Below the pieces are notes generated by a model. That model ran no database searches and was not told the origin of the DNA. It saw only the letters and a program-made list of their open reading frames with translations. This document shows positions 1 to 64,000 of a stretch of 64,000 nt of DNA, piece after piece. The stretch lies in IMG/VR virus record IMGVR_UViG_3300032401_000010; one strand, 5' to 3'. Within the stretch, counting starts at the first letter, position 1. Every line of letters starts with the position of its first letter. This stretch comes from a virus. The translations under genes and the position numbers were made by a program.

Positions 1-486
1 GGCCTTGAGTACCTGAAGAACATTGCCCTCGGCGGCTTTAATCTCAGAGCGAACCTCCATTAAAATTTTTCCAAGGTTATTTTGCCCATGTGTTGCATTA
101 TCAATCATTCCCCAAAAATCATCCCTCTTAGATCCTTTAACTAGTTCCCGTTCTCCAGTCATTAAAAGCTTTATCTTCAAATCAATATATTGCTTGAATT
201 TTGCTTCAACGACTTTTTTCATGAAAGGAATTCTTAAAGTATCCCAATCATCAATAAGCTTTACCTTACGACCAAGCTTCTTTGCCGTAGAAGCATCTCC
301 AACCTGAATAATTAATAGAGCATGGTCAGGATCTTTGGTCTTACAAGCTTGAAAGGCATGTTCATTTGTTAAAATAGTAAGACTATGGCCCTGCGGAAAT
401 GCCGGAATAAAATCAACAACTATCGGCCGTTGATAAAAATTCGAAAGAAACTCGTTATCCCCACGAAACTCTTTGATAGCGTCCAT
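1..486 (-). CDS. NADAR/YbiA-like (DUF1768) domain protein; partial gene, N-terminus at 486, runs off the window start
   Basis: Manual minus-strand translation from ATG (484-486): MDAIKEFRGDNEFLSNFYQRPIVVDFIPAFPQGHSLTILTNEHAFQACKTKD... The FLSNFY and EHxFQAxK motifs are characteristic of the YbiA/NADAR fold. Absent from the ORF track because there is no stop inside the window. Confidence 0.55.
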   Translation of the reverse strand, partial: MDAIKEFRGDNEFLSNFYQRPIVVDFIPAFPQGHSLTILTNEHAFQACKTKDPDHALLIIQVGDASTAKKLGRKVKLIDDWDTLRIPFMKKVVEAKFKQYIDLKIKLLMTGERELVKGSKRDDFWGMIDNATHGQNNLGKILMEVRSEIKAAEGNVLQVLKA

Positions 487-490
487 TGTT

Positions 491-808
491 TTAACTCCAA
501 CCTTTGAATTCGTTGTTACCAAACATTCCCCAGTTATCTACTGAGGCAGTATAACCGCCAATACCATCATTTTCAATAGGCCTAAATACAATTGCATATA
601 TATTTACATCATCCATAAATCCATCAACATCCTCATCTGGATATAATGTAATAAAATTTGCTCTTACTTTATCTTTAAGCATTAAACATCTTTTATCTTG
701 ATCAAAATTATTAAATAAATTTACATTTCCACCAAGGTCATCGTCAATAATATCACCAATCGATTTTTCCAGCAATTTTTTAAAATCGTCTACTGTTAAT
801 TTAAACAT
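491..808 (-). CDS. hypothetical protein
   Basis: 105-aa ORF on the dominant strand, packed between neighbouring genes; no recognisable motif. Confidence 0.4.
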   Translation of the reverse strand: MFKLTVDDFKKLLEKSIGDIIDDDLGGNVNLFNNFDQDKRCLMLKDKVRANFITLYPDEDVDGFMDDVNIYAIVFRPIENDGIGGYTASVDNWGMFGNNEFKGWS

Positions 809-860
809 ATTAATTTATAAATGAGGCTGTTTTTATACAGCCCCATTTTCCTAATCAGAA

Positions 861-2663
861 TTAAACTTGAGCGTTAGGCAACTTCTGTTCTTTCGGAGGA
901 AGTGCAATAGCAGCCGAACTACCATTTCCTTCCTTAAGACGTTCAGAAATAGCATCAGCCACGCCTGTGGTTACAGATCCAATTTTGTTCATAGCTTCTT
1001 TCGTTTGCGGTCCTGCTGTTTGCAAGAACCCTTCAATAGCAGATGATATTCCCTGTCCATTCATGACGGCTGAAATAATTTTCGTAGCATCTTCTGGAGT
1101 TCCATAAAGCTGTGCTGTCATCTTGGTAAAAATTGTAGCAGAAGCATTTGCTGCTGCAATTCGAACCTGCTTCTCGGCCTCGACAGAAAGCTTTCGAATC
1201 TCGAAATCCTGAGCTTCCTTGCCGAATTCCTGCCTTGCCTGAAGTTCCGGTTTAATAACATTCTCGACCCTATTCTGATCAATCTTAACTCTTTCTTGAT
1301 CAACTTTAACAGGAACCATTTGAATAGCTTCAATGCCCTGGGCTTCCATCTTCTGAGCAGCAGAAGAGGCTTCCGCCTTTTTTGTTACTGCCAATGCGTC
1401 AGCGTCAGCAGATTTCTTACGAGCTTCTGCATCCCTTTCAATCTTGTAAGCTGATGCGTCTGCGTCTTTTTGTGCAGCAACAAGTTTCGATTCTGCTGCG
1501 GCTTCTGCTGTAATAACGGTCTTCTTCTTCTCGCGTTCAGCGGCTTCAGTAATCTTAACAGTTTCAATCTGCTGACTTGCTTTCTCACGAAGAGCTTGTG
1601 CAATAGCTAGTATTTCTTCTTCCTTGGCTCTTTTGCCAGCCGCAGAAGCAATTGCCTGCTGTTTCTGCTCTTGCGCAACAGCAACTATTTCTTGTTGTTT
1701 CTGAGCAGCTACTTCAAGCATTTTAGACTTCTCTACTTCAGCAAGCTCAACTTGACGCTGAGCCACGATAGAAGCCTCACGCGCTTGCCGCTCCGTGTCT
1801 GATTTAACTTGAGCAACTTCAGATGCCTGCTTAGCAGTAGCAAAAGCCTGGTCCTGTTCAAAAGCTAACAAATTCTTTTGAGTAGTAACATCTTGTGCTT
1901 TACGAGCTTGTTCACCTTCACGAACAAGACGGTTGCGCTCAGTAAGGTTTAACTGAGTTACCTCTGCAATCTTCTTGCGTCCCACCGCATCGAAAATATT
2001 GGTGTCTTTCAAATGTACTTCATCAGTTTGATCAAGCTTGGAGATAGTAACGGTCTCCAAAAATAAACCGTTCTCTGCCAAATCCTTACCAAGAATTTTT
2101 TCCACTTCCATGATAAAAGACTCTCTGTTTGTATTCAGCTCATCCAGTGTCATTTTCGCAGCAACAGTTCTGAATGCTGATACTAACTTGTCTTCGATAA
2201 GATGAGTTACCTCATCTGGTCTTGATAGCTTATCGCCCATTGTAGTAGCGGCTTGAATAATATTTGCTTCATCTGGCTTTACTCGGACGAAGAATTCAGC
2301 CTTGATATCTGCGCGAAGCTTATCGGCAGTAACCATGGCCTTCTCATTCTCAGCAGAAACTTCAAGCTTCAAGCTTCGGAGAGGGACCTTAATTAGTTCA
2401 TGAATAAATGATATGTAAAATGTTCCTCCGTCCAAAATTACTTTCTTACCACCCTGTCCAGTCTTCACAATAGCCTCATCAGCCCTTACCTTTACAAAAA
2501 GTTTTGTGATGATAATAGCACACAAAGAAAAGAAAATAAGAACAGAACCAAACCCAAGCAATGTTAGATTGATCATCAACCCAAGAGGATGACCCATAAT
2601 ACCGGCTGCCACTGGGCCACCGATTAAAAAAACTCCAAAAAGAAGCATAAGGAAAATTGTCAT
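861..2663 (-). CDS. SPFH/band-7 flotillin-like membrane scaffold protein (YqiK/FloA type) with long C-terminal coiled coil
   Basis: N-terminal transmembrane helix, SPFH-like core (ISFIHELIKVPLRSLKLEVSAENEKAMVTADKLRADIKAEFFVRV), then about 350 aa of Ala/Glu/Lys/Gln-rich coiled coil typical of flotillins. Confidence 0.7.
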   Translation of the reverse strand: MTIFLMLLFGVFLIGGPVAAGIMGHPLGLMINLTLLGFGSVLIFFSLCAIIITKLFVKVRADEAIVKTGQGGKKVILDGGTFYISFIHELIKVPLRSLKLEVSAENEKAMVTADKLRADIKAEFFVRVKPDEANIIQAATTMGDKLSRPDEVTHLIEDKLVSAFRTVAAKMTLDELNTNRESFIMEVEKILGKDLAENGLFLETVTISKLDQTDEVHLKDTNIFDAVGRKKIAEVTQLNLTERNRLVREGEQARKAQDVTTQKNLLAFEQDQAFATAKQASEVAQVKSDTERQAREASIVAQRQVELAEVEKSKMLEVAAQKQQEIVAVAQEQKQQAIASAAGKRAKEEEILAIAQALREKASQQIETVKITEAAEREKKKTVITAEAAAESKLVAAQKDADASAYKIERDAEARKKSADADALAVTKKAEASSAAQKMEAQGIEAIQMVPVKVDQERVKIDQNRVENVIKPELQARQEFGKEAQDFEIRKLSVEAEKQVRIAAANASATIFTKMTAQLYGTPEDATKIISAVMNGQGISSAIEGFLQTAGPQTKEAMNKIGSVTTGVADAISERLKEGNGSSAAIALPPKEQKLPNAQV

Positions 2664-2696
2664 TTGTTTTATTACTCCGTAACCATTTCTTGTTGT

Positions 2697-3329
2697 TTAG
2701 TTTTTCGTTAACTCAGAAAGCGCAATCACTTTATATATTTTATTATCAATATTATATTCCAACACAATAATTTTGGTTCCATCTATTATATTAGTGTTAT
2801 CACAACTTTGACAAATTATCTTGTGCAGCATTTTATTATTGTCACGCACTTGAGCAATACCAAATTTGGCATCAATATCTGTATAAGCCATGCCCTCTTT
2901 GCCTATTAAATCTTCAGCTGTACGAACATAGGATTCATTAGAAGGCATGAAGGAGCCAATACCTCTGCAAATCTTTCCGGTAAAGAAGACAACTCCTATA
3001 AACGCAATCCCAATTGAAAGCGGCCCGTAGATAATACTATATTTGAAAATGGGTTCCAATATCATACTAAAGCAAAGTCCAATGACTCCGAAGAGCATAT
3101 TCATTGTTAGCAATATAATTGAAAACGGAACTCGACCGATTCCAAAAAGATCTAAGAATGAATCTTTGGCAGACGCTTCATGACCATGTTCGATATCATG
3201 ATCAATATCATGTCCAATATCAAAATCATGATCTAAATTTACAAAACCTAAAGAATTGCCAATCCCCATCAAAATTGCCATAACAATAGGAATCGTAAAA
3301 AATATTGTAACCCAATTTAATTCCATCAT
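2697..3329 (-). CDS. NfeD-like membrane protein (short YqiJ type), partner of the SPFH protein
   Basis: Lies immediately upstream of the SPFH gene in the same orientation. Has multiple transmembrane helices, a His/Asp-rich loop (HDFDIGHDIDHDIEHGHE) and a C-terminal beta-rich soluble domain, matching NfeD architecture. Confidence 0.5.
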   Translation of the reverse strand: MMELNWVTIFFTIPIVMAILMGIGNSLGFVNLDHDFDIGHDIDHDIEHGHEASAKDSFLDLFGIGRVPFSIILLTMNMLFGVIGLCFSMILEPIFKYSIIYGPLSIGIAFIGVVFFTGKICRGIGSFMPSNESYVRTAEDLIGKEGMAYTDIDAKFGIAQVRDNNKMLHKIICQSCDNTNIIDGTKIIVLEYNIDNKIYKVIALSELTKN

Positions 3330-3538
3330 GAATTAGACTCCGAAATACAATCTTGTTCTTGCTCTAGCAAACTTTTTAGTTTTTTCCATACTAGACCATA
3401 GCCACGCGAAGACGCTACGACATGCGATAACTCCCAGTGGCATTCTCCAGATTTTACAGTGCTAGGAGGGACTATAACTCCTGAGCCATCTATATATTCA
3501 ATTTTAATATGATAGTCTTTCGTATTTATAGATTTCAC
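3326..3538 (-). CDS. hypothetical small protein
   Basis: 70-aa ORF whose start and stop overlap its neighbours (ATGA-type coupling). Confidence 0.35.
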   Translation of the reverse strand: MKSINTKDYHIKIEYIDGSGVIVPPSTVKSGECHWELSHVVASSRGYGLVWKKLKSLLEQEQDCISESNS

Positions 3539-4038
3539 GATTGAGCCGCCTCATCCTTGTTCTCTTTCGGACGATCTGCCCATTTTTCTCCAGACTCCAA
3601 ACTGCGATCATCGTTCCTCTTAAGGATGCCATTTTCGCACAGCCACTTAATCGCTATATAAACATCAGTATTATCCTCTAATGTCCCAACTTCATTCATG
3701 ATGTTGCGTGGAGTAACTGGTTTGTTAATTTTTTCTACATAATCACAAATTCCTACAATTAACTCCATATAGGACGGCTCAATATCCGCTACCGCAAGAT
3801 TTGGATTAATAACAATAGTCTTCTTACGGCGTTTTCTTTTAATGCTTTCATGACCAAAATGTTTTAGAATTTGGTCTAAATTTTTTGCCTTCAAGCGCAA
3901 CTTGTCTTGACGCCTTAGTTCCTGAAAAATTATTTCTTTTTCATTAACTACCCTTTCACAAATGTCTTTAGGGCTAGCAATGTTTTGATCAATACATTCT
4001 TCAATGTATGCTTCAACGAAATCTTTATTATCAACCAT
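3535..4038 (-). CDS. hypothetical protein
   Basis: 167-aa ORF with a basic patch (KRKRRKK); no assignable domain. Confidence 0.45.
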   Translation of the reverse strand: MVDNKDFVEAYIEECIDQNIASPKDICERVVNEKEIIFQELRRQDKLRLKAKNLDQILKHFGHESIKRKRRKKTIVINPNLAVADIEPSYMELIVGICDYVEKINKPVTPRNIMNEVGTLEDNTDVYIAIKWLCENGILKRNDDRSLESGEKWADRPKENKDEAAQS

Positions 4039-4399
4039 AACCTAACCTGTAGTGGTAAACTTTTATTCTTGCTTGGTTAAACAGTTTTTTGTTTTTATCT
4101 GACAATCGATGCTCAGAGGCTTTGAAAGTTCTCTCAAGTTCTTTTTCTGCACGTATCAATAAATTTAGATCTGAGTGTTGATCTAAAATGCATTTTTGCC
4201 CAGCAATTGTTATAGTAATTCTGTCCAAAACAGGACCGGGTTTATCTATAGTAACCATTACAGTAATAATTTGTGGTAGTGTGTTCTGATAGCTGTAACG
4301 AATATCACACCTTTTACATATACACGAGTCCCACGAATGGCCGAAATGTATAATGTAAAATATTGCGGTTCCCACAGAGCCAGTCTTGAAACCGTACAA
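4031..4399 (-). CDS. hypothetical protein
   Basis: 122-aa ORF overlapping the upstream gene by 8 nt. Confidence 0.35.
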   Translation of the reverse strand: MYGFKTGSVGTAIFYIIHFGHSWDSCICKRCDIRYSYQNTLPQIITVMVTIDKPGPVLDRITITIAGQKCILDQHSDLNLLIRAEKELERTFKASEHRLSDKNKKLFNQARIKVYHYRLGYG

Positions 4400-4432
4400 T
4401 AACCATCATAGCAATGATGTCAAGTACAAAAA

Positions 4433-4633
4433 TTATTTTATTTTTTCAATAGTAATAGAGTAAACATGTCCTAATTTATTTTTTACTTTTAAAATAGCTT
4501 GATACTGATTGTTAAAAACAACACTATTATTATCCTGAAACAAATCAATTAAATCATCAATAATCAAATCTGCATCAGCTTCTTGTGGCACAACAAGAGG
4601 ATGATTGGCAGCTACATACACAGTTTTATGCAT
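4433..4633 (-). CDS. hypothetical small protein
   Basis: 66-aa ORF. A TTGACA-N17-TATCTT promoter lies about 6 nt upstream of the ATG, giving a near-leaderless layout. Confidence 0.4.
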   Translation of the reverse strand: MHKTVYVAANHPLVVPQEADADLIIDDLIDLFQDNNSVVFNNQYQAILKVKNKLGHVYSITIEKIK

Positions 4634-4687
4634 GGTGCTAAGATAAGCATCTTCCTTAGAATGTCAAGCCCCTATTCAAATTAATAA

Positions 4688-5194
4688 TTATATTTCAACC
4701 AATTCTGTAAGAGCAACGAATAAATCTTCATAATCATCACATTTGCTCCAAAAATATTCTAAGCCAGCTAATTTTTCTACTCCAGCACAAACCATCAGAC
4801 GATCAAAAAGATTTGCATTAGACCACTTTGTTCCATCTGATTTTAAACAAAATTTACCATACATAGAATTTTTATCATGAACCAGATCTATTGCACTAGC
4901 AAAATAATCTAAACAAAGGCCATACAAAGTCGGAACTCCATCAAAACCAAAAACTACAATGAGATCATCTTCTATTGATGCGCAAATTGTTTTTATCTTG
5001 CCGTCATTAACAATCATTTGAGATGCATATACATTATATTTAGTAATTGTATTATCATATTGTATATCTAATGTTTTAGATATCAAAAAATTTTCTGCGG
5101 CTATTCCTTGTGTACCAAAAGATGATATTGGTATCATTCCGAAATTGCCCATTATAACTCGCACTAATTCTCTTCCTAAAATATCATGTGACAT
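4688..5194 (-). CDS. hypothetical protein
   Basis: 168-aa ORF; no motif. Confidence 0.45.
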   Translation of the reverse strand: MSHDILGRELVRVIMGNFGMIPISSFGTQGIAAENFLISKTLDIQYDNTITKYNVYASQMIVNDGKIKTICASIEDDLIVVFGFDGVPTLYGLCLDYFASAIDLVHDKNSMYGKFCLKSDGTKWSNANLFDRLMVCAGVEKLAGLEYFWSKCDDYEDLFVALTELVEI

Positions 5195-6512
5195 TTTGAT
5201 CCTTTACAATAATAAAAACTCCATAAGGATTTTTTTTAGCATATTTTGCCCAATGTTCCCTAGCCAAAAATATAACAGGAGCTTTTGGTTTTGGCGGGTA
5301 CGCACCAATATCCATATCGGAATAAAGTATTATCAAACTTGGTTTTAATTCAGAAGCCCGATTAAATGCGTCATGCATATCTGTGCCGCCACGACCAACA
5401 AATCTAACTTTTCGTTTTTTCAATTCATGTTTTATATTCTTTACTTTAATTACTTCATGAACAGTTGTGTCAGCAGTTATTAAAACTAAATTATCACAAA
5501 CAGAACCAAGTTTTTGCAAATGTCCCGAAGCATATTCAAACTCTACGCTATTCATAGAACCAGACGTATCAACAATTAATACTATCTTCGGAATGCTAGT
5601 TCCTTGCTCTCTTGGAATAAAAACATCAAACGGCAAATATTTAGGATCTGGTCGATACGGATTACGATCAGAATTTCCTTTTAAACATTCTTTAGCGAAC
5701 CTGATTAATACACGCTCAAATGGAACTTCTGATTTTTTAATTTGCTCTATATAATCTTCATAAAATCCAGGAAGTAATCCTCTTCCCATTCCTTTATGAC
5801 GAGCCGCCGCTTTAATTACTTCATCAATAATCTTTTGTTCATCAACTCCGTGAGGCATAGGAATTAAATCATTACCCCACGGCGCACCAAAATTTTCTAC
5901 CATCAATTGATTAATAGCTAATTCTCTATCTATTGGGCCAGTATGTTCTTTTGGAATTTCTTTCGAAACAGGTCTATTACAAGCCGGACACTTTGGACGC
6001 GGATCGTCGTCATCACAATATTCGTCATCTTGATGAAACTCTCTATTACAAATATGACAAAATGGAGTTATCTTTTTTTCTTGCCTTTTCTTTACTTCAG
6101 CATCTAAATCTTTATAAATTTGTTCAGCAGATTGTTCATTATAACAAGGATCATATAATCCAACAGGCATTTCAAATTGTTTAAGATCTTGAACAATCAT
6201 TGCATTAATGCTAAAATCACAGGCATAATTAAACGTCCTGTGTTTTCTAGTTTTTAATCTTTTAGAATGCAATAATGCTATGTGCAACCATTCATGCAAA
6301 GCAACAAACAATTTTTCTCTAAAATTCAGTTTATTCCATTTTTCAATACAAATAAAGATACATATCCCGTTTGTCGCAGCAAGAGGCCCCTTCGGACTAT
6401 TATTTATAATAATTGGCCAGGAAATTAATGGATATGTAAAAGGAGCTAATAATGCTAATGATGAAAATATTCTTTTAACTTCTTCTACATCTTTTTTATT
6501 ATCAGCATTCAT
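5184..6512 (-). CDS. vWA-domain protein with N-terminal HExxH metallopeptidase-like domain (DUF2201-like), partner of a MoxR ATPase
   Basis: Contains HEWLH (HExxH) near the N-terminus, a Cys-rich segment and a C-terminal vWA domain with an MIDAS-like DTSGSM motif. The adjacent gene is a MoxR AAA+ ATPase. Confidence 0.6.
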   Translation of the reverse strand: MNADNKKDVEEVKRIFSSLALLAPFTYPLISWPIIINNSPKGPLAATNGICIFICIEKWNKLNFREKLFVALHEWLHIALLHSKRLKTRKHRTFNYACDFSINAMIVQDLKQFEMPVGLYDPCYNEQSAEQIYKDLDAEVKKRQEKKITPFCHICNREFHQDDEYCDDDDPRPKCPACNRPVSKEIPKEHTGPIDRELAINQLMVENFGAPWGNDLIPMPHGVDEQKIIDEVIKAAARHKGMGRGLLPGFYEDYIEQIKKSEVPFERVLIRFAKECLKGNSDRNPYRPDPKYLPFDVFIPREQGTSIPKIVLIVDTSGSMNSVEFEYASGHLQKLGSVCDNLVLITADTTVHEVIKVKNIKHELKKRKVRFVGRGGTDMHDAFNRASELKPSLIILYSDMDIGAYPPKPKAPVIFLAREHWAKYAKKNPYGVFIIVKDQNVT

Positions 6513-6799
6513 AATCTCTTTTCAACCTCTTTATTATCTTTACCATCAATAAAAGGCTCGCATATATCCGATGCTTCTTGAACATATAATATTGCTCGAT
6601 TAATATGCATGCATGACTTATTTACTGCATCACTTAATTTTGTTTTTCCAAACATCTGATCACGAGCTGATTTACGTTCTAATTCAAGTAATATATAACT
6701 AAACAGCTTGGCTATACTGTCATATCTCATATTAGATATTTCAACGGCCAACTCCTTTAAAGAACCTTTGAAACCTTCTACAGTTAGAAATTCTCGCAT
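6509..6799 (-). CDS. hypothetical protein
   Basis: 96-aa ORF between the MoxR and vWA genes, with overlapping start and stop. Confidence 0.4.
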   Translation of the reverse strand: MREFLTVEGFKGSLKELAVEISNMRYDSIAKLFSYILLELERKSARDQMFGKTKLSDAVNKSCMHINRAILYVQEASDICEPFIDGKDNKEVEKRL

Positions 6800-6808
6800 T
6801 ATTTTCCA

Positions 6809-8134
6809 TTACGCCGCCAAGTATTGCACAATTTCTTCCATTAAATCTTCCGCCAAGCCTGAATCAAGTAAAAGATTCATGATTCTTGTCCTATGAATCA
6901 TTTGTAAATATAATGTTCTAATTTCAGGAACAAGATCCCTAACGAATTGAGCAAGATTGCTCATCGCTTTATCGTTAATAATAAAACCAGGACCACTCGG
7001 ATCTTTTTTACCTAAATGCTCTGGCGTAACTTGATCGGCTATAGCAAAAGTAGCTATACACTGATCACTAATTAAACTTTGTTCATCAGAACAGTTTTCA
7101 CGAACAGGAATACGTTTTGTCCCATCTAAAATTTCTTTAAAATTAAACTTCAAATACAAATCTCGATATGCAAAATATTCGGCTTGAGCTTGTTTGCCAA
7201 CAAAATCTATTAATTCGTTTCTTACACTTGTTTGAAAATTATCCATTTGCTTAGGATCATTTGGATTCGGATTAGTTCTTCTCTCAATAGAATCTATAAC
7301 CCTGCTAGCATTAGTCCAAGAACGAGGAGAACAAAATGAATAACTCTGTTCTAAATCGGCTCTGTGCAACCATTCTCCATTTTTGAATTTGTGGAATCCT
7401 ATAATATCTTTTCTAACACCATGAGGTATAGCCCACTTTATCCAAGTGTCCAAATCTGCCTCAATCTCTATATTAGCACAACGGTTCCTAAGCTCAGGCG
7501 GAATAGGATTAGATAAAAATGAGTCTTCCTCCCTATTAGCAGCGGCAATAACATACCAATCTCTGCCAAGTTGCATATCACCAACCACTCTGTTCTCTAG
7601 AATATGAGTTGCTGCTCCAAATTTAGCCTCAGAGGCTTTATCTAACTCATCTAGGAATACGATACCCCAAGAGCTGTTTTTAAGTTTTACGAGGTTCTCA
7701 GGCATAACGAACCGGGCAAAATTCTCTTTTTCGGACAAAGATGGAACAACAACTCCCTGAAGTTGTTCAATAGGCCTTTCAGCAAGCCTTAAAACAAGAC
7801 AGTGCGGCTCGATCAGTTTTAATAAATCATGAGAAGGATAATCAAATTGCAACAGTTTTAACTTTGCTTCAAACTCTTTAGTGAGTTTTGCCCGATGCTC
7901 ATCCAGCTCTTTTCCCAGATCCGTTTCCAGCCCTTGACTATTTATGGCTTTTAGATCTTCGGCGTATTTATTTTCTAAGTCATTAATCATACGTTCGCAA
8001 ACTAAAGAAATAACTAGCTCAGTTTTCCCAATTCCTGGTCCACCCCATAAAATAACTGGATAACTAAGATCTGGATTTTCCCAATTCCACTTTGTTAATA
8101 TTCTTTCTTTAGCTTGATTTATTGTGTTAGCCAT
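6809..8134 (-). CDS. MoxR-family AAA+ ATPase
   Basis: Walker A ILWGGPGIGKTELV and Walker B VFLDELDKA. Paired with the vWA protein, the classic MoxR-vWA layout. Confidence 0.75.
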   Translation of the reverse strand: MANTINQAKERILTKWNWENPDLSYPVILWGGPGIGKTELVISLVCERMINDLENKYAEDLKAINSQGLETDLGKELDEHRAKLTKEFEAKLKLLQFDYPSHDLLKLIEPHCLVLRLAERPIEQLQGVVVPSLSEKENFARFVMPENLVKLKNSSWGIVFLDELDKASEAKFGAATHILENRVVGDMQLGRDWYVIAAANREEDSFLSNPIPPELRNRCANIEIEADLDTWIKWAIPHGVRKDIIGFHKFKNGEWLHRADLEQSYSFCSPRSWTNASRVIDSIERRTNPNPNDPKQMDNFQTSVRNELIDFVGKQAQAEYFAYRDLYLKFNFKEILDGTKRIPVRENCSDEQSLISDQCIATFAIADQVTPEHLGKKDPSGPGFIINDKAMSNLAQFVRDLVPEIRTLYLQMIHRTRIMNLLLDSGLAEDLMEEIVQYLAA

Positions 8135-8138
8135 TGTT

Positions 8139-8939
8139 TCATTTTCCTAATTTAAGTTTGTGTCTTGTTCTGGTAACGCCGTCAAAATGATTTTGTTTAG
8201 CATTTAATGGTCGTAAATTATGTATAGACCAGCATTTTTTGAAATTTTCATGTTCCATTGAATCATAAGGCAAATCTGACTGAGGAATTATATGATCTAA
8301 TTGCCAAGTCCATGTTGAACTATCATTATCATTCCAGGTTTTTTTATTATATTTTCCTTGATTATTCCAATTCATCCATTGCTCAAACTTAGATTCTATA
8401 TGTTTTTTTATTTCATCTATATTTAAATAACATAACACAGAATGCTTTTTCTTTTGTGATAAACCATTTCTCTGTAAAGCAATTCTAACATAATTACTAA
8501 CGCCTAAACGCAATCTAAAATAGATATCATTTTTCTTGCGCTCTCTTATATGCTTTCTTCTCTTCTCTTTATTGCTTTCAATTTTATAATATTCTTTTTG
8601 ATAAAGAATAAATTTGTCTTTATTTTTTTTATAATATATTTGTTGTTGTCTTTTCCTTTCTTTTCTGTTTTTATTTAAACGCTTTTTAATCTTTTGTTTA
8701 TTTTTTTCATAATAAATATTACTTTTAATAGATAATTCTTTTTTATGAGAAGTTTTATATTTTTTTCTTATTAAACTAATATTTTCTATATTTTTTTTAT
8801 AATATTTTTGTTGTTTGTTACTAATGCATGTTTTACATTGTCTTCTATATCTATATTTATTTGCATAATTGCGTATTGAAAAATTATCAATATTTAATAA
8901 ATTTTTACATTTTGTGCATTTTAATTTATTTTCTTCCAT
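8139..8939 (-). CDS. HNH endonuclease, free-standing, with Cys4 N-terminus and Lys-rich low-complexity middle
   Basis: N-terminal CxxC...CxxC and a C-terminal HNH motif (LDHIIPQSDLP...N...NHFDG). Inserted between the MoxR and Rnl1-like genes. Confidence 0.6.
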   Translation of the reverse strand: MEENKLKCTKCKNLLNIDNFSIRNYANKYRYRRQCKTCISNKQQKYYKKNIENISLIRKKYKTSHKKELSIKSNIYYEKNKQKIKKRLNKNRKERKRQQQIYYKKNKDKFILYQKEYYKIESNKEKRRKHIRERKKNDIYFRLRLGVSNYVRIALQRNGLSQKKKHSVLCYLNIDEIKKHIESKFEQWMNWNNQGKYNKKTWNDNDSSTWTWQLDHIIPQSDLPYDSMEHENFKKCWSIHNLRPLNAKQNHFDGVTRTRHKLKLGK

Positions 8940-8953
8940 TCTTTATTTTAATT

Positions 8954-10165
8954 TCAAATAGTTTCTTCTAGCTCAGACTGTATTTCTTTTAAAGTTGGAT
9001 CAACCGTCAAACATAATTGCAACATGGTTTTAGCTGCGTTTGCTGGAATTTTCCCAGCAACATTAAGATCGCCTAATGCAAACGTTTTTAAATCCGGAGT
9101 CTTATTCCTTTTTAATGCAAATAAAGCTCCAGGCCATAATTTTGTCATAGCCTCTAAAGCAAAATCTTTCATTATCAAATGATGTTTAAGGCTATCATAA
9201 TCAATTTGAGTACGACGAAAAACTTCAGCAATTATTGGTTTTAAACGCCTTATTCTATTTGCTATCATCTCAGGCATCATACCAATAATATCATCATCTT
9301 TTTCTAATAAGATAACCTCCACGCACCCTCTGTAGGAAGTAGATAAGCTGTCACGCATATGATTATATATGACATACAACGGACTCTTTACTTTAACTCT
9401 ATTGAAGTTGGCGTCCTTAATAACAACGCCTTCTTTTTCTTTTGGATCCCAGTCTTTTACGACTTGGATCATATGATTTATATTTTTAAAATGATATTTT
9501 TCTACCGCAGGAACCTTTAAATTTGCCGCCAAAACTTCTGGCGAATACTCAGTTAAAGTTTTGTTATCACGGACTGCTAATAATGTTATAGATAATTTCT
9601 TGTAATCACAAACTATTCTATTAAAAGGACTTGTTAATTCAAAACAGTATGTGCAATTCTTGTCTATCTGCAACATCCCTTGGTTTCCATAGTTCATTAA
9701 ATCTTGAATATCATTTCCAAGATTCATTTCTTTTACTGCTAAATCAAATAATTTAGCAAAGGTTATGTCGCTTTCATCTATATTGCCATCAGCCTCCGGC
9801 CTAGAACGAGTTCCTACACACCACCTATCTTGTTCAAGATCCCAGTAAGCAATGCACATCGTTCCGTCTAATTTGTCTTCAAAACAAGCTGTGCTCCAAT
9901 CTATCTCGGCTGCTGTTTCTTTTTGTTCTAGATTGAAAAATCTAAACATTGGACAAGCAACTATATCATACGTTCCTTCTCTTAGGATTAATCCTCTGCA
10001 TTGTTGCGAAAGCGGATCTTGCTCTCTTGCTTCAATTTGATCATATGTTAACCCTATTTTCCCATTATGAATATAAGATTTAACTCCATGTTCTATTTTT
10101 AGATCTTGAAGAGTTTTTCCGGAACGCAAATATTTTTGAACGTGTAGCATTATGTCAAATACCAA
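8954..10165 (-). CDS. RNA ligase 1 (T4 RnlA-like)
   Basis: Segments align by eye to T4 Rnl1: CRGLILREGTYDIVACPMFRFFNLEQ matches CRGIMFEMDG..RPMEKFFNLNE; the adenylyltransferase KxDG motif I is FEDKLDGTM (T4: LTKEDGSL); EGVVIKD...FNRVKVKSPLYV matches the T4 motif IV/V region. Confidence 0.75.
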   Translation of the reverse strand: MVFDIMLHVQKYLRSGKTLQDLKIEHGVKSYIHNGKIGLTYDQIEAREQDPLSQQCRGLILREGTYDIVACPMFRFFNLEQKETAAEIDWSTACFEDKLDGTMCIAYWDLEQDRWCVGTRSRPEADGNIDESDITFAKLFDLAVKEMNLGNDIQDLMNYGNQGMLQIDKNCTYCFELTSPFNRIVCDYKKLSITLLAVRDNKTLTEYSPEVLAANLKVPAVEKYHFKNINHMIQVVKDWDPKEKEGVVIKDANFNRVKVKSPLYVIYNHMRDSLSTSYRGCVEVILLEKDDDIIGMMPEMIANRIRRLKPIIAEVFRRTQIDYDSLKHHLIMKDFALEAMTKLWPGALFALKRNKTPDLKTFALGDLNVAGKIPANAAKTMLQLCLTVDPTLKEIQSELEETI

Positions 10166-10185
10166 GGTGATAGGTTTCTAATCGA

Positions 10186-10431
10186 CTATATTTTTACATC
10201 AAATATTTTAGATAACTTACTTAAATCAATTCTTTCAGGAAGATCTACTTTCATTTTTTCCTCAACATATGATTCAAAATCAAACACTTCGCCTTCTGTT
10301 CTTCTGCGGAATAATTCTTCCATACATTTAATAGCAAGATCTTTATTTGAATTAATTAATCTGTATGCTACAACATATGCCGCTAAAACTTTAGATGGCG
10401 CCGTTTTTATTTCATCATCATTATTTGTCAT
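10186..10431 (-). CDS. hypothetical small protein
   Basis: 81-aa ORF. Confidence 0.35.
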   Translation of the reverse strand: MTNNDDEIKTAPSKVLAAYVVAYRLINSNKDLAIKCMEELFRRRTEGEVFDFESYVEEKMKVDLPERIDLSKLSKIFDVKI

Positions 10432-10762
10432 TTTTATTCACTATAGCTATTAATTCTTTAAACGGTTTGAATCTTGGGAATATTTTCTTTTTATTATTAT
10501 TTACTTTTGGACTAGACATAAAGAATTTTCCTAATCCTCTTAACATCACTGTATTACTTTTTAACATTTGATTTCTTATTTCTTGAAAGAATAATTTGAT
10601 AATGATAGCTGAAGATTCTTCGTTAAGCCCAGTTGAAGCTTGAATTTTTGCTATTAATTCTTCTAACCCATCAGGAGTAACGGGAATATTGTCATCTACA
10701 GATTCTAAATATTCTGTAATTCCTGGTAGAAGATCTACTTCGTTTTCTTCAAAATCTGCCAT
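10421..10762 (-). CDS. hypothetical protein
   Basis: 113-aa ORF. Confidence 0.4.
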   Translation of the reverse strand: MADFEENEVDLLPGITEYLESVDDNIPVTPDGLEELIAKIQASTGLNEESSAIIIKLFFQEIRNQMLKSNTVMLRGLGKFFMSSPKVNNNKKKIFPRFKPFKELIAIVNKNDK

Positions 10763-10774
10763 ACTTCGTATATT

Positions 10775-10860
10775 ATTTGATCCTATTTGTATATAACAGA
10801 GATCTATTTGATCCTATTCGAATACTCTTCCGCGTACTCTTCCGCGAATTGTTCCGCGCG
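10775..10860. repeat. cluster of short direct repeats (ATTTGATCCTATT x2; TACTCTTCCGCG x2 plus TTCCGCG) in an intergenic region
   Basis: Seen directly in the 10775-10860 sequence between two minus-strand genes. Confidence 0.7.
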
Positions 10861-10889
10861 CACGTAGCAAATGTCATGCCAAATAAAAC

Positions 10890-11300
10890 TTAACTGGTTT
10901 GACGAATAACCATTTGAGTATTCTTTATTATTGCTTCCATTACAGCTAATACATTTTTGATATCTTTTGTTTCTATATTTTCTATATTCGAAACAAGATG
11001 TTTAACGGCTTTCAAATGATCTTCTAAATGAATTAATGAATTATCGAGCTGCGTATCTGCCGCTATTGGTTCTTTTTGATATGCCGAATCCGCTTCTCTT
11101 CGTAATAAATTATATGAATCTTCAAATGCCGAACTCTTCCCAATCATTAACCCCCTAGCATATGATGTTTTATCTTCATCTTTGTCATACTCTTCTTTTG
11201 AGGCTTCCTGTAAAGATCTAATAAAACCAGCAACTTTGTTAAAAGTTTCGTGTTGATGTTGATATTGTTTTTTTGTTAATAACATCGATGGTGATATCAA
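10890..11300 (-). CDS. hypothetical protein
   Basis: 136-aa ORF. Direct repeats lie in the downstream intergenic region. Confidence 0.4.
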   Translation of the reverse strand: MISPSMLLTKKQYQHQHETFNKVAGFIRSLQEASKEEYDKDEDKTSYARGLMIGKSSAFEDSYNLLRREADSAYQKEPIAADTQLDNSLIHLEDHLKAVKHLVSNIENIETKDIKNVLAVMEAIIKNTQMVIRQTS

Positions 11301-11443
11301 TATAAGTCGGTCAAATCTTAAGTCAAGACGGAAACTTTATTCAATTTTTTATAGAAATTTATTCTATCATTGTTTAGTTATAATAATGTACAAGTATTAT
11401 AAAAATTACCTAATTTAACAGAAATTAGCACCGGAGAACGGCT

Positions 11444-12373
11444 ATGGATATCATAATTAAACGTGGTGAGATAGTAAATTTAGAAGATTTACCACCTTGG
11501 TCTATAGCCTTGGACGGATTTGTACAAGGCCCTAAAATTGATACAGAAAATCATCGCTATAGTTTTGATCACCATGCCGGTTGTCTTAGATATTGCACAA
11601 CTAGCGCTTGTATGCAGGCTTGGACAGCAGTGTTATTAGGATTGGACGCAGACAAATATACGATATATGCAAATGATGTAGATGGCGATGTTTGTGCTGC
11701 AATATGGTGTTTGAAAAATCCTGAAAAATGTAGCGACCCCAGAGCTACTAAATTAATTAATGCTATGGGCCTTGGTGATATGCACGGCGGAGCCTTTCCA
11801 AATAACGGGATGACAAAAACAATCGAATGGGTCTGCTCCCCAGAGACAGATTCCAAAAGAGATCAAGACTATTGGAAGCTTTCCGATAATGGCTTGAATT
11901 CCATTTTGGAAGCCGTGCTACATCGAATAGATACATACGTAGAAGGTGAAGCAAGCATAGAGGTTTCCAAACAGCCTAAGCACGGCGAATATAAAATTAT
12001 TCGAAACGAAAATAATTGGGTGTTGGTCGAATCTACAGACCCACATGCTTTTAGCGCAATCTATCAAGCCGGGTTTGATAGAATCGTTTTGGCAAGACCG
12101 CAAGATGATAATTCTATAGCTTATTCAATTGCCAAAAAAAGCGACTTCATAGATCGTTTTCCGTTAGAAATAATGTATAGCAAATTAAATGAACTGGAGC
12201 CTGGTTGGGGTGGCGGCAGCACAATTGGCGGAGCCCCAAGGAATCATGACGGCTCTAGAAGTAAATTAACTATGGAACAAGTAGCAGAAATTATAGATGC
12301 AATTGTGGCCGAAGAACATATATCAAAAACAAAATCATCGCTTCCGCCAGATAAGATTACTTTACAGACTTAG
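11444..12373 (+). CDS. hypothetical protein with DHH-like and GGG-rich motifs (possible phosphoesterase); the only confident plus-strand gene in this neighbourhood
   Basis: GGAGAA ribosome-binding site 8 nt before the ATG. Motifs FDHHAG, VDGDVCAA and GWGGGSTIGGAPRNHDG resemble DHH-family motifs but in non-canonical order. Confidence 0.45.
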   Translation: MDIIIKRGEIVNLEDLPPWSIALDGFVQGPKIDTENHRYSFDHHAGCLRYCTTSACMQAWTAVLLGLDADKYTIYANDVDGDVCAAIWCLKNPEKCSDPRATKLINAMGLGDMHGGAFPNNGMTKTIEWVCSPETDSKRDQDYWKLSDNGLNSILEAVLHRIDTYVEGEASIEVSKQPKHGEYKIIRNENNWVLVESTDPHAFSAIYQAGFDRIVLARPQDDNSIAYSIAKKSDFIDRFPLEIMYSKLNELEPGWGGGSTIGGAPRNHDGSRSKLTMEQVAEIIDAIVAEEHISKTKSSLPPDKITLQT

Positions 12374-12662
12374 CATGTAGAAACTGAGAGAACCGCTTTC
12401 GAATGGAGGCTAGCATCCTCACAAAGAGTCCGTGCCTCAACCTCGTCTGTAAAAAGGACCAGATCAACAGGTTCAGTCTCTTGCTTATCTCGGCTTACCG
12501 AGCAATCTTTTAGAAATGTTTTTCTGGAGCAAGACTGGTAATCAATGGTTCTCCTGATCGAAGGGGCTGACGCTTCACCTCGAATCACTTCCTCGGTGTG
12601 TTTTTGACACAGACAGTTATCCTCCCATCGCGCCTCGGGACATAGCAATCTCATACACTTTA

Positions 12663-13100
12663 TCATTCGGCAACACCCCCATAAATTTTAATGAACGTAT
12701 AAGCATCTTCTCGTTTTTGGAACCACCAACCTGCATCGTAAATCTCGCCATCATTAAGACAGATAGAGCCATTGCGAGACCAATCACGCGAGTAGAACCT
12801 CCCCGTAGCAATATCATCAAATTCGCGCGTTATATCCTCGGACGATTTGTCAACTTTGTTTTTGATTGCAAGCTTTACAAATGGTGGATGACGATTTTTT
12901 TCGCCACTAGAATCCACAAAATCACATCCTGGATAACCATCTAACGACACTTCATGCCAATCCCACATCAATAATTTCTTTTTCCATCCGGCATTGTGCT
13001 CCATGTGCGTCTGCCCCGGAATGCATCTAGCCTCACATTCGACACATCTAGCATCACGCAAATCAGCTCGCTGGCTCGGATTGTGTTTAAATGATGTCAT
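12663..13100 (-). CDS. hypothetical protein encoded in a GC-rich island
   Basis: 145-aa ORF in a roughly 50% GC segment. Possible Cys-active-site motif (NGSICLNDGEIYD) with weak L,D-transpeptidase-like resemblance. Confidence 0.35.
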   Translation of the reverse strand: MTSFKHNPSQRADLRDARCVECEARCIPGQTHMEHNAGWKKKLLMWDWHEVSLDGYPGCDFVDSSGEKNRHPPFVKLAIKNKVDKSSEDITREFDDIATGRFYSRDWSRNGSICLNDGEIYDAGWWFQKREDAYTFIKIYGGVAE

Positions 13101-13325
13101 GATTTGATGCTCCTAATAAAAACGTCGTAGTTGTCCCTGTGCCAGCTCCGTTGCACCCGGTCGTGACCCTCATGCGCTCGCCGAACAGACTAGCGCCATC
13201 GTATCGTCCCGGCGCTTGTGACATGTTGGCGTAGCCCATGTATGTCGCGAACAGCAGCGCGATGATGTCCGGATCGGAGGTGCCAACGACGAGGCTATGC
13301 GCCGGAATGTAATAGGCGTTCATCG

Positions 13326-14375
13326 TCATTTTGTCAAAAAACCTTCGCCATGAAGTTTTAATATTACTCGCCCAAGTTTATCATGTCTGCGCTCAAACAC
13401 AGGGCGAATAACCACGCCTTCTCGAACGTGTTTGTTATCTAATGTTGAACTGCCTTCAGCAAGCTCATAAGCTTTCTCTTTATTCCATGGCCCCATATAA
13501 AGAACAGGAGCTATAGGCAAATCAAGAGCGTTAGTTATAGAAATAAACTCATCAAAATCTACATACCTCCGAAGATTACGATCATATATATCAAATAATC
13601 TAAGACCAGCCTCACCGCGCTTGACACTATATGGAAAACCTCCGGTGTAACCACATGTCTCACCATAGATAACAATTTTTCTATTGTTAGCCGCCTGCCA
13701 TGACGCAAGCTTATTTTCTAAATTATAAAGCTCAGCGGCCTTGCCCCAGCCACCAATACCACTTTTCTTTACATTAGTTCTAGAACCAATCCATAAACGA
13801 TTATCTTCATAACAAAATCTTGCGTTTTCTCCATGAATCTTTTCGACCATAATTACTTCTTCGCCATCAACAAAAATATTTTTCCAGCGCCTTAATCCTT
13901 CAACATCAGTATACGTAGGCATGTAATGATAATCAGGCTCATTCAGTCTTGTGTCGCCAAAGTTATATCCCTCATCTGGTGGCGGCTCATATTTATCAAT
14001 ACCTAACTTTTCCCTAACGTCTTCGCCTTCAACCATGCCTTCGTCAGCATGAATAAGTAAACCCATGCTAAATACACCACGAAGGCGCCTAGCTTTAATC
14101 CTGCGATACTTTGCTGGTACTTGACCAATGGGAGGCGTAGGCTCTTTTATATTTCCTTCCTTGTCCTTTTTCGGAGGAGGAGCAAGGAAGTAGAATTTTT
14201 CATTATCTGGACATAAACTATCTACCGGAATATAAACAACTAAATCTCCAGGCTTAAATTCTCCAAGTCTAACGATAGCAGGATAGTCCGCTACCTTAGT
14301 AATACCTAAGGTGTCGGCATCGGGATGTTTCGTAATTTCCCCAATACGAACAACTTCTATATGAAATTCGGTCAT
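13326..14375 (-). CDS. RNA ligase with N-terminal tRNA-binding OB (Myf/EMAP-like) domain
   Basis: N-terminus IGEITKHPDADTLGITKV resembles the HP(D/N)ADKL tRNA-binding OB fold. The nucleotidyltransferase motif I is MVEKIHGENARFCY (KxHG(E/T)N, as in Rnl2, DraRnl and NgrRnl). Confidence 0.6.
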   Translation of the reverse strand: MTEFHIEVVRIGEITKHPDADTLGITKVADYPAIVRLGEFKPGDLVVYIPVDSLCPDNEKFYFLAPPPKKDKEGNIKEPTPPIGQVPAKYRRIKARRLRGVFSMGLLIHADEGMVEGEDVREKLGIDKYEPPPDEGYNFGDTRLNEPDYHYMPTYTDVEGLRRWKNIFVDGEEVIMVEKIHGENARFCYEDNRLWIGSRTNVKKSGIGGWGKAAELYNLENKLASWQAANNRKIVIYGETCGYTGGFPYSVKRGEAGLRLFDIYDRNLRRYVDFDEFISITNALDLPIAPVLYMGPWNKEKAYELAEGSSTLDNKHVREGVVIRPVFERRHDKLGRVILKLHGEGFLTK

Positions 14376-14391
14376 TTGTTTTTCTTTTTTG

Positions 14392-14463
14392 AGCTGGTGA
14401 AGGGATTTGAACCCCTGACCGGTAGCTTACAAAACTACTGCTCTACCCCTGAGCTACACCAGC
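14392..14463 (-). tRNA. tRNA-Thr (anticodon UGU); no encoded CCA
   Basis: Minus-strand sequence GCTGGTGTAGCTCAGGGGTAGAGCAGTAGTTTTGTAAGCTACCGGTCAGGGGTTCAAATCCCTTCACCAGCT folds as a cloverleaf: 7-bp acceptor stem, D arm GCTC/GAGC, anticodon stem GTAGT/GCTAC with loop TTTGTAA, and T arm AGGGG-TTCAAAT-CCCTT. Confidence 0.85.
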
Positions 14464-14499
14464 ATGTGTTTTTATAATCTAACCATCCGCAACCGAATG

Positions 14500-14841
14500 T
14501 CAACCCCCTCTTTTTCTTTCTATAAAATAATTTTCGTAATAGAATGCTAGTTCTTTACCAGAAATATATGTCTCTACAACATTTGCTGCTACAATAAATG
14601 GATCATCTTCCGCCCTTACTGTTCTATTGAACAACCAAATTAGCCGGTGCCTTCTGTCTTCTGGCAGATTAGTATCGGCCTCAAATTTTTCTATTAAGAA
14701 CAAACCGATACAATACAAATCAATTGTACGTTGGTTTGCTCTCCATTGAGGAGGTTGCCCCTCTCTCATTTTTGCTTCGAACCTTGCTTTATGAGGCTCA
14801 AGTTCAAGTAGTAATTGTTCTTTATTATACAAATTGACCAA
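14500..14841 (-). CDS. hypothetical protein
   Basis: 113-aa ORF. Confidence 0.4.
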   Translation of the reverse strand: MVNLYNKEQLLLELEPHKARFEAKMREGQPPQWRANQRTIDLYCIGLFLIEKFEADTNLPEDRRHRLIWLFNRTVRAEDDPFIVAANVVETYISGKELAFYYENYFIERKRGG

Positions 14842-15427
14842 GAATTATTTTAGCAAGAAATTTTGAATCTAACTTTTTAATTGCTTGCTCAATGATTGCA
14901 CCATGATCAAAAGCAATTTCTGAACATTCTGTAACATCACACCACGCAACTTCTTGTGCGTCATCTGCCGCTTTTGGATTAACACTATTTATATCAATTA
15001 CAGACGAGTACGCATGTGAAATGACTCGTCCTCTTGGATCTCTTTCAGGAGCATCAAACACTCCAACAAAAATATGAATTGCCCCAGCGCTGCGCTGTCC
15101 AGCACAAGCATATAGATCAATGCCAGTCTCTTCTAGCACTTCTCTAATAGAAGCATCACTAATAGTTTCATCCATATCCACAAATCCTCCAGGCAAAGCC
15201 CAGCAATTTTGAAAAGGTGGATTCTTTCTTTTTATTAATAATACTTTCAAACCATTGCCAGGCTCATCTAAACGTTTTTTTGTATCAATGCCAAATATCA
15301 CATGGTCTACGGTAACACTTGGTCTTGGAAAGTTGTAAGCGTAATACTTCTTTCCATCAATTTCAATTATCTTATCATCTGTTTGCGGCATTTTGTTTTT
15401 TCTTTCAGTAAATTGATCGTCTGTCAA
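14825..15427 (-). CDS. Nudix hydrolase
   Basis: Canonical Nudix box GGFVDMDETISDASIREVLEETGI (Gx5Ex7REVxEExGI). Confidence 0.75.
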   Translation of the reverse strand: MTDDQFTERKNKMPQTDDKIIEIDGKKYYAYNFPRPSVTVDHVIFGIDTKKRLDEPGNGLKVLLIKRKNPPFQNCWALPGGFVDMDETISDASIREVLEETGIDLYACAGQRSAGAIHIFVGVFDAPERDPRGRVISHAYSSVIDINSVNPKAADDAQEVAWCDVTECSEIAFDHGAIIEQAIKKLDSKFLAKIILGQFV

Positions 15428-15447
15428 ACCATAACAGACGGCAAGCC

Positions 15448-15684
15448 TTATTTAATTTCAAAACTTGGAATAATAATAGTTGTTGCTGACTCTGGCATAA
15501 ATTGATCATCTGTTAAATCAGAGAGAATATAGAGCGTATTATATCTTGATTCAATAAAATCGAACAGGTTCATTATTGAAACCACAAGTTCCACTTCTTC
15601 AAGCTCTTTGTTAAGTAGTAATGCGTTAAACTCTTCTTCCAGAACTTTTGTCTGCTTTTTATATTCACCTATAGTTTGTGGCAT
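15448..15684 (-). CDS. hypothetical small protein; its start region sits inside a 29-bp tandem duplication
   Basis: 78-aa ORF. Its N-terminal codons MPQTIGEYK appear twice in the DNA at about 15658-15713. Confidence 0.35.
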   Translation of the reverse strand: MPQTIGEYKKQTKVLEEEFNALLLNKELEEVELVVSIMNLFDFIESRYNTLYILSDLTDDQFMPESATTIIIPSFEIK

Positions 15685-15713
15685 TTTATATTCGCCTATA
15701 GTTTGTGGCGTTT
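15658..15713. repeat. 29-bp tandem duplication covering the start of ORF 15448..15684
   Basis: tatattcacctatagtttgtggcatttta and tatattcgcctatagtttgtggcgtttta. Confidence 0.75.
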
Positions 15714-15846
15714 TAAGAATTTCATATGCGTTCTGTCATACTTCCACACATCTCCGCCTAACCAACGAACATGAGTTGTTCTTTTGGTAGATTTTATTAC
15801 AGTGCCAAAGCGCCATGGCCACCATTCATCTACAACTTTTGTTTTA

Positions 15847-16671
15847 TTAGTAAGCAACATTTAACTCTGGCTTCTTTGCTGTGCCTTGAACACGAATTAA
15901 TCTACCAAGACTTCCATCCTCTTCAAAGACTTGAGCCGTTAGAATACCAGTATCATACACAGCCGAGTCTAAATTGCAAGAAAATTTATAGAATTTCGCC
16001 TCGCCGTCTTTTTGAGCGGCATGACCAGAAGCAATATATCCAAAACGACCATCATATTTTTGATGCCACGAATCTCCGCCCTCTTTAGATTTAACTAAAG
16101 TGGATACTCCATTGATATCTTTCCAGATAAGAGGAATCATTCTACCATCTTCATCAACGTCTCTTACATAAACTACCTCAATATCTTTCTTGATATCGCC
16201 CCAGGTATGATGCGGAGTGACGCCAGCATGAACCACGGTAAGACGGGATCCGCTTTCAAACTGAAATGATAAAGCCAAAGGCTGGCGCCTCCACCAAATC
16301 AAAGCCTCACTCGGATCTTTCTTTGACTTCCGAATATGCTTAATTTCATGGTTGCCAGGGACGGCCCAGCCAACGCCACGCTTACGCAGAGTCATAAGCT
16401 CTTGCGTCATAGCCTCGGCTGTTTTCATACCAAAGCCTTTATCATATATGTCCCCTACTGATACAACCCACATTTTTCTGGAAGGATCAATCTCATTCAT
16501 CATCTTTTGAAATTGTTCTGGGTGCTCATGCACGTCTCCAAATACGGCAATTTTAGTGCCGTATGGAACTTCAATGTTGAGGTAATCCTCTGCTTTTGTT
16601 TCTGTTTTGCTCATTTTATTTCCTTCTTTTATGGTTATTTTTGTATAATGTTGATGAAAAAAATAGCTCAA
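15847..16671 (-). CDS. calcineurin-like metallophosphoesterase (lambda-phosphatase/PrpA-like); candidate RNA end-healing phosphatase
   Basis: Motifs VFGDVHEHPEQF (GDxHG-like), GDIYDKG (GDxxDRG) and GNHE. Confidence 0.7.
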   Translation of the reverse strand: MSYFFHQHYTKITIKEGNKMSKTETKAEDYLNIEVPYGTKIAVFGDVHEHPEQFQKMMNEIDPSRKMWVVSVGDIYDKGFGMKTAEAMTQELMTLRKRGVGWAVPGNHEIKHIRKSKKDPSEALIWWRRQPLALSFQFESGSRLTVVHAGVTPHHTWGDIKKDIEVVYVRDVDEDGRMIPLIWKDINGVSTLVKSKEGGDSWHQKYDGRFGYIASGHAAQKDGEAKFYKFSCNLDSAVYDTGILTAQVFEEDGSLGRLIRVQGTAKKPELNVAY

Positions 16672-17103
16672 TCCGATCCTGGTAAATTAATGGGAACATA
16701 CGTCGCGTTCCTTAGAGCCTTATATATTATTCATCAAAATGGTCATTGGAAATGTAAAGGGCCTAATTTTTATGCTCATCACTTAATGTTGGAGAGAATA
16801 TATAAGTCAGCAGCAGAAGACGCCGATTTGGCTGCCGAAAAAACAATTGGGTTATTTGGTAATGATTCCATCAATCTGCCTGCTCAATCTAAATTGATAC
16901 AACAAATTACAGAAAGATATTCTTCAGATAATCATATTGAGAATTCATTAAAAGCAGAGAAAGATTTTATCATTCTTTCGAAAAAAATATATAACACGTT
17001 AAAAGAAGCCGACTCTCTCAGTTTAGGATTAGACGATGCCATCATGTCTATTTCTAGCAATAGAGAGGGGAATATTTATTTGTTACAACAATCTTTAGCG
17101 TGA
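16648..17103 (+). CDS. Dps/ferritin-like protein
   Basis: YIIHQNGHWKCKGPNFYAHHLMLERIY matches the Dps signature (HNYHWNVKGPNFFALHELLEE). The start was placed at the in-frame ATG at about 16648, because the track's upstream extension overlaps the convergent phosphoesterase gene. Confidence 0.55.
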   Translation: MLMKKIAQSDPGKLMGTYVAFLRALYIIHQNGHWKCKGPNFYAHHLMLERIYKSAAEDADLAAEKTIGLFGNDSINLPAQSKLIQQITERYSSDNHIENSLKAEKDFIILSKKIYNTLKEADSLSLGLDDAIMSISSNREGNIYLLQQSLA

Positions 17104-17625
17104 TTGTATTGCCGCTGGCGTTACAGCCCCTTCTGGCGTTTTTGTTCCTATCGCGTCATTTATGGATTTTATTGCTAACATTACAAGTCTTTTTGCCTTC
17201 ATTGGATTATTATCTATATCACTTACTGCCGAATGTAAAGCGCTTAAAGCAAAATCCAATTCATCATTTTTTTCAAAATCTTCAGCTTTAATTTTATTTT
17301 CAATATATTTATTTACGGCATGAGGGACCTGAACTTCAGTCTTTGGCTGTTGTGCTATTTTTAGGAATCTGCTAAATTTCCTAGAAACTTTTTTCATCTT
17401 TATAATATCTAACACATCTAATATATTATCTCTTGCCGCCTCTAAATTATTAGAATCAATATTGGATAATGCAGAATGAAGAGGAGCTACAATAGCATAT
17501 TCTGTAGTTTCTTCACCGCCTGACCATGGAGTTAAATCTTCCTTTTCTCTTTCGTCAATTATATTAGTGATTTCATCATTATTATATTTAGAGAATTTTT
17601 TTGCAATGTTAATCATTTGATTCAT
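17095..17625 (-). CDS. hypothetical protein
   Basis: 176-aa ORF. Confidence 0.45.
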   Translation of the reverse strand: MNQMINIAKKFSKYNNDEITNIIDEREKEDLTPWSGGEETTEYAIVAPLHSALSNIDSNNLEAARDNILDVLDIIKMKKVSRKFSRFLKIAQQPKTEVQVPHAVNKYIENKIKAEDFEKNDELDFALSALHSAVSDIDNNPMKAKRLVMLAIKSINDAIGTKTPEGAVTPAAIQSR

Positions 17626-17650
17626 AATAATTATGAGTATTTATGCGTAA

Positions 17651-17932
17651 TCAACCTATTATCCTTCTTGGATCGCGGAGTTTAAGATACTCGTAAAATT
17701 CCTTGTCTAAAATAAATTCCGCCCCATCTATACCCATATTTTTTTCTACAAGCTTCATTTCAATAAGCTCTTTTAAAGGACGATAAGGAGCACTTTTACT
17801 AAGAACCAAAGCTTTAGCAATATCAAAAGCTGTTACTGGCGCGGTTTGTCGAAGTAAGAATTCTACAATATCATTTCTTAAAGTAGGAAAGCGCCCAGTA
17901 TAATGCGTTCTAGCATTTAATTTAGGTTTCAT
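17651..17932 (-). CDS. hypothetical small protein, possibly winged-helix DNA-binding
   Basis: 93-aa ORF; helix-rich segment AFDIAKALVLSKSAPYRPLKELIE. Confidence 0.35.
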   Translation of the reverse strand: MKPKLNARTHYTGRFPTLRNDIVEFLLRQTAPVTAFDIAKALVLSKSAPYRPLKELIEMKLVEKNMGIDGAEFILDKEFYEYLKLRDPRRIIG

Positions 17933-18561
17933 TCTCCTAATCCCATAAATTTAGTAAACTTTCTCGCGTAAATCTCGTCTTTTGCAGCATTTGATGAATA
18001 ATAGGAAATATAGGTTCCGAGTTGATCGCTTAGCATATGATACAGCTCATGAGAGAAAACTGTCCTGAATTCTGGGGTAAACACATCGTTACGAATATAA
18101 ATATAATCTTCCTCGCGGTCTACATATCCAAAAAAACTTAGCTCTTTTCCCTCTTCATTGTAGAATTTTGGGCGTGTTTTGAACCTAATATCATCGTTTA
18201 AGTTTCCCGGAGCCATTCCATCCTCATAGACGTTGTAAGGGATGATAGAAACAGATGCGTGAAAGGAGGTATTGAATGGTTCAGGCAACTGCTCTTCCTT
18301 TAGAAATTGAGGAAAGGCCTTAATTGCCGCTGTGCAAATCTCGGTAAGGCGTTTGATACCTAGTGCAGAGGGGCGGGTTCCAGAAAACTGTCCAGTACGC
18401 CATTCAAGAATTGTTAAATGACAAGCCGGAATTTCGATTTGAGTATTCAATCGCTGTTGTTCACTAGGAAATGTTAACGGATTAGCAAGCGCAGAGCTTG
18501 TAATGGTAATCAAAGCGGCGATAACAAATATAATGGTCTTCATATTTGTTAATTTAACCAC
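17929..18561 (-). CDS. secreted protein with HExxH motif (putative Zn-metallopeptidase)
   Basis: N-terminal signal peptide MKTIIFVIAALITITSSALA and the motif SHELYHM. Confidence 0.45.
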   Translation of the reverse strand: MVKLTNMKTIIFVIAALITITSSALANPLTFPSEQQRLNTQIEIPACHLTILEWRTGQFSGTRPSALGIKRLTEICTAAIKAFPQFLKEEQLPEPFNTSFHASVSIIPYNVYEDGMAPGNLNDDIRFKTRPKFYNEEGKELSFFGYVDREEDYIYIRNDVFTPEFRTVFSHELYHMLSDQLGTYISYYSSNAAKDEIYARKFTKFMGLGE

Positions 18562-18591
18562 GCCTTAGCTAAAGTCAAGGGCTCCATATGA

Positions 18592-18852
18592 TCAGCCATA
18601 ATTTTCTATTTTTCTTTCTTCTATTGAAGATTGTAATGCGGCGAACACATTAATATTTAATTTTTTTGATAGAAAAGAAAGAGCAAATAATATTTCTCCC
18701 ATGGATTCCGCTTCATTTGTTTCCAGAACTTTAGCATCTACAATATTATCTATATTTTGTCGCAAAATTTGTAAAGCGATTTTATAATTTATTTTCTCTA
18801 AACTATGTGATAAATTTTCTGCTTCTTCCCATAATTGTTCAAAATGCTTCAT
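18592..18852 (-). CDS. hypothetical small protein
   Basis: 86-aa ORF bounded by a hairpin terminator downstream and a TTGACA element upstream. Confidence 0.4.
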   Translation of the reverse strand: MKHFEQLWEEAENLSHSLEKINYKIALQILRQNIDNIVDAKVLETNEAESMGEILFALSFLSKKLNINVFAALQSSIEERKIENYG

Positions 18853-18877
18853 TGTTTATAGATATAACAGCACAAAT

Positions 18878-18912
18878 GACAAAAGGACGGCCATTTCTGA
18901 CCGTCCTTGTCA
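18878..18912 (-). terminator. rho-independent terminator after the H1-like gene, overlapping a TTGACA element
   Basis: Minus-strand hairpin AAGGACGG-UCAGAAAUGG-CCGUCCUU followed by UUUUGUCAUUUG. Confidence 0.5.
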
Positions 18913-18930
18913 AGCGTTAAGCAACTAACA

Positions 18931-19500
18931 TCAGGCGAGGATGTAGCGCGTCTTTCCCTTGGTTCCTTCACCGCGCACAGCACCTTCCTTTTTCATACCG
19001 TAAAGATACGTATTTAGCGTTCCCCCAGTAACAGGATTGCCCTGAGCAGCAAGTTTATCCTGAATGTCCGAAACACGAAGGCCTTCCTTACCGACGCTCT
19101 TCAAAATTGCTGAAATCTTACCCTTCCAATCTGGACGATTCTGGCTTTGAGCCTGAGCGGGCTCAGAAACACTCGGTTCATTCTGAGCCTTCGGAACCTT
19201 CGGAGCCTTCGGTGCCTTCGGAGCCTTTGACTCCTCTTCCTTCTTAGCATTCTTTGAGCCCTTGGGACGCCCGCGAGTCTTACCCGTGGTTGAAGGACTA
19301 AATGAACGAAGCGCAGAAACAAGCTTCTCTGCCTCAGAGGCAGCAATAGCCATGCGCTGCGTTGCCATAGAACGGAATTCCGGGTCTGTTTCGAAAAGAT
19401 CGGCAAGAACTGACAGTTGCGTAGCATTGAGTGACATTTGTTTTTTTTCCTTTGTGAGAGAGTGATTTGAGGCGCGTTTCGCCTTCAACAACATCAACAT
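18931..19500 (-). CDS. basic DNA-binding protein with AT-hook-like GRPKG, KAPKAPK repeats and a histone H1/H5-like winged-helix C-terminus
   Basis: GRPKGSKN AT hook, (KAP)n repeats, and a C-terminal segment ISAILKSVGKEGLRVSDIQDKL resembling a linker-histone globular domain. The gene sits in a locally GC-richer segment, with a hairpin-plus-T-tract terminator immediately downstream. Confidence 0.4.
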   Translation of the reverse strand: MLMLLKAKRASNHSLTKEKKQMSLNATQLSVLADLFETDPEFRSMATQRMAIAASEAEKLVSALRSFSPSTTGKTRGRPKGSKNAKKEEESKAPKAPKAPKVPKAQNEPSVSEPAQAQSQNRPDWKGKISAILKSVGKEGLRVSDIQDKLAAQGNPVTGGTLNTYLYGMKKEGAVRGEGTKGKTRYILA

Positions 19501-19547
19501 AACCCATCTTAAGCTTATGTCAACTAGCTTTGGCTGTTTTTTTAGAA

Positions 19548-19600
19548 AAAAAGCAGATGGCCGATAAAGCTAAGCTTTATCGGCCATCAACCAGTTGCAA
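19548..19600 (-). terminator. rho-independent terminator after 19633..19986
   Basis: Minus-strand hairpin GAUGGCCGAUAAAGC-UUAGC-UUUAUCGGCCAUC followed by UGCUUUUUUUCU. Confidence 0.55.
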
Positions 19601-19632
19601 TCACTCTATAATTCGGAAGGGTATTCCGTATG

Positions 19633-19986
19633 TTATTTTCGATTCAACATTTTATCAACAGCAATTGAGTCATCCACAGAGTAATTCGCCCCATCTGGAT
19701 GAAACTCAGTACGACACACACTTGCGTCGCCATACTGCATTAATGTCTTACGAATTCTGAATGCATTAAGTTCTGTATTAGCGAATGCTAGAATTCCACC
19801 ATTCCAGCCTGTTTTTGGAATTTTTACGAGACCAGCAATGACAAACGGAGGATTTTCGTTTTCAAGTACTCCAAATTTTGTTATCAAATCATCTATTTCT
19901 GGCATACCAGTATCGATGGTAACAGAATTATCCCTACTTTTTTTCATAGCTATACCTCCATACAAAGTTATTAGTTCGGTTATCAT
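19633..19986 (-). CDS. hypothetical protein
   Basis: 117-aa ORF joined to the upstream gene by an ATGA overlap, with a hairpin-plus-T-run terminator after it (about 19548-19600). Confidence 0.45.
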   Translation of the reverse strand: MITELITLYGGIAMKKSRDNSVTIDTGMPEIDDLITKFGVLENENPPFVIAGLVKIPKTGWNGGILAFANTELNAFRIRKTLMQYGDASVCRTEFHPDGANYSVDDSIAVDKMLNRK

Positions 19987-21533
19987 TTGATCATAATACG
20001 TGCAGCATTTGTGTAAGGCAGAGGTTTCTTTGAAAATAACAAATCTGATGCCGAATCCTGAATATCATCTTCATCCCACGGAGAAGACTGAGTTTCAGAA
20101 TGTGCAACGCGAGTTAAAGCATTCACCACTCCAACTCTAGTTGGAACCGGTTCCTTCTCCCAAGCTTGCATCAATCGTTCAATACGATCTGATTTACGAC
20201 CACGAAGAGGCACAAGTTCTCTTTGAGTAATGCCAGCAAAAACATTCAACATACTATTATAAACATCACTGATATCAAGCGGCTCATCTTCTGGCTCAAT
20301 CGGAACCGCAGTAGTAATGACATTATCCTTCACACCGTAATTCCATGCGTCCGTAAATGGAGCAATTCTACTGAAAGATTCAGCAATATACCCTTTTACA
20401 GCAGCACGAATAATAACTTCAGCTCCCATATGCTTGCGGCGGCCAATATCAGTGCTAACCATCATATTGGTGAAGTTCAAACAAAGTGCTCGCCATGCTA
20501 CAGCCCTACTTACTAAAGAGCCTCCGCCTGTATCATCTGTATACAAACCGGAACCTACCTTGAAAACTTCTCCTACAACTCCGTCCTTAGATGAAATTTC
20601 AGTATGAAACAATGCCTGAATTCTAGCCTTTGCTTGAGCTTGATCATAAATGATTTCTACCCTGGCGTCCTTTGGAGCTTCTTCTGTAAAAAGTTCTGCC
20701 GCCTTATGAGCGTCATAACAAGCATAATGTTTACTAACAACGGCAAAGATTTCATGTCCGGCTCGACCATTACGTAGCCGAAGCTTACACATCTTGTCTG
20801 GCTTTTGTTGCTGTAACCAGTGATTAATATTTTTGGCGCGCAATTCTGGCGGGCATAACGAAAGATATCGAGCACAAGTCATATCAACAGGTGTCTGATC
20901 CATCAAGGCTTGCAAAGTCTGAATATTGCATAAATAAAATTCTCCAAGACCTGGAACCTTGACTTTCAAATCATCTGAAGCAGAAAGCTCCTTTACAGGA
21001 ATTACCACTTCAAACCTATCTTCAGATTTGATTTTCTTGACAAGTTCGGTCACTCCGTCAACAAGCAGAGGGAGCTTATCAAACTGCTGGCGCTCACGCC
21101 GAAATGCATCAACTCCACTTTGGGCTAGAGGAGTTCCTACGGCAAAGAAAGTATCAGGTTTTGGAAAGCCGCACTGATCAAGCTTGTCATCATCCTTCAG
21201 CGCGCGAGCAACGTTTTCCTTTTTGATCTTATCTTTATTTTCTGCAATAGTGATTATCTGCTCATTAACTTTATCCTCTAAAAGTTTTTGCTCCACAACT
21301 TTGTCATTCAAAAGTTTTTGCCCCATATCCACCATAGTATTGATATACTCTTGCTTAGACACTGGGGCAACAAGAGGTTCTACTACAGGCTTCTTGCCCT
21401 GTTGGTAAAACTGTCCCGCTAGCTTAATAACATTATCCTCCCCTGAGCCATAAACAATTTCGGCACCACACAAGATGCGGTGAGTAGCGGGCAGGCCTGA
21501 AATCTTGCAAATTTGCTGAGCTGTTTGAGTCAT
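19983..21533 (-). CDS. hypothetical large protein (516 aa)
   Basis: Long ORF without a recognisable catalytic motif; has a conserved-looking GSGLYTDDTGGGSLV segment. Confidence 0.5.
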   Translation of the reverse strand: MTQTAQQICKISGLPATHRILCGAEIVYGSGEDNVIKLAGQFYQQGKKPVVEPLVAPVSKQEYINTMVDMGQKLLNDKVVEQKLLEDKVNEQIITIAENKDKIKKENVARALKDDDKLDQCGFPKPDTFFAVGTPLAQSGVDAFRRERQQFDKLPLLVDGVTELVKKIKSEDRFEVVIPVKELSASDDLKVKVPGLGEFYLCNIQTLQALMDQTPVDMTCARYLSLCPPELRAKNINHWLQQQKPDKMCKLRLRNGRAGHEIFAVVSKHYACYDAHKAAELFTEEAPKDARVEIIYDQAQAKARIQALFHTEISSKDGVVGEVFKVGSGLYTDDTGGGSLVSRAVAWRALCLNFTNMMVSTDIGRRKHMGAEVIIRAAVKGYIAESFSRIAPFTDAWNYGVKDNVITTAVPIEPEDEPLDISDVYNSMLNVFAGITQRELVPLRGRKSDRIERLMQAWEKEPVPTRVGVVNALTRVAHSETQSSPWDEDDIQDSASDLLFSKKPLPYTNAARIMIK

Positions 21534-21556
21534 GCCGTCATGATAAGGATGGCGAA

Positions 21557-21835
21557 CTAAATGTCAAGCGGCTCGTCGTCCTCGTCCAATGAATGCCACC
21601 CGTTATACACAGATGAACCAGCCCAAATCTGATCTTCTTGTCCTTGCGACTTTAATTCGTATATTATTTCTTTTTGCATAGTTTCAAATAATTCAAATAT
21701 AGATTTCCAACGCGCTAATACATCATCGCTAACCTCAATTACAGGATAACAGCTTTCGTCATATAGCGATTCGTGAACTTCATATACCGGAAAAGCTTCT
21801 CTTCCATATATAGATACTTTCATTTGAAACTCCAA
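21557..21835 (-). CDS. hypothetical small acidic protein
   Basis: 92-aa ORF. Confidence 0.4.
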   Translation of the reverse strand: MEFQMKVSIYGREAFPVYEVHESLYDESCYPVIEVSDDVLARWKSIFELFETMQKEIIYELKSQGQEDQIWAGSSVYNGWHSLDEDDEPLDI

Positions 21836-21854
21836 AATATTGCTAGGTTCATTT

Positions 21855-22598
21855 TCAAATTTTTAGTATATGTGGTTTGCCGTCATGACCAATAGCAGCG
21901 TTACTAAAGGTTGTGCTACCTATGGAAAGCACACCATTACTAGGGTGAGCATGACCACACAGATACAATTTGAGTGGATTAGTAAGTTGATATGTTATAG
22001 TAGAGTTAATAAATGGATTGCCGATATGCTGTTCTTTTTTGGCATCATATGTATCAAGAATTCCATCTGGTGGACAATGTGCCACGAGAATATCAAGTCT
22101 ATCAAACATTTTAGCATCCTTAAGTCTTCGCAGAAATGTATTTACTTCTTTGCGAAGTTCATCAGGAGTACATTCAAAATTCCAGCAGTTTCGAATTTTC
22201 GGAACATATGGAAATCCGTACCATACGAAACCTTTATATTCAACTACTTTATTATCTAAATCAATAGCTTCTATCCCATTGTCATTCAAAATCTGACATG
22301 GATTTAGAAAATCATGATTGCCGGAACTCCAAATGAACGGCTTGCCTTTTATCCATTCTTTAATTGCTTTTATATTTGTGAGAAGCCATATCTTTTGGAA
22401 TTCTATCTCAGCTTTTCTTTTAGCGGCGGTTCGATTTGGTTCTAGCTCAATGCCGCGTTTTCCAAATGATTCACTTTTGTTATAAGCAAAAAAGTCTCCA
22501 GAACACACAACTACATCAAACTCCCCTGGGAGATCTATTAGCTGTCCATGGCAATCTGAAATGTGACATATAAGCATAATGTTATTGTAATCATTCAA
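21855..22598 (-). CDS. calcineurin-like metallophosphoesterase (second copy)
   Basis: Motifs ICHISDCHGQ, GDFF, GNHDF and GHAHP. The track starts it at a TTG codon that sits inside a 20-bp tandem repeat. Confidence 0.65.
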   Translation of the reverse strand: MNDYNNIMLICHISDCHGQLIDLPGEFDVVVCSGDFFAYNKSESFGKRGIELEPNRTAAKRKAEIEFQKIWLLTNIKAIKEWIKGKPFIWSSGNHDFLNPCQILNDNGIEAIDLDNKVVEYKGFVWYGFPYVPKIRNCWNFECTPDELRKEVNTFLRRLKDAKMFDRLDILVAHCPPDGILDTYDAKKEQHIGNPFINSTITYQLTNPLKLYLCGHAHPSNGVLSIGSTTFSNAAIGHDGKPHILKI

Positions 22599-22636
22599 TA
22601 TAAATAGTAATCATTCAATATAAATAGTAATCATTA
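22587..22636. repeat. 2.5 copies of a 20-bp tandem repeat (GTAATCATTCAATATAAATA) in the intergenic/start region
   Basis: Direct reading of gtaatcattcaatataaata twice, then gtaatcatta. Confidence 0.8.
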
Positions 22637-23059
22637 TATATTAATATGCCAGTTAAAACGAGCATGTGCCGGACCATCTTTACGAAAATTCATAGAAGTA
22701 AAGAATGCTTTACTTGTGCCATTCCACGGTGCTACAAATATTGTTTTTACACCTTTGTTTTTAGCATATCTTTTTGCTTTATTTATTAAATTTCTACCGA
22801 TACCTTTTTCACGCTTTTCTGGTTTAACATAAAATGACATAAAAGCATTAGTTTTTCCTTTTTCTATTAAACACCATCCAATATATTTATTATTTTGTTT
22901 AACAATAATCGCAATAAATCTCTTTGAAGCTTTATTTTTTTTATATTGATCTAACAAAGAACGCATTACGCTTGCGCCATAATTTGTTAAATAGTATAAT
23001 TTGTTAAACACTGTATCATCAGATAATTGATGAAGTGGTTTTGTAATATATTTAATCAT
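22634..23059 (-). CDS. GNAT-family N-acetyltransferase
   Basis: Acetyl-CoA-binding motif A-like segment REKGIGRNLINKAKRYAKNKGVKTIFV. Confidence 0.6.
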   Translation of the reverse strand: MIKYITKPLHQLSDDTVFNKLYYLTNYGASVMRSLLDQYKKNKASKRFIAIIVKQNNKYIGWCLIEKGKTNAFMSFYVKPEKREKGIGRNLINKAKRYAKNKGVKTIFVAPWNGTSKAFFTSMNFRKDGPAHARFNWHINI

Positions 23060-23349
23060 CCATTTCTTCCACGATTCTTTTGATTATTAGAACGTTTACT
23101 TGTAAAACGTTTGCTGATATCTTGCTTCGCTAACCACTTGACGTGCTTAGAAAATTTGTCATCTGTTAATAATGCATCAACAGAATCATATTCTTTTTCC
23201 AATTGTTTGTTAGAAAAAAAAGCGTGAATACTAGAATGACAAGAATTGCAAATTGGAAGCGTAACAATACCATCTCTACATTTTGGAGATAAATGATGAT
23301 TGCTAAAATATTTTTTATCACCATCTCTGCTGCATAATGGACATTGCAT
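23056..23349 (-). CDS. small HNH/zinc-finger nuclease-like protein
   Basis: CxxC...HH...P...G...CNSCHSSIH pattern typical of HNH. Confidence 0.45.
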   Translation of the reverse strand: MQCPLCSRDGDKKYFSNHHLSPKCRDGIVTLPICNSCHSSIHAFFSNKQLEKEYDSVDALLTDDKFSKHVKWLAKQDISKRFTSKRSNNQKNRGRNG

Positions 23350-23360
23350 ATTTCATACAT

Positions 23361-23549
23361 TCATTTTGTATGTTTAGGTTTTTTGTGCTTAGTAAGTAAT
23401 TTTTCTTTATTAATTTCTCGTTTTAAACGAAGTTCCTCTTCAATACAGTCTGAACATTGACAGCTGCGATCATAACTATGAGCCTTATTGGCTTTAATTA
23501 CTAGCTTTTTAAACTGTTGAGCAGCAACAAATAATTGATTATAAAACAT
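23361..23549 (-). CDS. hypothetical small Cys-containing basic protein
   Basis: 62-aa ORF. Confidence 0.3.
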   Translation of the reverse strand: MFYNQLFVAAQQFKKLVIKANKAHSYDRSCQCSDCIEEELRLKREINKEKLLTKHKKPKHTK

Positions 23550-23612
23550 TAAACCACCTATAGTTTCGAAAACTTATAGATATATACCTTAGTATTAACT
23601 GGTGTTTTGGTT

Positions 23613-24149
23613 TTAATATTTTATGTCTTTAATCGATCCATTACAATAAAACAAAACGTAATTTTTCAAAATATCAACTTCTTTTACACAAAATCCCATG
23701 CCTGACAAAAAGACGTTACCATCCACATCAGTATCAGCTTTTAATACATGAGTGAAAAAACGCAAAGCTTCTTCTGAAGAAACATAGGCAAAATAATTTT
23801 CTCCATCAATTTGAATTGAAGTTATTGATTTCTGTTTTTTCTCTTCTTTTATTTTAATCTTCTCAATACGTTTGGCATCATGCCCGCCGAATAAACCTCT
23901 TAGGTGTATTCCGCCAGTGCGCCCACGTCTTATTTCATAACCAGAAATTATATTATTAGCTATCAAATAACTAATTGCCTGACAGAAAACATACTTATCT
24001 ACTTTTGATTCAAGTTTTTCTTTTAAAAGATCATAAAATACAGATCGCGGAATTACGTTCTTGTTAACAATTTTCTCTTTAATTGATTTCTCAACTAAAT
24101 AAATGTCATTTTTTGATAAAACAAAAGACGAATCATTATCTTCTATCAT
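23613..24149 (-). CDS. hypothetical protein, paralogous motif shared with 42311..43144
   Basis: Shares the GYEIRRGRTGGIHLRG motif with the other gene's GFEIVRGKHGGVRLVD. Confidence 0.45.
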   Translation of the reverse strand: MIEDNDSSFVLSKNDIYLVEKSIKEKIVNKNVIPRSVFYDLLKEKLESKVDKYVFCQAISYLIANNIISGYEIRRGRTGGIHLRGLFGGHDAKRIEKIKIKEEKKQKSITSIQIDGENYFAYVSSEEALRFFTHVLKADTDVDGNVFLSGMGFCVKEVDILKNYVLFYCNGSIKDIKY

Positions 24150-24167
24150 ACACCCGGCCTCCTACTA

Positions 24168-24986
24168 TTATTCTTTTACAATCAAATCTCTGTTAACTCT
24201 AAATACATCATGCCCTGCATGAAGTATATTTAGAATAAAATTTCTATCAGCAACAAAATTTGGAATATTCATATCGATAATCCATTTGTTACGAGCAACC
24301 TCTCCCTCCTCCGTTCTTAGAATAACAGGAACTTTGTAAGCCGCTGTTCCTAAACGAAATGAATTTGGATAGAATGTTTCATATTCAATATCACATTTGG
24401 TTCTCAAAAGATCTATTTTTTCAGCAGATTTTTTTTCATGCAACATGCCCAAGGTTTGTTTCTTGCCATAAATTTTAGATAGTTCGGATTGTGCCGCCCC
24501 TGTTATTGCGTTTGTAGAACAATCTTGTTGTCGAAATATAAGGTTATTTGCAGCTTCAGTAATTGATGGGACAGCAAAAACTCTAGCATCAAAAATAGCG
24601 TCACCAACTATTTTTGGCGAATTTTCCATTGTGAATAAATTTTTAGCAAATGATAATGTTGTTATACTGGATACAATAGAAACTATTTTTTGTATTCTAT
24701 TTTGAAACCAAGGCTCGGATTCTAAAGACTGATCGTTTCTTATTACAAAAGTTATTTCATCACTTTGGTGATAAGCAAAAATGGCGCCTTCAATTTCCAT
24801 GGCGGCATGAAGCATTGTATTAGCCATAAGACTTAACATCTCATGACAATATGGACGTGGTAAATGTTTTGTTACCCTGCTAAAATTTTTGCCATCAACT
24901 CTTATTATTAATGGCAAACGTTTTATAATTTTATAATCATATGACTGTTCATACAATTTTTGTCTATCAGATAAAGATTCTTGCAT
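24168..24986 (-). CDS. Thg1-like protein (tRNA-His guanylyltransferase family 3'-5' nucleotidyltransferase)
   Basis: Aligns by eye to Thg1: IIRVDGKNFSRVTKHL matches VVRLDGRNFHRFAEKH; FAYHQSDEITFVI matches IAYGQSDEYSFVF; FRQQDCSTNAI matches WRQADCHINNL. Confidence 0.7.
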   Translation of the reverse strand: MQESLSDRQKLYEQSYDYKIIKRLPLIIRVDGKNFSRVTKHLPRPYCHEMLSLMANTMLHAAMEIEGAIFAYHQSDEITFVIRNDQSLESEPWFQNRIQKIVSIVSSITTLSFAKNLFTMENSPKIVGDAIFDARVFAVPSITEAANNLIFRQQDCSTNAITGAAQSELSKIYGKKQTLGMLHEKKSAEKIDLLRTKCDIEYETFYPNSFRLGTAAYKVPVILRTEEGEVARNKWIIDMNIPNFVADRNFILNILHAGHDVFRVNRDLIVKE

Positions 24987-25073
24987 TGTGGCGATCAGTT
25001 TTACTGAAAATCAAAATGTTAAGCGCTTTTGTAACACGCACACACGTACACACACGTACACACATCATCCGCC

Positions 25074-25823
25074 CTACCTATTGCTGAGCGCCAGTGCAAA
25101 TTTTAACACTTCATTTAATTCATCAATAGTTGCACATTTAACGAATTGCTTACTGCCAAATACCGGACCAGACATCGGCCTATCCTTATCATCCTTTTTG
25201 GTTCCCCAAACAAAATCGTCTGGAATCCCAAGAGATGGATAATAAGTTCCAACAAACCATGTTCCATACGCAGACATAATAGCAAGCGAATAGCCATGAA
25301 TATAAGCCGCTTGCATGCCGCCGTCTTTAAGAGCTACAGCAATACCATCAACAACATGATAGCTTTTTTCCATTCTATTGTATTCAAAAGAAGCTTTATT
25401 AATTAAAGCCAAAGGACTTTTTGCTAATTCTTTAAATGAATTAATTTGATTAATTATATCACTAGCATACATATCACCTTCTTTACAAAAAGAACATGCT
25501 GCCAACCACCAAGCTGTTTCATTAGGAATTTGTACAAAACCTGTTTGAATTTCAGCTATTTCTTTTTTAATTTGTTCAATTGCCGCTGGTGTATAAGCTC
25601 CATGAAGAATAGCACTTAACCGTTGTTTGTTTCTTGGAATTAAATCCAAACAACAAGCAATCCCAGCATCGAAACCAGGAGCTATAATTCGGTTCTCTCG
25701 CTCATCCGGAATGCGATGAACCAAACTCATTTCATCAACAAAAGACGGCCAGTTGCCAAGCTCCTTGATACGAGAAGCGTTAATTGCAACCTGGCTCTTA
25801 ATGGCCTCTATTTTGGAAGTCAT
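25074..25823 (-). CDS. hypothetical protein
   Basis: 249-aa ORF with a TTGACT-N16-TATACT promoter upstream; no assignable domain. Confidence 0.5.
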   Translation of the reverse strand: MTSKIEAIKSQVAINASRIKELGNWPSFVDEMSLVHRIPDERENRIIAPGFDAGIACCLDLIPRNKQRLSAILHGAYTPAAIEQIKKEIAEIQTGFVQIPNETAWWLAACSFCKEGDMYASDIINQINSFKELAKSPLALINKASFEYNRMEKSYHVVDGIAVALKDGGMQAAYIHGYSLAIMSAYGTWFVGTYYPSLGIPDDFVWGTKKDDKDRPMSGPVFGSKQFVKCATIDELNEVLKFALALSNR

Positions 25824-26037
25824 CGTTTGCTTATATCTAGTATAGCCATTTCCTTAGAAAAGTCAAGGAGTTAGGCGTTAAAAAGTGGTTGGCTGTGCTT
25901 CGGAAGGGGGAAATCCTACAACACTTTTGCGCTCAGGGGAATGAGGCTGGGCCTGCCAACCAAGGCCAAGTTTTTAACTGTCTTGCTGTATCAGTTGATA
26001 TACAAACAATTTATTTTTTTAGGTTCATTGAGTTATT

Positions 26038-27936
26038 TTAAATCATGCCCAGAAATTGTTGCTCAGAAATAAGGGTTGTTCCAAACTTTCTTGCCGCATC
26101 AGCTTTCGAAGAAGTGCTATTGGGATCGGCAATTACAAGATAATGCAATCCTTTGCCTACACTCTTTTTTACTGAACCACCAGCATCTTCAACCATTTTC
26201 TGAAGCGCTGGCCTTGGCTTTTCCATTGAACCAGTAAAACAAAAACTTTTCCCGGTAAGCTTGCCCTTGACTCGCGGTTTAATAGTAACGCCCGCAGCCA
26301 AGATATCTTCTATGCGCTTCTTATTCGTTTTAAGACCGTTTACGAGAGCCTTGGCCCGAATGCTGCCAAAGCCGCCGAGGCTCGCCAAACGGCCCTCAGT
26401 AAGCACTAGCATGGCATCCAGAGTATCATAGCCAGCCTCAACAACAACCTTGGTGGTTGAAGTGCCTACACCATTAATTCCTAGCCCGCCGATTAAGTTC
26501 TCAAGCGAAATTTTTCGATGCCCATTAAGAACATCAATTAGCTTTTGTGCAGAACGTTCTCCCATTCTGTCAAGCTTCTCAAGCTGTACTGCTGTCAACC
26601 TATATAGATCGCCAACATCTTTGACAAGTCCGGCATCAATAGTCTTTTGAAGAATACTCTCGCCCCACTCAAGAATATTCTGTTCGTTGATCCATGTCTT
26701 GAGCCTTCCAATTACTTGGGCTGGACAAGTTTCTTTATTTGTACAACGAAGATATTCTCCATTAAACTCAGTTGGAGAATTACACTCAGGACACTTCTTC
26801 GGCGGCTTATGAACAGAGTCGGTGCCTTTAATAAGTTCTTCAACCCTTGGAATTACATCATTGGCTCGAATGATCAATACTTCAGAACCAACATCAATAC
26901 CAAGTTCTTTAACATAAGAATAATTATAGCAACTAGCTCGCTTAACCTTTGCTCCAAGCAAGTTCACTTCATCGAACTCTGCTACTGGAGTAATAGTCCC
27001 AGTGTTACCAACTTGATCTACGAACCTAATAATCTTTGATGTTGCACTTGGAGCTTCAAACTTAAAAGCGATAGCTCCCTTTGGACGATGATTTTTATCG
27101 CCCAAAGCAAATTGGACAGACATATTATCAACGCGAATAACTACACCGTCGATATCATAATCAAGCGAGTCACGAATTGAACTTTGATATTTATTATATT
27201 GACTAATAACTTCTCGCACTTCTCTATAAACGGCAGAAACAGGAACGTTAAAACCAGTTTTGTTCAGCCATTTAAATTGTTCGCCCTCAGTGTCGAAATC
27301 TTTACCGTTAACAGTATACATCATAACGGTAAGATGCTCAACGCCAATTCCATCAAGTCTTTTTGCTATACCAGATGCTGCATTTCTAGGATTAGCATAC
27401 TCGGGAAAATATTTCTTATTGTCAGACTTCAATAGAATAATTTCACCGCGCACACTTCCTGTAAAGGATTCATTAAGCTTTTGTGGAATGCCTTTCATTC
27501 TAGCAACGTTAGCAGTAATATCCTCGCCTATGTTACCGTCACCACGAGTAACTGCCTGAACGAGCTTTCCTTTTTCCCAAATGGTATTAATTGAAATACC
27601 ATCCAGCTTTTCAGTAAAGAAAATGCCGGAATTTAAATTACGAGAACTTAGGCCTGTACCAGAAGGTGACTGCTGCTCACACTCCTTGGCCCAGGCTTTA
27701 AATTCGTCCTCTGTATTAACTTTATTAAGCGAACCCATTGGAACAGAATGAGAAGCCTTCTTCCATTCAGAAACAACAGGAGCGCCAACGGATGTTACAG
27801 CTGTGTGGTTCGGATCAAGTTTCGAAAGCTCATCAACCCAAGCATCAAAGATAGCATCCGAAACTGTTGGCCCGACATTGTAGTAGTCATGGCGAGCTTT
27901 AACAATTTTATATGCTAGCTCTTTGATTTTAGACAC
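26038..27936 (-). CDS. ligA: NAD+-dependent DNA ligase (LigA)
   Basis: Ia domain at the N-terminus (YKIVKARHDYYNVGPTVSDAIFDAWVDEL), adenylation motif KLDGISI, Cys4 Zn finger (CPECNSP...C...CPAQ), HhH region and a C-terminal BRCT-like tail. Confidence 0.85.
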   Translation of the reverse strand: MSKIKELAYKIVKARHDYYNVGPTVSDAIFDAWVDELSKLDPNHTAVTSVGAPVVSEWKKASHSVPMGSLNKVNTEDEFKAWAKECEQQSPSGTGLSSRNLNSGIFFTEKLDGISINTIWEKGKLVQAVTRGDGNIGEDITANVARMKGIPQKLNESFTGSVRGEIILLKSDNKKYFPEYANPRNAASGIAKRLDGIGVEHLTVMMYTVNGKDFDTEGEQFKWLNKTGFNVPVSAVYREVREVISQYNKYQSSIRDSLDYDIDGVVIRVDNMSVQFALGDKNHRPKGAIAFKFEAPSATSKIIRFVDQVGNTGTITPVAEFDEVNLLGAKVKRASCYNYSYVKELGIDVGSEVLIIRANDVIPRVEELIKGTDSVHKPPKKCPECNSPTEFNGEYLRCTNKETCPAQVIGRLKTWINEQNILEWGESILQKTIDAGLVKDVGDLYRLTAVQLEKLDRMGERSAQKLIDVLNGHRKISLENLIGGLGINGVGTSTTKVVVEAGYDTLDAMLVLTEGRLASLGGFGSIRAKALVNGLKTNKKRIEDILAAGVTIKPRVKGKLTGKSFCFTGSMEKPRPALQKMVEDAGGSVKKSVGKGLHYLVIADPNSTSSKADAARKFGTTLISEQQFLGMI

Positions 27937-27989
27937 TGTGTTTCCTGTTAATTTTTGGTGATATTAGTTAATTGATTTACCAACGATAC

Positions 27990-28820
27990 TCATCGGCACT
28001 CATCCTCCTCCTCATCATAATCCTTCTCATCATCATCTTCATCCTTATCATAATCACCCTCACCCTCATCCTCCTCATTATCATCTTCATAAAGCTCTTC
28101 AGTGGAGCCTTTATCGACAACCTGAATAACCTCAAAGCGGCAAACACGCATTTTGGAAGTTCCGTAAGCCTCTGGAACAGCCACAACATCCCTTGGATTC
28201 ACCTTGATCATGATGCAAACCGGACCAAAGCTCCTAGCGAACTCATAGTTTGCAGCATGAAGTCCATTGCTACACGCATTTTCGCTCTCATCAACCTTGT
28301 TACGGTCCATCTTAACAATCTCGCCAGGAGAATTGTCCATGCTGCCAGAATGACAGTCCATGAAATCCTCTCGAACTCCACGATAGGCAATGAAACAACC
28401 ATCGGGAGTGATAGGATGGCGATTTGCCTCAAGAAATCCGAAAAGCCGAGTTACGGCACGGTTCGACGGATTCTTATTCAGATTCTTCCAGAACAGCAGA
28501 AGCGGCTCATAGGGAAGATTCTGGCTAGAGTAATCAACGATGCGAGCACTAAGCGCAGACGGAATCTTTTCGCCATCGATATGAACCACACCATTGATAA
28601 CTTCCATATGTCCATCAGAAAAAGATGCAATCTGTTTCTTTGGACACACAATACTTGGAATATCATCCCAACGACTTTCGCGAATAGCGCTCAAAGCATC
28701 ATTGAAACGCTTTTCATCATTCGATTTTTGAAGGCTCTTGAACTCGCCGCCAGCAAGGCTAACGGTGAGAACGCCATCTACAAGTGTCCACGGAAGAGGA
28801 ATATTTAATGAAGTGATCAT
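27990..28820 (-). CDS. rIIB-like protein (assigned by synteny), with strongly acidic C-terminal tail
   Basis: Lies immediately downstream of the GHKL-ATPase rIIA-like gene. Length 276 aa with an Asp/Glu-rich tail. No independent motif, so the call rests on synteny only. Confidence 0.35.
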   Translation of the reverse strand: MITSLNIPLPWTLVDGVLTVSLAGGEFKSLQKSNDEKRFNDALSAIRESRWDDIPSIVCPKKQIASFSDGHMEVINGVVHIDGEKIPSALSARIVDYSSQNLPYEPLLLFWKNLNKNPSNRAVTRLFGFLEANRHPITPDGCFIAYRGVREDFMDCHSGSMDNSPGEIVKMDRNKVDESENACSNGLHAANYEFARSFGPVCIMIKVNPRDVVAVPEAYGTSKMRVCRFEVIQVVDKGSTEELYEDDNEEDEGEGDYDKDEDDDEKDYDEEEDECR

Positions 28821-28835
28821 GTTTTTTTGTTTCTC

Positions 28836-31055
28836 CTACCCAACTAGTTTAACCACGTCTGCCGAAAAGTCAAGTCCATTCGCTGCGTCCACAGCGTTAA
28901 TATAGTCGATAAGCGCCTTCTTGCCGACGTTATCGCTGCGAATTACCCACAAATCGATAAATCTGAGCAAAGAATACTTTGTAGTTACAACATTATGCAA
29001 CTTACAAAGATCAGTGTTATTGGCATCAGTCTTTTTTTCTATCTTACGACCTTCAACAAGATCTACGATAGCAATGATATCAGCAGACTCTTTGGATGAT
29101 TTATCTACTAGCTTAAGCTCGGAGATATATTTGCTCATCGGACTGTCTTCATGGAGCTTGCTCAAAAACTCAGTAACAAGCTTGATCATCATATCTTCTA
29201 AACGGAACCGCGATGCACTCTCAATATCGGCTCGCAGCTTATCGATATCCTCAAGCTGTTTAATTTCGTCCACCTTTTCCTGCAACACAACATGCAGTGG
29301 ACGCCAGTTCTTACCAAGGAACTTCTTGTCGGACTCACGCACCCCAATAATAGGATCATCATCGCCAAGAATTGTCTGAGCAAGACGAAGGTTTTCGATA
29401 GTATAGGAATGATTATTATCGGAAGACGGTTTACCCTTATTGTTACCATGGAGCATAACATATGTTCCAGAACCACCATTCTTAATAAGAGTATGTGGCT
29501 CCCAATGATTATCACATTTGCGATTGCTTCTATATGAAAGATCAAATATAAAGCCGTCGAAATCTTCACGACGCTTTGCTCGCTCAAGCTTCTTTCTATC
29601 ACGAATCTCTTTCGGAATGTGAACAACAGAAATGCGGTCATCACAGATTAGGGTTATGTCAAACCCAATATCAACTCCCGAACTACTCTTAGCATTGCGC
29701 CAACGTTCAATACCGGCTTCAACGTTGCCATCAGCGAATGTAATAACCTGAACTTGTTTAATGGCCTTATCAGCAAGAATGATCTTAATGCGATCATGAG
29801 AAACACGTTCGGTAGTAAGATCATTGAAGTAAATGATGCTTTCGTCAGCAACCACTAACTTTGATTCTTGTTTTTTGCTCAAATATTCATTATATTTGCG
29901 ACCCTTTTGCATAAAAAAACTATAAACACTAACGCCAATATCACCAGGAAGATTGAACACAATGTTCTTTACACTGTGACCGTTCCACAACGGGTTAAAA
30001 TTATTCGGCAAAGCACATGCTAGTGTATTGCAAAACTTGTTATAGTAAAGAACTGCGTCCCAATACGATTCATTATTCTCAATTTTCTGCTGAAGATTGA
30101 TGGCAATTTCATTACGGGCCTTCTCAAGCTTACCCAGAATTTGTGCCTGCGTCTTATCATCATACTGAAGCTGTTCTCTGTTGGCCGAAGGTGTAAGTTC
30201 GCCAATATTGAAATACAATCTTAGTTTCTTTGAAAGAAGATCTCTATCCTTAGTAGAAATATTACGAATATGATTAATGTTAATTGGATAACTCATGCCA
30301 TCCAAAATGATTTTTGCAAGGCTATTATAACCATAATTCTCTCTATTACTAGAAGAATACAGCTTCCAATCATCACCTTGCAAAACATCAGCGCCTTCGA
30401 TTTCCCATGCCGGAAGGGGATCGAGTCCGGTCAGAATGGGCCTAACACTATTTGGAACATCATCCCAATATTGAGTTGCAGCAATGGTAGCCGCAATGAA
30501 TGACTGGATATCTCGCTGTTCTACAGGAACGCTAATCTCGGTTCCGCAAGGCTCTGAGGTTTCAGATTCATATACAAGGCGAAGAGAACCTTGCTCAGAT
30601 TCATCAATGTGGGCAATGTATGCTCGCTTGATATTTACCCCGGTTTCGTTTGTGATAGTAACGATTGAAAACTGATTGGTTTTAGCGAATGGCGTCTTAC
30701 TTCCAAGCCCAAAACCACCAGTCTGAATATTATCGTTTCGCTTAGTAGATTGTCCATATCCAAGGTAAACATTCTCAATAATATCAGGAGTGATACCAGG
30801 ACCAAAATCCCTTACCTTCCAATTCCTATCAAGGATGTTTGGAAGATGAATCTGGATAGGCTTATCATTCCCTACTACACGATGAGCATCCCGTGCATTA
30901 CAAGTAATTTCGCGACAGATAGCATTGATAGGATCCGAATACAACATCTCCCGAAGGATCTTCATGACCATCCCGAGATTACCAATACGGAAAGACGACT
31001 GCTTGAGAGTTTGCCCGCCCATTTCAATGTGGCTGTTATTGTCTTCGATTTTCAT
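28836..31055 (-). CDS. GHKL (HSP90/histidine-kinase-like) ATPase protein, rIIA-like
   Basis: N box EITCNARDAH, G1 box DFGPGI and G2 box GGFGLGSK. Length 739 aa, close to T4 rIIA. A good TTGACA-N16-TATTCT promoter and an AGGAG site lie upstream. Confidence 0.55.
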   Translation of the reverse strand: MKIEDNNSHIEMGGQTLKQSSFRIGNLGMVMKILREMLYSDPINAICREITCNARDAHRVVGNDKPIQIHLPNILDRNWKVRDFGPGITPDIIENVYLGYGQSTKRNDNIQTGGFGLGSKTPFAKTNQFSIVTITNETGVNIKRAYIAHIDESEQGSLRLVYESETSEPCGTEISVPVEQRDIQSFIAATIAATQYWDDVPNSVRPILTGLDPLPAWEIEGADVLQGDDWKLYSSSNRENYGYNSLAKIILDGMSYPININHIRNISTKDRDLLSKKLRLYFNIGELTPSANREQLQYDDKTQAQILGKLEKARNEIAINLQQKIENNESYWDAVLYYNKFCNTLACALPNNFNPLWNGHSVKNIVFNLPGDIGVSVYSFFMQKGRKYNEYLSKKQESKLVVADESIIYFNDLTTERVSHDRIKIILADKAIKQVQVITFADGNVEAGIERWRNAKSSSGVDIGFDITLICDDRISVVHIPKEIRDRKKLERAKRREDFDGFIFDLSYRSNRKCDNHWEPHTLIKNGGSGTYVMLHGNNKGKPSSDNNHSYTIENLRLAQTILGDDDPIIGVRESDKKFLGKNWRPLHVVLQEKVDEIKQLEDIDKLRADIESASRFRLEDMMIKLVTEFLSKLHEDSPMSKYISELKLVDKSSKESADIIAIVDLVEGRKIEKKTDANNTDLCKLHNVVTTKYSLLRFIDLWVIRSDNVGKKALIDYINAVDAANGLDFSADVVKLVG
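28846..28873 (-). promoter_or_regulatory. sigma70-like promoter (TTGACT-N16-TAAACT) inside the 3' end of the rIIA-like gene, driving the rIIB-like gene
   Basis: Minus-strand read: TTGACT-TTTCGGCAGACGTGGT-TAAACT, then AGGAGAAAC and the ATG. Confidence 0.5.
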
Positions 31056-31074
31056 GTCAATTGCTCCTGTATTT

Positions 31075-31103
31075 AGAATAAGGCGCGCAGCTTAAATGTC
31101 AAG
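31075..31103 (-). promoter_or_regulatory. sigma70-like promoter (TTGACA-N16-TATTCT) for the rIIA-like gene
   Basis: Minus-strand read: CTTGACA-TTTAAGCTGCGCGCCT-TATTCT, followed by a 20-nt leader with AGGAG, then the ATG. Confidence 0.55.
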
Positions 31104-31224
31104 GCTCGGTCTGGCCAAAAGTGACGCTCTTTATATGAGCCCATTCTTGGCACTGACACAAGCTTAACCAACACCAAGCACGAGCTTGAAAGTCAAAAAA
31201 ATTAACGCGCCTCATTCTTATCTC

Positions 31225-32925
31225 CTAAGTTTTCTTCATTGTCATAGAGAAAATCTGATTTCCTCTGCCAATAAGCACCTGAGCACCATAGCTAAACAGT
31301 TTCATATCACCTGTAACAGCTGTATCATCGATCACTCTTAGAGCGCTAGAATCCTTTTTGTTATGAAACACTTCAATATCTTCATCATCATTTAAGTGAA
31401 TACATACTCCGTTATCTAAGGCCGCAAAGTTGATACCAGAAGTATATGTAATGTTGTCAATCTTCCTAATGTCATATGTTTTAAAATCATCAGCGAACCT
31501 AAATATTAACTTATCGTATTGAGATTTGTTATCAATACAAACAACCATAAGAATTTTGCTTGAATATTTAGCGTCTATAATACGATAATGATCAAGTTCT
31601 TTGATATGAATTTGTTCATGATGAGTAGATGCCGGAAATATAGAAACATAAATTGCGCCAAGTAAGTTTTGAATTAGAACTCCATCAAATACTTTTGAGG
31701 CATGCTCCATAATCTGTGCAACTATAACTGGCGATGCAATAATATTATTTCCGACTTCAATCAATTGAATCTCAACTAAGTCTGTGCTATTTTTTATATA
31801 AAGTCTTCCATTACAATCCATAACATCTGTAGCAAACAAATCTAGAATAATATCGCCGCCAGTGATAGCATTTTTTAATTTGAGGCGATTATTTTCTGTA
31901 TAAGCAACTACTGGGTGTTGATTTTTATTTGTTATACCAATTTTCGCTGATACAGGAATATTTCTTAGAGCAATCTTGTCATTCAACAATAAATTTCCGT
32001 TATCCAATAAAATTGCTTTAGTAGATCCTATCCAGGCGGTCTCAATAATATTTCCGATGAACTCAAATAATTGTTTGATATCAAAATTATTACTACCAAC
32101 AGTTTTGTGAACGGTGGTTATAATTTGTGCAACAGCATTCAAATCAATTGGAGGAGGTAAACGTTTTCCATCTTCCAATATTGCTTTGAACCACTTGCGA
32201 TAAATTTCTGGTATCACATCAAATGGTAAGCATGATTTTGGAATTGATACATCAGAATTAAATATTGATATGTTTTGTTTCATACGATCATCAAAATCTT
32301 TTACAGCAGTATGTTTTCCTTTGTACGGATGTATTCCAATCATCAACATCATTCCAATTACAGCAAAAGAAAACCAATCAGTCTCTTTGCTGAACTTAGT
32401 TGAATGACGATCTCTTATGTTATCCATAATTACAGTAGCAGGATAACTAAAAGTTTGATAACTATCTACATCAATAGCATAAATCTCATCAAATTTTTGA
32501 GAAGAAAGAAAGTTTAATTCATTTAAATCAACAATAAGAACATTATGTTCATGGATATGTTGCACAATTTCTTGAAGTTTTCTTAGAAGATCAAGAGATA
32601 TCTTTGGAGATATTCCGTTTCTGTCACGAAAACTCTTGGTAAACAACTGGCACAATGCGTATGTATCGGAAACATAACGCATTGTATAACCAATAGGGGC
32701 ACCATTAGTTGTATTAGAATTGATAACTTGTTCTGGTTTAATAATATTTGGATGTTTTAAACTGGACAGCTCTTGTATTTTACCAAGAGGGATCATGTTC
32801 TTTGGATCTTGGTAAATCTTAAAAGCAGTATTGCCTTGAATATAAATATCTCCCTGACCTCCTGAAGCAAGGAAGTCACGATTGGTAAGAGAAATATCAC
32901 CTTTGCCTTTTACGAAGATTTTCAT
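31225..32925 (-). CDS. protein kinase-like protein (atypical Ser/Thr kinase fold) with C-terminal beta-rich domain
   Basis: Glycine-loop-like ASGGQGDIY, an AFKIY lysine region and a catalytic-loop-like HNVLIVDLNELN. Confidence 0.45.
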   Translation of the reverse strand: MKIFVKGKGDISLTNRDFLASGGQGDIYIQGNTAFKIYQDPKNMIPLGKIQELSSLKHPNIIKPEQVINSNTTNGAPIGYTMRYVSDTYALCQLFTKSFRDRNGISPKISLDLLRKLQEIVQHIHEHNVLIVDLNELNFLSSQKFDEIYAIDVDSYQTFSYPATVIMDNIRDRHSTKFSKETDWFSFAVIGMMLMIGIHPYKGKHTAVKDFDDRMKQNISIFNSDVSIPKSCLPFDVIPEIYRKWFKAILEDGKRLPPPIDLNAVAQIITTVHKTVGSNNFDIKQLFEFIGNIIETAWIGSTKAILLDNGNLLLNDKIALRNIPVSAKIGITNKNQHPVVAYTENNRLKLKNAITGGDIILDLFATDVMDCNGRLYIKNSTDLVEIQLIEVGNNIIASPVIVAQIMEHASKVFDGVLIQNLLGAIYVSIFPASTHHEQIHIKELDHYRIIDAKYSSKILMVVCIDNKSQYDKLIFRFADDFKTYDIRKIDNITYTSGINFAALDNGVCIHLNDDEDIEVFHNKKDSSALRVIDDTAVTGDMKLFSYGAQVLIGRGNQIFSMTMKKT

Positions 32926-32928
32926 TTC

Positions 32929-33126
32929 TCAATTTCCGTAAAGGGCTTCAGATATTTTATCTATTAAATCTCGTTCAACATTAGATATTTTCCAATAAGG
33001 CTTATCCATTTGATCTCTAATAACATCGGCTTCATGTTCGTCACCTCTTCCTGTCGCCATAAGAACATTAAGATCTAATAACAATCTCAGATATTTTTCA
33101 AATGGTTTATTCATTTTCGTCCTCAA
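32929..33126 (-). CDS. hypothetical small protein
   Basis: 65-aa ORF. Confidence 0.3.
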   Translation of the reverse strand: MRTKMNKPFEKYLRLLLDLNVLMATGRGDEHEADVIRDQMDKPYWKISNVERDLIDKISEALYGN

Positions 33127-34816
33127 AAGAAGTTAGAGCATCATGGTATTCATCGCGCTCTCTTAATATTTTTTGCGCTTTTGCCAGACCTCCATTGTCT
33201 GGAAGCAAAGCTCTCTTAGGATTTGGCAAGATCATCGCTAAGTAAAACGCTTGTTCCTCGGTTAATTGACTTACTTGGCAATGAAAATAATGATCGGCGG
33301 CTCTCTCAATTCCGTATACATCACTTCCGAATTCGATTACATTTAAATATAGCTCAAGAATTTGTTCCTTGGTCAAACATTTTTCGAGAGGTATCGTTAA
33401 AAATATCTCATGTATTTTTCTGAGCAGAGTTTTTTCTCTGGTGAGCCACAAATTTTTTGCTAACTGCATTGTAATTGTGGATCCGCCGCGCATAAAACGA
33501 CCCAATTGTAAATTAGCAATGAGCGAATTTTGAATTGCTGAATCCAAAACTCCATTGTGTTTATAAAATCCTCGGTCTTCTAATGTAACAAATGCATTAG
33601 TTACATAAATCGGAATGTATTGTAATGGCAACCAACCTGTTCCAGCTGGATTAGCATCATTTCCTTTGATAATTAATCTTTGGTTGCGATTGCCTTTAGA
33701 GTCATAGGCCATATAGCTTACAACATTTTCTTGCAAGAACAACCCGTTACAAGTTTCCCAAGAACATTTATATCTTGGAGGCATTGTAATCGGAGGTTTA
33801 GAACAAGCGTAGTCACATTTGTTCTTCAAAGTAAATATAGGTTTTGGTTTTATTTGAATCTCAAATGATAAATCACCAGAGTAATTTCCAATCGTTTGCT
33901 TTAAAGCGTCCGGTAAAGGCTCTGGTAATATGGATACCCATGTGTTGCAACTTTGGGTTCCGCTTACATGATAGTTAGTTAAATCGATATCAAGATGAAC
34001 ATAATCTTCTGACCAACCTAATACAGCATCAATTTTATTTAATGATTTAATAAATGTGACAGCAACATTTTTGAATATCACCGACTCAGTAGAGATCCAC
34101 GGATGATTTATCGTTAAAAATTCTGATTCAAATGATATGTCAGAGCCATTTTTAACTGCTGTAATGTTTTTAAATTCAGCTGGTCCTAATTTAATGTTGC
34201 CAGCTTTAATTAATTCTGATTCCTTGTGTGCATAAAAATTATTAATAGTTATCTTTTGATAGCTATCTATCTTCGGAAGTTTGAAAGGAATAGTAATATC
34301 TGTTTCTAATTTTGAAATTCTAATAGATTTATCATCCTTAATTATATTTCCATCGAATGCTAAAATATGTTTGCCGTGGTATATAATATCTGCGTCATCA
34401 AAATGAGCAATGCCATTTAAATATGAAACGTTATGAAGAGTAGCTTTGTCATCTCCTTTTATAATGTATACTTGAAAATTAGATACAGTTATATTATTTA
34501 GAATGGACGCCTGAGTTGTTCCACTTTTTGTTTCACCTGGGTTGATGAACAAATTAACTCTGCCATCTATTATGGAAATTGGATTATAAAAACTGATAAT
34601 AACATTAATTGCTTTGGCATTAATGTTATTACGTTTAATATCTACATTTTTAGCAGCCAAGCAAATTAATAAGCCTGGATCATAACAATTTGTTGTATAT
34701 TTTATTTCTCCGATTGATACTTTATATTTGTTCTCAATATATTTTTTGGCAAGCGATGGAGCAGCGGCTATTAAACCGGCCGTCACCAAAATACTTATTA
34801 TGAATTTCTTATTCAT
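33107..34816 (-). CDS. secreted protein with C-terminal peptidoglycan glycosyltransferase (GT51, PBP transglycosylase-like) domain
   Basis: Signal peptide MNKKFIISILVTAGLIAAAPSLA. GT51 motifs EDRGFYKHNGV (EDxxFxxHxG) and RGGSTITMQLAKN (GGSTITQQ). Confidence 0.6.
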   Translation of the reverse strand: MNKKFIISILVTAGLIAAAPSLAKKYIENKYKVSIGEIKYTTNCYDPGLLICLAAKNVDIKRNNINAKAINVIISFYNPISIIDGRVNLFINPGETKSGTTQASILNNITVSNFQVYIIKGDDKATLHNVSYLNGIAHFDDADIIYHGKHILAFDGNIIKDDKSIRISKLETDITIPFKLPKIDSYQKITINNFYAHKESELIKAGNIKLGPAEFKNITAVKNGSDISFESEFLTINHPWISTESVIFKNVAVTFIKSLNKIDAVLGWSEDYVHLDIDLTNYHVSGTQSCNTWVSILPEPLPDALKQTIGNYSGDLSFEIQIKPKPIFTLKNKCDYACSKPPITMPPRYKCSWETCNGLFLQENVVSYMAYDSKGNRNQRLIIKGNDANPAGTGWLPLQYIPIYVTNAFVTLEDRGFYKHNGVLDSAIQNSLIANLQLGRFMRGGSTITMQLAKNLWLTREKTLLRKIHEIFLTIPLEKCLTKEQILELYLNVIEFGSDVYGIERAADHYFHCQVSQLTEEQAFYLAMILPNPKRALLPDNGGLAKAQKILRERDEYHDALTSFEDENE

Positions 34817-36734
34817 TAGGCATCAATTCTTTTAGCTCTTCAATTAGTCCGCTAGAAAGAACAGGCCAGCGGCACCAAGTCTTTGGGTCAAGATTCTCGT
34901 CATCATAATGAAAACTTACAGCATATCGTTCGCGCTTCCATTGGTTTCTACACCACAAAGTAAAGAACTTTATAATCCATTTCCTAGCTTGCTCCTCAGT
35001 CATATCACCTGACTGCATAAGTAATTGAAAAATTTCTACCGGAGATCTCTTATCTCTAATAGAAAGCTTTTCAATCTTATCCAAAACAGGATATGGCATC
35101 AAATCATCTTCATCAGACTGTTTCTTATCTGCTGGACGAAGCTCTGCCGTTGGAACAAGCTCCTTAACAACGGACTTTAATCCAGGCCACTTTCTTTCAT
35201 TTATATATCCTCGCTCGCCTCGTTCGTAAACATAAGATAACCATTCAAGAATGAACGCTTTATCAATACCAGCGATAGGGCTTAGACCACCGCAAGTATC
35301 CCCATCCATCGTAGCATACCCTACAGCCGCTTCGCTTCTGTTGCTTGTGGATATTAGGAGTGAGCCATTGATATTAGCAAGCATCCAAATGCCAGGAGCC
35401 CTTGCCCGAGCCTGAATATTTTGCAAAGCAATATCATTTTCTTCCCAATTCAATTGTTTACCAGTAGCAAATTCAATCTTGTCAGTATAAGATTTAATTA
35501 CATCATCAACCGACCAGTTAATAAAATTGGCCTCAATACTTTCTGCTAAGCTCTTTGCGCTATGGAAAGTATCTACCCCGCTATTCTTTGTCCCTTGATA
35601 TACGCAAGTTAGCATCTTATTGAATTGCACTTTATGCAAATCGTTTTCTGCTAACTTATCATACATCATTCGAATAAGAACTGCGCAAGCCGAAGAATCA
35701 GCACCTCCACTTAATGATAACATGAAGCCACTCGAATGTGACTTCCTCATATAATCCCACAAGCCAAGAGTTGCGGCTTTAGCAAACTCTTCGTGCTTAG
35801 AAAAGCTTTGATTCAATATTTTATTACCAACTGCTTGCTTTACACTCCAATGTTCCTTAAATCCATTTACACTTGCTACTACGCACCCATCACTAAAGAC
35901 CGGTTTGAAACTGGCAAGCTTTGTTTGTAGAACCCTTGTTTTATCTATGTCAACTACTGCTGCGCACAAGGTGTAGTTTTTGAAAGAAAACCTTTCTCCG
36001 CATGCAACAATTTCTCCGGCAGAACCAATAATAGTATCACCTTCGTATATTGCTCTTCCTGCTTCGTTACCAAGCAGGTTTGAATATACATATGTTACAT
36101 TTTGAGAACGCGAGCCTTCAAGTACGAATCGCTTTCGAATCTCATGCTTTCCAAATGCAAAGTGAGATGCGCTGGGGTTTAAAATGATATCAGCGCCACG
36201 TCTTGATAGATCAATACCTGGACGATCTACGACCCAAGCATCCTCGCATATTTCGAATCCAACAAATATTCCGCCAATATTAAATATCAAATCACCAATA
36301 GGCGGAGCACCAGTAGTAGAATCTAATATCTGACCTTTTGGCCAAGGTTTAAACCATCTTGGCTCATAATGAATTCCATCGCCAGCAAGATGTTGCTTTG
36401 GAACGATGCCGAGAATCTGACCACGATGAACAAGTGCTACACAATTATAAAGGGCATTCCCTATATTTAATGGGAAGCCGATAGAGAATATTACATCAAG
36501 ATTTTTTGTTTGATTAACAATATCTGTTAAAACAGCCTGGGCCGTGTCCTGAACGAACGGGGCTTGAAAGGCGTCTTCGCAACCGTATCCAGTAATGCAA
36601 AGCTCTGGCAAACATAGTAAACGAACGTACTCCCTTTCTGCCTCGTTGATAACAGCCAGAATATTCTTTTGGTTGCCAGCCCAATCAAGAGGGGTTTGAT
36701 TCAAAGCCGCAGCAGCAACCCTAATCCTTTTCAT
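34809..36734 (-). CDS. nadE: glutamine-dependent NAD+ synthetase (NadE with N-terminal nitrilase/CN-hydrolase domain)
   Basis: CN-hydrolase start (RVAAAALNQTPLDWAGNQKNI ... catalytic Cys in FEICED) and the NAD-synthetase PP-loop SLSGGADSS. Confidence 0.8.
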   Translation of the reverse strand: MKRIRVAAAALNQTPLDWAGNQKNILAVINEAEREYVRLLCLPELCITGYGCEDAFQAPFVQDTAQAVLTDIVNQTKNLDVIFSIGFPLNIGNALYNCVALVHRGQILGIVPKQHLAGDGIHYEPRWFKPWPKGQILDSTTGAPPIGDLIFNIGGIFVGFEICEDAWVVDRPGIDLSRRGADIILNPSASHFAFGKHEIRKRFVLEGSRSQNVTYVYSNLLGNEAGRAIYEGDTIIGSAGEIVACGERFSFKNYTLCAAVVDIDKTRVLQTKLASFKPVFSDGCVVASVNGFKEHWSVKQAVGNKILNQSFSKHEEFAKAATLGLWDYMRKSHSSGFMLSLSGGADSSACAVLIRMMYDKLAENDLHKVQFNKMLTCVYQGTKNSGVDTFHSAKSLAESIEANFINWSVDDVIKSYTDKIEFATGKQLNWEENDIALQNIQARARAPGIWMLANINGSLLISTSNRSEAAVGYATMDGDTCGGLSPIAGIDKAFILEWLSYVYERGERGYINERKWPGLKSVVKELVPTAELRPADKKQSDEDDLMPYPVLDKIEKLSIRDKRSPVEIFQLLMQSGDMTEEQARKWIIKFFTLWCRNQWKRERYAVSFHYDDENLDPKTWCRWPVLSSGLIEELKELMPNE

Positions 36735-37575
36735 AATGAATTCCTGCCATGGATAGATCGTCCATATTTGACCAATTCCATTTGGCCGAGTCTTTCATAA
36801 ACCGTTTCATACGCCTAGCTATAAACTGGCCATTATATCCCTTAAAATCAAGTAGCTCAGGTAAAATTCTTTCGATACCCATTTGATGATTAACTACGCT
36901 GGTATCGGTTATTATCTTCTCTTGAAAAGAATGAATGCCATCAGAAGTTGTTAGAATTGTATGATACCCTTCTTCACTATCATCAAAGTAACCATCTTCA
37001 ATATACGGGATTCCTTTTGTATCTATAACCGGATTTGATACGGATTCCCAAGTTAAAGACTGATTAAAAATATATTTAGTAATGGTTCTTTCTAACCCAT
37101 ATGTTTTGATATAACCTTTTTCTCGTTCACGATCAAGTTTATATGAAAGATAATACGGGGCTCCAGATTTATATTCTATGTCTGTTATTTCTATTTTATT
37201 GTCATTGCGAATCTTTATTATTGTTCCGTCACCGATACAAGACGCATACCATTTGCAATGCTTACCTGTATCAAACGCAGTTACTTTTAAAAGAGTAGCA
37301 TCTAAACAAGAGCTATTCAAATTTAAATCAAAACAAACTTTCGCGGCGCTATCTATTTCATTGGTCAAAGACGAATAAGGAAGAAGTAATCGCTCAGCAA
37401 CTTTGGCTAAAAGTCTTGCTCCAATATCTGTGTCTTTAGAAGAAGAACAGCCATCACAAAGAATGGCATAAACATAGTTAATCGGATCAGCATAAGCAAT
37501 TGAGCCGGCAACAGCAAAATCTTCACATACATCGTGAGTTTTGCCTATGTAAAAATAGCGATCTGCGTTTAACAT
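36721..37575 (-). CDS. PP2C-family (PPM) protein phosphatase-like
   Basis: ILCDGCSS (DGHGG-like), CIGDGTII (GDSR-like) and TSDGIHS (TDG-like) motifs in the canonical order. Confidence 0.45.
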   Translation of the reverse strand: MLNADRYFYIGKTHDVCEDFAVAGSIAYADPINYVYAILCDGCSSSKDTDIGARLLAKVAERLLLPYSSLTNEIDSAAKVCFDLNLNSSCLDATLLKVTAFDTGKHCKWYASCIGDGTIIKIRNDNKIEITDIEYKSGAPYYLSYKLDREREKGYIKTYGLERTITKYIFNQSLTWESVSNPVIDTKGIPYIEDGYFDDSEEGYHTILTTSDGIHSFQEKIITDTSVVNHQMGIERILPELLDFKGYNGQFIARRMKRFMKDSAKWNWSNMDDLSMAGIHYEKD

Positions 37576-37584
37576 TTTCTCCCA

Positions 37585-37989
37585 CTATGAAATAAATGTA
37601 TAATCTGGATCTAATCGAAATGGAGCCATTCCCATACATTGTATCATTGCCGCCATTCTTATTCTGCCGTCTTTAGTTTTTATTAACTCAGACACTATTT
37701 TTGCTTTCTCAGGATCTTTAAGAGCTGATTTTCTCCAGTTCTCTATAATATTGAATCTCCATGTTTTGGTATCACCGGCAAAACCAATACAATCGATATG
37801 CGGCTGATCATATACCAAAACGCTTTCACCTGTTTTGGCTACATGATCTGCTATATCGTCAATCATTTCCCAAAGACTTGCATACTCTACATCGGCCGTA
37901 GAATGTAATTCATTAGCTTTGGATAAAGCTTGAAATACAAATCCAATAAGACCTGTTGTTAATAGGCCCAGCAATGTTCGTCGTTTCAT
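37585..37989 (-). CDS. secreted hypothetical protein
   Basis: Signal peptide MKRRTLLGLLTTGLIGFVFQALSKA. Confidence 0.45.
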   Translation of the reverse strand: MKRRTLLGLLTTGLIGFVFQALSKANELHSTADVEYASLWEMIDDIADHVAKTGESVLVYDQPHIDCIGFAGDTKTWRFNIIENWRKSALKDPEKAKIVSELIKTKDGRIRMAAMIQCMGMAPFRLDPDYTFIS

Positions 37990-37990
37990 T

Positions 37991-38539
37991 TTAGAAGATT
38001 TCTGAATCAGGAATCACCGTCTGGAACTTCGACCTCGCTCCAAATCTAATTTTCCCAATCTGCTTATTTTCCAAAAGCCATCGCGGAGCAATCTTGCGAT
38101 CTTCTAAAGGAAGATGCTTTACAAGATTAGGCTTATCAGTAGAAACCGCAAGCTTCAAAGCCTGCACGAAAACTTCTCGAAGCCTCTTGCTATCTGTGGT
38201 TGCATTAAACTTCAGAACGCGAGCCCCACTATTAGCAAGCTGACTCAATGTTCTTGTCCTAGCAAACTTACTACTGAAGTTATCCAGCGGAGAACAGAAA
38301 GAAAAGGCCGCAAGATATTCGCTAGACTCCGAATTCCTTGGAGGACGTTTCAAAGCTACGCAAACTCGGCCACTACCATTACCTTCATATGTAGGAATAT
38401 GGAAATATCCAAAAACAATATCCCGACACTTTACTTCATTCACAAGAATTTCTTTTTCGTTCATTTTGATAACCCGTTTCTTTATTGTTTCTCGAAAAAT
38501 TACAAGCGCTACTAAAAGAATAATAAAAGACGTAAACAT
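37991..38539 (-). CDS. membrane-anchored hypothetical protein
   Basis: N-terminal transmembrane helix MFTSFIILLVALVIF. Confidence 0.45.
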   Translation of the reverse strand: MFTSFIILLVALVIFRETIKKRVIKMNEKEILVNEVKCRDIVFGYFHIPTYEGNGSGRVCVALKRPPRNSESSEYLAAFSFCSPLDNFSSKFARTRTLSQLANSGARVLKFNATTDSKRLREVFVQALKLAVSTDKPNLVKHLPLEDRKIAPRWLLENKQIGKIRFGARSKFQTVIPDSEIF

Positions 38540-39285
38540 TAAAAGGTGGGAAGCTGTTGTGAAGCCCCTCCGCTTCCTAACGCTTGAGATGTTGCCGAAA
38601 TACTCTTGCTAATAAAACTCGCCAACTTAGCAAGGGTCTTCTGAGAAGCGTCCTTTAACTCAATATACTTATCAAACCCGGCTTCCGTTTTCATCTTGTT
38701 CAGATAATCAGAGACTGTTGGATCCGTAACATTTACCCCAACAAGAATTGAAGTAATAGACTCAAGCGATTCACTCTTTAGTGCTACCTGAATCTTTTCT
38801 TTAATCATATCAACACCAAACTTGGATTCGTTATCCACTCCATCTGTAATAAGAATAGTAATGGCATTAACATCCATATCATTCTTTACCAAATCCTTAG
38901 CATACTTAGTAGTTGCCTCGATTGAATTCAGCAAAGAATCATAGAGAAGCGTTGTTCCACCACACTTCAGAACGCCAGTATAATCATCCAGGTTGATATT
39001 CTGGAGAAGCTTGAAGCCATGAATCTCATCAAATACCCGATTGAACCGAATCAATCGAACAAGGAGATTATCAGCACGAGGAGAAAGCTGACAGGCTCGC
39101 ACAGCTTCCTTAAGCGCGTTCTCTAGGTCCGACTCAAAAGGAGCAACACTAGAACTTGCATCAACAAGAATGGTAGCAAGAGTATACTCTGCTGCGCCAA
39201 GCTGATCTATGCGAACACCAGAGAAGTTATAAGCTCCGGTAGTCTTACCAAGCTCATCCATTGTAGCATCATTTAGTTTCGGCAT
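38539..39285 (-). CDS. vWA-domain protein
   Basis: MIDAS-like DASSSV and ILITDGVDNES. Confidence 0.55.
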   Translation of the reverse strand: MPKLNDATMDELGKTTGAYNFSGVRIDQLGAAEYTLATILVDASSSVAPFESDLENALKEAVRACQLSPRADNLLVRLIRFNRVFDEIHGFKLLQNINLDDYTGVLKCGGTTLLYDSLLNSIEATTKYAKDLVKNDMDVNAITILITDGVDNESKFGVDMIKEKIQVALKSESLESITSILVGVNVTDPTVSDYLNKMKTEAGFDKYIELKDASQKTLAKLASFISKSISATSQALGSGGASQQLPTF

Positions 39286-39302
39286 TTGCTTTTCTTTCTT
39301 CT

Positions 39303-40046
39303 TCAGCTAGCTTTGTTGAACAGGAATGCTTCATCAAGATAATTAGGGGTAACATACTTAACCACCCTTATTGGTTTCTTATCAAAACGGAAGGTGCCGT
39401 TGTTAGCAACAATATTCTCCATAATCAGACGCATCTTTTCGCTTGGGGTTTCAAAAGATGCAAAACATGATGCCTCATATCCTTCGTCGTGACCCATACT
39501 TACTGAAAGATGTTGATCATCCATTATTATTGAAGAGCCTCCACTCGTATAACATGATCCTGCGCCACCCTCAAAAGCAAGTTCAATTAAAAATAACTGC
39601 TTCTTATCAAAAAACTTTTTCATGTAAGAAAAAACATCGTTGCCATGAATTGTATTTTTTTCTTGATCATGATTGAAATTTAGTTTGCCAACCTTCAGTT
39701 TATTAGCGCGTTCTACTGCGCACATAAACATTCCTCCGAGCGCACAACCATAACATTCTTTGCGCTTACCAAGGATGTCTTGAAGTTCAGCGTTCTTCTT
39801 TATCTCACTATCAGAAATAAAGCTAACATCATCATCTTTATTTGCGCCAAGCCATAGCCTATGAGCCGCAATTAACTTGCCGGAATTCAATTGAAAGAGA
39901 ACATCCCTTGCAATCTGCACTCTCTTTTCGGCGGGCTTCATCTTTTCAAAAGCTTTATTGCTCTTGTTTACCACTTTGTTATGAGCGGTAACGGCTTTCT
40001 TAAGAGAAACCTTCTTTGTCTTTGACACTTTTGCTACTGTTGCCAT
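39303..40046 (-). CDS. hypothetical protein, member of a two-copy paralog family (with 60684..61298)
   Basis: Lys-rich N-terminus plus shared motifs AEKRVQIARDV and CALGGMFMCAVERANKLKVGKLNF, matching AEKRIMIAKDV and CALGALFVCGVRRFNKITFGDLEG in the other copy. Confidence 0.5.
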   Translation of the reverse strand: MATVAKVSKTKKVSLKKAVTAHNKVVNKSNKAFEKMKPAEKRVQIARDVLFQLNSGKLIAAHRLWLGANKDDDVSFISDSEIKKNAELQDILGKRKECYGCALGGMFMCAVERANKLKVGKLNFNHDQEKNTIHGNDVFSYMKKFFDKKQLFLIELAFEGGAGSCYTSGGSSIIMDDQHLSVSMGHDEGYEASCFASFETPSEKMRLIMENIVANNGTFRFDKKPIRVVKYVTPNYLDEAFLFNKAS

Positions 40047-40194
40047 TTTTAATCCTCTGGTCCACCCGGTAAAATACAGTGCGGCCTGTATGTTTTAGGA
40101 GCTTGATGATGTTCTTCGGTAAGCCAGCCGATAGTAAACACTACTGCTAGTGTTATGACCATAGCATACGCTGCTTATTGAATGTTTTTCATGT

Positions 40195-40989
40195 TTAGCG
40201 AAAGAACTTCTCTGTTGTGGAGAACTCTACGTTCTTCGCCTTCATTTCCTTGAAGAAATCTGCCTGAAAATTCTCAAATCCAGGCACCGGGCTCATCGTA
40301 TCTTCTAGAATAACAAGCTTCTGAAGATATTTTTCATCACCAAAGGCTTCTGCAATGTCACGGGCAGTAAACGCCACACAATGAGAGCTTGCTTCGCCGG
40401 AAATGAGAACCTTGTCGGCCTTCAACAATGTATCAATCAAGCGAGTATTGATTTGCGTACTGGGATCATCCGGTCGTGGAACGTCTGCCTTGATCGCAGA
40501 GTAATGTTCGGTAAAGATGTTACTTCCCTTAGTAACAAAATTCACTACAGCGAACTCTTCCTCCCACTCCTTAAATGATTTGAACAGATCAGTAACAACT
40601 CCGTGACCATCCGATCCGATCAAACAATGAGGCGGCCACACACAAAGAACGTATCGATTATTCTTTGCGAGAGTACCGGTATACTCCATGGCATGCTTCT
40701 GCCACTTAGGGTTTGTTGCCATCCACTTACCAGATTCAACATCTTTATAAGAGATGACAGTGAAAGGACTCGGATGATCACCACTGCTGTTCTTCCAGAA
40801 TAAAGGATTGGCAATATGAAGAAGATGATGAGAATCTAATGTTACATGAATATCATCCAGCTTGCTTCGATTCTTCTTTACGAAGGCGGCAAGCCGAGCC
40901 ATATCATCCTTGGCTCCGGGAACATGCAACGGGGCACCATCAAGAACGAAATCGTTTTGCGGGTCAATTACAAGCAGATCTATTTTCAT
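40195..40989 (-). CDS. isochorismatase-family hydrolase (nicotinamidase PncA-like)
   Basis: N-terminal VIDPQNDF signature and a Cys in the catalytic region (SSHCVAF). Confidence 0.6.
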   Translation of the reverse strand: MKIDLLVIDPQNDFVLDGAPLHVPGAKDDMARLAAFVKKNRSKLDDIHVTLDSHHLLHIANPLFWKNSSGDHPSPFTVISYKDVESGKWMATNPKWQKHAMEYTGTLAKNNRYVLCVWPPHCLIGSDGHGVVTDLFKSFKEWEEEFAVVNFVTKGSNIFTEHYSAIKADVPRPDDPSTQINTRLIDTLLKADKVLISGEASSHCVAFTARDIAEAFGDEKYLQKLVILEDTMSPVPGFENFQADFFKEMKAKNVEFSTTEKFFR

Positions 40990-41034
40990 TGGACTCTCCT
41001 GTGTTTCTGAAACTTAAGGCGTAATTTGGAAAAA

Positions 41035-42297
41035 TCAAGGGCTTTTTATCACTTTTGGTACGATTGGGATCGAAGAAAGAATTCTAAATACTTCTTTATA
41101 AATCTTTTGTTTTGTAGCATATTTAATTTCTTTTATAACAAACAAATTTATGCCAAGCTCTTTACATTTAAGATATTTAAATTCATCTCTTTCTTGTTGA
41201 GATTTTACAGAATCTGTAGTACTTTTAAATATTGGAACAACATTATAATGTTGTGCTCCGTTATATTCAAACGCCATATTTAATTCAGCACAATATCCAT
41301 CAAGCTCAAGATTGTAATTTGTTTTTGGGCTCTTTAGCCAGCTTGGTCTAATTTTATGAAATTTGTTACCAAGTATATTCTCAAACGCAGATCTGCAATA
41401 TCCTTCTGCTGTATGTTCTATACATATTGGACACCACCCTCCTCTTTTTACAGCATCTGGAACAGCGCTCCATGTGTGTTCTTTTTTACATTGCCATAAT
41501 AATTTAGTTTTCGCATTTATATATTCTTTAGATAAACATAAACCATCTCGTTTGGCTGCTATTAAATTCATTTCTTCTATAGATAGTTTGTTTTTTCCAA
41601 AGCAATTTGGGCACCAATGTCCTTTTTTAACATTAGTAATTAAAGCAAACCATTCATAATTACAAAGACCGCATTGCCATTTTAGTTTTTTACTAGCTTT
41701 TTGATATTTTGAAAGACATTTTCCGCCACGTTTTTCTGCAAGTTTAATAGCTATTTCATTACAAGTTTTGCCAGAACATATTGGGCACCAACTACCATTT
41801 ATAATTGTATCTGGTAACGCTGTCCATTTATGCGACAAACCACACTGCCATTTATACAATGATCTTGTAGAACAAAATTCATTCGAAATAAGTTTTCCAC
41901 CTTTTTCTTCAGCTAAATTTTGTAATGATATTAATTTTTCTAATTTGATACATTCGTGACACCATCTATTTCTATTAACTTCAGCAATACTTTTAATAAA
42001 AATATGATTTCTTTTACAAGACCATACTATTTTTTTTAAATTATCAAAATTAATAATATTACCACCAAAACTTAATGCTAATTTATTTATTTTGTTATAA
42101 ATTATTTTTCTTCGTATATCTGTTTTGCATTTGCTGCACCAATGTTTCTGTCTAATATAATTGGCGTTTGCCAACCATCTGTGACCATTAGCGCATTCCC
42201 ATTCTAAAAGAGAAGAGTCGTTTTTATATTCTGTTGAAAGGCACTTCCCGTCATATTTTTCTACTTGGTTTTGTAATAATTCAATAGTTATTTTCAT
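41035..42297 (-). CDS. zinc-ribbon repeat protein (five W-x-C...W-C-x2-C repeats) with C-terminal nuclease-like domain
   Basis: Repeats such as YKWQCGLSHKWTALPDTIINGSWCPICSG. C-terminal segment LELDGYCAELNMAFEYNGAQHY. Confidence 0.5.
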   Translation of the reverse strand: MKITIELLQNQVEKYDGKCLSTEYKNDSSLLEWECANGHRWLANANYIRQKHWCSKCKTDIRRKIIYNKINKLALSFGGNIINFDNLKKIVWSCKRNHIFIKSIAEVNRNRWCHECIKLEKLISLQNLAEEKGGKLISNEFCSTRSLYKWQCGLSHKWTALPDTIINGSWCPICSGKTCNEIAIKLAEKRGGKCLSKYQKASKKLKWQCGLCNYEWFALITNVKKGHWCPNCFGKNKLSIEEMNLIAAKRDGLCLSKEYINAKTKLLWQCKKEHTWSAVPDAVKRGGWCPICIEHTAEGYCRSAFENILGNKFHKIRPSWLKSPKTNYNLELDGYCAELNMAFEYNGAQHYNVVPIFKSTTDSVKSQQERDEFKYLKCKELGINLFVIKEIKYATKQKIYKEVFRILSSIPIVPKVIKSP

Positions 42298-42310
42298 ATA
42301 TAATATGAAT

Positions 42311-43144
42311 TTACATATTAATTATCTCGACTTTATTTTGTTTCTTGTTCCATTCAGCCAAAGTTTGAGGCGATGGAGATTTATTTACTTCATCAATAAA
42401 ATGAATTGGTACCCCATTAATATCAGATGTTTCTAACAATGGCGGAGAAACATCCGATCTTGCTCCAACAAATTCTATTAGAAACCGATGCAACAATTGT
42501 TCATCACCCGAATATTTTTTGCCATTAAATATAATTATACCTTCAGAATCTATTTTAGCCCTCATCACATTAGTAATAAAACGTTCAATCACAGTAGTTG
42601 CCATCATAACAGAGTATCTATTATCATTTATCCAAAGCCATTTGAAAGTATTAAGCGTAGTCAAAGGTCTGCTTTGTAGATACGGCTTCTCCTCAACATC
42701 TGGTAATGCTTTTTTATCAGGCTTAGACTGTGCTTTTGGCACTGATTTTTTTGGGTTATTTTCCCCTTTCATTTTTAGAAGCTCAGCCTCAGCTTCCGTA
42801 ATACCAGAAGTAGAAACTACAACCTCTTCTGTCGGGGCCGCTTCTGCTTTATCAGCAAGCTCAGAATGACTTAACGATAACTTTGCACTGACAGGATCAA
42901 CAAGACGGACTCCACCATGTTTGCCACGAACAATTTCGAATCCGGTAATCTTTCCATATTTAATAGACCAACTAAGAGCTTCACAGAATTCCGTCTGTTC
43001 CATCTTAGATATCTTATTAGAAATAGCAATAAACACATCGCTACGCTTTATGCGTTTTTCAAAATTAGTAATTGCGCTTAATAGATACTTCTGGGTCGTT
43101 TGCAAATCGTCCGAAGTGAATCTGTTTTCTGGAGCTATTTTCAT
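42311..43144 (-). CDS. hypothetical protein, paralogous motif with 23613..24149
   Basis: GFEIVRGKHGGVRLVD motif. Confidence 0.45.
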   Translation of the reverse strand: MKIAPENRFTSDDLQTTQKYLLSAITNFEKRIKRSDVFIAISNKISKMEQTEFCEALSWSIKYGKITGFEIVRGKHGGVRLVDPVSAKLSLSHSELADKAEAAPTEEVVVSTSGITEAEAELLKMKGENNPKKSVPKAQSKPDKKALPDVEEKPYLQSRPLTTLNTFKWLWINDNRYSVMMATTVIERFITNVMRAKIDSEGIIIFNGKKYSGDEQLLHRFLIEFVGARSDVSPPLLETSDINGVPIHFIDEVNKSPSPQTLAEWNKKQNKVEIINM

Positions 43145-43176
43145 AATTAACCTTGTGAGATTTTAATGGACGAATC

Positions 43177-43659
43177 TTATTCTACGTCACACCCCTCAGA
43201 ACAATACCAAGCTTTAGTATCTGAGGCATATAATAATGTGTTGCCACAAGAGGAACAATATCCTTCATTGGGACGAACAATTTTACTCCACCTTTCACAA
43301 AGAGTTCCTTCTTCATTACAGCCGGAATTATCTCCATGAACAGGACATATATACCAGAACCAATCAGATTGTAACTTTGTATCACGAACAACGCTCTTTG
43401 GCTTTTGTTGTACAACGTGTATTAACAAAGCTTCATTAATTACTTTATTAGCAAAAGCTTCATCAAGCAAAGCTCTACAACTTTCTATATCTACTCCGAC
43501 TCCTTCCGTTCCGGAAATCGAAAGACATTTTTCTGAAAGTTTTTTAAAACCATCATCTCCAAGACGCAAACCAGCTATGGCTACAAATGCTTCACGAGTG
43601 ACAGCATACATTTGCCATCTATCCCTCATGCCTTGTAAGTATTTCAAGACCTTCACCAT
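43177..43659 (-). CDS. hypothetical Cys-rich protein
   Basis: C-terminal CxxC...CxxC clusters. A TTGACT-N16-TAGATT element ends 3 nt before the ATG. Confidence 0.45.
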   Translation of the reverse strand: MVKVLKYLQGMRDRWQMYAVTREAFVAIAGLRLGDDGFKKLSEKCLSISGTEGVGVDIESCRALLDEAFANKVINEALLIHVVQQKPKSVVRDTKLQSDWFWYICPVHGDNSGCNEEGTLCERWSKIVRPNEGYCSSCGNTLLYASDTKAWYCSEGCDVE

Positions 43660-43686
43660 TATAATCTAAACACTCGGATCGAAAAG

Positions 43687-44349
43687 TCAAGTCCCTAAAG
43701 CCAGTTTATTGCGCACTATCTCTTTAGATCTCCAATGATCATCCGTTTGCACATGATTTTTTCTTACCAACTTACTAACACTTGAGGCGAACGCAGAATC
43801 TTCAAATCCATAAACTAAACGAACTACAACGCCCTCTCTTTCCGGACCATAAAAAGAAGGCTGTTTCATAAATGATTCGGTAATTCTTTGTAGTTCTTTT
43901 TCCGTTTTAACTGTAATGTTAGCCAATTCTGGAACAGTATATAAGCCAAGTTTATTCGCCGTTTCTTTTACACCGTTCCAGCCTAACCAATAATGAATAT
44001 TTGGTTCAGTATTTATTATTCTTACTCCGAACATAAGAAAATAAGCAGGAAGTTTATCGTAAAAAATCGAATGTTTAGCTGCTACCCATTCTCCGAAAAT
44101 TTGCATATTTATTGGTATATTATGTTTTATAGAAGTATGCAAAGTTTTAAATTCATTAAAGGAAGGATGATTTGGTGGTCCCGAATGAGTACGAGCATAA
44201 CAACTATCATGCTGTAAACATACGTTACTTCCGTCTATTTTTTCTAATAGAACAAGTTCATGTCCCAAAAATGAATCTACAGATGATAAAATTTTGTCAT
44301 CTGATGTTCCGCTACTCCAAGGTAAATGAAAAGTTCTGGGATATTTCAT
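43687..44349 (-). CDS. RNA ligase-family nucleotidyltransferase (small Rnl2-like, KxDG)
   Basis: N-terminal MKYPRTFHLPWS and motif I LLEKIDGSNVCL. Confidence 0.55.
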   Translation of the reverse strand: MKYPRTFHLPWSSGTSDDKILSSVDSFLGHELVLLEKIDGSNVCLQHDSCYARTHSGPPNHPSFNEFKTLHTSIKHNIPINMQIFGEWVAAKHSIFYDKLPAYFLMFGVRIINTEPNIHYWLGWNGVKETANKLGLYTVPELANITVKTEKELQRITESFMKQPSFYGPEREGVVVRLVYGFEDSAFASSVSKLVRKNHVQTDDHWRSKEIVRNKLALGT

Positions 44350-44356
44350 AAATTTA

Positions 44357-44614
44357 CTACGTTGGCATGAGCACTAAAGCAGGTTGTCCGTCATCACCAT
44401 CATAAAGATCTTCTTCAGAGTATCCCTCTTCTAGATCCTGTATGCTTAATTCACGTATGTAAACGTTCCCAGACCAAGCAGAATTTGGCACGTAAGTAGC
44501 TTGCCAGCAATTACTGAGCGGGCTGTAACGGTTGCCCTCGGCGTCCTTGGATAGAACTACCTCATCGTTATCATCTGCGTCTGCCAATAGTGCTTTTAGT
44601 TCTTTTACTTTCAT
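44357..44614 (-). CDS. hypothetical small acidic protein
   Basis: 85-aa ORF. Confidence 0.35.
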   Translation of the reverse strand: MKVKELKALLADADDNDEVVLSKDAEGNRYSPLSNCWQATYVPNSAWSGNVYIRELSIQDLEEGYSEEDLYDGDDGQPALVLMPT

Positions 44615-44688
44615 AGCTGAATAATTTTTACAGGTTTTTCATCTAGTCTGGACATTGTGAACAAGCTCCGGCACTCATTGGAACACTG

Positions 44689-44973
44689 TCATGGAGACAG
44701 TGGCAACCAATCTTGGACAGCGGACTCTCGTAAGCACCTCTCGACAGTATACCGAGCCATATGAGCTGCTTGGTTTTCCATAGCACTCTGATCACGTCCG
44801 AAGTTCCCAGCCAGACCCACCTGACATCGCGCCATGCTGGCTGCTAGATCAGGGAGATTGACCCACTTGAACTTAGGCCCTCGGAACTTGGGGTTAAGGA
44901 ACATCAGAAAGTGACTATAGGCCGTGGCTTCCCCTAACCCACTGGCAATGCCGAAACGTCGATTGGAAAGCAC
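44689..44973 (-). CDS. hypothetical protein in a GC-rich patch (GTG start)
   Basis: 94-aa ORF. A TTGACT-N16-TAAATT element lies 6 nt before the start. Confidence 0.35.
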   Translation of the reverse strand: MLSNRRFGIASGLGEATAYSHFLMFLNPKFRGPKFKWVNLPDLAASMARCQVGLAGNFGRDQSAMENQAAHMARYTVERCLRESAVQDWLPLSP

Positions 44974-45003
44974 GGTTTTAATTTAACTCACCTAAAGCAA
45001 AAG

Positions 45004-45774
45004 TCAATAGCCAAAAGCTTTTAATTCTTCATCAGATATAGGAATTGGTATGCGATCAGATCTTCCTACAGTTCCTTCTTTAATTGGAATAGCTTTAAGT
45101 TTGATTCCCAAAAATTCTGATAATTTATTTAATGTATCTTCTTGATGAAGAACAAAATCTTCGAATTTAATATGAATAAAATTCTTTGGCTTGGGAGTTG
45201 CTGCTACTATTTTCATTTGATACAGCCAGCTTTCTACCCTTCGTTTTAATATATTTGGTTCGTAACTTAATTTTGTACGCACATTAAACGAAAAAATATT
45301 ATCAGTAAGATGAGCTTTTAATAAAGCGTCCCGTGGATCCCTAGTCCAATGTATATAATAAGCATCAGGAAACATTTGCGTAATCCAAGGATAACATAAA
45401 TTAGTTTCCGGTAATTTCCATCCACGATCCCCATTATGAGTTAATATATTAAGAAGATATTTATTTACTAAAATTTTAAATAAGATTGTTGGCTCTTCTT
45501 TAATTAACTTAGAGAAGTTCCAATCATTAATACATATAGATTTTACATAGGCGCCAGCAATTCTAGCAGCGTGATACATATGCCTTGCAGGAACTAAATC
45601 CCCTGAATCATTTGTGGTGCCCATATAAACACCACTCTCAGATAGAGTTTGACTTATGGCTCTAGTGCCGCCATGCCCTCTTCCAATTACTATTATTAGT
45701 TTCAAGTCTTTATTAAAATAGTTATATAGAAGATTTGTTATTTTCAGAAGGCTTGTTGCTTTCGAAAAATTCAT
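45004..45774 (-). CDS. hypothetical protein (weak P-loop/sulfotransferase-like GRGHGGT motif)
   Basis: 256-aa ORF. Confidence 0.4.
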   Translation of the reverse strand: MNFSKATSLLKITNLLYNYFNKDLKLIIVIGRGHGGTRAISQTLSESGVYMGTTNDSGDLVPARHMYHAARIAGAYVKSICINDWNFSKLIKEEPTILFKILVNKYLLNILTHNGDRGWKLPETNLCYPWITQMFPDAYYIHWTRDPRDALLKAHLTDNIFSFNVRTKLSYEPNILKRRVESWLYQMKIVAATPKPKNFIHIKFEDFVLHQEDTLNKLSEFLGIKLKAIPIKEGTVGRSDRIPIPISDEELKAFGY

Positions 45775-46003
45775 ATAGACGCTCTACTTCGTTTAACGCA
45801 GCATTCAATACTGTAAAATGGCCCTTCGAATATAAAGCATATAACGCACTAAAAATTCCTACAGGCCCACTGTCAATATATTGTCTTGGATCTTTAGCTC
45901 TAATATTTTCCATACGTTTACGAAAACCTTCAATCATTTCTTTTGTTATAGGAGAGAATTGAGATTTTGGATCTGGTTTATAAACAGTCGTTATTTTTTC
46001 CAA
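45722..46003 (-). CDS. hypothetical small protein
   Basis: 93-aa ORF. Confidence 0.35.
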   Translation of the reverse strand: MEKITTVYKPDPKSQFSPITKEMIEGFRKRMENIRAKDPRQYIDSGPVGIFSALYALYSKGHFTVLNAALNEVERLYEFFESNKPSENNKSSI

Positions 46004-46572
46004 GGGATTGCATCTCTCATGTTGTAATCATAAATGAATACATCTTTGGTAATACATTTCTGTATAAGCTTTTCAATTTCTTCCCAGCTTCCTCCAGCAA
46101 GCCCGCATCCGAATCTTGGAGCGACCATTGTAGCATTAAGCTTAATCAAATAAACATTTAGTTTATTGAGACAGCTTTCTACAGCCTCATATCTAATTGG
46201 AGGTTGATATTGATACTGATCTGATTCGCCATGTTGGAGACGATTGCTACTTCCGTAACCAACTTGTCCAATCATGTTGGCTACCCAAACGCCAGAAATT
46301 CTTTTAATAGGGTCACTTATAAATTCCTGCTCTGTAAATCCAGCCTCAACAACATTTATTAGCTGAATGTTTCCAAGAGCGAATGGATCAATTTGAGCTT
46401 TGTATTGTCCTTTATACCAAGAGCGATATGCTTTTTCTGGCTCGGACCATTTTTTTGATACTGCTATAACAAACCCAGCGCCCCAACCACCGGCATCATT
46501 ACAGACATGAGCAATGATTTTATTTCCTTCCCCAACAGGTTCTGTGGCATCACCTTCTAAGTAGTGGATCAT
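45991..46572 (-). CDS. macro-domain-like protein (ADP-ribose binding/processing)
   Basis: IIAHVCNDAGGWGAGFVIAV resembles the macro NAAN...GGGV motif. The start was placed at the internal Met (MIHYLEG), because the track's N-terminal extension is encoded by the adjacent GC-rich island. Confidence 0.4.
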   Translation of the reverse strand: MIHYLEGDATEPVGEGNKIIAHVCNDAGGWGAGFVIAVSKKWSEPEKAYRSWYKGQYKAQIDPFALGNIQLINVVEAGFTEQEFISDPIKRISGVWVANMIGQVGYGSSNRLQHGESDQYQYQPPIRYEAVESCLNKLNVYLIKLNATMVAPRFGCGLAGGSWEEIEKLIQKCITKDVFIYDYNMRDAIPWKK

Positions 46573-46779
46573 TTGTTTCCTTAAGTTGTACCGCAGATCC
46601 GCAGAGCGCGCGAAGCCCTTGCTCGACGCACTCGGCAGTGAAATTGTACCAACCGACGTACCGCTCCGGGTGGTCACCGCTCTCGATGTCGGCAAGCTCC
46701 CGGTCCCGCAGCGCGGCGCGTGTCGGCTCTGTCAGCCACTCGCGGGCAGGCTCCGCCTGATCTGCCGTTACGTGTTGCT

Positions 46780-47112
46780 TCACGGTTGCACCGCAGGTTT
46801 CTCGGGCGTGCTCACCTTCAACGCTCGAATGCGCTCGGCGCACTGTCGAGCCATAACGGCCTCACGCCAATAGGGTGTAGGTGGCACGGCGCAGGCGAGC
46901 GCCGCCTCCTCCAGAACGGCGTTTCTGAACACGCGATCCTTCTCGGTCTGCTCGTCCGGCGCCTTGAGAAGTTCAGTGGCTATCTCGCGAGACTCTTTGA
47001 GGCTCTGCCGCTCTAACTGGGTAAGAGGTTCAGTTCCGTAGCAGTTTTCCGTAGGTCTAAAACTTTCCATTCGCAAACTCCGATACGGCCCGACCGCGTG
47101 CCAGTGTTTCAT
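46780..47112 (-). CDS. hypothetical protein encoded by a roughly 60% GC island
   Basis: 110-aa ORF. A phage-type TTGACA-N16-TATATT promoter and GGAAGA site lie upstream; the body is GC-rich, unlike the surrounding genome. Confidence 0.4.
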   Translation of the reverse strand: MKHWHAVGPYRSLRMESFRPTENCYGTEPLTQLERQSLKESREIATELLKAPDEQTEKDRVFRNAVLEEAALACAVPPTPYWREAVMARQCAERIRALKVSTPEKPAVQP

Positions 47113-47130
47113 TCTTCCAACTTAAATTTA

Positions 47131-47158
47131 ATATAAGACCCGATTTTGAATTGTCAAG
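47131..47158 (-). promoter_or_regulatory. sigma70-like promoter (TTGACA-N16-TATATT) for the GC-island gene
   Basis: Minus-strand read: CTTGACA-ATTCAAAATCGGGTCT-TATATT, then GGAAGA and the ATG. Confidence 0.5.
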
Positions 47159-47191
47159 GCGAGTATATAAAATACCTAATAAGGCAGAACT

Positions 47192-47392
47192 TTATAACTC
47201 GTCTTCTGTTGGATTTCGAAAGTCATCAGTATGATAACCCCAAAACACTTTTCCATCACGATTAACAACTGTGCAGTGTCCTCGCATGTTTTTAATTTCG
47301 CCTAAAAACAAAACATTCTCTCCATTTTTGAACGGATATTTGTCTTCGTATCCAGAAGGAAGATCAACAATCATTACTTTCATTACTTTCAT
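47192..47392 (-). CDS. hypothetical small protein
   Basis: 66-aa ORF. Confidence 0.35.
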   Translation of the reverse strand: MKVMKVMIVDLPSGYEDKYPFKNGENVLFLGEIKNMRGHCTVVNRDGKVFWGYHTDDFRNPTEDEL

Positions 47393-47403
47393 TTGTTTGT
47401 TCC

Positions 47404-48327
47404 TTAACCAACACGTTTCAAATAGTTAACCAAATATTCGTTAGGCTTAGGCCACCAATAAGAACCTTCTGCGCCTTCTTTAAAGTCTTCGAAGTTGGCC
47501 ACAATACTATCAAAGAATGATTTGATGGCCGGCAAAGCTAAGCCATGAGCCCCATTCTTTAATGCCCAAACAAGTGCCGCTTCATGAGTTTTATAATCAG
47601 GGGAAAACCAATTGTCATGTAGATTAACTAATCCTTTTGCAATCCTCTCCTCGATATCATAATAAGCTTGTTGCCTGGATAACCCTCTTGGTTTTTGTCC
47701 AGACATTGCAGCATACTCTTCTGGCAATTGTGCTCCAGACTTTATTGCTTTGGCTATCTTATCTATTACAATACCAATAGGAGTCCATTCAGGAACAATC
47801 TTTGATACTTCTGATCCTTTTAATAATACAGATCTTATTCTCTTTATATTTAATGGCCTATGAACTATCCCTTGGTCTTCCCCTAAGTTATTCATTTTGC
47901 CGCCTTCTTGAAACCTAGTGTCATCTGGGTCAGTTTCAATCCAATCAAGCGGTACAATCAATTCTAGAACCACTGCATCACTATTATCACCAGGGGTTCT
48001 TTCCTTATCATTACCTCCCTCGGATGATATGAAAGCATAAAATTCTGCTCCCATTAATCCTCCAGGTTGTTTTGTAACGAATATTCCTGGGCTGGACTCC
48101 TTAAATGTCTTGTTACCTCCAGACATAGCAGGATCTAATGAGCCATGAGCAAGTATCTTAGCTAATTTCTTGGATGATGTTCCATGATATACAACAACAT
48201 CTTTACCTTCAGCAAGCTCTCTAACTTCAAAACTATGAAGGCTTGTCCAATTATATGGCTCTAATGGCACAGCTAACTTAGCAAAAATAAAGGCTAAATT
48301 ATAAATATCATTAATATTTTCCATCAA
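47404..48327 (-). CDS. ADP-ribosyltransferase-fold protein (H-Y-E class, PARP/Tpt1-like HGT motif)
   Basis: VVVYHGTSSKKLAKILAHGSLDP resembles Tpt1/KptA LYHGTASRFLDEIKKQGL and the PARP HGS...GL motif. The rest of the protein is unassigned. Confidence 0.35.
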   Translation of the reverse strand: MMENINDIYNLAFIFAKLAVPLEPYNWTSLHSFEVRELAEGKDVVVYHGTSSKKLAKILAHGSLDPAMSGGNKTFKESSPGIFVTKQPGGLMGAEFYAFISSEGGNDKERTPGDNSDAVVLELIVPLDWIETDPDDTRFQEGGKMNNLGEDQGIVHRPLNIKRIRSVLLKGSEVSKIVPEWTPIGIVIDKIAKAIKSGAQLPEEYAAMSGQKPRGLSRQQAYYDIEERIAKGLVNLHDNWFSPDYKTHEAALVWALKNGAHGLALPAIKSFFDSIVANFEDFKEGAEGSYWWPKPNEYLVNYLKRVG

Positions 48328-48543
48328 AACAATGTCAATATATTCACTAAGTCAAAAACTAGGAAAAATTAATTTGGCTGGCACTTCAGGTACATAATCT
48401 GTTGGGAGCACACCGGTACCGTCGCATACGCCACAAGTTTCGCATGGATGACAGTCGCCAACATGCCAGCCACGCCCTTTGCACTAATGACACCGTACCT
48501 TATTTGCTTGATCCTTATGCTCGTCCATCACACATTCTCCGTG

Positions 48544-48635
48544 TCTCAAGTTCTGGAGTTGAACCAGAATCTCCCGGCCTATGGTCCGTACCGAAGTGCG
48601 TAGCACCGGAGTTCTACCGATTGAACTAACTTGAG
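48544..48635 (-). ncRNA. tRNA-like structured RNA (canonical acceptor, D and T arms; non-canonical anticodon/variable region)
   Basis: Minus strand: CTCAAGT-TA-GTTC-AATCGGTA-GAAC ... TCTGG-TTCAACT-CCAGA-ACTTGAG-A. The 41-nt central segment has no clean 5-bp/7-nt anticodon arm. Locally GC-rich and free of ORFs. Confidence 0.4.
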
Positions 48636-48712
48636 GGGTTTGAATCACCTCTATTATGGATCTTCTGGCCGAGGATTAAGTTTCGATATTAACATCTAAC
48701 TTTAGTTAACTA

Positions 48713-48919
48713 TTATTTGGCAGCCTTGTTCCTCTTTTTTAGGTAAGGAGCATGACCCTCCGCTGGCTTCCGAGCTTCCTTCTTACCCTTAAGCCACGCC
48801 TTGACCTTATCGGTCTCATCATGCTGTTTAGCCCACTGTTTTAGAGAAAACCTCTCAGCGGGCTTGCCAGCAAGATACTTTTTGTACGTAGCCCTAAGAT
48901 TGTTAGCAATAATACTCAT
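48713..48919 (-). CDS. hypothetical small basic protein
   Basis: 68-aa Lys-rich ORF. Confidence 0.35.
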   Translation of the reverse strand: MSIIANNLRATYKKYLAGKPAERFSLKQWAKQHDETDKVKAWLKGKKEARKPAEGHAPYLKKRNKAAK

Positions 48920-48975
48920 TTGTTTTCTATTTAACTCCGGTTATCTCAAGTTTGGTATCTGATAGTTCTGGCTCT

Positions 48976-51255
48976 TCAAACATTAGGGTTTTTATTTTTT
49001 AATTGTTCTAAAAACGATTCTGCATTGGCATAAGTCTTAACAGCCGTATCAATTTCATTACGAATAGCTATATTCTCAAGATGAATAGTAATTGATGTGT
49101 CTATATCCTGTGGTGATACCGATATAAACTTATCCAATTTGGACTTGAATTTTGCTCGTTGTTCGGTGGTTAATTTATTAATCTCAAATTTATGATCTTT
49201 ATTTAACCATTTAACAAGTTTTTCCGCCTCGGCCTGATTGTTGTTTACAAACCAAGTCATTTTCTCGCGCCAAATATGATCTGCTACCTTGCGAATCACA
49301 TCTCCGGTAGCGCCTTCTAACCTTTGTGCAAGAGCAGACCAAACATTGTTATTAAGTTCCGATGAAGTTGGGATATAATCAGTAAAGTTTTTTAACAACT
49401 GTATACGATGATCGTTAGTTAATTTTCCGCAAATAATTACTTTTGAAAATCTTCGTAACATAGCGATTGGAATGTTTTGAGGAGTATTCGTTGCTCCCCA
49501 AACACTCAAACTTGGATAATGAACAACGCCATCCATCAATGTTTGAAACTCAAGCGTAAGATTCGAATCTCCATTACGAGATAGCTCTGGCTTCCTTAAC
49601 ACAGAATCAATCTCATCAATCAAGATATGAACATGCTTACCGCTATTTTTATGAAGCTTCAAAGCGCATTCAAATAAACGCTTAGGGTTTTTCTCCATCT
49701 CACCTTTCCAACAAGTATTGAAGTCGGAACCCTGTGCATAAACACCAATGGATTTTTTATCTCCGGCAACAGAGCGCAGAATTTCTGACTTCCCGCATCC
49801 TTGCGGACCTACAAGCAGAACGTTGGATTTGTCTGCCGTCTTGCTTGGACTTGTTGCAATAAACAAATCATGCCACTTAGACGATGATTCAATTTCATTA
49901 ATAAAACTTTTGACATCATCAAAACCGCTTCCAATAATATCATCAAGCAAAATGTTGGGACGCTCACTAGGAATAATTGTTAGTGCGCCAGGAGCTTCGC
50001 CAGAGAATGGGTTACCAGCGCCAATCTTACAAACATAGAAGCTGTTCTCATCCTGATAATAGGCTTTAAGCTCCTTCTTCCTCTTCAGAACGAACTGAAT
50101 CAACTCGCTAACTTTGTTGGTATCAAAACCATTACTAAGCATTTCAGTTATTGTTTTGATTGTTTCGTTCCTGAAGTTTTGTTCAAACCTCTCTTCACTA
50201 GATAGAAGTTTGGTGTTAGGCTTATAAACGATGTTCATCGGATTAACATCTTCAAGCCTATCTACAATAGAATTAAATTCCGATTCAGAAATTGGATTAC
50301 GATAAGAACGATTGCTTTTCTTGGCGTTCGTTAATTCCTTTACCTTAACAATTTCGTTTTCAAACATTCCAGTTAATACAGAAGACATGTTCCAGAATGA
50401 ATGCAAACTGCTGGATATAAAGCTCATAAAGAACCCAGGCGTAGTAATAAATGATTTTGCCGCACCTCCGCTAATAGCTTCGCCGATAACCTGTGCCTTA
50501 CGAACAGAATAAGCCGAAACCTCATCCGGGTTTTTTCCCGCCTCAATTTCACCATGAGCATCTATATTTTCATAGATAGCCATAGCAACATCTGTGACAA
50601 TGGGATCCTTAAAAATTTCCATACCACCGCTGGAATGGCGGTTCAAAAGAGAACGATAATAATCTTCAAGAAGCCAACTTATATCTCTTTGTGCTAATTT
50701 ATATGTAAGCTCAGTAAGTTGTTCAAGATTCATAACGGCATTAGAGAATCTATTAATACAAGAACTATTAATCTGGTTCTCAACTTGAAAAGACATTAAT
50801 CGCTGAAGATCGTTGCCTTTGCCGTCAAATCTTTCATCGGAAATCATAATAGGCTGTGGAATTAAATCCTCTGCCGTACTAATAATAGCTCTGAAGAAAC
50901 TTTGGTACCTTACAGTAATTTCAAAAGCAACGCGCAAGAAGTTGTTTGCGCTAAGATTATGTCTATAATTGCTAAAATCATTCTCCATATCCTCAAGATC
51001 TTCCAACGGATTTCGCATGCGAGTAGTGGCGCGAATCTCCTGAAGCATTGCGTTATTGGACCTAGCAAGAGATTCGGCCTCAGCATCCATAATAGAGGAC
51101 GCATCCCTCATCTTTGATATGGCTTCGGTCAACATCATTAACTTATTGTTATCGATGGATCGCATTAAATCAATCAATCCATAAAAACGAGCCGGATTAA
51201 TATCCGCTGCGGAAGGGATCTTCACATCGACATTGAACATATTGGATTTAGACAT
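48976..51255 (-). CDS. large protein with C-terminal AAA+ ATPase domain
   Basis: Walker A LLVGPQGCGKSE and Walker B HILIDEIDS in the C-terminal third; N-terminal 450 aa unassigned. Confidence 0.6.
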   Translation of the reverse strand: MSKSNMFNVDVKIPSAADINPARFYGLIDLMRSIDNNKLMMLTEAISKMRDASSIMDAEAESLARSNNAMLQEIRATTRMRNPLEDLEDMENDFSNYRHNLSANNFLRVAFEITVRYQSFFRAIISTAEDLIPQPIMISDERFDGKGNDLQRLMSFQVENQINSSCINRFSNAVMNLEQLTELTYKLAQRDISWLLEDYYRSLLNRHSSGGMEIFKDPIVTDVAMAIYENIDAHGEIEAGKNPDEVSAYSVRKAQVIGEAISGGAAKSFITTPGFFMSFISSSLHSFWNMSSVLTGMFENEIVKVKELTNAKKSNRSYRNPISESEFNSIVDRLEDVNPMNIVYKPNTKLLSSEERFEQNFRNETIKTITEMLSNGFDTNKVSELIQFVLKRKKELKAYYQDENSFYVCKIGAGNPFSGEAPGALTIIPSERPNILLDDIIGSGFDDVKSFINEIESSSKWHDLFIATSPSKTADKSNVLLVGPQGCGKSEILRSVAGDKKSIGVYAQGSDFNTCWKGEMEKNPKRLFECALKLHKNSGKHVHILIDEIDSVLRKPELSRNGDSNLTLEFQTLMDGVVHYPSLSVWGATNTPQNIPIAMLRRFSKVIICGKLTNDHRIQLLKNFTDYIPTSSELNNNVWSALAQRLEGATGDVIRKVADHIWREKMTWFVNNNQAEAEKLVKWLNKDHKFEINKLTTEQRAKFKSKLDKFISVSPQDIDTSITIHLENIAIRNEIDTAVKTYANAESFLEQLKNKNPNV

Positions 51256-51293
51256 TTACTTAATTTTTCTAACTTTCGCCCAGTGTTTAGTTT

Positions 51294-51331
51294 TAAATTG
51301 CAAAGATGGCTTCTGCTGTTCGTTTATCTTT
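51294..51331 (-). promoter_or_regulatory. 10-bp-stem hairpin in the putative 5' UTR of the AAA+ gene (or a terminator of the upstream gene)
   Basis: TTGCAAAGAT-N18-ATCTTTGCAA inverted repeat followed by a T-rich tract on the minus strand. It lies between a TTGACT-N16-TACATT element (about 51375-51410) and the ATG at 51255. Confidence 0.4.
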
Positions 51332-51415
51332 GCAAACAACAGAAATGCCGTAATCAAATTAGTGATTATCAGAATCAGGTACAATGTAGTAACGCCTATC
51401 TAAAAGTCAAGAGCA

Positions 51416-51847
51416 TTAAAATTTTCTGAACCAGTTTTTGTTTTTTAATAATTCACGCTTAAAATGACGTTGATCTGCAAAAGATTCATAATCGCCAACG
51501 CTAATATCTAATAACGAATCTGGTAAATTCTCCATAATTATTTCACCATATCGTTCAAAACTAGCTGGTCTTATTAACCACATCTCTCCAGTAATCTTGG
51601 CATCCTGAACGTCATAAGGCTTATTTGCAATAACCTTGTTAGATGTTCTATAAACAAATGCTGGTGCATAACTTAAACAACAACCAAGAGCCAGCAAACA
51701 ACCCTCTATAGTTGGGGACACACAGATACGACGATCAACAGGTTCATCATCACCCCGATTGGATCCATAAGACTTTGGCTTTAAAAGTTTCTTATAAGCC
51801 CATTTCTTTTGGGTGATGTGATAATAGTATTGTCTTATTGATACCAT
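51416..51847 (-). CDS. hypothetical protein
   Basis: 143-aa ORF. Confidence 0.4.
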   Translation of the reverse strand: MVSIRQYYYHITQKKWAYKKLLKPKSYGSNRGDDEPVDRRICVSPTIEGCLLALGCCLSYAPAFVYRTSNKVIANKPYDVQDAKITGEMWLIRPASFERYGEIIMENLPDSLLDISVGDYESFADQRHFKRELLKNKNWFRKF

Positions 51848-52041
51848 AGATCAAATTAGGTCGGCGGCATTACCAGCTCGACAACTTCATGCGTATATTT
51901 TCTCTATCCAGTTTTCGAAAAGCAAGAAACAGTCTTTACACAAATGAAACTTTTTGCAAAAAGATTCTTTATTTGGCGGCCCGAATACTATAGCACCAAA
52001 CTCTTCAAGCTCTTCTTCACATCTGTCACACTTCGGCTCAA

Positions 52042-52824
52042 TCATCGCTTCCGCCTCTTACTCTTTGTTTCGTTTCTTAATTCTTCTCTAATATCAACTA
52101 ATATATCTCTAAGAAGTTCTACTACTTTCTTTTTTGATTCTTCGGTATACCCTTTAGTTAAAATTAAACTATTTTGCAAAGCATATCTTATATGATTAGC
52201 GATATCATTATTTAATTCTTCAGGAGGGGAATCTATAGACATATGCTGATACATCTTTGGGGCTTGGTAATTTGGTGGTATCTTATGGATAACAAGCTCT
52301 TTCCATTTATCAAAATTAACAGCGCCAGTATCATTACAATCATTACAATCTTGTTTTATTCTGCCTTCCCCAGTTTCATGCATGCAAGTTGGACAATCAT
52401 AAAGAACTGACTCGATATAATCTTCCTGGCTATCCGCTGGAAGAACTTCGATGTCCTGACGAACAGGTTGTTCCATCATATGCCTGAGAACATTAGGAGC
52501 AACAAGATCAGAGTTTAGTAATCGCATCACCTCATCAGAAGCATCATCTTCCTTTTCTCCTTCAATAAATGCCTCCCTTAAAACTTTAGGGACTGGCACA
52601 GGCTCCAGAGCGTTGTGTTTAATTTCCTGACGAAAACACACTATACCATCGATAACAGCAGATGGCAACTCTAGAGGAGCATCATGGTTTAACCAATACT
52701 CTTTCGCCTCTGTAGTTGTTTTTGGTTTACCACCAGCCGATACAAAATCTAATTCTTTTGGTAAATATGGTGTAGGCAGATCATATGGAATAGGATCTTG
52801 TTCTTTATATTTTCTATCACTCAT
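52042..52824 (-). CDS. hypothetical protein with Cys cluster
   Basis: CPTC...C..C..C cluster near residue 150. Confidence 0.45.
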   Translation of the reverse strand: MSDRKYKEQDPIPYDLPTPYLPKELDFVSAGGKPKTTTEAKEYWLNHDAPLELPSAVIDGIVCFRQEIKHNALEPVPVPKVLREAFIEGEKEDDASDEVMRLLNSDLVAPNVLRHMMEQPVRQDIEVLPADSQEDYIESVLYDCPTCMHETGEGRIKQDCNDCNDTGAVNFDKWKELVIHKIPPNYQAPKMYQHMSIDSPPEELNNDIANHIRYALQNSLILTKGYTEESKKKVVELLRDILVDIREELRNETKSKRRKR

Positions 52825-52826
52825 TT

Positions 52827-53069
52827 TTATTTAGATATTAATGGAACATTACAATTAAATTCATCTTCGATCTTCTTAATCTCAGCACACTTCTTTAATA
52901 TATCAAGCTGATCGTCAGTAGCGATCACCACGAATACCGGAGCTATGTTTAGCTGCGATTTAATCTGAACCTTCATATCCTGAAGTTTTGTTTTAAAATT
53001 TTTACTGTTGCTTTCTTTAAAAAGACACAGAGTATATTTTAACTTGATTGATTCGTTAACTACTGTCAT
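52827..53069 (-). CDS. hypothetical small protein
   Basis: 80-aa ORF. Confidence 0.35.
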   Translation of the reverse strand: MTVVNESIKLKYTLCLFKESNSKNFKTKLQDMKVQIKSQLNIAPVFVVIATDDQLDILKKCAEIKKIEDEFNCNVPLISK

Positions 53070-53132
53070 ACTATAGATATATAATTTTATTGGTTTTTAA
53101 TTAATAATATTTTCTACTCAACCAGTTATATG

Positions 53133-53570
53133 CTAAGCTTTCTTAGGATCAATCGCATCTACAGCAGCAATTAGATTCAATTCTGCTTGTTCGCTCAGAG
53201 TATGTGAACCCGGTACTTGCTTACGCCATATCTGTGCTGCTTCCACTACGCGCATACGACCAATAAGCATAGTGCCAATATGTGTGTGGCATAGTGCTTC
53301 ACCCCCGTAGTTTATAAGCGCATCCAGATCATGGCGATAGATTGCGTCTCTGTCAGTTCTGCTTAGGTCCACGACAAGACAATGCTCCAATTCTTCGATC
53401 CGAGCAGAAAGAATCTTTTTCTCAGCTAACAACTCTTCTGTATGCTGGATTATTTTCTTCATATCTACAACGAAATAATGGCTCATAAACCATCCGCTGT
53501 CCAGCACTCGCTTCTTTAACTTATCAAAACTATACCAACTGTCATTAGTTTCAGATTGTGTTTTAGACAT
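53133..53570 (-). CDS. hypothetical protein
   Basis: 145-aa ORF. Confidence 0.4.
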   Translation of the reverse strand: MSKTQSETNDSWYSFDKLKKRVLDSGWFMSHYFVVDMKKIIQHTEELLAEKKILSARIEELEHCLVVDLSRTDRDAIYRHDLDALINYGGEALCHTHIGTMLIGRMRVVEAAQIWRKQVPGSHTLSEQAELNLIAAVDAIDPKKA

Positions 53571-53644
53571 ATTTGTTATTACACTTTCACGTAGTTTAAT
53601 ATATTACATTGTCTTTTTAAGACCTGTTGTTGAAAAAATACTAG

Positions 53645-53990
53645 TGCCACGGGGGAGACTTGAACTCCCAAGGTATTACTACCGGCGGATTTTAACAATA
53701 CCACATCAGCTTTCACTGACAGAAATTTCTTTGTGGTCTGGACTATACCATCTTCCTTTATGGAAGCGCTAATTATAGTCTCTGAACGTCTCCCATTTCA
53801 GGGATTTCGATGCTGGTTGTCCATTGTTGCATCTCAAATTTTTTTAAACCATCGCACTTATCGTTTCCAATTATGCTGTGGTAATTTGAGCTTTAGGAGT
53901 TTCTAGCAGTTTATAGCGTTTGCAACTAACAATTACTCGTTAGTGGGACTCAAATTTATCCGCTGCGTCTGCCGGTTTCGCCACCGTGGC
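53645..53990 (-). ncRNA. tmRNA (ssrA)-like RNA with unusually short predicted tag (ANAINC)
   Basis: 450-bp ORF-free gap. Minus-strand 5' GCCACGG pairs with the 3' CCGUGGC-A, next to a T arm GGGAG-UUCAAGU-CUCCC. The 5' region has the GCGAAACC motif of tmRNA. UAGUUGCAAACGCU matches the E. coli resume context UAGUCGCAAACGAC, then GCA AAC GCU AUA AAC UGC UAG. Confidence 0.55.
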
Positions 53991-54020
53991 ATAAACAATC
54001 GACTCTAACTATTCTCCTTT

Positions 54021-54674
54021 CTAATCCTTAGTAAACAAAAAAGCTTTTACTTTATATCCGCAAGCATCTGAAATCATCATAAAATCTTCTATAGAAACAT
54101 CTCCTCTATTCTTTTCTGACCTTTCTACAATTATAGCAGCGTCAATAATGGAACAGTTTCTTTGCGCTGCTACCCTATCAACTAGCTGTCCTTGCGTTAA
54201 CCCAGCTAATAGTCTAACACATTTAACTGGGGTGTCAAGGTCTAAATGAGCCTCACCTAGAAGACGCTCGGTCGTGGGTGTTACAATTTTTGTCGTGGGC
54301 GTTACAATTGTTTTATATTCCGTTTCATATAGTTGTGCTTTATAATAAAATTCTTCTGATGAATAACCTATCCATTTATCTCGCCGTTTGATAATTTCGG
54401 TCCCTATTTCTTCTAGGGTGCCAACAATATCGTCCCCTCCATTTTCTGTACACCATGCAATATGATGTGAGCGAATGCCATAAAGATTTATATCAGGTCC
54501 GCAATCTACCCATGGATTAACATCTGGTGAAAGATGAAGTCCGCTTTTTTCACAACTCAATATAATTTCTGCATGCTCATCACAGCAAGCAAAGATAGCA
54601 CGAGTTAGAAGTCTTTTGGTAGCCGGTTTACCACATAGAGTTAGTTCGCCAGGCCCGCTACAAATGGTTTTCAT
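54021..54674 (-). CDS. putative transcriptional regulator with C-terminal HTH (XRE-like)
   Basis: HTH segment VRLLAGLTQGQLVDRVAAQRNCSIIDAAIIVERSEKN, plus an internal TIVTPTTKIVTPTT repeat. Confidence 0.45.
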   Translation of the reverse strand: MKTICSGPGELTLCGKPATKRLLTRAIFACCDEHAEIILSCEKSGLHLSPDVNPWVDCGPDINLYGIRSHHIAWCTENGGDDIVGTLEEIGTEIIKRRDKWIGYSSEEFYYKAQLYETEYKTIVTPTTKIVTPTTERLLGEAHLDLDTPVKCVRLLAGLTQGQLVDRVAAQRNCSIIDAAIIVERSEKNRGDVSIEDFMMISDACGYKVKAFLFTKD

Positions 54675-55075
54675 TTTACCTCAGCAATACTGTGTTCAGC
54701 TTTTTTTACGGCATCAGTTACCGCATTGATAGAATTTATTAGCTTTTCTTCCTCTTCGGACAATATTGGGACAATGAATCCATTAGGAAGCTCACCAGTT
54801 TGAAATTGACGTGGGATCTTAGCAGCATAAGAGCTGCCAATACCTGGAAAGAACACAATAATTTTTTCTGCTCTACCATTTTCGAATTCTTCTTTGAACT
54901 TTGAAAGCCTCTCCATTACCCTTTCATAACTCTCTTTGTCCATAGTGACCCCAAGAGAATCCGGCGGAATAGGTTCTGGCTCACCGACAATCGCTAGACG
55001 AACCGGCTGTCCACCAATAATGAACCGATATACAGTTCCTTCTTCTGTTGTGTTTAGCTTTGACATTATTCCCAA
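54671..55075 (-). CDS. hypothetical protein
   Basis: 134-aa ORF. Confidence 0.4.
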   Translation of the reverse strand: MGIMSKLNTTEEGTVYRFIIGGQPVRLAIVGEPEPIPPDSLGVTMDKESYERVMERLSKFKEEFENGRAEKIIVFFPGIGSSYAAKIPRQFQTGELPNGFIVPILSEEEEKLINSINAVTDAVKKAEHSIAEVK

Positions 55076-55719
55076 TAGTCTTTCCAGTTATCTTTAAACT
55101 GAGTTTGCAGTTTGTTCATATAGGCATTAGTTTTTATCTTGCACATATAAACTTTATCATCAACTACACCTTTGCAAACTACTCCTTCATTAACCGAATA
55201 CTTTCCGTTCCTTACATCTTCTGAAAATTGTCCAGAGTATTTTCCTTTATAAATTACTTTGGCAATATCAAAATCTTTAAAGTCATCCAAGAATTGTTGA
55301 GGTGGAATTATTTTTCTATCAGTCATTACATCTATTAAAGTTAATTTTTTAATATCTTTAGGATCATGTTGGCCAGCAAAAGAATTTGGGCCGTGATATT
55401 CCATAAAAATAATTACTTCATTATAAATATTATAGTTTGTGTTTTCGCAAACGAAATCTAATATTTTATCTGAAATATTTTCAATAAGCTTTAAAGTTTT
55501 GTCGTCGCCTAATTCTGGATGACATTTAAAGAATTCATTGATACCAACATTATTAAGCGGAAATCTATCACGGCGCGTTCCGAAATCTATCCAGCCCCAT
55601 TTCTTATTCCATACGACATGAATATTTGTTCCGTCATATTTCTCAAAAGCTATGCAGTTGTTAAGCAAACATTTTTCGCTATTTGGAATCTTTGAATAAG
55701 CTAAATGAATTTTAGACAT
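55066..55719 (-). CDS. RNA ligase-family nucleotidyltransferase (small, KxDG)
   Basis: Motif I AFEKYDGTNIHVVW; size matches a stand-alone adenylyltransferase domain. Confidence 0.5.
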   Translation of the reverse strand: MSKIHLAYSKIPNSEKCLLNNCIAFEKYDGTNIHVVWNKKWGWIDFGTRRDRFPLNNVGINEFFKCHPELGDDKTLKLIENISDKILDFVCENTNYNIYNEVIIFMEYHGPNSFAGQHDPKDIKKLTLIDVMTDRKIIPPQQFLDDFKDFDIAKVIYKGKYSGQFSEDVRNGKYSVNEGVVCKGVVDDKVYMCKIKTNAYMNKLQTQFKDNWKDYWE

Positions 55720-55734
55720 TCGTAGCAGACTTTG

Positions 55735-55935
55735 TTATTCAGCAAATGTATAATATTTTAGTACATCATCACTATATTTATGTAATGATACGACACCTCT
55801 TTCCCATTCAATAACAATGTTTTTTTCTATATTATCTTTTATAAAAATAACGTTTCCTTTACTATATGAAATGTCGTTTAATTTCATACCGACATAAATC
55901 TTATCGAATGGAATATCACTTACTGCTTTGCTCAT
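55735..55935 (-). CDS. hypothetical small protein
   Basis: 66-aa ORF with a TTGACA-N16-TATAGT promoter and an AAAGGA site upstream. Confidence 0.4.
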   Translation of the reverse strand: MSKAVSDIPFDKIYVGMKLNDISYSKGNVIFIKDNIEKNIVIEWERGVVSLHKYSDDVLKYYTFAE

Positions 55936-56156
55936 TGGTCTTGTCCTTTTGTTACTATAACTACGTTTAGGAAAATGTCAAGCTCCGGCCTTAACTTTAA
56001 AATAAATCATTTGCATAAATTCTTTTAGCCAATGCCATTAATTCTTTTTTAAATCTATAGAAGCTATCATCTTTTCATAAAATGTTTCTATTTCTTTTCT
56101 AGATAAAAAATTGTGTGGAGGAAGCTGAAGACCAACCGGAGTATAATCCTCGACCA

Positions 56157-57332
56157 TTAAAAACAATTCCACATTTGACCAGTCGTAGGATAATAGAACC
56201 CGAAGATGTTACACATTTCATCCTTGGTAGTATCACCAAACGTCACGGTATTGTTTAGATCATTCTGATACTCACACTCGAAAGAAACATTTTCTCCCGG
56301 CATAACCTTAAGATAACCAGTCTTAGCTCCCCAATCTTGCCCAGCAGCTAAAGGCAAAATTGGATTTGAAGTGCCGTCCCTAAACATTGCCTCGCCCGGC
56401 TCATGCCAATTATGCGTTTCATAAACAAGCTCATCCTGATGCCATAATGAAAGCCTCTGTAAACGCCTATGAGCATGACCAGTAACTAATCCAAGATAAA
56501 CTGGGTCTGTAGTTGATGGAGACTTGCATGTTACACGAGGAGTTACGTAATGAGCTAAAGAAGGAATGTTAATGTTTGGATTGTAAAACCCAATCAAATC
56601 AATCTTAACTTTAACTTCAGAAGGATCTACATATTTAATTACGGCCCAAGCTTCTCGAAGAATTGGTTGATCAGATGTATTTACATAATGCAAATCCATA
56701 AGCATGGTTTGCTCTGCTGGTAAATCATGAGCAGCGCCATAATCAGGATCGCCCGGTTGTGAAGGATCTCCACCGCCAGTAAGAGCCTCTACATCAATCT
56801 GAGGAGACTGAGAACCAAACACCCAACGATCAATTGGATTTGGTGGACAAACATAAGGTTTTGCTTCTGGTTGATAAGAAGCTTTCGGCATTGTTACAAT
56901 CCAATGATGAGAACTTGGACGCATCCTGCCATGATACGAATTATAATATTCGGGATCTATATTGGTTGTATTAGCATGAATGCAGAACTCTTCTTCGCCT
57001 CCTGGCGCTAATATATAAGGAGCGAGAGCATCAGGATCATCATAACTACTTGGGCCGAAATGAATTAGCTGACCTACTGATGGATCTGGTTTACAGAGAG
57101 CTGACTCATCGCCAGAATATCCAGTGCTGGCTTTGCAAAGAATTGCCCCAAATGAATCTACACAACGAGCAGGTTGTTTAGATATGTCGTTACCGCATGG
57201 AGGATCTACTTTATCTCCTACTACGCCGGTTCCAGCTTCATCACTTCCGTCATTAACGTTATTAGTGTTAACGACCGAGTTGTTATTACAAGCCATTAAT
57301 AAGAAACAAATAGATGTTAATATTTTTTTCAT
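56157..57332 (-). CDS. putative secreted lipoprotein
   Basis: Lipobox MKKILTSICFLLMAC, and several His-rich segments (HAHRRLQRLSLWHQDE). Confidence 0.45.
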   Translation of the reverse strand: MKKILTSICFLLMACNNNSVVNTNNVNDGSDEAGTGVVGDKVDPPCGNDISKQPARCVDSFGAILCKASTGYSGDESALCKPDPSVGQLIHFGPSSYDDPDALAPYILAPGGEEEFCIHANTTNIDPEYYNSYHGRMRPSSHHWIVTMPKASYQPEAKPYVCPPNPIDRWVFGSQSPQIDVEALTGGGDPSQPGDPDYGAAHDLPAEQTMLMDLHYVNTSDQPILREAWAVIKYVDPSEVKVKIDLIGFYNPNINIPSLAHYVTPRVTCKSPSTTDPVYLGLVTGHAHRRLQRLSLWHQDELVYETHNWHEPGEAMFRDGTSNPILPLAAGQDWGAKTGYLKVMPGENVSFECEYQNDLNNTVTFGDTTKDEMCNIFGFYYPTTGQMWNCF

Positions 57333-57442
57333 TATACCTTTTATATAAATTGTTAACGATTCTCGACTGTTATATATTTATAGTTTTATAGAAACTATGT
57401 TAAAATAATAGTGGTGCAGATAATTGATTGCACCTTTCAGTT

Positions 57443-57934
57443 TTATTCAGTTTGTATCAAGTCCTTTAATCTTCTTTGTAAGGATGAGATGTCTTGCTGA
57501 ATTCTCAACAACTCTTCTTCTTTATTAATATCATTTCGTTTCGCCCAATTAGAATCTTCTTGATTATAATTTTCTAATTGTTCTTGTTCATTTTGTTTTT
57601 TAACATGAACAACTTCTATATTTAAATAGTCATTTGAAAAAGACGCAGTAAAGAATACATCTTTCTCATCAAAGTTATATTCCTTAATCAAGGCGTTAAT
57701 ATCTTTAAGACAAATGCAATTATTATCACCTAAACTTCCGATATATTCTGGACAATTTTCAGGTTCTTCTTCTTCCCATTCGTAAAAATTATTACCTGTG
57801 CTATAACCAGGCCAATGATTAACACGATCTCTAGCGGCAGTTATATTTTCAATCCGAAATTCGTAAGCCCCTGAACCAATCACTGGAGGCCTATCATGCC
57901 AGGTTCTTTCTCGCCTAAGCTTTAGCTTTTTCAT
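57443..57934 (-). CDS. hypothetical protein
   Basis: 163-aa ORF. Confidence 0.4.
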   Translation of the reverse strand: MKKLKLRRERTWHDRPPVIGSGAYEFRIENITAARDRVNHWPGYSTGNNFYEWEEEEPENCPEYIGSLGDNNCICLKDINALIKEYNFDEKDVFFTASFSNDYLNIEVVHVKKQNEQEQLENYNQEDSNWAKRNDINKEEELLRIQQDISSLQRRLKDLIQTE

Positions 57935-58143
57935 TATTTGTTAAACCATACAACATGAGTATATGTTTGATCTATGTTTGGTAGATCTATTTGTTCGTCA
58001 GTCATCTCTGACGATGTAGCATAATAGCCATTGCCATCATAACCATTATAACTACCAGATCGCACTGCTTTAGAAAACTCTTCCAAGGTCATGTGTTCCC
58101 CGTAATCAGGTATTGGTTCCATCCGTCTCGGCTTACTGAGCAA
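57934..58143 (-). CDS. hypothetical small protein
   Basis: 69-aa ORF. Confidence 0.3.
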   Translation of the reverse strand: MLSKPRRMEPIPDYGEHMTLEEFSKAVRSGSYNGYDGNGYYATSSEMTDEQIDLPNIDQTYTHVVWFNK

Positions 58144-59470
58144 TCGATTTAACCTTTTCCTGATACCATTTCCTAGCAGCTTCCATAACTGGCCTATTTA
58201 CTTTAGCCCAGTCAAGATTAGAAGCTTCAAGTTCAGCTCCGCTTTCCTTCTGCACGTCAGCCGTAATCCACTTTAAGAAGGCGCCTGTGAGCTTGGCATC
58301 ATACTGTCCGTTACATGCCGTAGTAACTGCCTGCTCAAGCCTTGCAGGAGTAACGAACATATCTACGAATTCATTAACGCTAGCAGCTACTTCAGGATCA
58401 ATCTGAACTGCCGCCTTCTGCTTGACTACCTTATGCTGTTCTCCTTTAGCTTTAAAAAACAGATCGTAATAATCAGAACGCATTATTACATTTGTATCAT
58501 CTTTTTTCAAAGGATATAAAACAATGCCTTCCCCGATCCCCTCTACATGGAAAACAGATTTAACCCAAGGATCACAAGCCTCAACTTTAGCCACCATCTC
58601 ATTTAGATTCTCGGCAGCCTTGCGCAACTGTTCAGTGTCTGCGAAATCTAAAACAATTTCTTCACCATACCAAGGAAGAACATATAGGTCAAGGTTAGGC
58701 AGAGAGGTGTGATCAATTAATAAATCAGCGATTGTTTTTGGCTCAGCATAATACCTGGACGTATTATCAGAGTTACCACATTGAATTGCAAACACTGCTA
58801 GAATCTTCTTGCCAATATTATTGATAGCTGTACCCTGTTGTATTGATTCTCCGCACCATTCTCCAAATACAGTTACTATTTCGTCCTTAACCATTTTCTT
58901 GAAGAAAGCCGTATTATTATCCACCCATTTAGCAAACCCAGCATTATCATTCTCTGGAGTAATAATACTGGTTCTGCTCTGAGCAAATACTTTCCCGTCA
59001 GGATGGATCTGAACAGCAGCATTCGTTCCATGCAATTTAATCTTAGCTTTGTATGTAACCGAAGGAAGTTTGTAAGACTCGCCAAGATTAGAACGAAGAT
59101 CCCCTAATCCTTTACGAACCCCAACTAACCCTTCAATCTGTGGCCAATAATGCATGCTAGCGCCAGAAGTATTCAAATCTTCTTTACAATACTCAGCAGT
59201 AACATCTGTACCAACGTCAGCTTCAGATTTACCTAATGCCATACCATACGAATGAAGTCCGCGAACCTTGGTAGAAGAAATTTTGGTTCCGTCCTTAAGT
59301 GTAGAACCACTAAGAACTATAACAACCTTATCATCAACTTCATAGATGTTCTCAAGGTTGGCTACGATTTGATTTGTTTCAAAACCTTCTGCTTCCATTT
59401 CGTATAAACGCAAAGCGTCTGCAAAAGGATGTTTCTCGGCCTTGATTACTTTCATTACTACAGCGGTCAT
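58133..59470 (-). CDS. RNA ligase with N-terminal tRNA-binding OB domain (NgrRnl/DraRnl-like)
   Basis: N-terminus VIKAEKHPFADALRLYE (tRNA-binding OB signature) and motif I KIKLHGTNAAV (KxHGTN). Confidence 0.65.
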   Translation of the reverse strand: MTAVVMKVIKAEKHPFADALRLYEMEAEGFETNQIVANLENIYEVDDKVVIVLSGSTLKDGTKISSTKVRGLHSYGMALGKSEADVGTDVTAEYCKEDLNTSGASMHYWPQIEGLVGVRKGLGDLRSNLGESYKLPSVTYKAKIKLHGTNAAVQIHPDGKVFAQSRTSIITPENDNAGFAKWVDNNTAFFKKMVKDEIVTVFGEWCGESIQQGTAINNIGKKILAVFAIQCGNSDNTSRYYAEPKTIADLLIDHTSLPNLDLYVLPWYGEEIVLDFADTEQLRKAAENLNEMVAKVEACDPWVKSVFHVEGIGEGIVLYPLKKDDTNVIMRSDYYDLFFKAKGEQHKVVKQKAAVQIDPEVAASVNEFVDMFVTPARLEQAVTTACNGQYDAKLTGAFLKWITADVQKESGAELEASNLDWAKVNRPVMEAARKWYQEKVKSIAQ

Positions 59471-59606
59471 TTTTTTACCCTTCTTTTAATTTCTACAAAG
59501 CTGTTCAGCAATTTTAGATTTCACACATAAGAAGTATTCCAATGCATGAGGTTTGCGACCGGCGTATTTATAACTGCTGAACAGCTTTTTAAAAAGTAAA
59601 TTACTA

Positions 59607-60101
59607 TTACGTTAAATGATTATAAACTTGTCTCATTTCTCTTAGTTCGTTGTTGTCTAATTCTTTAGCCATCTTAATAGAATTACATATTTCGCACATT
59701 GTTTGATAGTTATTGATATTATCTTTACCACCCTTCGAGCGCGGAACGATATGATCCTTAGTCATCAGGATAAGATAATCGTTTTCTACAGCATACAAAT
59801 TAAAATGAGCAACACTTGGTTCATGATTATGAACGCGCTCTAATAAAAATAAAGAACCTGTTAAATTACATGCGGCACATTTAAGACTATTATTAAATAT
59901 TTTATAGCGATCCGAGTTCATTTTAACTGTGAACTGAATTTCATTAACTGTATATATTTTCTTTGCGCAACGTTTATCTTGAGTAACAAACGGCAGTACA
60001 TCACCAATATTAAATTGACCTATTACAAGAAGGTTACGAGTGCCTGCGTTTAAAAAATGCTTCTTAAGTTGTGGTCGCATCATGTCAGTATAATTGCGCA
60101 T
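59607..60101 (-). CDS. HNH endonuclease
   Basis: HNH core DHIVPRSKGGKDNINNYQTMCEICN. Confidence 0.6.
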   Translation of the reverse strand: MRNYTDMMRPQLKKHFLNAGTRNLLVIGQFNIGDVLPFVTQDKRCAKKIYTVNEIQFTVKMNSDRYKIFNNSLKCAACNLTGSLFLLERVHNHEPSVAHFNLYAVENDYLILMTKDHIVPRSKGGKDNINNYQTMCEICNSIKMAKELDNNELREMRQVYNHLT

Positions 60102-60123
60102 AGGAAATTGTTAACCTCTGTGG

Positions 60124-60684
60124 TTACAGATTATCTCCCCAAGCTAATATTCTTGGGGCGGTAGGCGAGTAATTAAGCATTAACTCTTCAAGGCCTCGCA
60201 AGTTCAAACCTTCAAAGAACACTTCGCGTACTGCGTCTTCGCCAAATCTATAATAGTCTTTAGGATAACGATGCACTTGTAACACAGAGCGACTTTGTTC
60301 AACGAAAGCTGGAACGCCAATAACTATATGGCCTTTTAACACACGCTTCATCTCAGCTAATGTTTTCCAGAAAGCCGGGTCATGTTCTAATACACTATTA
60401 CACAATACTAGATCGAAATAACCGTCTGGCCAAGGAAGGTCATGTCCGGTTCCTAATTGTATTGACCAGCCTTTATGACCAGGCCAAATAGGTAGTGCTT
60501 TATCTCCCCATCCTCCCCATCCTAGTTGTTCAGGATCTGGATTAATACCAACACATTGTGCTTCAGAAAACTTAGGCAATGTAAGGAGATTGTCGGATCT
60601 GGTTGCTCCAACCTCAAGAACTTTGACTGGATTTGGTAGACCGTCAACTATTTTGGAGATAGCCTCTCTAATTACATGATGCAT
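60124..60684 (-). CDS. class I SAM-dependent methyltransferase
   Basis: Motif I VLEVGAT and post-II DLVLCNSVLEH. Confidence 0.6.
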   Translation of the reverse strand: MHHVIREAISKIVDGLPNPVKVLEVGATRSDNLLTLPKFSEAQCVGINPDPEQLGWGGWGDKALPIWPGHKGWSIQLGTGHDLPWPDGYFDLVLCNSVLEHDPAFWKTLAEMKRVLKGHIVIGVPAFVEQSRSVLQVHRYPKDYYRFGEDAVREVFFEGLNLRGLEELMLNYSPTAPRILAWGDNL

Positions 60685-61298
60685 TATGCTGGTACTAACT
60701 GTCCTTTGTTCTTGATAATATTTTTCATAATGCCAATCATTCTATTTTTACTATTTCCTTTAAACATATTCATTGCCAATAATTCTTTTGTGCTATTTGC
60801 GTGATAACCACCTTTTCCTTTTTCAAAAGCAATTTCTATAAGAGCCAATTGTGATTTAGAAAAATATGATTTCAAAAAATAATCAAGATGATCTTGATCA
60901 AATGAACCTGATGCCGTCTCTCCAGATCTATCATATAGTGAACCGTGTATCCCTTCTAGATCTCCGAAAGTAATTTTATTAAATCGCCTAACTCCACAAA
61001 CGAACAATGCTCCAAGCGCACAAACATTACATTTAACATTTTTAATGGTGGCGCTTATTTCAGTATTATTAATGGTGTCGTTACCATCATAATATGAAAT
61101 CATTGTTTCACGATCAAATAATGGATTCTCAGACTCACACCACACTCCATTTTGAGAACGAATTGTTTTCTGTTCCAAAGCAGCAATAACATCCTTTGCA
61201 ATCATAATCCGCTTTTCAGCAGCGGTAGCCTTCTTGAACTTGGCGTTCTTCTTAACAATTTTGTTTTTCTGTGTTGTAGCTTTTTTAATAGTTGTCAT
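60684..61298 (-). CDS. hypothetical protein, paralog of 39303..40046
   Basis: Shared AEKR-IAKDV and C-x-CALG motifs with the other copy. Confidence 0.5.
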   Translation of the reverse strand: MTTIKKATTQKNKIVKKNAKFKKATAAEKRIMIAKDVIAALEQKTIRSQNGVWCESENPLFDRETMISYYDGNDTINNTEISATIKNVKCNVCALGALFVCGVRRFNKITFGDLEGIHGSLYDRSGETASGSFDQDHLDYFLKSYFSKSQLALIEIAFEKGKGGYHANSTKELLAMNMFKGNSKNRMIGIMKNIIKNKGQLVPA

Positions 61299-61678
61299 GA
61301 TGATTTGTTCCTCAGCAGATCTGTCATTACGTGATTCTTGAAAAACGTTATCGTATCTCTTGTAGACTTAAATGATTTGAATGTAATTTTCGGTTTGCCA
61401 ATTACATCAGATTTTTTTACGTCATTAACATTTATTATTTCGACAGTTGTATATCTATTTAAGATAGACAGTATTTCTTTTCTAGCTTCTTCGGTTATGC
61501 ATAACACTCTAACCTTATCAGATATAAAACATCCAGCAAATCCATTAATATGTTTTATTTTCAAAACAATACGATCTTTAAAAGGCCGAAGCTTATCTAT
61601 TTTAGATTGAGCCTTATTAAAAGATTTACGATCTATTGTTGGTAAGCTTTCCTTCTTTTTGCTATCACAAACAAACAT
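61295..61678 (-). CDS. hypothetical protein
   Basis: 127-aa ORF with a TTGACT-N16-TATGCT element 6 nt before the ATG. Confidence 0.4.
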   Translation of the reverse strand: MFVCDSKKKESLPTIDRKSFNKAQSKIDKLRPFKDRIVLKIKHINGFAGCFISDKVRVLCITEEARKEILSILNRYTTVEIINVNDVKKSDVIGKPKITFKSFKSTRDTITFFKNHVMTDLLRNKSS

Positions 61679-61716
61679 AGCTATAGCATAATCACGTCAT
61701 ACGAAAAGTCAAGCGG

Positions 61717-62160
61717 TCATCGTTTGTTTTTCTTAGTAGAATTAGTTATGTTATCTAACATCTTTTTACGATCTACATCTTGTTTAATATCAGATAAGGT
61801 TTTCTTAGGCAGTTTTTCTTTATCAAATATGCCATTATATATTTGATATTGTCCTGGTTTATCACATATCTCACCTTCTGCTATTTTAATTTTCTCTAGC
61901 GAGGCTCTACATATATTATACCAATCTCCAGCCGCTCCTGCATTAACATCAAATCTTGTTGGATAATTAAGATCGATCTCACGCATACATACGCGCACAA
62001 GTATGCTGGACTCTACAGAATCTGTTGTTAATCCATTTGGATGTGTGATTTTTGCTTTTGCTTTAACGAAGTCTCTACATTCAAGTAAGAATTCTTTACT
62101 TTTTGGTAGCCAAATGTATTTAGACCAAGAAGATCCAGAGAAAAAAGATACCCAAGTCAT
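61717..62160 (-). CDS. hypothetical protein
   Basis: 147-aa ORF. Confidence 0.4.
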   Translation of the reverse strand: MTWVSFFSGSSWSKYIWLPKSKEFLLECRDFVKAKAKITHPNGLTTDSVESSILVRVCMREIDLNYPTRFDVNAGAAGDWYNICRASLEKIKIAEGEICDKPGQYQIYNGIFDKEKLPKKTLSDIKQDVDRKKMLDNITNSTKKNKR

Positions 62161-62477
62161 CCAAACTCCGGTTCATTCATATCTTTTTTATAAGTTTCGG
62201 CATCAAACAAATGATATGGAGCGCTTTCATTTATACTATATTTATATGGCAATGGAAAATATTTATCTTTACCATAAGGAATGTTAACCCAATCTACAAG
62301 CCTAACTAGAGTGACAAACTTTTCACCATCAACAACCATGGATTCGACCGATGATGTTCCTTTTTCTCCAGCTATTACTGCATTTAAAGCATCACGAAGC
62401 GCAGTTAAAGATTCGACATCTCCAATAACCCAAGCGGCATCGTGCTCAAACATTTGCGAATGTATATGTAATAACAT
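62157..62477 (-). CDS. hypothetical protein
   Basis: 106-aa ORF with an overlapping start and stop. Confidence 0.35.
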   Translation of the reverse strand: MLLHIHSQMFEHDAAWVIGDVESLTALRDALNAVIAGEKGTSSVESMVVDGEKFVTLVRLVDWVNIPYGKDKYFPLPYKYSINESAPYHLFDAETYKKDMNEPEFG

Positions 62478-62507
62478 TTAAGTATCACAACTTCCGTTTT
62501 CAAAAGA

Positions 62508-62759
62508 TCAATGCTTCATATTTTTTGCCCATATCAAATAGGGCCAAACATCTAGCTCAAAACTTTTTGCTTTATGCCAAAGCCCATCCGGCTCAAATTG
62601 AAACAGCATCCTGCTACGAATGTTATCTCCATCGAACTTATACTCTACATATTCTCCGATAGACTTCCGCCCAATCGCTATATGTAATTTATTGATGTGT
62701 GAAATAGGGCTATGCACAAGAGCTTGTCTCATATGCTGCGGAACCGGTTTGAAACTCAT
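62508..62759 (-). CDS. hypothetical small protein
   Basis: 83-aa ORF. Confidence 0.35.
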   Translation of the reverse strand: MSFKPVPQHMRQALVHSPISHINKLHIAIGRKSIGEYVEYKFDGDNIRSRMLFQFEPDGLWHKAKSFELDVWPYLIWAKNMKH

Positions 62760-62849
62760 TGTTTATATTTGCACAAACCGGGCCAAACATTGTGACATAA
62801 ACCCTTGCTTACCTTACAGTAAGCAAGGGCTTATGCCAGCGGCTTTGGC

Positions 62850-63356
62850 TCACGCCGGAACCATTGCAGCCGTTGCAACCGTAGCAGCAAGCTTGGCCAT
62901 ACGAACTTCACGGGCATGAGCCATGTTCGCCTGACGCTTAGCCTTAACCTCAGCCGCGTGAGCAATGGAATCACTTGGCGTAGAAACAAGCTTGGACTCA
63001 CTCAGCTTGGTCATACGAACCGAACGAGCCTTTGCCATGTTTTCGCGACGCTTATCAGCGACCTCTTCCGCATGGCGCAGAGCTGGCACGTCAACCTCTC
63101 GAATGCCCGCAGCGCAGCCGCCGCGTCCACCCTTGAAGTTAGCATACTGGGTCTCTCCCATATTAAAGACGCCTCCTTCGACAGCCGCCTTTACAATTGC
63201 GTCCTGATACTCACCACCAGGAAGTCCGAACTTTTCTGCGAGCATAGAGTGAATTTCGTTTCGCTTGCAGATTCCTCCATCCTTGCAACGCTCCTGAAGA
63301 AGCTTGCACACTACCTGGATAATCGGCTGCTTGAACATACTGTTAATTCCGGTCAT
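62850..63356 (-). CDS. hypothetical protein with internal 16-aa repeat, in a GC-richer segment
   Basis: RRENMAKARSVRMTKL and RQANMAHAREVRMAKL repeat. Preferred over the overlapping plus-strand ORF because it matches the orientation of all neighbours. Confidence 0.4.
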   Translation of the reverse strand: MTGINSMFKQPIIQVVCKLLQERCKDGGICKRNEIHSMLAEKFGLPGGEYQDAIVKAAVEGGVFNMGETQYANFKGGRGGCAAGIREVDVPALRHAEEVADKRRENMAKARSVRMTKLSESKLVSTPSDSIAHAAEVKAKRQANMAHAREVRMAKLAATVATAAMVPA

Positions 63357-63411
63357 TTGATTTCTCTTTCTTTAGGGTTTTGGTTTTGGGCAGCGCCCGT
63401 TTCATTCCATA

Positions 63412-63714
63412 TCATAAGAACCATAAAATTAAAGTCAATGGGAGGGAAGGATCTTTTTTAAGGGACCGCTTGGACATCTTCTTATTGGGTCCACGAGTAT
63501 CGCTGTTTGGTCCGAGCCACCTACGGTTTAGCTCCAATAGCATCGCTGGGCTTAGCGCTTTGCTGGCAGCCTTTCCAGACCGCGATGCAAGCTCGCCCAT
63601 ATTGCCAAAATTATCTACATAAAACCTAATAGCTTTGACAAGAGTTATTATTATCTCTCTATCAGATTTATCTTTAATAAGTTTTGGTTTCATTGCAAAT
63701 GTTTTTAAAAACAA
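63412..63714 (-). CDS. hypothetical protein
   Basis: 100-aa ORF. Confidence 0.35.
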   Translation of the reverse strand: MFLKTFAMKPKLIKDKSDREIIITLVKAIRFYVDNFGNMGELASRSGKAASKALSPAMLLELNRRWLGPNSDTRGPNKKMSKRSLKKDPSLPLTLILWFL

Positions 63715-63783
63715 ATTTCTTAATGCTTTATATATAAGTCCGTAAGTTTTATTAATGCTTCATATATGAATCATAGATCGGAT

Positions 63784-63993
63784 TCATGAATACGTTTTAA
63801 TAAAATCTTTTTCTACTATTGTTTGGCGCGTTGCTACCATTTGATCAAACCTTCCTGATGAACTCAAACAGTATTGTCCCCATCTAATAAGAGGAGTTTT
63901 TCCTTTTAACCAACGCTTTGCCAATACAACTGGAGAACTATTAACACTAGGATACTCTCCTGGACAATGCACAACTTTGTTTATACGAAACAA
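63784..63993 (-). CDS. hypothetical small protein
   Basis: 69-aa ORF near the window end. Confidence 0.3.
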   Translation of the reverse strand: MFRINKVVHCPGEYPSVNSSPVVLAKRWLKGKTPLIRWGQYCLSSSGRFDQMVATRQTIVEKDFIKTYS

Positions 63994-64000
63994 AGCTGTA

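Follow-up and report, generated by a model that had tools for sequence, protein, structure and literature searches.

Known peptidoglycan glycosyltransferases and beta-groove proteins

Phages are known for cutting peptidoglycan, at entry and at lysis. The GT51 peptidoglycan glycosyltransferases, which polymerise lipid II and are inhibited by moenomycin, have a lysozyme-like fold that resembles lambda lysozyme (structures 2oqo and 2olu), and in the canonical enzymes a transmembrane helix adjoins the membrane-embedded jaw. The phage protein considered here, 569 residues long, comes from IMG/VR virus record IMGVR_UViG_3300032401_000010, of which a stretch of 64,000 nucleotides (the window) was analysed. 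A close known system is MtgA, the monofunctional biosynthetic peptidoglycan transglycosylase (S. aureus MtgA, PDB 3vmq and 3hzs; TIGR02070), an enzyme of about 240 aa; compared with it the phage protein is phage-encoded, adds some 330 residues of beta-groove between the anchor and GT51, and scores below the equivalog cut-off. Compared with the GT domain of the class A PBPs (Aquifex aeolicus PBP1A, 2oqo; TIGR02074) it has no transpeptidase and carries GT51 at the C-terminus and not the N-terminus.

With the AsmA-like or repeating-beta-groove proteins (AsmA, TamB, YhdP; BLTP1, VPS13, ATG2) and the Lpt beta-jellyroll it would have in common an N-terminal TM helix and, directly after it, a long antiparallel amphipathic sheet, both as predicted, although the phage domain is much shorter (about 19 strands, and far shorter than YhdP or TamB) and shows no significant sequence similarity to them. 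AsmA-like proteins reach across the periplasm to the outer membrane and carry glycerophospholipid. The phage protein ends in an enzyme instead of an outer-membrane contact region, and the cargo of its groove, if any, would be a polyprenyl-linked precursor and not phospholipid or LPS. No description of a phage-encoded GT51 or peptidoglycan polymerase, or of AsmA-GT51 fusions, was found in the literature, nor any mention of a phage GT51 or peptidoglycan polymerase in the huge-phage, jumbo-phage and phage G papers; the sole mention found is an entry 'Murein polymerase (GT51)' in a CAZyme table of viral contigs (PMC9602057).

The gene and its phage setting

The window is phage DNA, because it codes for rIIA (28836-31055; phrog_612, 1.8e-82), rIIB (27990-28820; phrog_609, 9e-61), T4-type RNA ligases (one of them T4 Rnl1-like) and HNH endonucleases, and carries almost all of its ORFs on one strand. 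The rIIA and rIIB genes are located 2 kb downstream of the GT51 gene, the nearer surroundings of which are as follows.

34809..36734, minus strand: NadE, glutamine-dependent NAD+ synthetase, upstream of the GT51 gene (Pfam CN_hydrolase and NAD_synthase; NCBIfam NF010588)
33107..34816, minus strand: the whole gene, 569 aa, for membrane anchor, beta-groove domain and GT51 domain (ORF list; ATG start)
32929..33114, minus strand: 61-aa ORF downstream, its ATG overlapping the GT51 stop by 8 nt
31225..32925, minus strand: kinase-like protein of 566 aa, downstream (Pfam Pkinase 31.0 bits, just below the gathering score of 31.7)

At the junction sequence the NadE stop and the start of the GT51 gene overlap by 8 nt, and so co-transcription and translational coupling of these two genes are probable. 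A promoter and terminator scan around the GT51 gene gave nothing above chance, with no excess between genes. The 61-aa ORF has no family match and is called likewise in three independent assemblies, and the arrangement of the kinase-like gene matches that in a 76%-identical relative (L001), which shows the same synteny on a 232-kb contig.

The surroundings of the GT51 gene are of the early, host-takeover type (rIIA/B, NAD and nucleotide metabolism, anti-defence-like genes). Clustering of the ORFs within 10 kb at 50 loci revealed no conserved transpeptidase, SEDS, Mur, flippase, holin or endolysin/lysis partner, and since no wall or lysis partner gene is conserved the context does not hint at a physiological role. 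Two clusters of ORFs of about 80 aa occur in 19 and 14 of the 50 loci, but the examples are either antisense to the GT51 gene or next to it, and they were taken as shadow ORFs and not as partners. With these set aside no cluster occurs at more than 13 of the 50 loci, and the annotated ones up to that level are a dNMP kinase, VWA, a 2H/Acb1-like protein and a nucleoside deoxyribosyltransferase.

A GT51 domain with intact catalytic motifs

33137..33724, minus strand: GT51 peptidoglycan glycosyltransferase domain, aa 365-560 (Pfam PF00912 Transgly)
33551..33580, minus strand: motif 1, EDRGFYKHNG, aa 413-422, with catalytic Glu E413 (E413, D414, F417, H420 and G422 invariant in 48 homologs)
33452..33490, minus strand: motif 2, RGGSTITMQLAKN, aa 443-455 (G444, S446, T447, M450, Q451 and N455 invariant in 48 homologs)
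33407..33421, minus strand: motif 3, RKIHE, with the second catalytic Glu E470 (R466, K467 and E470 invariant in 48 homologs)
33341..33370, minus strand: motif 4, KEQILELYLN (K483, E488, Y490 and N492 invariant in 48 homologs)

By profile comparison the C-terminal part of the protein is a genuine GT51 biosynthetic transglycosylase domain. The PF00912 match (aa 394-537, E=3e-48) scores 164 bits (gathering cut-off 27) and covers profile positions 15-158 of 178, and a profile built from the 48 homologs finds the glycosyltransferase domain of Aquifex PBP1A (2oqo) at E=2e-55, aligning with nearly the whole crystallised construct, which bears out the GT51 assignment of an earlier, sequence-only reading. 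The two motif strings quoted there, those of motifs 1 and 2, are present exactly. Motifs 1-4, both catalytic Glu included, correspond to the Aquifex PBP1A motifs and to the known GT51 consensus of EDxxFxxHxG, GGSTITxQ, RKxxE and KxxILExYLN for motifs 1 to 4, the RKIHE of motif 3 aligning with RKIKE of the Aquifex protein, and the homologs in which the motif residues are invariant are only about 30% identical among themselves. The domain has the lysozyme-like all-alpha head-and-jaw fold. It is under strong purifying selection, with a dN/dS of 0.05 as compared with 0.20 for the N-domain.

An HMM hit restricted to lytic transglycosylases or lysozymes would have spoken against this assignment, and the matches are solely to GT51 families; SLT, GH23, GH24, GH25, GH104 and lysozyme families went unmatched in Pfam, NCBIfam and PHROG, and the sole PHROG match, phrog_33002 (unknown function), is made via the GT51 region. 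Neither of the described subfamilies claims the protein, with 158.8 bits to TIGR02074 (class A PBP; cut-off 508.75) and 146.3 bits to TIGR02070 (MtgA equivalog; cut-off 182.65). A transpeptidase domain (PF00905) C-terminal to GT51 is absent, Transgly being the only Pfam match and just 9 residues remaining after aa 560. Nor does an anchor immediately precede the GT domain: it lies at aa 5-19 and the GT domain starts at about aa 365, with a 310-residue beta domain between. The Met in GGSTITMQ (canonical GGSTITQQ) was considered as the sign of an unusual active site and rejected, because ordinary PBPs and MtgA often have it too, in a scan whose pattern selected for this variant.

Predicted membrane anchor, beta-groove domain and junction module

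34760..34804, minus strand: N-terminal hydrophobic segment, aa 5-19, FIISILVTAGLIAAA (N-termini of 48 homologs; AlphaFold2 helix)
33797..34726, minus strand: beta-groove domain, aa 31-340, about 19 antiparallel strands of 6-12 residues
33725..33796, minus strand: low-confidence linker, aa 341-364 (pLDDT <50 for aa 347-353 and for aa 340-364)

The protein begins MNKK and continues with the 15 hydrophobic residues, a conserved Pro20 and the motif xxx[KR]xY[IV]E, and across the N-termini of the 48 homologs there is a K/R-rich n-region, then 18-22 hydrophobic residues and the conserved Pro. Since this Pro would apparently fall at +1 of any AxA-type cleavage site in most homologs, and since AlphaFold2 models residues 3-30 as a single helix, an uncleaved membrane anchor seems more likely than a cleaved signal peptide. 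Thus of the earlier claim of a secreted protein with a signal peptide the hydrophobic segment stands, but secretion is probably wrong. The motif after the TM segment, P-x-x-x-[RK]-x-Y, is similar to the NPNDFRDY of AsmA, and in an hhalign comparison with E. coli AsmA, not significant in itself, the N-terminal stretch falls on the TM and NPNDFRDYMVKQ stretch.

The region aa 31-340, about 60% of the protein, is a separate conserved domain with AsmA/BLTP-like fold affinities and the most unusual part of the protein. The AlphaFold2 model of the 569 residues has a pLDDT of 87.2 and a pTM of 0.79, the anchor and the 19-strand amphipathic meander being predicted with high confidence. The strands alternate hydrophobic and polar faces, one face of the meander is hydrophobic throughout, and a second, covering sheet is not predicted. 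The nearest folds are lipid-transfer grooves, namely BLTP1 (E=2e-5), TamB, LptC/LptD and Atg2, at low TM-scores, and the putative groove may bind lipid. At the level of sequence the affinities fade: a Pfam scan of the phage N-domain alone gave zero matches even at E<=10, with no significant match to a profile of the AsmA-like clan (Pfam AsmA, DUF748, TamB and related), an HMM search of PDB sequences with the N-domain profile found no meaningful match, and hhalign with the single E. coli AsmA sequence gave a non-significant E=0.24. The sequence-only reading had overlooked this domain.

The beta-groove domain also contains a conserved junction module (HPW, C290, W293, LPxPLP, C334 and C338). Cys 290 and 334 are invariant among the 48 homologs, of which 42 have Cys at both 338 and 480 and 5 have it at neither. 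Such conserved and covarying pairs would fit disulfides in an oxidising compartment, C338-C480 probably tying the junction module to the catalytic domain, and the topology of the phage protein would be anchored and periplasmic. A clade-specific pair, C351/C356, lies within the linker.

Distribution and bacterial relatives

The phage proteins make up a so far undescribed family, which is conserved across many of the huge phages. A profile of the N-domain finds 229 matches at E<=1e-3 among 1.84 billion representatives, nearly all of 525-615 aa, and so the family amounts to at least 229 clusters at 50% identity, with the architecture alike in nearly all. Forty-seven IMG/VR loci carry a GT51 gene of the family, many on viral contigs of 200-530 kb; the identical 569-aa protein is present in several metagenome assemblies, and the gene has the same neighbours in four independent ones. 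Across one genome per species for 185,579 prokaryotic species there was no full-length copy. Against GenBank phages megablast with 20 kb around the gene found nothing, and tblastn returned the GT51 domain only (24-32% coverage), mostly in evident bacterial contaminant records; no isolate or deposited phage genome of that collection has the family. One homolog bears a Pacearchaeota label in NCBI.

In a rough neighbour-joining tree the phage GT51 domains are monophyletic and adjoin bacterial DUF748/AsmA-Transgly proteins as their nearest neighbours. These are longer chromosomal proteins of 600-810 aa from Oligoflexia/Bdellovibrionota, 'Deltaproteobacteria' and Bacteroidota MAGs (for example P0257 and L062:4588-6978), with Pfam DUF748/AsmA and then Transgly in the precomputed annotations (P0257-P0284); in fresh scans the matches to DUF748 (E=1.6e-8, 1e-6 and 8e-6) and AsmA (5.6e-5) were all below the Pfam gathering scores, and the phage proteins do not reach them. 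In a profile-profile comparison the phage and bacterial families align over their full length (prob 100, E=3.5e-89), and the N-domain on its own still shows homology at the junction (prob 96.5, E=1e-9). Both have the same order of parts, an anchor, a beta-rich N-domain, a junction module C...W...LP...C and a C-terminal GT51, the bacterial groove being longer by 40-240 residues. The bacterial genes sit in housekeeping contexts (leuS, thrA/thrC, kup, macB), the proteins being annotated merely as 'transglycosylase domain-containing' or 'penicillin-binding' protein, and no functional study of them was found in the literature.

Proposed function and alternatives

Judged from sequence, the reading we favour, with moderate confidence, is that the gene specifies an enzymatically active, monofunctional, membrane-anchored periplasmic GT51 with a groove, made by a huge phage during infection. 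The uncleaved N-terminal helix would anchor the protein in the host cytoplasmic membrane with the remainder periplasmic, aa 31-340 would form an amphipathic beta-meander of the type that lines the hydrophobic groove of lipid-transfer proteins such as AsmA/TamB, Lpt and BLTP/VPS13, and the junction module would hold the complete GT51 domain at the far end of that groove. Host lipid II would then be polymerised into glycan strands by the phage enzyme, and because this has no transpeptidase of its own the cross-linking of new strands would fall to enzymes of the host. The undecaprenyl tails of the substrate and of the growing chain may be held in the groove, or else the groove may serve to place the catalytic domain with respect to membrane and sacculus. 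The activity and its physiological role would come down to peptidoglycan synthesis under phage control in a long infection, whether to maintain, repair or enlarge the wall or to redirect lipid II flux, and the data do not conflict with the earlier suggestion of a cell-wall remodelling factor. A bolder form makes the groove a conduit or cradle that lifts lipid II and the lipid-anchored strand off the cytoplasmic membrane, GT51 polymerising at or near the sacculus, in a protein that huge phages would have acquired from bacteria of the Bdellovibrionota or Bacteroidota type so as to build, patch or enlarge the wall of the host during long infections without relying on its synthases; this seems unlikely as a whole, and polymerisation away from the membrane has to our knowledge no described precedent among GT51 and SEDS enzymes.

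Doubtful, in our estimate, is the view that the N-domain is no lipid conduit but serves as a rigid spacer, as a contact to peptidoglycan or the outer membrane, or for oligomerisation, and only positions or regulates an MtgA-like enzyme, given that the strands have a consistently hydrophobic face with no predicted second sheet to cover it and that the bacterial relatives match AsmA-clan models. Moving GT51 off the membrane would moreover be at odds with catalysis at the interface, where the substrate is membrane-bound, unless the lipid travels along. The product might also be beside the point, with selection acting on the capture or consumption of lipid II or on the binding of an inhibitor that is lipid-II-directed or, as had been suggested earlier, moenomycin-like. 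Single-gene lysis proteins target MraY, MurA or MurJ, and beta-lactams cause futile cycling; by analogy polymerisation uncoupled from cross-linking could drain precursor from the elongasome and divisome of the host, and so halt division or weaken the wall at a time chosen by the phage. The absence of both a transpeptidase domain and a partner gene, a hydrophobic groove that could sequester polyprenyl lipids and the placing of the gene among early, host-takeover type genes all suit such a sink or decoy. We nevertheless regard it as unlikely, since mere sequestration needs no invariance of all catalytic motifs (though a consuming sink would) and since chromosomal bacterial homologs of the same architecture argue for constructive wall synthesis as the ancestral job.

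That a GT51 fold, lysozyme-like as it is, was turned to muralytic or strand-releasing use for entry or lysis would be in keeping with the wall-degrading enzymes typical of phages. This repurposed lysin of the earlier reading is very improbable because every polymerase catalytic motif is invariant and under strong purifying selection; lysozyme and SLT families are unmatched, a membrane anchor is present, recognisable lysis and structural modules are far away, and the protein has its nearest relatives in synthase-like proteins encoded on bacterial chromosomes. It is hardly credible that the gene stems from bacterial DNA wrongly assembled or binned into a viral contig. The contaminant records among GenBank phages and the Pacearchaeota label might raise the thought, but the gene is embedded among phage genes, overlaps each of its two neighbours by 8 nt, recurs with the same neighbours in four independent assemblies and at 47 IMG/VR loci, and has no full-length copy in the prokaryotic species surveyed.

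An intact wall polymerase kept under purifying selection across a large huge-phage family would mean that some phages also build or redirect wall, which is directly testable, and if lipid II is drained or rerouted by the phage enzyme this would be a new kind of phage interference with a validated antibiotic target. The fusion of GT51 with an AsmA/BLTP-like groove would join the unconnected fields of bridge-like lipid transfer and lipid II use, and the 569-aa protein, whose fusion recurs in several bacterial phyla among uncharacterised proteins encoded on the chromosome, is a compact system in which to ask if polyprenyl-linked glycolipids can be handled by beta-groove proteins.

Catalytic domain

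On profile, motifs and fold alike the C-terminal domain of the phage protein is a bona fide member of GT51, and is encoded by:

33107-34816, minus strand: GT51 gene, an ORF of 569 aa

Transgly (PF00912) is the sole Pfam match of the protein (aa 394-537, E=3e-48, 164 bits with the gathering score at 27), bearing out the GT51 domain proposed in the sequence-only reading, whose quoted motifs are exact in the protein (EDRGFYKHNG at aa 413-422; RGGSTITMQLAKN at aa 443-455). The NCBIfam matches are to biosynthetic GT51 families only (PBP1A family, MtgA, PbpC and PBP1B), at the domain level and all under the equivalog cut-offs. Across 48 aligned homologs with a mean identity of ~30%, invariant residues occur in motif 1 (E413, D414, F417, H420, G422), motif 2 (G444, S446, T447, M450, Q451), motif 3 (R466, K467, E470) and motif 4 (K483, E488, Y490, N492), and the family profile alignment covers nearly all of the crystallised Aquifex PBP1A glycosyltransferase domain (E=2e-55). 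For the GT domain dN/dS against a 76%-identical homolog is 0.05, and for the N-domain it is 0.20. Together the invariant motifs, the profile alignment and dN/dS argue that the catalytic machinery is conserved by selection.

The protein differs from class A PBPs in having no transpeptidase and so is not one of them, nor does it qualify as an MtgA equivalog, given its score below that cut-off and its extra domain.

Probable N-terminal anchor, and N-domain

An AlphaFold2 model built on the 48-sequence alignment (pLDDT 87.2, pTM 0.79) contains:

aa 3-30: helix
aa 34-332: ~19 consecutive beta-strands of 6-12 residues each
aa 341-364: low-confidence loop
aa 365-566: GT51 beta-hairpin and helical domain

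Each of the 48 homologs begins with a K/R-rich stretch, continues with 18-22 hydrophobic residues and reaches a conserved Pro, which in most of them would be the +1 residue of any AxA-type site. Such a site, with Pro at +1, is not cut by signal peptidase I, and so, with the AsmA analogy in addition, an uncleaved anchor is favoured in place of the signal peptide first proposed.

The N-domain has no Pfam match and no PDB sequence match. Foldseek on BFVD finds giant-virus Chorein_N (VPS13-like) proteins (E=1.8e-8), and, when a model of the N-domain alone (pLDDT 83.4) is the query, on PDB it finds BLTP1 (E=2e-5), TamB (2.6e-3), LptC (probability 1.0) and Atg2 (probability 0.98). The common theme of these matches is lipid-transfer grooves. 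Long twisted sheets are expected to give low TM-scores, and do so here, and so the likeness counts as fold-level evidence only. Alignment-averaged hydrophobicity alternates along each strand, with a polar kink mid-strand, a pattern consistent with a groove formed by a sheet that is hydrophobic on one face; at ~0.48 nm per strand (our estimate) 19 strands would extend several nanometres. The protein is like the AsmA clan in fold and layout but lies outside it by the clan's sequence criteria. Sequence comparison of the N-domain with E. coli AsmA was not significant, the stretch aligned being the TM helix and the motif after it (P-x-x-x-[RK]-x-Y in the family, NPNDFRDY in AsmA).

Cys290 and Cys334 are invariant in the 48 homologs, whereas Cys338, at the N-domain end, and Cys480, within the GT domain, occur together in 42, are both missing from five and stand unpaired in one. 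This covariation suggests an inter-domain disulfide, which would imply an oxidising periplasmic location and a rigid coupling of groove to enzyme. The family has three covarying Cys pairs (138/157, 290/334 and 338/480); the window's clade has lost 138/157 and gained C44/C52 and C351/C356, a turnover that suggests disulfide rewiring in a periplasmic protein.

Family and bacterial relatives

A word-indexed search of 5.8 billion proteins found many full-length relatives of 525-610 aa with Transgly only, several of them on contigs of 390-463 kb, and a scan of IMG/VR located 47 loci, with many of the viral contigs 200-530 kb long. A profile restricted to the N-terminal 385 residues, run against 1.84 billion representatives at 50% identity, matched 229 proteins with E<=1e-3, of which 114 have E<=1e-30; almost all have a length of 525-615 aa and an N-terminally placed N-domain, and the architecture is therefore fixed. 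No full-length copy was found in one genome each of 185,579 prokaryotic species.

Some giant proteins of 3,000-6,800 aa (P0194, P0216, P0220, P0221, P0226, P0228, P0231, P0237 and P0238 of the N-domain profile search) match positions ~40-280 of this profile 9 to 25 times in tandem, and the groove may be built on a strand unit that is widespread as a repeat. P0221 also weakly matches a phage membrane-piercing-spike-like beta-helical domain and LptD_N, and P0237 weakly matches PG_binding_4 and PDZ.

The prokaryotic genome scan turned up bacterial proteins, 600-800 aa in length, that end in a GT51 domain after a long N-terminal extension; their MAGs are labelled Oligoflexia, 'Deltaproteobacteria' or Bacteroidota. 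Several have N-terminal DUF748 or AsmA Pfam matches, sub-threshold in our own scans (E=1.6e-8, 5.6e-5, 1e-6 and 8e-6) and listed as precomputed domains for P0257-P0284 of this bacterial set. The phage family can be aligned with the bacterial one from end to end (probability 100, E=3.5e-89), and with the GT domain removed aa 230-362 of the phage profile still match (probability 96.5, E=1e-9). In a rough neighbour-joining tree without support values the 48 phage GT51 domains are monophyletic and lie beside the bacterial proteins. On these alignments, the DUF748/AsmA matches and the tree, the phage protein is a member, in shortened form, of an AsmA-like-GT51 architecture that is uncharacterised, and the tree with the shared upstream module suggests common ancestry with these bacterial proteins.

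Neighbours of the bacterial genes are chromosomal: leuS (three Oligoflexia-type MAGs), thrA/thrC, kup, macB and a histidine kinase. At one leuS locus (L064) the gene lies directly downstream of leuS, and at two others (L074, L077) an opposite-strand ORF of ~370-390 aa intervenes; the leuS-linked arrangement is a conserved chromosomal synteny of an uncharacterised wall-synthesis protein.

Phage setting

Nearly all window ORFs of >=100 aa are on the minus strand, and no close GenBank phage was found at the DNA level for the 20 kb around the GT51 gene. Around the GT51 gene lie:

26038-27936: NAD-dependent DNA ligase, one 632-aa ORF
27990-28820: rIIB (phrog_609, E=9e-61)
28836-31055: rIIA (phrog_612, E=1.8e-82)
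31225-32925, minus strand: kinase-like protein, 566 aa (protein-kinase match of 31.0 bits, marginally under the gathering score of 31.7; weak LanKC/LanL kinase-region matches)
32929-33114, minus strand: 61-aa ORF without family
34809-36734, minus strand: glutamine-dependent NAD+ synthetase (NadE)

The nadE stop codon overlaps the GT51 gene start by 8 nt, and the GT51 stop overlaps the ATG of the 61-aa ORF by 8 nt, with the kinase-like gene next. Three other assemblies carry the gene, DNA-identical in each, with the same immediate neighbours, and the 76%-identical homolog, on a 232-kb contig, keeps the order NadE, GT51, kinase, rIIA, rIIB, ligase. The 61-aa ORF and kinase-like gene follow GT51 in both these phages and are absent there in distant family members.

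When all ORFs within 10 kb of the gene at 50 loci were clustered, no transpeptidase, SEDS, Mur, flippase, holin or endolysin travelled with it. The top clusters were two of ~80-aa ORFs (19 and 14 loci), taken as shadow ORFs, examples being antisense to or beside the GT51 gene. All others reach at most 13 of the 50, the annotated ones being a dNMP kinase, a VWA protein, a 2H/Acb1-like protein and a nucleoside deoxyribosyltransferase. The gene is located in early or metabolic-type regions, outside structural and lysis modules, which argues weakly against a virion or lysis role.

Proposed function

More likely than not, the molecular function is that of an active monofunctional peptidoglycan glycosyltransferase, and confidence in any biological purpose is much lower. 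The predicted enzyme would be anchored in the host inner membrane, exposed to the periplasm, and would polymerise host lipid II during infection, with the groove most plausibly holding polyprenyl tails or positioning the catalytic domain. Possible purposes are wall maintenance, repair or enlargement over the long cycle of a huge phage, or diversion of lipid II from host division.

That the N-domain is only a spacer or contact module seems unlikely, and would not conflict with the enzyme being active; a little less likely again is a sink that consumes lipid II, or a decoy. Pfam and NCBIfam gave no lysozyme or lytic-transglycosylase match, and so the restriction to such families that the sequence-only reading named as telling against a GT51 enzyme did not appear; a repurposed lysin is very improbable. 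GenBank phages searched by tblastn matched in the GT51 domain alone, mostly in contaminant records; for the window, with its overlapping genes and repeated neighbourhood, contamination is the least credible explanation, and the GT51 gene is an integral phage gene and no assembly artefact.

No description of a phage-encoded GT51 enzyme or an AsmA-GT51 fusion was found in the literature searched, nor any phage GT51 enzyme in the huge-phage, jumbo-phage and phage G papers therein. The sole mention found is in a table of CAZymes, where 'Murein polymerase (GT51)' is entered for viral contigs (PMC9602057).

Other genes of the window

The window also encodes HNH endonucleases and an unusually dense RNA-repair set. 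Its members are three RNA ligases (one T4 Rnl1-like, one matching phrog_968 and one with a fused tRNA-binding domain), a tRNA-His guanylyltransferase of Thg1-like type, and three proteins that are phosphoesterases or phosphatases. The set suggests a counter-measure against host anticodon nucleases. Further features are:

8954-10165, 13326-14375, 58133-59470, 24168-24986, 15847-16671, 21855-22598 and 45991-46695, minus strand: RNA-repair set
40195-40989, minus strand: isochorismatase-like protein, below the Pfam cut-off
14391-14463: tRNA-Thr, the sole confirmed tRNA
48543-48635, minus strand: tRNA-Arg(ACG), 93 nt (ARAGORN)
5184-6512 and 6809-8134, minus strand: MoxR-like AAA ATPase beside a DUF2201 metallopeptidase/VWA protein (phrog_1297 and phrog_1314)
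861-2663: SPFH/Band 7 membrane-scaffold protein, 600 aa

The isochorismatase-like protein could be a nicotinamidase, and its combination with NadE and the NAD-dependent DNA ligase is reminiscent of the 'NAD-jumbo phages' described by Li et al. 2024 (PMC11662467). The ligase of the 76% relative is divided between two ORFs, an Nlig-Ia ORF of 88 aa and another of 529 aa (L001, 16910-18862). The tRNA-Arg(ACG) call, which the Rfam tRNA model did not recover at its gathering score, could be intron-containing, atypical or a false positive. The MoxR-like and DUF2201 genes are a conserved phage pair.

Follow-up and report, generated by a model that had tools for sequence, protein, structure and literature searches.

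The GC-rich island described here is best explained as a block of two small genes that was acquired horizontally from the early gene arrays of temperate-type phages with 62-65% GC that share its habitat, and that came to lie in the 5' leader of a macro-domain gene in a large lytic phage with 37% GC. We give this reading a probability of about 80%. The analysis covered the whole stretch of 64,000 nucleotides taken from the IMG/VR virus record IMGVR_UViG_3300032401_000010, hereafter called the window, together with related phage genomes and with the contigs that carry homologs of the island genes (below, the donor contigs). Features are collected in Table 1, and all of them lie on the minus strand.

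The island, its two genes and its seams

The segment 46573-47115 has a GC content of 0.606, whereas the remaining 543-nt windows average 0.372 +/- 0.05 (z = 4.7), the highest 543-nt value outside the island being 0.538, at 62771. In windows of 200 nt the content comes to 0.625-0.67 over 46600-46999, and the richest of the 128 bins of 500 nt is 46501-47000 (0.598 GC; runner-up 0.50). These values uphold the original prediction of an island of roughly 60% GC, which is also the maximum of the window. The surroundings had been put at about 34% GC and actually average 37.4% over the 64 kb. The limits first proposed for the island, 46573-47115, are right as regards the GC elevation but wrong at the left-hand coordinate, because the foreign DNA ends at 46585: the foreign segment proper covers about 46585-47112 (approximately 528 nt, minus strand), while 46573-46584, the macro gene's native ribosome-binding site, lies outside it. 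The other GC-rich patches that had been listed alongside the island are not comparable to it, being of 0.50-0.55 GC and of mixed nature. The interval 48544-48635, within one of these patches, is a tRNA, and the remaining patches are ORFs of 0.50-0.55 GC for which no family match was found. At the boundaries of the island there are no convincing direct or inverted repeats; no promoter-like or terminator-like site was found within it, and no terminator at its end.

Table 1. Features of the island and of its immediate surroundings (positions in the window)
Feature	Position	Strand	Details
Native sigma-70-like early promoter	47130..47157	-	TTGACA 47157-47152, 16-nt spacer, TATATT 47135-47130
AT-rich native leader aaatttaagttggaaga	47113..47129	-	Between the -10 box and the ORF1 ATG
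ORF1, 110 aa	46780..47112	-	ATG 47112, TGA 46782-46780
Segment encoding the ORF1 C-terminal domain, 148 nt	46793..46940	-	Swapped for 387 nt in L014/L103
Donor-type junction motif	46745..46799	-	GGTG ribosome-binding site, CAACC, GTG overlapping the ORF1 TGA, leader AAGCAACACGTAACGGCAGATCAGGCGGAGCC (KQHVTADQAEP)
ORF2, 77 aa	46550..46783	-	GTG start 46783-46781, overlapping the ORF1 TGA as GTGA (46783-46780)
Right seam	46585..46596	-	CTGCGGTACAAC, the following donor junction truncated to its 5' half (in donors: CTGCGGTGCAACCGTGAAGC...)
Native macro-domain gene, 193 aa	45991..46572	-	phrog_335 at 4e-28; outside the island

Reading the minus strand from 5' to 3', a gene of 66 aa ends just before the promoter of the island. 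This TTGACA-N16-TATATT promoter, which had been announced for the island's 5' end, is present as described; it agrees with the consensus at 11 of 12 positions and is joint-best in 44-52 kb and best on the coding strand. Sites of the type TTGACA-N16-TAnnnT occur nine times on the minus (coding) strand of the window and not once on the plus strand (shuffles: 2.4 +/- 1.8); the 16-nt spacer is found in 9/9 of these native promoter sites, one of which precedes a tRNA-Thr gene. In L015 and L017, two relatives of the phage, a TTGACA(A/T)TT site likewise stands upstream of the macro gene, in the same position. As the promoter occupies the same position in relatives that do not have the island, and as it is one of a coding-strand set of nine, we consider it native, and on sequence grounds its original gene is the macro gene, which has now become the third cistron. 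Neither a promoter-like site nor a second copy of the promoter was found between ORF2 and the macro gene. The macro protein has 4832 homologs, many of them labelled macro domain or O-acetyl-ADP-ribose deacetylase, and no relatives of the macro gene or of the 307-aa gene were found in IMG/VR.

ORF1 is a chimera made of an orphan part (residues 1-53) and of a small helical domain (residues 54-110) that is common to P0003, P0004, P0005 and P0137 and has the pattern EKDRVFRN.VLEEAA..C...QCA.RIRALK. The exhaustive phmmer search for ORF1 homologs, over 1.84 billion representatives, returned 5 hits, and the matches to residues 1-53 among these representatives were confined to the same phage. The N-terminal half is encoded by DNA of 54% GC, and no homolog of it was found anywhere in the search. 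For this reason the left seam is placed only approximately, at about 47105-47113, at or just past the 3' end of the AT-rich leader, and the GC content climbs only after 47105. The start of ORF1 (ATGAAACAC...) was also considered as a degenerate donor junction, which the scan with the junction profile (see below) does not support. Further into the gene, the DNA from 46955 to 46749 is 71-73% identical to L101 and L102, two loci of 62-65% GC, and the ORF1-type proteins of the donor contigs terminate with the same '...AVQP' before the stop codon. An alternative start of ORF1 is available at M15 (47070), with a GGAG box and a 7-nt spacer.

Both ORFs of the original prediction exist on the minus strand; the start of ORF2, however, is not at 46843 but at the GTG of 46783. 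Codons 1-66 of ORF2 are foreign (GC 0.657), whereas its last 11 codons and stop are native sequence of 36% GC that runs across the ribosome-binding site and first codons of the macro gene. Homologs of ORF2 form 11 clusters of free-standing proteins (59-79 aa, 65-99% identity) whose core, WLTEPER...ADIESG.HPERYVGWYNFTAECVEQGLRALCG, is strongly conserved and begins right behind the leader; those of the donors finish with '...GSAVQP' and a stop codon, whereas the window reads '...GSAVQL KETNDPLLRR' before its stop. This native tail of 11 codons is explained by the loss of the donor stop codon at the seam. The right seam truncates the next copy of the donor junction 5 nt ahead of its start codon, and from 46584 onwards the native sequence TTAAGGAAACAAATG provides the ribosome-binding site and the start (46572) of the macro gene. 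Compared with its homolog in L001 (81% DNA identity), ORF2 shows 17 synonymous and 13 non-synonymous codon changes, with 9, 9 and 20 differences at codon positions 1, 2 and 3 respectively, and this third-position bias points to purifying selection on the ORF2 frame. The GC content at third codon positions is 0.65-0.73 in the island genes, 0.71-0.82 in the donor contigs and 0.21-0.35 in native genes; the value for ORF2 (0.73, versus 0.79-0.82 in its donor homologs) is close to that of the donors and far from the native range, which indicates little amelioration so far.

The proteins of the island are new tiny families. ORF1, ORF2 and the extra gene found in L014 (see below) were compared with Pfam, PHROGs, NCBIfam and PADLOC, and nothing significant was obtained except phrog_28500 for the extra gene; weak matches to BrxA (E ~0.02, 12 bits) were dismissed as noise. 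No sequence relative of the island proteins is present in the PDB. AlphaFold2 predicts small helical proteins with a mediocre pLDDT of 65-66 (for ORF1 66, with residues 1-26 disordered and helices at 32-49, 57-75 and 85-96), and fold searches with these models yielded nothing, or generic helical matches only. In the donors, the homologs of the island genes belong to an early accessory region beside repressor and replication genes, and in the recipient the island genes lie behind an early promoter and beside the macro-domain gene. Gene position would fit accessory early proteins that bind factors of the host or of rival phages, a guess to which we give slightly less than even odds. A toxin-antitoxin pair was also considered and rejected, as there is no match to a toxin or antitoxin family and the upstream partners of the ORF2 homologs vary between contigs.

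Related phages, the donor contigs and the origin of the island

The site in which the island lies can be seen in other states in related genomes. L015, a syntenic contig of 130 kb whose macro protein is 65% identical, has the promoter directly upstream of the macro gene and no island: the stop of a 317-aa gene is followed by gcctcgggccTTGACAatttaaagctaatccttacgttgaaataaaaATG and then by the macro gene, and in L015/L016 the 317-aa gene stop, the TTGACA promoter and the macro ATG succeed one another with nothing between them. L017, whose macro protein is 87% identical, carries in the same slot a different insert of about 150 nt and about 50% GC, without an ORF, situated between the TTGACA promoter and TTAAGGAAGCAAATG; a comparison with Rfam gave no match for this insert, and its folding is no more stable than that of shuffled sequence. 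Four states of the slot are therefore represented: empty (L015), with the 150-nt insert (L017), with two genes (the window, L010-13 and L104) and with three genes (L014 and L103). The empty site and the alternative insert of the relatives identify the stretch from the promoter to the ribosome-binding site as a variable slot. As a caution on the acquisition, the relatives from which the island is absent are those with 87% and 65% identity of the macro protein.

The same island with the same seams was recovered from L010, L011 (ENA), L012, L104 (JGI) and L013 (Logan), with 99.5-99.97% identity over 4 kb. Three pipelines have thus yielded the island form in 6 or more independent assemblies, and a variant form in 2 more, and seams that recur in independent assemblies are not an assembly artefact. 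The variant is that of L014 (Logan) and L103 (JGI), which are the same phage, with flanks that are 99-100% identical (99.2-99.8% around the replaced segment). The 387 nt that replace the segment encoding the C-terminal domain of ORF1 bring a different ORF1 tail, which gives a 76-aa ORF1' ending in '...IPVQP' and stop, a second copy of the junction and an 86-aa gene of phrog_28500, a widespread phage family with 164 IMG/VR loci; ORF2 follows this 86-aa gene with its own ATG and ribosome-binding site. The three-gene variant retains the EQTE codons, which belong to the C-terminal-domain family. We infer from this that it was derived from the two-gene form, and it suggests that DNA was exchanged a second time with the same gene pool.

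Homologs of ORF2 and of the C-terminal domain of ORF1 are located on contigs of 62-65% GC, in strings of small genes on the same strand with 4-nt overlaps, in the neighbourhood of CI/CII-like HTH regulators, DnaB, DnaC/IstB-like proteins, the PAPS-reductase-like phrog_424 and other PHROGs; several of these contigs are classed as viral by IMG/VR. Nearly all carriers, as well as the recipient phage, come from one sample series (JGI Ga03152xx and ENA ERZ272476xx-479xx). The best DNA identity to the island is 81-88%, which means that the actual donor is not in hand and that 'recent' can be used only in a relative sense for this acquisition. In DNA searches of GenBank phages and PLSDB plasmids, neither the region nor the island alone gave a match, and the closest cultured phages are so distant (at most 40% identity for the donor DnaB and at most 29% for the RIIA of the window) that hosts are not assignable from them. 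With its rIIA, ligases and tRNAs, and with no lysogeny module seen in the 64-kb window, the recipient looks like a large lytic phage. The source of the island looks like GC-rich phages and not a host chromosome.

The idea of a recently captured host or foreign gene wired to a phage promoter can accordingly be kept in part: the foreign character of the island and the native promoter are borne out by the empty site of L015, by the third-position GC content and by the nine-site promoter set, but the host-chromosome option is not supported. It would make the island a non-phage gene taken from the chromosome of a bacterial host. A content of 60-66% GC would suit a GC-rich host, phages do acquire host genes, and a resident prophage is physically host DNA, so that the distinction is partly semantic. 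We nonetheless regard such a capture as improbable, given that the ORF2 family has no member in 185,579 GTDB species-representative genomes, that every informative carrier contig looks phage-like, that the island bears the junction motif of the phage arrays and that the extra gene of L014 belongs to the phage-wide phrog_28500. It is far less probable still that ORF1 and ORF2 are the two halves of a longer gene broken by a +/-1 frameshift, and hence a pseudogene. The two ORFs do overlap out of frame, and the second one extends upstream to 46843 in the ORF list; but their overlap is a classic GTGA stop/start, the homologs of ORF2 are free-standing and those of ORF1 in the donors have their own stop, a different gene stands between the two in L014 and L103, where ORF2 has its own start signals, and no homolog spans ORF1 and ORF2 together. 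The disrupted longer gene of the original prediction is consequently rejected in favour of two separate genes.

A structured non-coding RNA, or a chimera made during assembly, would be a further way to account for the GC-rich segment, and GC-rich patches in AT-rich phages often are RNAs, as with the tRNA of this window mentioned above. This reading is effectively refuted: the segment has no Rfam match at E <= 1 and a folding z of -1.06 relative to shuffled sequence, the substitutions in ORF2 are biased to third positions and protein homologs exist, while the same junctions occur in 8 independent assemblies (ENA, JGI and Logan). Horizontal acquisition from GC-rich phages is the reading retained in what follows.

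The junction motif of the donor arrays

Many unrelated genes of the donor arrays share a start-region motif of about 50 nt, (GGAG/GGTG)nCAACC-GTG/ATG-AAG-CAA-CAC-GAA-ACG-GCA-GAC-C..GG.GGAGCC, which encodes (M/V)KQH.TA..EP and often overlaps the '...QP' and stop of the preceding gene. In 169.5 kb of donor loci, its 10-nt core has 89 coding-strand occurrences and none on the opposite strand (1.5 expected), in 39 distinct contexts; the sequences that follow it belong to at least 14 unrelated protein families, besides 15 short ORFs. When an nhmmer profile built from 39 donor junctions was run, 46799-46745 alone matched significantly (E = 3.1e-9) in the 64 kb of the window, and L015 and L017 gave no match; the junction of the window also has an exact 18-mer in common with donor loci. 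The strict form of the pattern is rare in IMG/VR, where it occurs in 3 contigs that are GC-rich and carry multiple copies on the coding strand. The 39 aligned junctions show no consensus RNA structure.

When L014 is compared with the window, identity resumes after the swapped segment at 46782, i.e. at the start codon of the junction. L114, a contig of mixed composition, has a GC block that ends at the boundary ...GGTGCTACTGTGA/gtcttgtttgaaaataat, again at the start codon of the motif, and L109 (about 45-50% GC, with two tRNAs) contains an array of 1.2 kb and 63% GC whose genes are joined by junction motifs.

It is conceivable, though we think it doubtful, that the junction motif is the recombination substrate of a previously undescribed cassette-shuffling system which, much like the PeSLs of T4-type phages, moves small early genes as units between phages that differ widely in GC content. 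The entry of the island and the later remodelling seen in L014/L103 could then be two successive products of this system, with up to 28 GC points crossed, a proposal that we hold just as tentatively. The strand bias of the core and its recurrence ahead of so many unrelated families speak for such a role, as do the partners of the ORF2 homologs, which differ from contig to contig, the presence of motif-joined arrays on three backbones (temperate-type with 62-65% GC, the 37% GC phage of the window and L109 with about 45-50% GC) and the position of three seams, each some 8 nt or less away from the start codon of a junction (46585, the right-hand end of the L014 swap and the right edge of the GC block in L114). 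However, selection for intact genes would alone place the surviving seams at gene ends, as in Hendrix's view of moron accretion, and only few seams were looked at. The left seam of the window has no match to the motif, the motif has neither an inverted repeat nor a consensus RNA structure and no associated recombinase was identified; alternatively, the motif may have been conserved for the sake of expression, as a translational or regulatory signal.

Relation to known systems and proposed course of events

Morons are additional genes that have been inserted between two neighbouring genes of a phage (Cumby et al. 2012, PMC3594210; Juhala/Hendrix), and classical morons come with a promoter and a terminator of their own and are expressed while the prophage is repressed (PMC3594210). 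The island resembles them in being extra DNA between elements that are adjacent in L015/L016, in containing small accessory genes and in its deviating composition (0.606 versus 0.372 GC), which implies horizontal transfer. It differs from them in having no promoter or terminator of its own, since it is placed on a resident early promoter of a lytic-type phage with the macro gene downstream.

A second comparison is with the ORFan cassettes flanked by PeSLs in the hyperplastic regions of T4-type phages (Arbiol et al. 2010, PMC2839356; Comeau et al. 2014, PMC4122927), for which mapping has placed crossovers between the -10 box, the Shine-Dalgarno sequence and the ATG. Here also we are dealing with a large lytic phage that has rIIA and early promoters of the sigma-70-like type, with a variable slot that holds orphan small genes behind an early promoter, and with close genomes that differ by the insertion or replacement of cassettes, in four slot states. 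Unlike in the PeSL system, no GC-rich stem-loop is common to the upstream sides of the nine native promoters (before the promoter of the island there is only an AT-rich hairpin, with a dG of -15, overlapping the 3' end of the 66-aa gene), and no second copy of the promoter flanks the far end of the island. In addition, the repeated linker is here the translation-start and leader motif of the donors and not a promoter-terminator element, and the transfer of the cassette was between unrelated types of phage that lie about 28 GC points apart.

Integron cassettes also form arrays of small promoterless genes in the same orientation, with a repeated junction and an upstream promoter. The junction described here, on the other hand, has no imperfect palindrome of the attC type and no consensus structure, and no integrase was noticed among the annotated neighbours of the arrays; in view of the lack of an attC-like structure, the island is not an integron cassette.

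In lambdoid phages, linker or boundary sequences are reportedly part of the modular theory of Susskind and Botstein, and are said to have been noted for HK97, HK022 and HK620. Such sequences are similar to the present motif in being short, conserved and located at gene boundaries, where they are possible crossover points for the modules of temperate phages, but the element found here is of about 50 nt, includes a start codon and an 11-residue leader and is reused before at least 14 unrelated genes, its role in recombination being putative. Related experiments, on homeologous recombination, are those of Martinsohn et al. 2008 (PMC2327257). Taken against these systems, the island is a moron-like foreign accessory cassette, i.e. 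a case of ordinary phage gene borrowing with unusually clear seams, and the shared junction motif alone is potentially a new aspect.

We infer the following course with respect to co-transcription, translational coupling, recombination mechanism and order of events, as was done for protein function above. Contact with GC-rich phage DNA may have taken place through co-infection or through a resident prophage, and the block would have been acquired by illegitimate or short-homology recombination, entering between the early promoter of the macro gene and its ribosome-binding site, with the right crossover falling inside the conserved start-region motif that separates the donor cassettes. The RNA polymerase of the host would start at TTGACA-N16-TATATT and produce one early transcript that comprises ORF1, ORF2, the macro gene and the genes onward. 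ORF1 would be translated from its own start and ORF2 by coupling at the GTGA overlap, and ribosomes on ORF2 would continue through a further 11 native codons, past the macro start, before they stop, a read-through that may alter the translation of the macro gene. A later, second exchange with the same gene pool would have given the three-gene form.

The island proteins offer no functional lead, and there is no direct biological payoff yet. The island nevertheless connects a lytic phage of 37% GC with phages of 62-65% GC, which implies physical contact, and probably a host shared by both types, over a gap in composition that is unusually wide, and a case of this kind is useful for linking phages to hosts in metagenomes. 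It is also a clean example of mosaicism, with the right seam determined to the base (46585/46584) and the left one to about 10 nt, and the natural populations hold the empty site, an alternative insert and two cassette states, with the donor pool in the same sample series. If the junction motif does act as a recombination linker, the PeSL idea of targeted modular shuffling would come to cover another type of motif, and exchanges in which the phages are of unrelated types.

Other GC-rich patches of the window

The original prediction had listed further GC-rich patches besides the island, and these do exist: one is a tRNA and the rest are ORFs with a GC content of 0.50-0.55 (see table). The patch at 48380-48660 is accounted for by a tRNA-Arg found by ARAGORN, whose anticodon-loop region contains about 20 inserted nt. 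A focused Rfam scan gave it 47 bits, but it was not recovered by the filtered Rfam scan of the whole window at the gathering threshold. This phage tRNA may contain an intron or be unusual in some other way. The remaining patches are explained by four ORFs, 80-189 aa long, whose GC is moderately raised and whose GC3 is 0.48-0.65; none of them has a Pfam or PHROG match, and they may represent older or different foreign acquisitions.

Positions of the features discussed
Feature	Sequence	Position	Strand
tRNA-Arg (ACG), 93 nt	window	48544-48635	-
GC-raised ORF	window	13087-13329	-
GC-raised ORF	window	18931-19500	-
GC-raised ORF	window	44689-44973	-
GC-raised ORF	window	62850-63356	-
9-nt tandem duplication	window	47371-47388	-
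AAA-ATPase, 759 aa	window	48976-51255	-
AAA-ATPase with intein, >1035 aa	L015	1-2796	
Accessory early region	window	45004-45774 and neighbours	-
Insert of about 150 nt, about 50% GC	L017	215-365	
GC-rich block	L109	750-1950	
GC-rich block	L114	1-600	
Two tRNAs	L109	70-262	

Variation and auxiliary enzymes around the island

A 66-aa gene owes its MKVMKVM start to a tandem duplication (TCATTACTT twice, plus strand). The near-identical assembly L013 is one copy short of the window, giving a 63-aa product, and the repeat number is therefore polymorphic in the population. In L015, a relative of the window phage, the AAA-ATPase gene carries an intein (PF14890, Intein_splicing), which is absent from the window ortholog. 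In L017, a relative from JGI Ga0315286, the slot between promoter and RBS in front of the macro gene is also occupied, by an insert that differs from the island of the window. This insert contains no ORF, has no Rfam match and gives a folding z of -0.86; it could be the remnant of another insertion.

Genes for a sulfotransferase (PF13469), a macro-domain protein and RNA ligases lie in the accessory early region around the island. Farther along, the window and the contigs near-identical to it also code for an NAD synthetase and for a protein resembling Cu2-monooxygenases. Such a set of auxiliary enzymes is unusual for a phage.

Start motif and probable cassettes in further phage backbones

Among the donor-type contigs (L001-L009, L018, L101, L102, L105-L120, L125 and L126), a conserved translation-start/leader motif of about 50 nt, with the core [AG]TGAAGCA[ACG][CG], occurs in 89 copies on the coding strand and none on the opposite strand. 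It precedes at least 14 unrelated families of small genes, and some copies head ORFs of just 19-26 codons that overlap the start of the next gene; a linker, a translational signal and a binding site are candidate roles.

L109 and L114 are phage contigs of mixed composition, unrelated to the window outside ORF2, in which sequence of lower GC surrounds GC-rich blocks that contain ORF2 homologs as well as junction motifs. Their sequences suggest that cassettes have entered several phage backbones of the same habitat.

Follow-up and report, generated by a model that had tools for sequence, protein, structure and literature searches.

The locus considered here raises a simple question: when a phage gene has the body of a tRNA and a centre that matches no ordinary anticodon arm, is it a tRNA that decodes in an irregular way, or a derivative of a tRNA that takes no part in translation? 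We have approached this question through the structure of the element itself, its setting in the window (the whole 64-kb stretch of DNA that was analysed) and its likeness to other irregular tRNAs.

The body of the element

Read 5' to 3' on the minus strand, from 48635 to 48544, the element consists in order of CTCAAGT, TA, GTTC-AATCGGTA-GAAC, a T at position 26 and a 41-nt centre, CCGGTGCTACGCACTTCGGTACGGACCATAGGCCGGGAGAT, and on the 3' side of this centre follow TCTGG-TTCAACT-CCAGA, ACTTGAG and a discriminator A. The gene and the parts of its body are as follows.

48544..48635, minus strand: whole tRNA-derived gene, 92 nt including the discriminator A73 at 48544 (sequence, ARAGORN, Rfam RF00005)
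48629..48635, minus strand: 5' strand of the acceptor stem, CTCAAGT, tRNA positions 1-7, an inverted repeat pairing with 48545-48551
48611..48626, minus strand: D arm, GTTC-AATCGGTA-GAAC, four Watson-Crick pairs and an 8-nt loop (sequence, Rfam, ARAGORN)
48552..48568, minus strand: T arm, TCTGG-TTCAACT-CCAGA (sequence, Rfam, ARAGORN)
48545..48551, minus strand: the acceptor stem's 3' strand, ACTTGAG, positions 66-72 in standard numbering (sequence, ARAGORN, inverted repeat)

The layout is 7/5 for acceptor and T stems, with a 7-bp acceptor, a 4-bp D stem and a 5-bp T stem. All 16 pairs of these three stems, read directly from the minus strand, are Watson-Crick, and the canonical acceptor, D and T arms that a preliminary description of the element had reported are indeed present. 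The D loop holds A14, A15, G18G19, U20 and A21, and the bases that make the tertiary contacts of the L shape are all in place (U8, A14, G18G19, A21, U54-U55-C56, A58 and G53-C61). By the standard rules of tRNA tertiary structure, G46 could contact C13-G22 and U48 could pair with A15. The gene does not encode CCA, the bases that follow A73 being CAC. ARAGORN extends the element by one base to 48543 and thus reports a 93-nt tRNA at 48543-48635.

The Rfam tRNA model RF00005 matches the element at 47.1 bits (E = 3.8e-9) in a search of 401 nt, compared with a gathering score of 29 bits for this model, and reaches that score only by skipping the anticodon domain; nothing but tRNA is matched by Rfam in the region of the element. 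When the whole 64-kb window is searched, the speed filters of Rfam drop the element even at a permissive setting. The element is a genuine tRNA-derived gene, far above chance.

The anticodon domain

The features of the centre, together with the variable loop that follows it, are these.

48591..48609, minus strand: hairpin at the anticodon-arm position, CCGGUGCUACGCACUUCGG, element positions 27-45 (constrained folding, pair probabilities, the ARAGORN drawing, and comparison to the arms of phage Val(UAC) and bacterial Arg(ACG))
48575..48588, minus strand: predicted extra hairpin, CGGACC-AUA-GGCCG, positions 48-61, five pairs and a bulged A (pair probabilities)
48569..48574, minus strand: G62 and GAGAU, a normal-looking 5-nt variable loop at standard positions 44-48 (sequence, Rfam alignment)

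ARAGORN and Rfam place the anticodon arm differently. In both its normal and its intron modes, ARAGORN labels the element tRNA-Arg(ACG) and draws an anticodon stem of C28-G44, G29-C43, G30.U42, U31xU41 and G32-C40 with 2 nt between the D and anticodon stems (equivalently, a 6-layer stem if C27-G45 is added), a loop CUACGCA in which position 37 is a pyrimidine, C37, and a 23-nt variable region that is left unpaired. Rfam pairs CCGG (27-30) with CCGG (59-62), aligns GAGAU as a 5-nt variable loop and passes, by a local-end skip, over 28 nt where the consensus has 9; in that rival reading of the extra-hairpin region, positions 59-62 are the 3' strand of the anticodon stem. A cloverleaf with a defined anticodon is returned in name, as ARAGORN prints tRNA-Arg(ACG), but the structure behind the name is unconventional and lacks A20.

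We compared alternative folds energetically with the three body helices held fixed and computed pair probabilities. The constrained minimum (reading R3), at -27.5 kcal/mol, is a form with two hairpins followed by G62 and GAGAU. The predicted hairpin at the anticodon position is built of C27-G45, C28-G44, G29-C43, a UU bulge, G30-C40, U31-A39, G32-C38, C33-G37 and a UAC triloop, and the second of C48-G61, G49-C60, G50-C59, a bulged A51, C52-G58, C53-G57 and the loop AUA. A CCGG/CCGG stem enclosing a large internal domain (reading R1) comes to between -22.5 and about -26 kcal/mol, and the ARAGORN-type register, which is able to decode (reading R2'), to -23.5 kcal/mol. The inner pairs of the first hairpin have probabilities of 0.77-0.81 (0.81 for 33-37) and those of the second 0.62-0.68, compared with 0.19 for the CCGG/CCGG stem and 0.001 for G32-C40, the pair that the Arg loop needs. 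Since RNAfold over-closes the anticodon loops of genuine tRNAs too, for example that of an Arg(CCU) on L088, the predicted triloop is no proof against decoding.

The registers themselves can be judged independently of folding energies. None gives a 5-bp stem and a 7-nt loop having U33 and a purine at 37, which bears out the earlier statement that the element has no canonical anticodon arm. In the Arg(ACG) register the departures are C37, a U.U mismatch and a G.U pair; in the Val(UAC) register they are the UU bulge, C33 and the pairing of G32 with C38; the CCGG/CCGG register leaves a 26-nt loop, with G32 and C33 in every possible 7-nt product. The same description held that the 41-nt centre forms extended helices, and this needs correction: the central region is no stabler than dinucleotide shuffles of the same composition (z from -0.45 to +0.73).

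Genomic setting and search for relatives

Almost all genes of the window lie on the minus strand and are densely packed, at a GC content of about 37%. The tRNA is on this gene strand, between a 68-aa ORF and a 58-codon zinc-finger ORF, and has no promoter-like or terminator-like site of its own, which suggests that it would be co-transcribed with its neighbours. Contigs of 230-500 kb carry hundreds of relatives of the neighbouring AAA ATPase (759 aa), which makes this a huge-phage lineage. The tRNA is missing from the closest relatives, whose AAA protein is 71-85% identical; in those at 82%, 84% and 71% identity the site is occupied by other small genes, a SpoU methylase among them, and by no tRNA. 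The tRNA is thus an accessory of one phage species, carried in a hypervariable cassette slot. The ORF immediately downstream has a polymorphic in-frame amber codon, which is compatible with relaxed selection on the cassette. Across ten near-identical strain contigs the tRNA shows 0 SNPs in 92 nt, a count that is uninformative because only about 0.4 would be expected. A spurious ORF runs through the tRNA, and in its protein cluster the tRNA-encoded part shows no variation.

No homolog was found with four exact or degenerate DNA patterns in IMG/VR, with broader patterns in IMG/VR (one), JGI metagenomes (one) and GTDB genomes (two), by BLAST against GenBank phages, or by synteny via the upstream AAA gene, the downstream 306-aa gene and the neighbouring zinc-finger ORF. 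The broader patterns matched other long tRNAs or else ordinary tRNAs for Trp, Gln and Pro with the D arm in common, and an AAA profile scan of IMG/VR led to 17 huge-phage loci with 39 tRNAs and 2 tmRNAs, none of them related to the element. A covariance model of the element also found no homolog over 603 kb of fetched loci, the 17 related huge phages included; its best non-self match was L075, at 48.8 bits. With no homologs there is no covariation, and this is the main limit on every conclusion about the element.

A probable non-decoding derivative of a tRNA

On balance, we favour by a modest preference the explanation that the element stems from a tRNA but does not decode (as a copy that was disabled or exapted, a relic or a tRNA-like RNA) and is not a working Arg or Val tRNA. 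Its body is canonical, yet each register of the centre breaks near-universal rules of the anticodon arm. The modelled energies point the same way, the closed two-hairpin form being predicted at -27.5 kcal/mol versus -23.5 kcal/mol for the decoding-competent register. This explanation is further supported by U20, by the absence of the gene from the closest relatives, by the lack of any homolog in our searches, by the amber codon in the downstream ORF and by the documented existence of irregular tRNAs that seem to be non-translational (PMC5389517). Between the forms that such a derivative could take we lean toward a disabled copy, in view of its orphan status, its variable slot and its amber-interrupted neighbour.

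As a non-decoding derivative, the element would probably still be made and processed like a tRNA. As the scaffold of acceptor, D and T arms is undamaged, its excision from the transcript by RNase P and the 3'-end enzymes would be expected, and CCA would be added as for any tRNA. The mature RNA would then carry a bulged 7-pair hairpin at the anticodon position, followed by another small hairpin and then a variable loop of the ordinary 5 nt, and its 41-nt centre would present no anticodon, U34-A35-C36 being closed into a triloop by G32-C38 and C33-G37.

Other observations run against parts of this explanation. First, phages of the clade carry working-looking tRNAs with odd extra arms, which speaks against a non-decoding role. 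Second, the defects are confined to the anticodon domain while the body is flawless; if several independent mutations caused the departures, the pattern suggests that selection keeps the scaffold, and this would speak for a functional mimic and against a relic. A functional non-decoding mimic would use its L-shaped body to bind tRNA-recognising proteins, either as a decoy or sponge for host tRNA-targeting nucleases or as a partner or substrate of the phage tRNA-repair enzymes. This possibility overlaps with the non-decoding part of the explanation that we prefer but adds a selected function to it, and although we regard it as unlikely, the spotless scaffold keeps it a serious rival.

The gene content of the window is pertinent to such a mimic. 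The preliminary description had drawn attention to extensive tRNA-repair enzymology in the same window, and this is borne out by five RNA-ligase-family proteins, one of them fused to a tRNA-binding domain, and a Thg1-like enzyme.

8954-10165: Rnl1-like ligase
13326-14375: PF09414 ligase
24168-24986: Thg1-like enzyme
43687-44349: PF09414 ligase
55066-55719: PF09414 ligase, weak match
58133-59470: fusion of a tRNA-binding domain and a ligase

Two metallophosphoesterases, a NUDIX protein, an NAD synthase and an NAD-dependent DNA ligase are also encoded, and tRNA cleavage and repair is clearly a major battleground for this genome. A mimic with a pristine body and an alteration limited to the anticodon domain would fit among these RNA ligases, the Thg1-like enzyme, the metallophosphoesterases and the genes of NAD metabolism, and phages are known to counter anticodon nucleases with tRNAs of their own (PMC10264068, PMC11464382). 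The nearest relatives, however, lack the gene despite sharing RNA-ligase genes, and with no ortholog there is no sign of conservation or covariation; the structure of the central region, too, is at the level of shuffled sequence. Genes on other viral contigs that resemble tRNAs, with an intact acceptor stem and an anticodon arm that is closed or rod-like, lend the mimic some support (L019/L023, L027 and L060; L024 is a further viral contig with such an arm on an intact scaffold), but they were found with a pattern requiring intact D and T arms and their intactness is partly a selection effect. If the element is functional, it would add a phage example to the few tRNA-shaped RNAs with non-decoding roles.

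Could the element decode?

Apart from a mimic, the element might be a working decoder with an irregular extra arm (class-II-like), either a tRNA-Arg(ACG) with a 6-layer stem and the loop CUACGCA or a tRNA-Val(UAC), with the odd loop perhaps an adaptation for evading anticodon nucleases. We consider this rather improbable. The choice between the two identities bears on the ancestry of the arm, and the evidence on it is divided.

A20 in the D loop is the major ArgRS identity element in bacteria. In the D loop of the element, AAUCGGUA, position 20 is a U. Among the loci that we fetched, an A directly follows G18G19 in 11 of 12 Arg tRNAs, and 6 of 11 Val tRNAs have U there, as the element does. 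Judged from the sequence, the identity elements U20 and A73 lean away from Arg. UAC falls at positions 34-36 in standard numbering from the 5' side, and the stem CCGGU/ACCGG together with UAC is identical to that in a Val(UAC) from a related huge phage, L092 (CCGGU-UUUACAC-ACCGG), compared with which positions 32/38 and 33/37 of the element are now G-C and C-G. A bacterial Arg(ACG), on L084 (CCGGU-CUACGAA-ACCGG), fits about equally if a 1-nt insertion is allowed. As phage tRNA-Val(UAC) and bacterial tRNA-Arg(ACG) both carry arms of the CCGGU...ACCGG type, the arm of the element looks to be derived from such an anticodon arm, with an ancestry that is ambiguous between Val and Arg.

For decoding by either tRNA there is something to be said. 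The Arg form is what ARAGORN calls in normal and intron modes, and its loop CUACGCA has C32, U33 and A38 and agrees at 6 of 7 positions with the Arg(ACG) loops CUACGAA and CUACGGA; the match to the L092 arm favours the Val form, which A73 and a GGUA D loop would also suit. The layout of an anticodon arm, an extra hairpin and a tail of 5-6 nt has covariation behind it in an Ile(UAU) class of equal length, and an Arg(CCU) of 82 nt in a related huge phage bears an extra arm. Each register nevertheless meets its own obstacles. The label tRNA-Arg(ACG) fits poorly in view of the missing A20, C37, the U.U mismatch, the G.U pair and the closing pair 32-40 with its probability of 0.001, and in the Val register a bulge of 2 nt, C33 and Watson-Crick pairing between 32 and 38 stand in the way. 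By prediction, the decoding register also lies about 4 kcal/mol above the closed form, at negligible pair probability. Codon usage is of no help, since the window makes good use of GTA, ACA, ATA and CGT/CGC/CGA alike; the use of the CGT/CGC/CGA and GTA codons would suit a decoder of either kind and fails to separate the candidates.

If the element is merely a disabled copy of a tRNA, as we lean to believe, the disagreement between programs is itself a warning for annotation: ARAGORN says tRNA-Arg(ACG) and the default filters of Rfam miss the element.

A possible locked anticodon or intervening sequence

A more elaborate proposal, which we think quite unlikely, is that the phage deliberately makes a tRNA-shaped RNA with a locked anticodon that works with the large set of tRNA-repair genes. 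The RNA might act as a decoy that soaks up host anticodon nucleases, or as a "pro-tRNA" that becomes functional only once it has been cut and then resealed by phage ligases. Were the locked-anticodon reading true, L019/L023, L027, L060 and L024 would join an unrecognised class, and a true pro-tRNA would mean protein-mediated tRNA splicing in a bacterial virus.

We hold it very improbable that the element is a class-I pre-tRNA, in which an intervening sequence of about 19-21 nt in the anticodon loop would be cut by an endonuclease and resealed by a phage RNA ligase to give, for example, a CAU, UAU, UAC or CUA anticodon. The Rfam alignment, with CCGG/CCGG as the anticodon stem, 28 nt in place of the consensus 9 and then a proper GAGAU loop, is consistent with it, but a local-end skip does not positively model an intron and the pair probability of the CCGG/CCGG stem is no higher than 0.19. 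There are many RNA ligases nearby, and a canonical 18-nt intron does occur in a tRNA-Tyr on the viral contig L020; on the other side, the host markers are bacterial, and no tRNA-intron-endonuclease domain was detected in the 50 ORFs of the window that were scanned, many of which have no Pfam match.

The structural signal for splicing fares no better. We took a bulge-helix-bulge to be two 3-nt bulges with a 4-bp helix between them, whose excision gives a canonical anticodon loop. Enumeration finds none at the anticodon position and the intron mode of ARAGORN finds no intron, so that a bulge-helix-bulge intron is rejected. A single relaxed motif can be drawn, with a helix of G29-C53, G30-C52 and U31-A51, the bulges CUA and AUA and an inner helix with a UUCG loop, but it has a G.G mismatch and a 2-bp outer helix, and its product is a 4-bp stem with G33. 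Nor does a single deletion restore a convincing tRNA: among 450 deletions of 10-29 nt tried in the central region, the position of the cut alone decides whether the call is Met, Ile, Val, Arg or undefined, and every class-I product retains G32 and C33.

Other identities that were rejected

The suggestion of an unusual type-II tRNA survives in part. A type-II-like layout, with an arm at the anticodon position and an extra arm, is the lowest-energy cloverleaf and has structural precedents (PMC5389517), but a class II tRNA in the proper sense (Leu, Ser or Tyr) is rejected, as no Leu, Ser or Tyr anticodon is available, the D stem is 4 bp long and 6 unpaired nt follow the predicted 5-pair hairpin. 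The accompanying suggestion of a suppressor-like tRNA has to be given up. No CUA, UCA or UUA is centred in any 7-nt loop, CUA occurring once, at element positions 33-35 and so one position out of register, and no recoding of TAG was found: TAG ends at least 9 long ORFs in the window and is not enriched among the stops between same-frame open stretches (TAA 4, TAG 2, TGA 2).

The extra sequence was also considered as an insertion. A group I intron is rejected because only about 19 extra nt are present, compared with at least 200 nt, and Rfam gives no match besides tRNA. A repeat, MITE or mobile insert is rejected because the 26-nt core has no second copy in the window, with up to 3 mismatches allowed, and there are no local repeats; a 15-mer of the insert finds chance matches in IMG/VR that lie inside coding sequence. 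A tandem duplication within the centre (positions 26-40 versus 41-52), compared by eye, is rejected as well, because dropping either copy restores no 7-nt loop.

Comparison with known irregular tRNAs

The element is most aptly placed, as a new variant, in the loosely bounded group of irregular tRNAs and tRNA-like genes. Allo-tRNAs, "E-loop" tRNAs and polycistronic irregular tRNAs are known from metagenomes, Acidobacteria and phages (Mukai et al. 2017, PMC5389517; review PMC7609411), and allo-tRNA(UAU) forms among them are seemingly unused in translation (PMC5389517; PMC7609411). Like the element, allo- and E-loop tRNAs combine a tRNA scaffold bearing an extra arm or loop with an anticodon stem that is lengthened or irregular; their anticodon mismatches their structural class, and several members are suspected to be non-translational or inactive. 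What defines allo-tRNAs, however, is an acceptor/T layout of 8/4 or 9/3 together with a D arm like that of tRNA-Sec (PMC5389517). The element lacks such a layout, being 7/5, its D arm has a 4-bp stem and a loop of 8 nt, and we reject an allo-tRNA identity; its standard D arm, its lack of a clean 7-nt loop and its lack of detectable relatives set it further apart.

Nematode nev-tRNAs combine a class-I-type anticodon with a long extra arm and are correctly processed, with no decoding effect detected (PMC4300185). Unlike the element, they are eukaryotic, conserved across nematodes, equipped with canonical anticodon loops and charged by LeuRS in vitro (PMC4300185). Closer in setting are the phage tRNAs whose altered anticodon loops resist host anticodon nucleases (PMC10264068; PMC11464382; PMC11555353), as in the case of T5 tRNA-Lys versus PARIS (PMC11464382). 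They share with the element a phage origin, an anticodon loop that departs from the host norm and a genome invested in tRNA-cleavage conflict, but they are functional and carry point substitutions in canonical 7-nt loops, whereas in the element the remodelling extends to the entire arm, with 19 additional nt. Intron-containing tRNAs, with archaeal and eukaryal bulge-helix-bulge or bacterial group I introns (PMC4090602, PMC13011429), resemble the element in having extra sequence in the anticodon region; the element differs in having no bulge-helix-bulge at the canonical position and an insert that is far too short for group I.

Over-long tRNAs with the same D arm as the element recur in our broader scans. 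One class, tRNA(UAU), of 92-93 nt and 7/5 layout, is found on the viral contigs L021/L028, L022 and L026 and in an Acidobacteria MAG (L075). It has a perfect 5-bp/7-nt anticodon arm (YYUAUAC), followed by an extra hairpin of 4 bp and 7 nt and a 5-6-nt tail. The element resembles this class in its D arm, its length and its order of parts, namely an anticodon arm, 2-4 nt, a hairpin of 14-15 nt and a tail of 5-6 nt ending in U48, and differs from it in the irregular anticodon arm and in an extra arm of unrelated sequence that is without covariation support. The over-long extra-arm tRNAs in viral contigs point to a broader and hard-to-annotate population of irregular phage tRNAs, which may prove more useful than the element itself. 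In the tRNA(UAU) class the extra arm is 100% paired across four sequences, with two pairs changed on both sides, and the conserved 7-nt loop of the extra arm contains GAU.

Detection and surroundings of the tRNA element

The tRNA-derived gene on the minus strand at 48544-48635, which carries an irregular 41-nt centre in place of an anticodon arm, was missed by Rfam cmscan of the full 64-kb window at gathering and E-value settings alike; a 47-bit tRNA match at these positions emerged only once the search was cut down to 401 nt. Between the AAA ATPase gene and a conserved 306-aa gene lies a hypervariable slot, as seen when the following regions are compared:

Window 48328-48975, slot of the phage studied here
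L001 12667-14165, slot of a relative
L006 13109-13915, slot of a relative
L105 700-1790, slot of a relative

The small-gene content of the slot differs lineage by lineage, with a SpoU-type RNA methylase present in two of the relatives, and in the gene preceding the 306-aa gene the conserved part is only the last ~13 codons.

An amber codon in the neighbouring zinc-finger ORF

Beginning 15 nt downstream of the tRNA element is a short ORF interrupted by an amber codon:

Window 48352-48528, minus strand, 58-codon ORF
Window 48484-48486, minus strand, amber codon (codon 15 of the ORF)

The small protein encoded by this ORF has three DnaJ-type CxxCxGxG motifs, and the amber codon lies within the first of them. 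The window has TAG at codon 15, as do five of the nine strain contigs that cover it; three others have TAT (Tyr) and the remaining one CAG (Gln). TAG is the sole allele that is one step away from both others. Only three SNP positions were found in 680 nt among the strain contigs, two of which fall in this codon. Homologs from unrelated temperate phages have Glu at the same position.

tRNA-like genes with additional or irregular arms

Our comparison also revealed a class of 7/5 tRNAs (acceptor/T-stem base pairs), 92-93 nt in length, with the anticodon UAU and an extra hairpin:

L021 5009-5099, viral contig
L028, viral contig
L022 1793-1885, viral contig
L026 4940-5032, viral contig
L075 3359-3450, Pyrinomonadaceae MAG

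The anticodon arm of these tRNAs is perfect, with the loop YYUAUAC, and the additional hairpin has a 4-bp stem that covaries (GCGC/GCGU, GCGG/CCGC, GCAC/GUGC) and a 7-nt loop (CAGAUUA, CUGAUUA or UAGAUAG) that contains GAU and is a near-copy of the tRNA-Ile(GAU) anticodon loop. There may be a connection with the phenomena of allo-tRNA(UAU) and nev-tRNA-Ile(UAU), although the frame of this class is 7/5.

Further viral or metagenomic tRNA-like genes with centres that do not look like decoding arms were found at L019/L023, L027, L025, L024, L060 and L057. Their D and T arms are intact, their acceptor stems mostly so, and the centres, each idiosyncratic, include 6-bp stems that close 2-6-nt loops and are accompanied by a second hairpin, and rod-like anticodon arms of 10-12 bp. 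Two other matches were noted:

L104 13162-13233, tRNA-like match of 29 bits in a covariance-model search, without an ARAGORN call
L020 10900-10990, AT-rich IMG/VR viral contig, tRNA-Tyr(GUA) in which ARAGORN's intron mode places an 18-nt intron at the canonical position, 37/38

Related huge phages and gene content of the window

Related huge phages encode suppressor-type tRNAs (UCA, UUA, CUA) and their own tmRNAs less than 10 kb from the AAA gene:

L088 20129-20202, 20744-20818 and 21454-21856; L092 3874-4271; L093 13132-13205; L094 18065-18140, suppressor-type tRNAs and tmRNAs
L088 9830-9911, tRNA-Arg(CCU) of 82 nt with a 13-nt extra arm

Several AAA ATPase orthologs (P0005, P0028 and others) are lengthened to ~1000-1170 aa by inteins (PF14890, or Hint/LAGLIDADG domains); no intein is present in the window's copy (48976-51255).

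The window's RNA-repair gene set is unusually dense. Of its five RNA-ligase-family proteins, one is Rnl1-like and another is a fusion with a Trbp111-type tRNA-binding domain; the set also has a Thg1-like 3'-5' polymerase and a pair of metallophosphoesterases. A NUDIX protein and an isochorismatase-like protein are also encoded.

Window 8954-10165, 13326-14375, 43687-44349, 55066-55719, 58133-59470, 24168-24986, 15847-16671 and 21855-22598, RNA-repair set
Window 34809-36734, NAD synthase
Window 26038-27936, NAD-dependent DNA ligase
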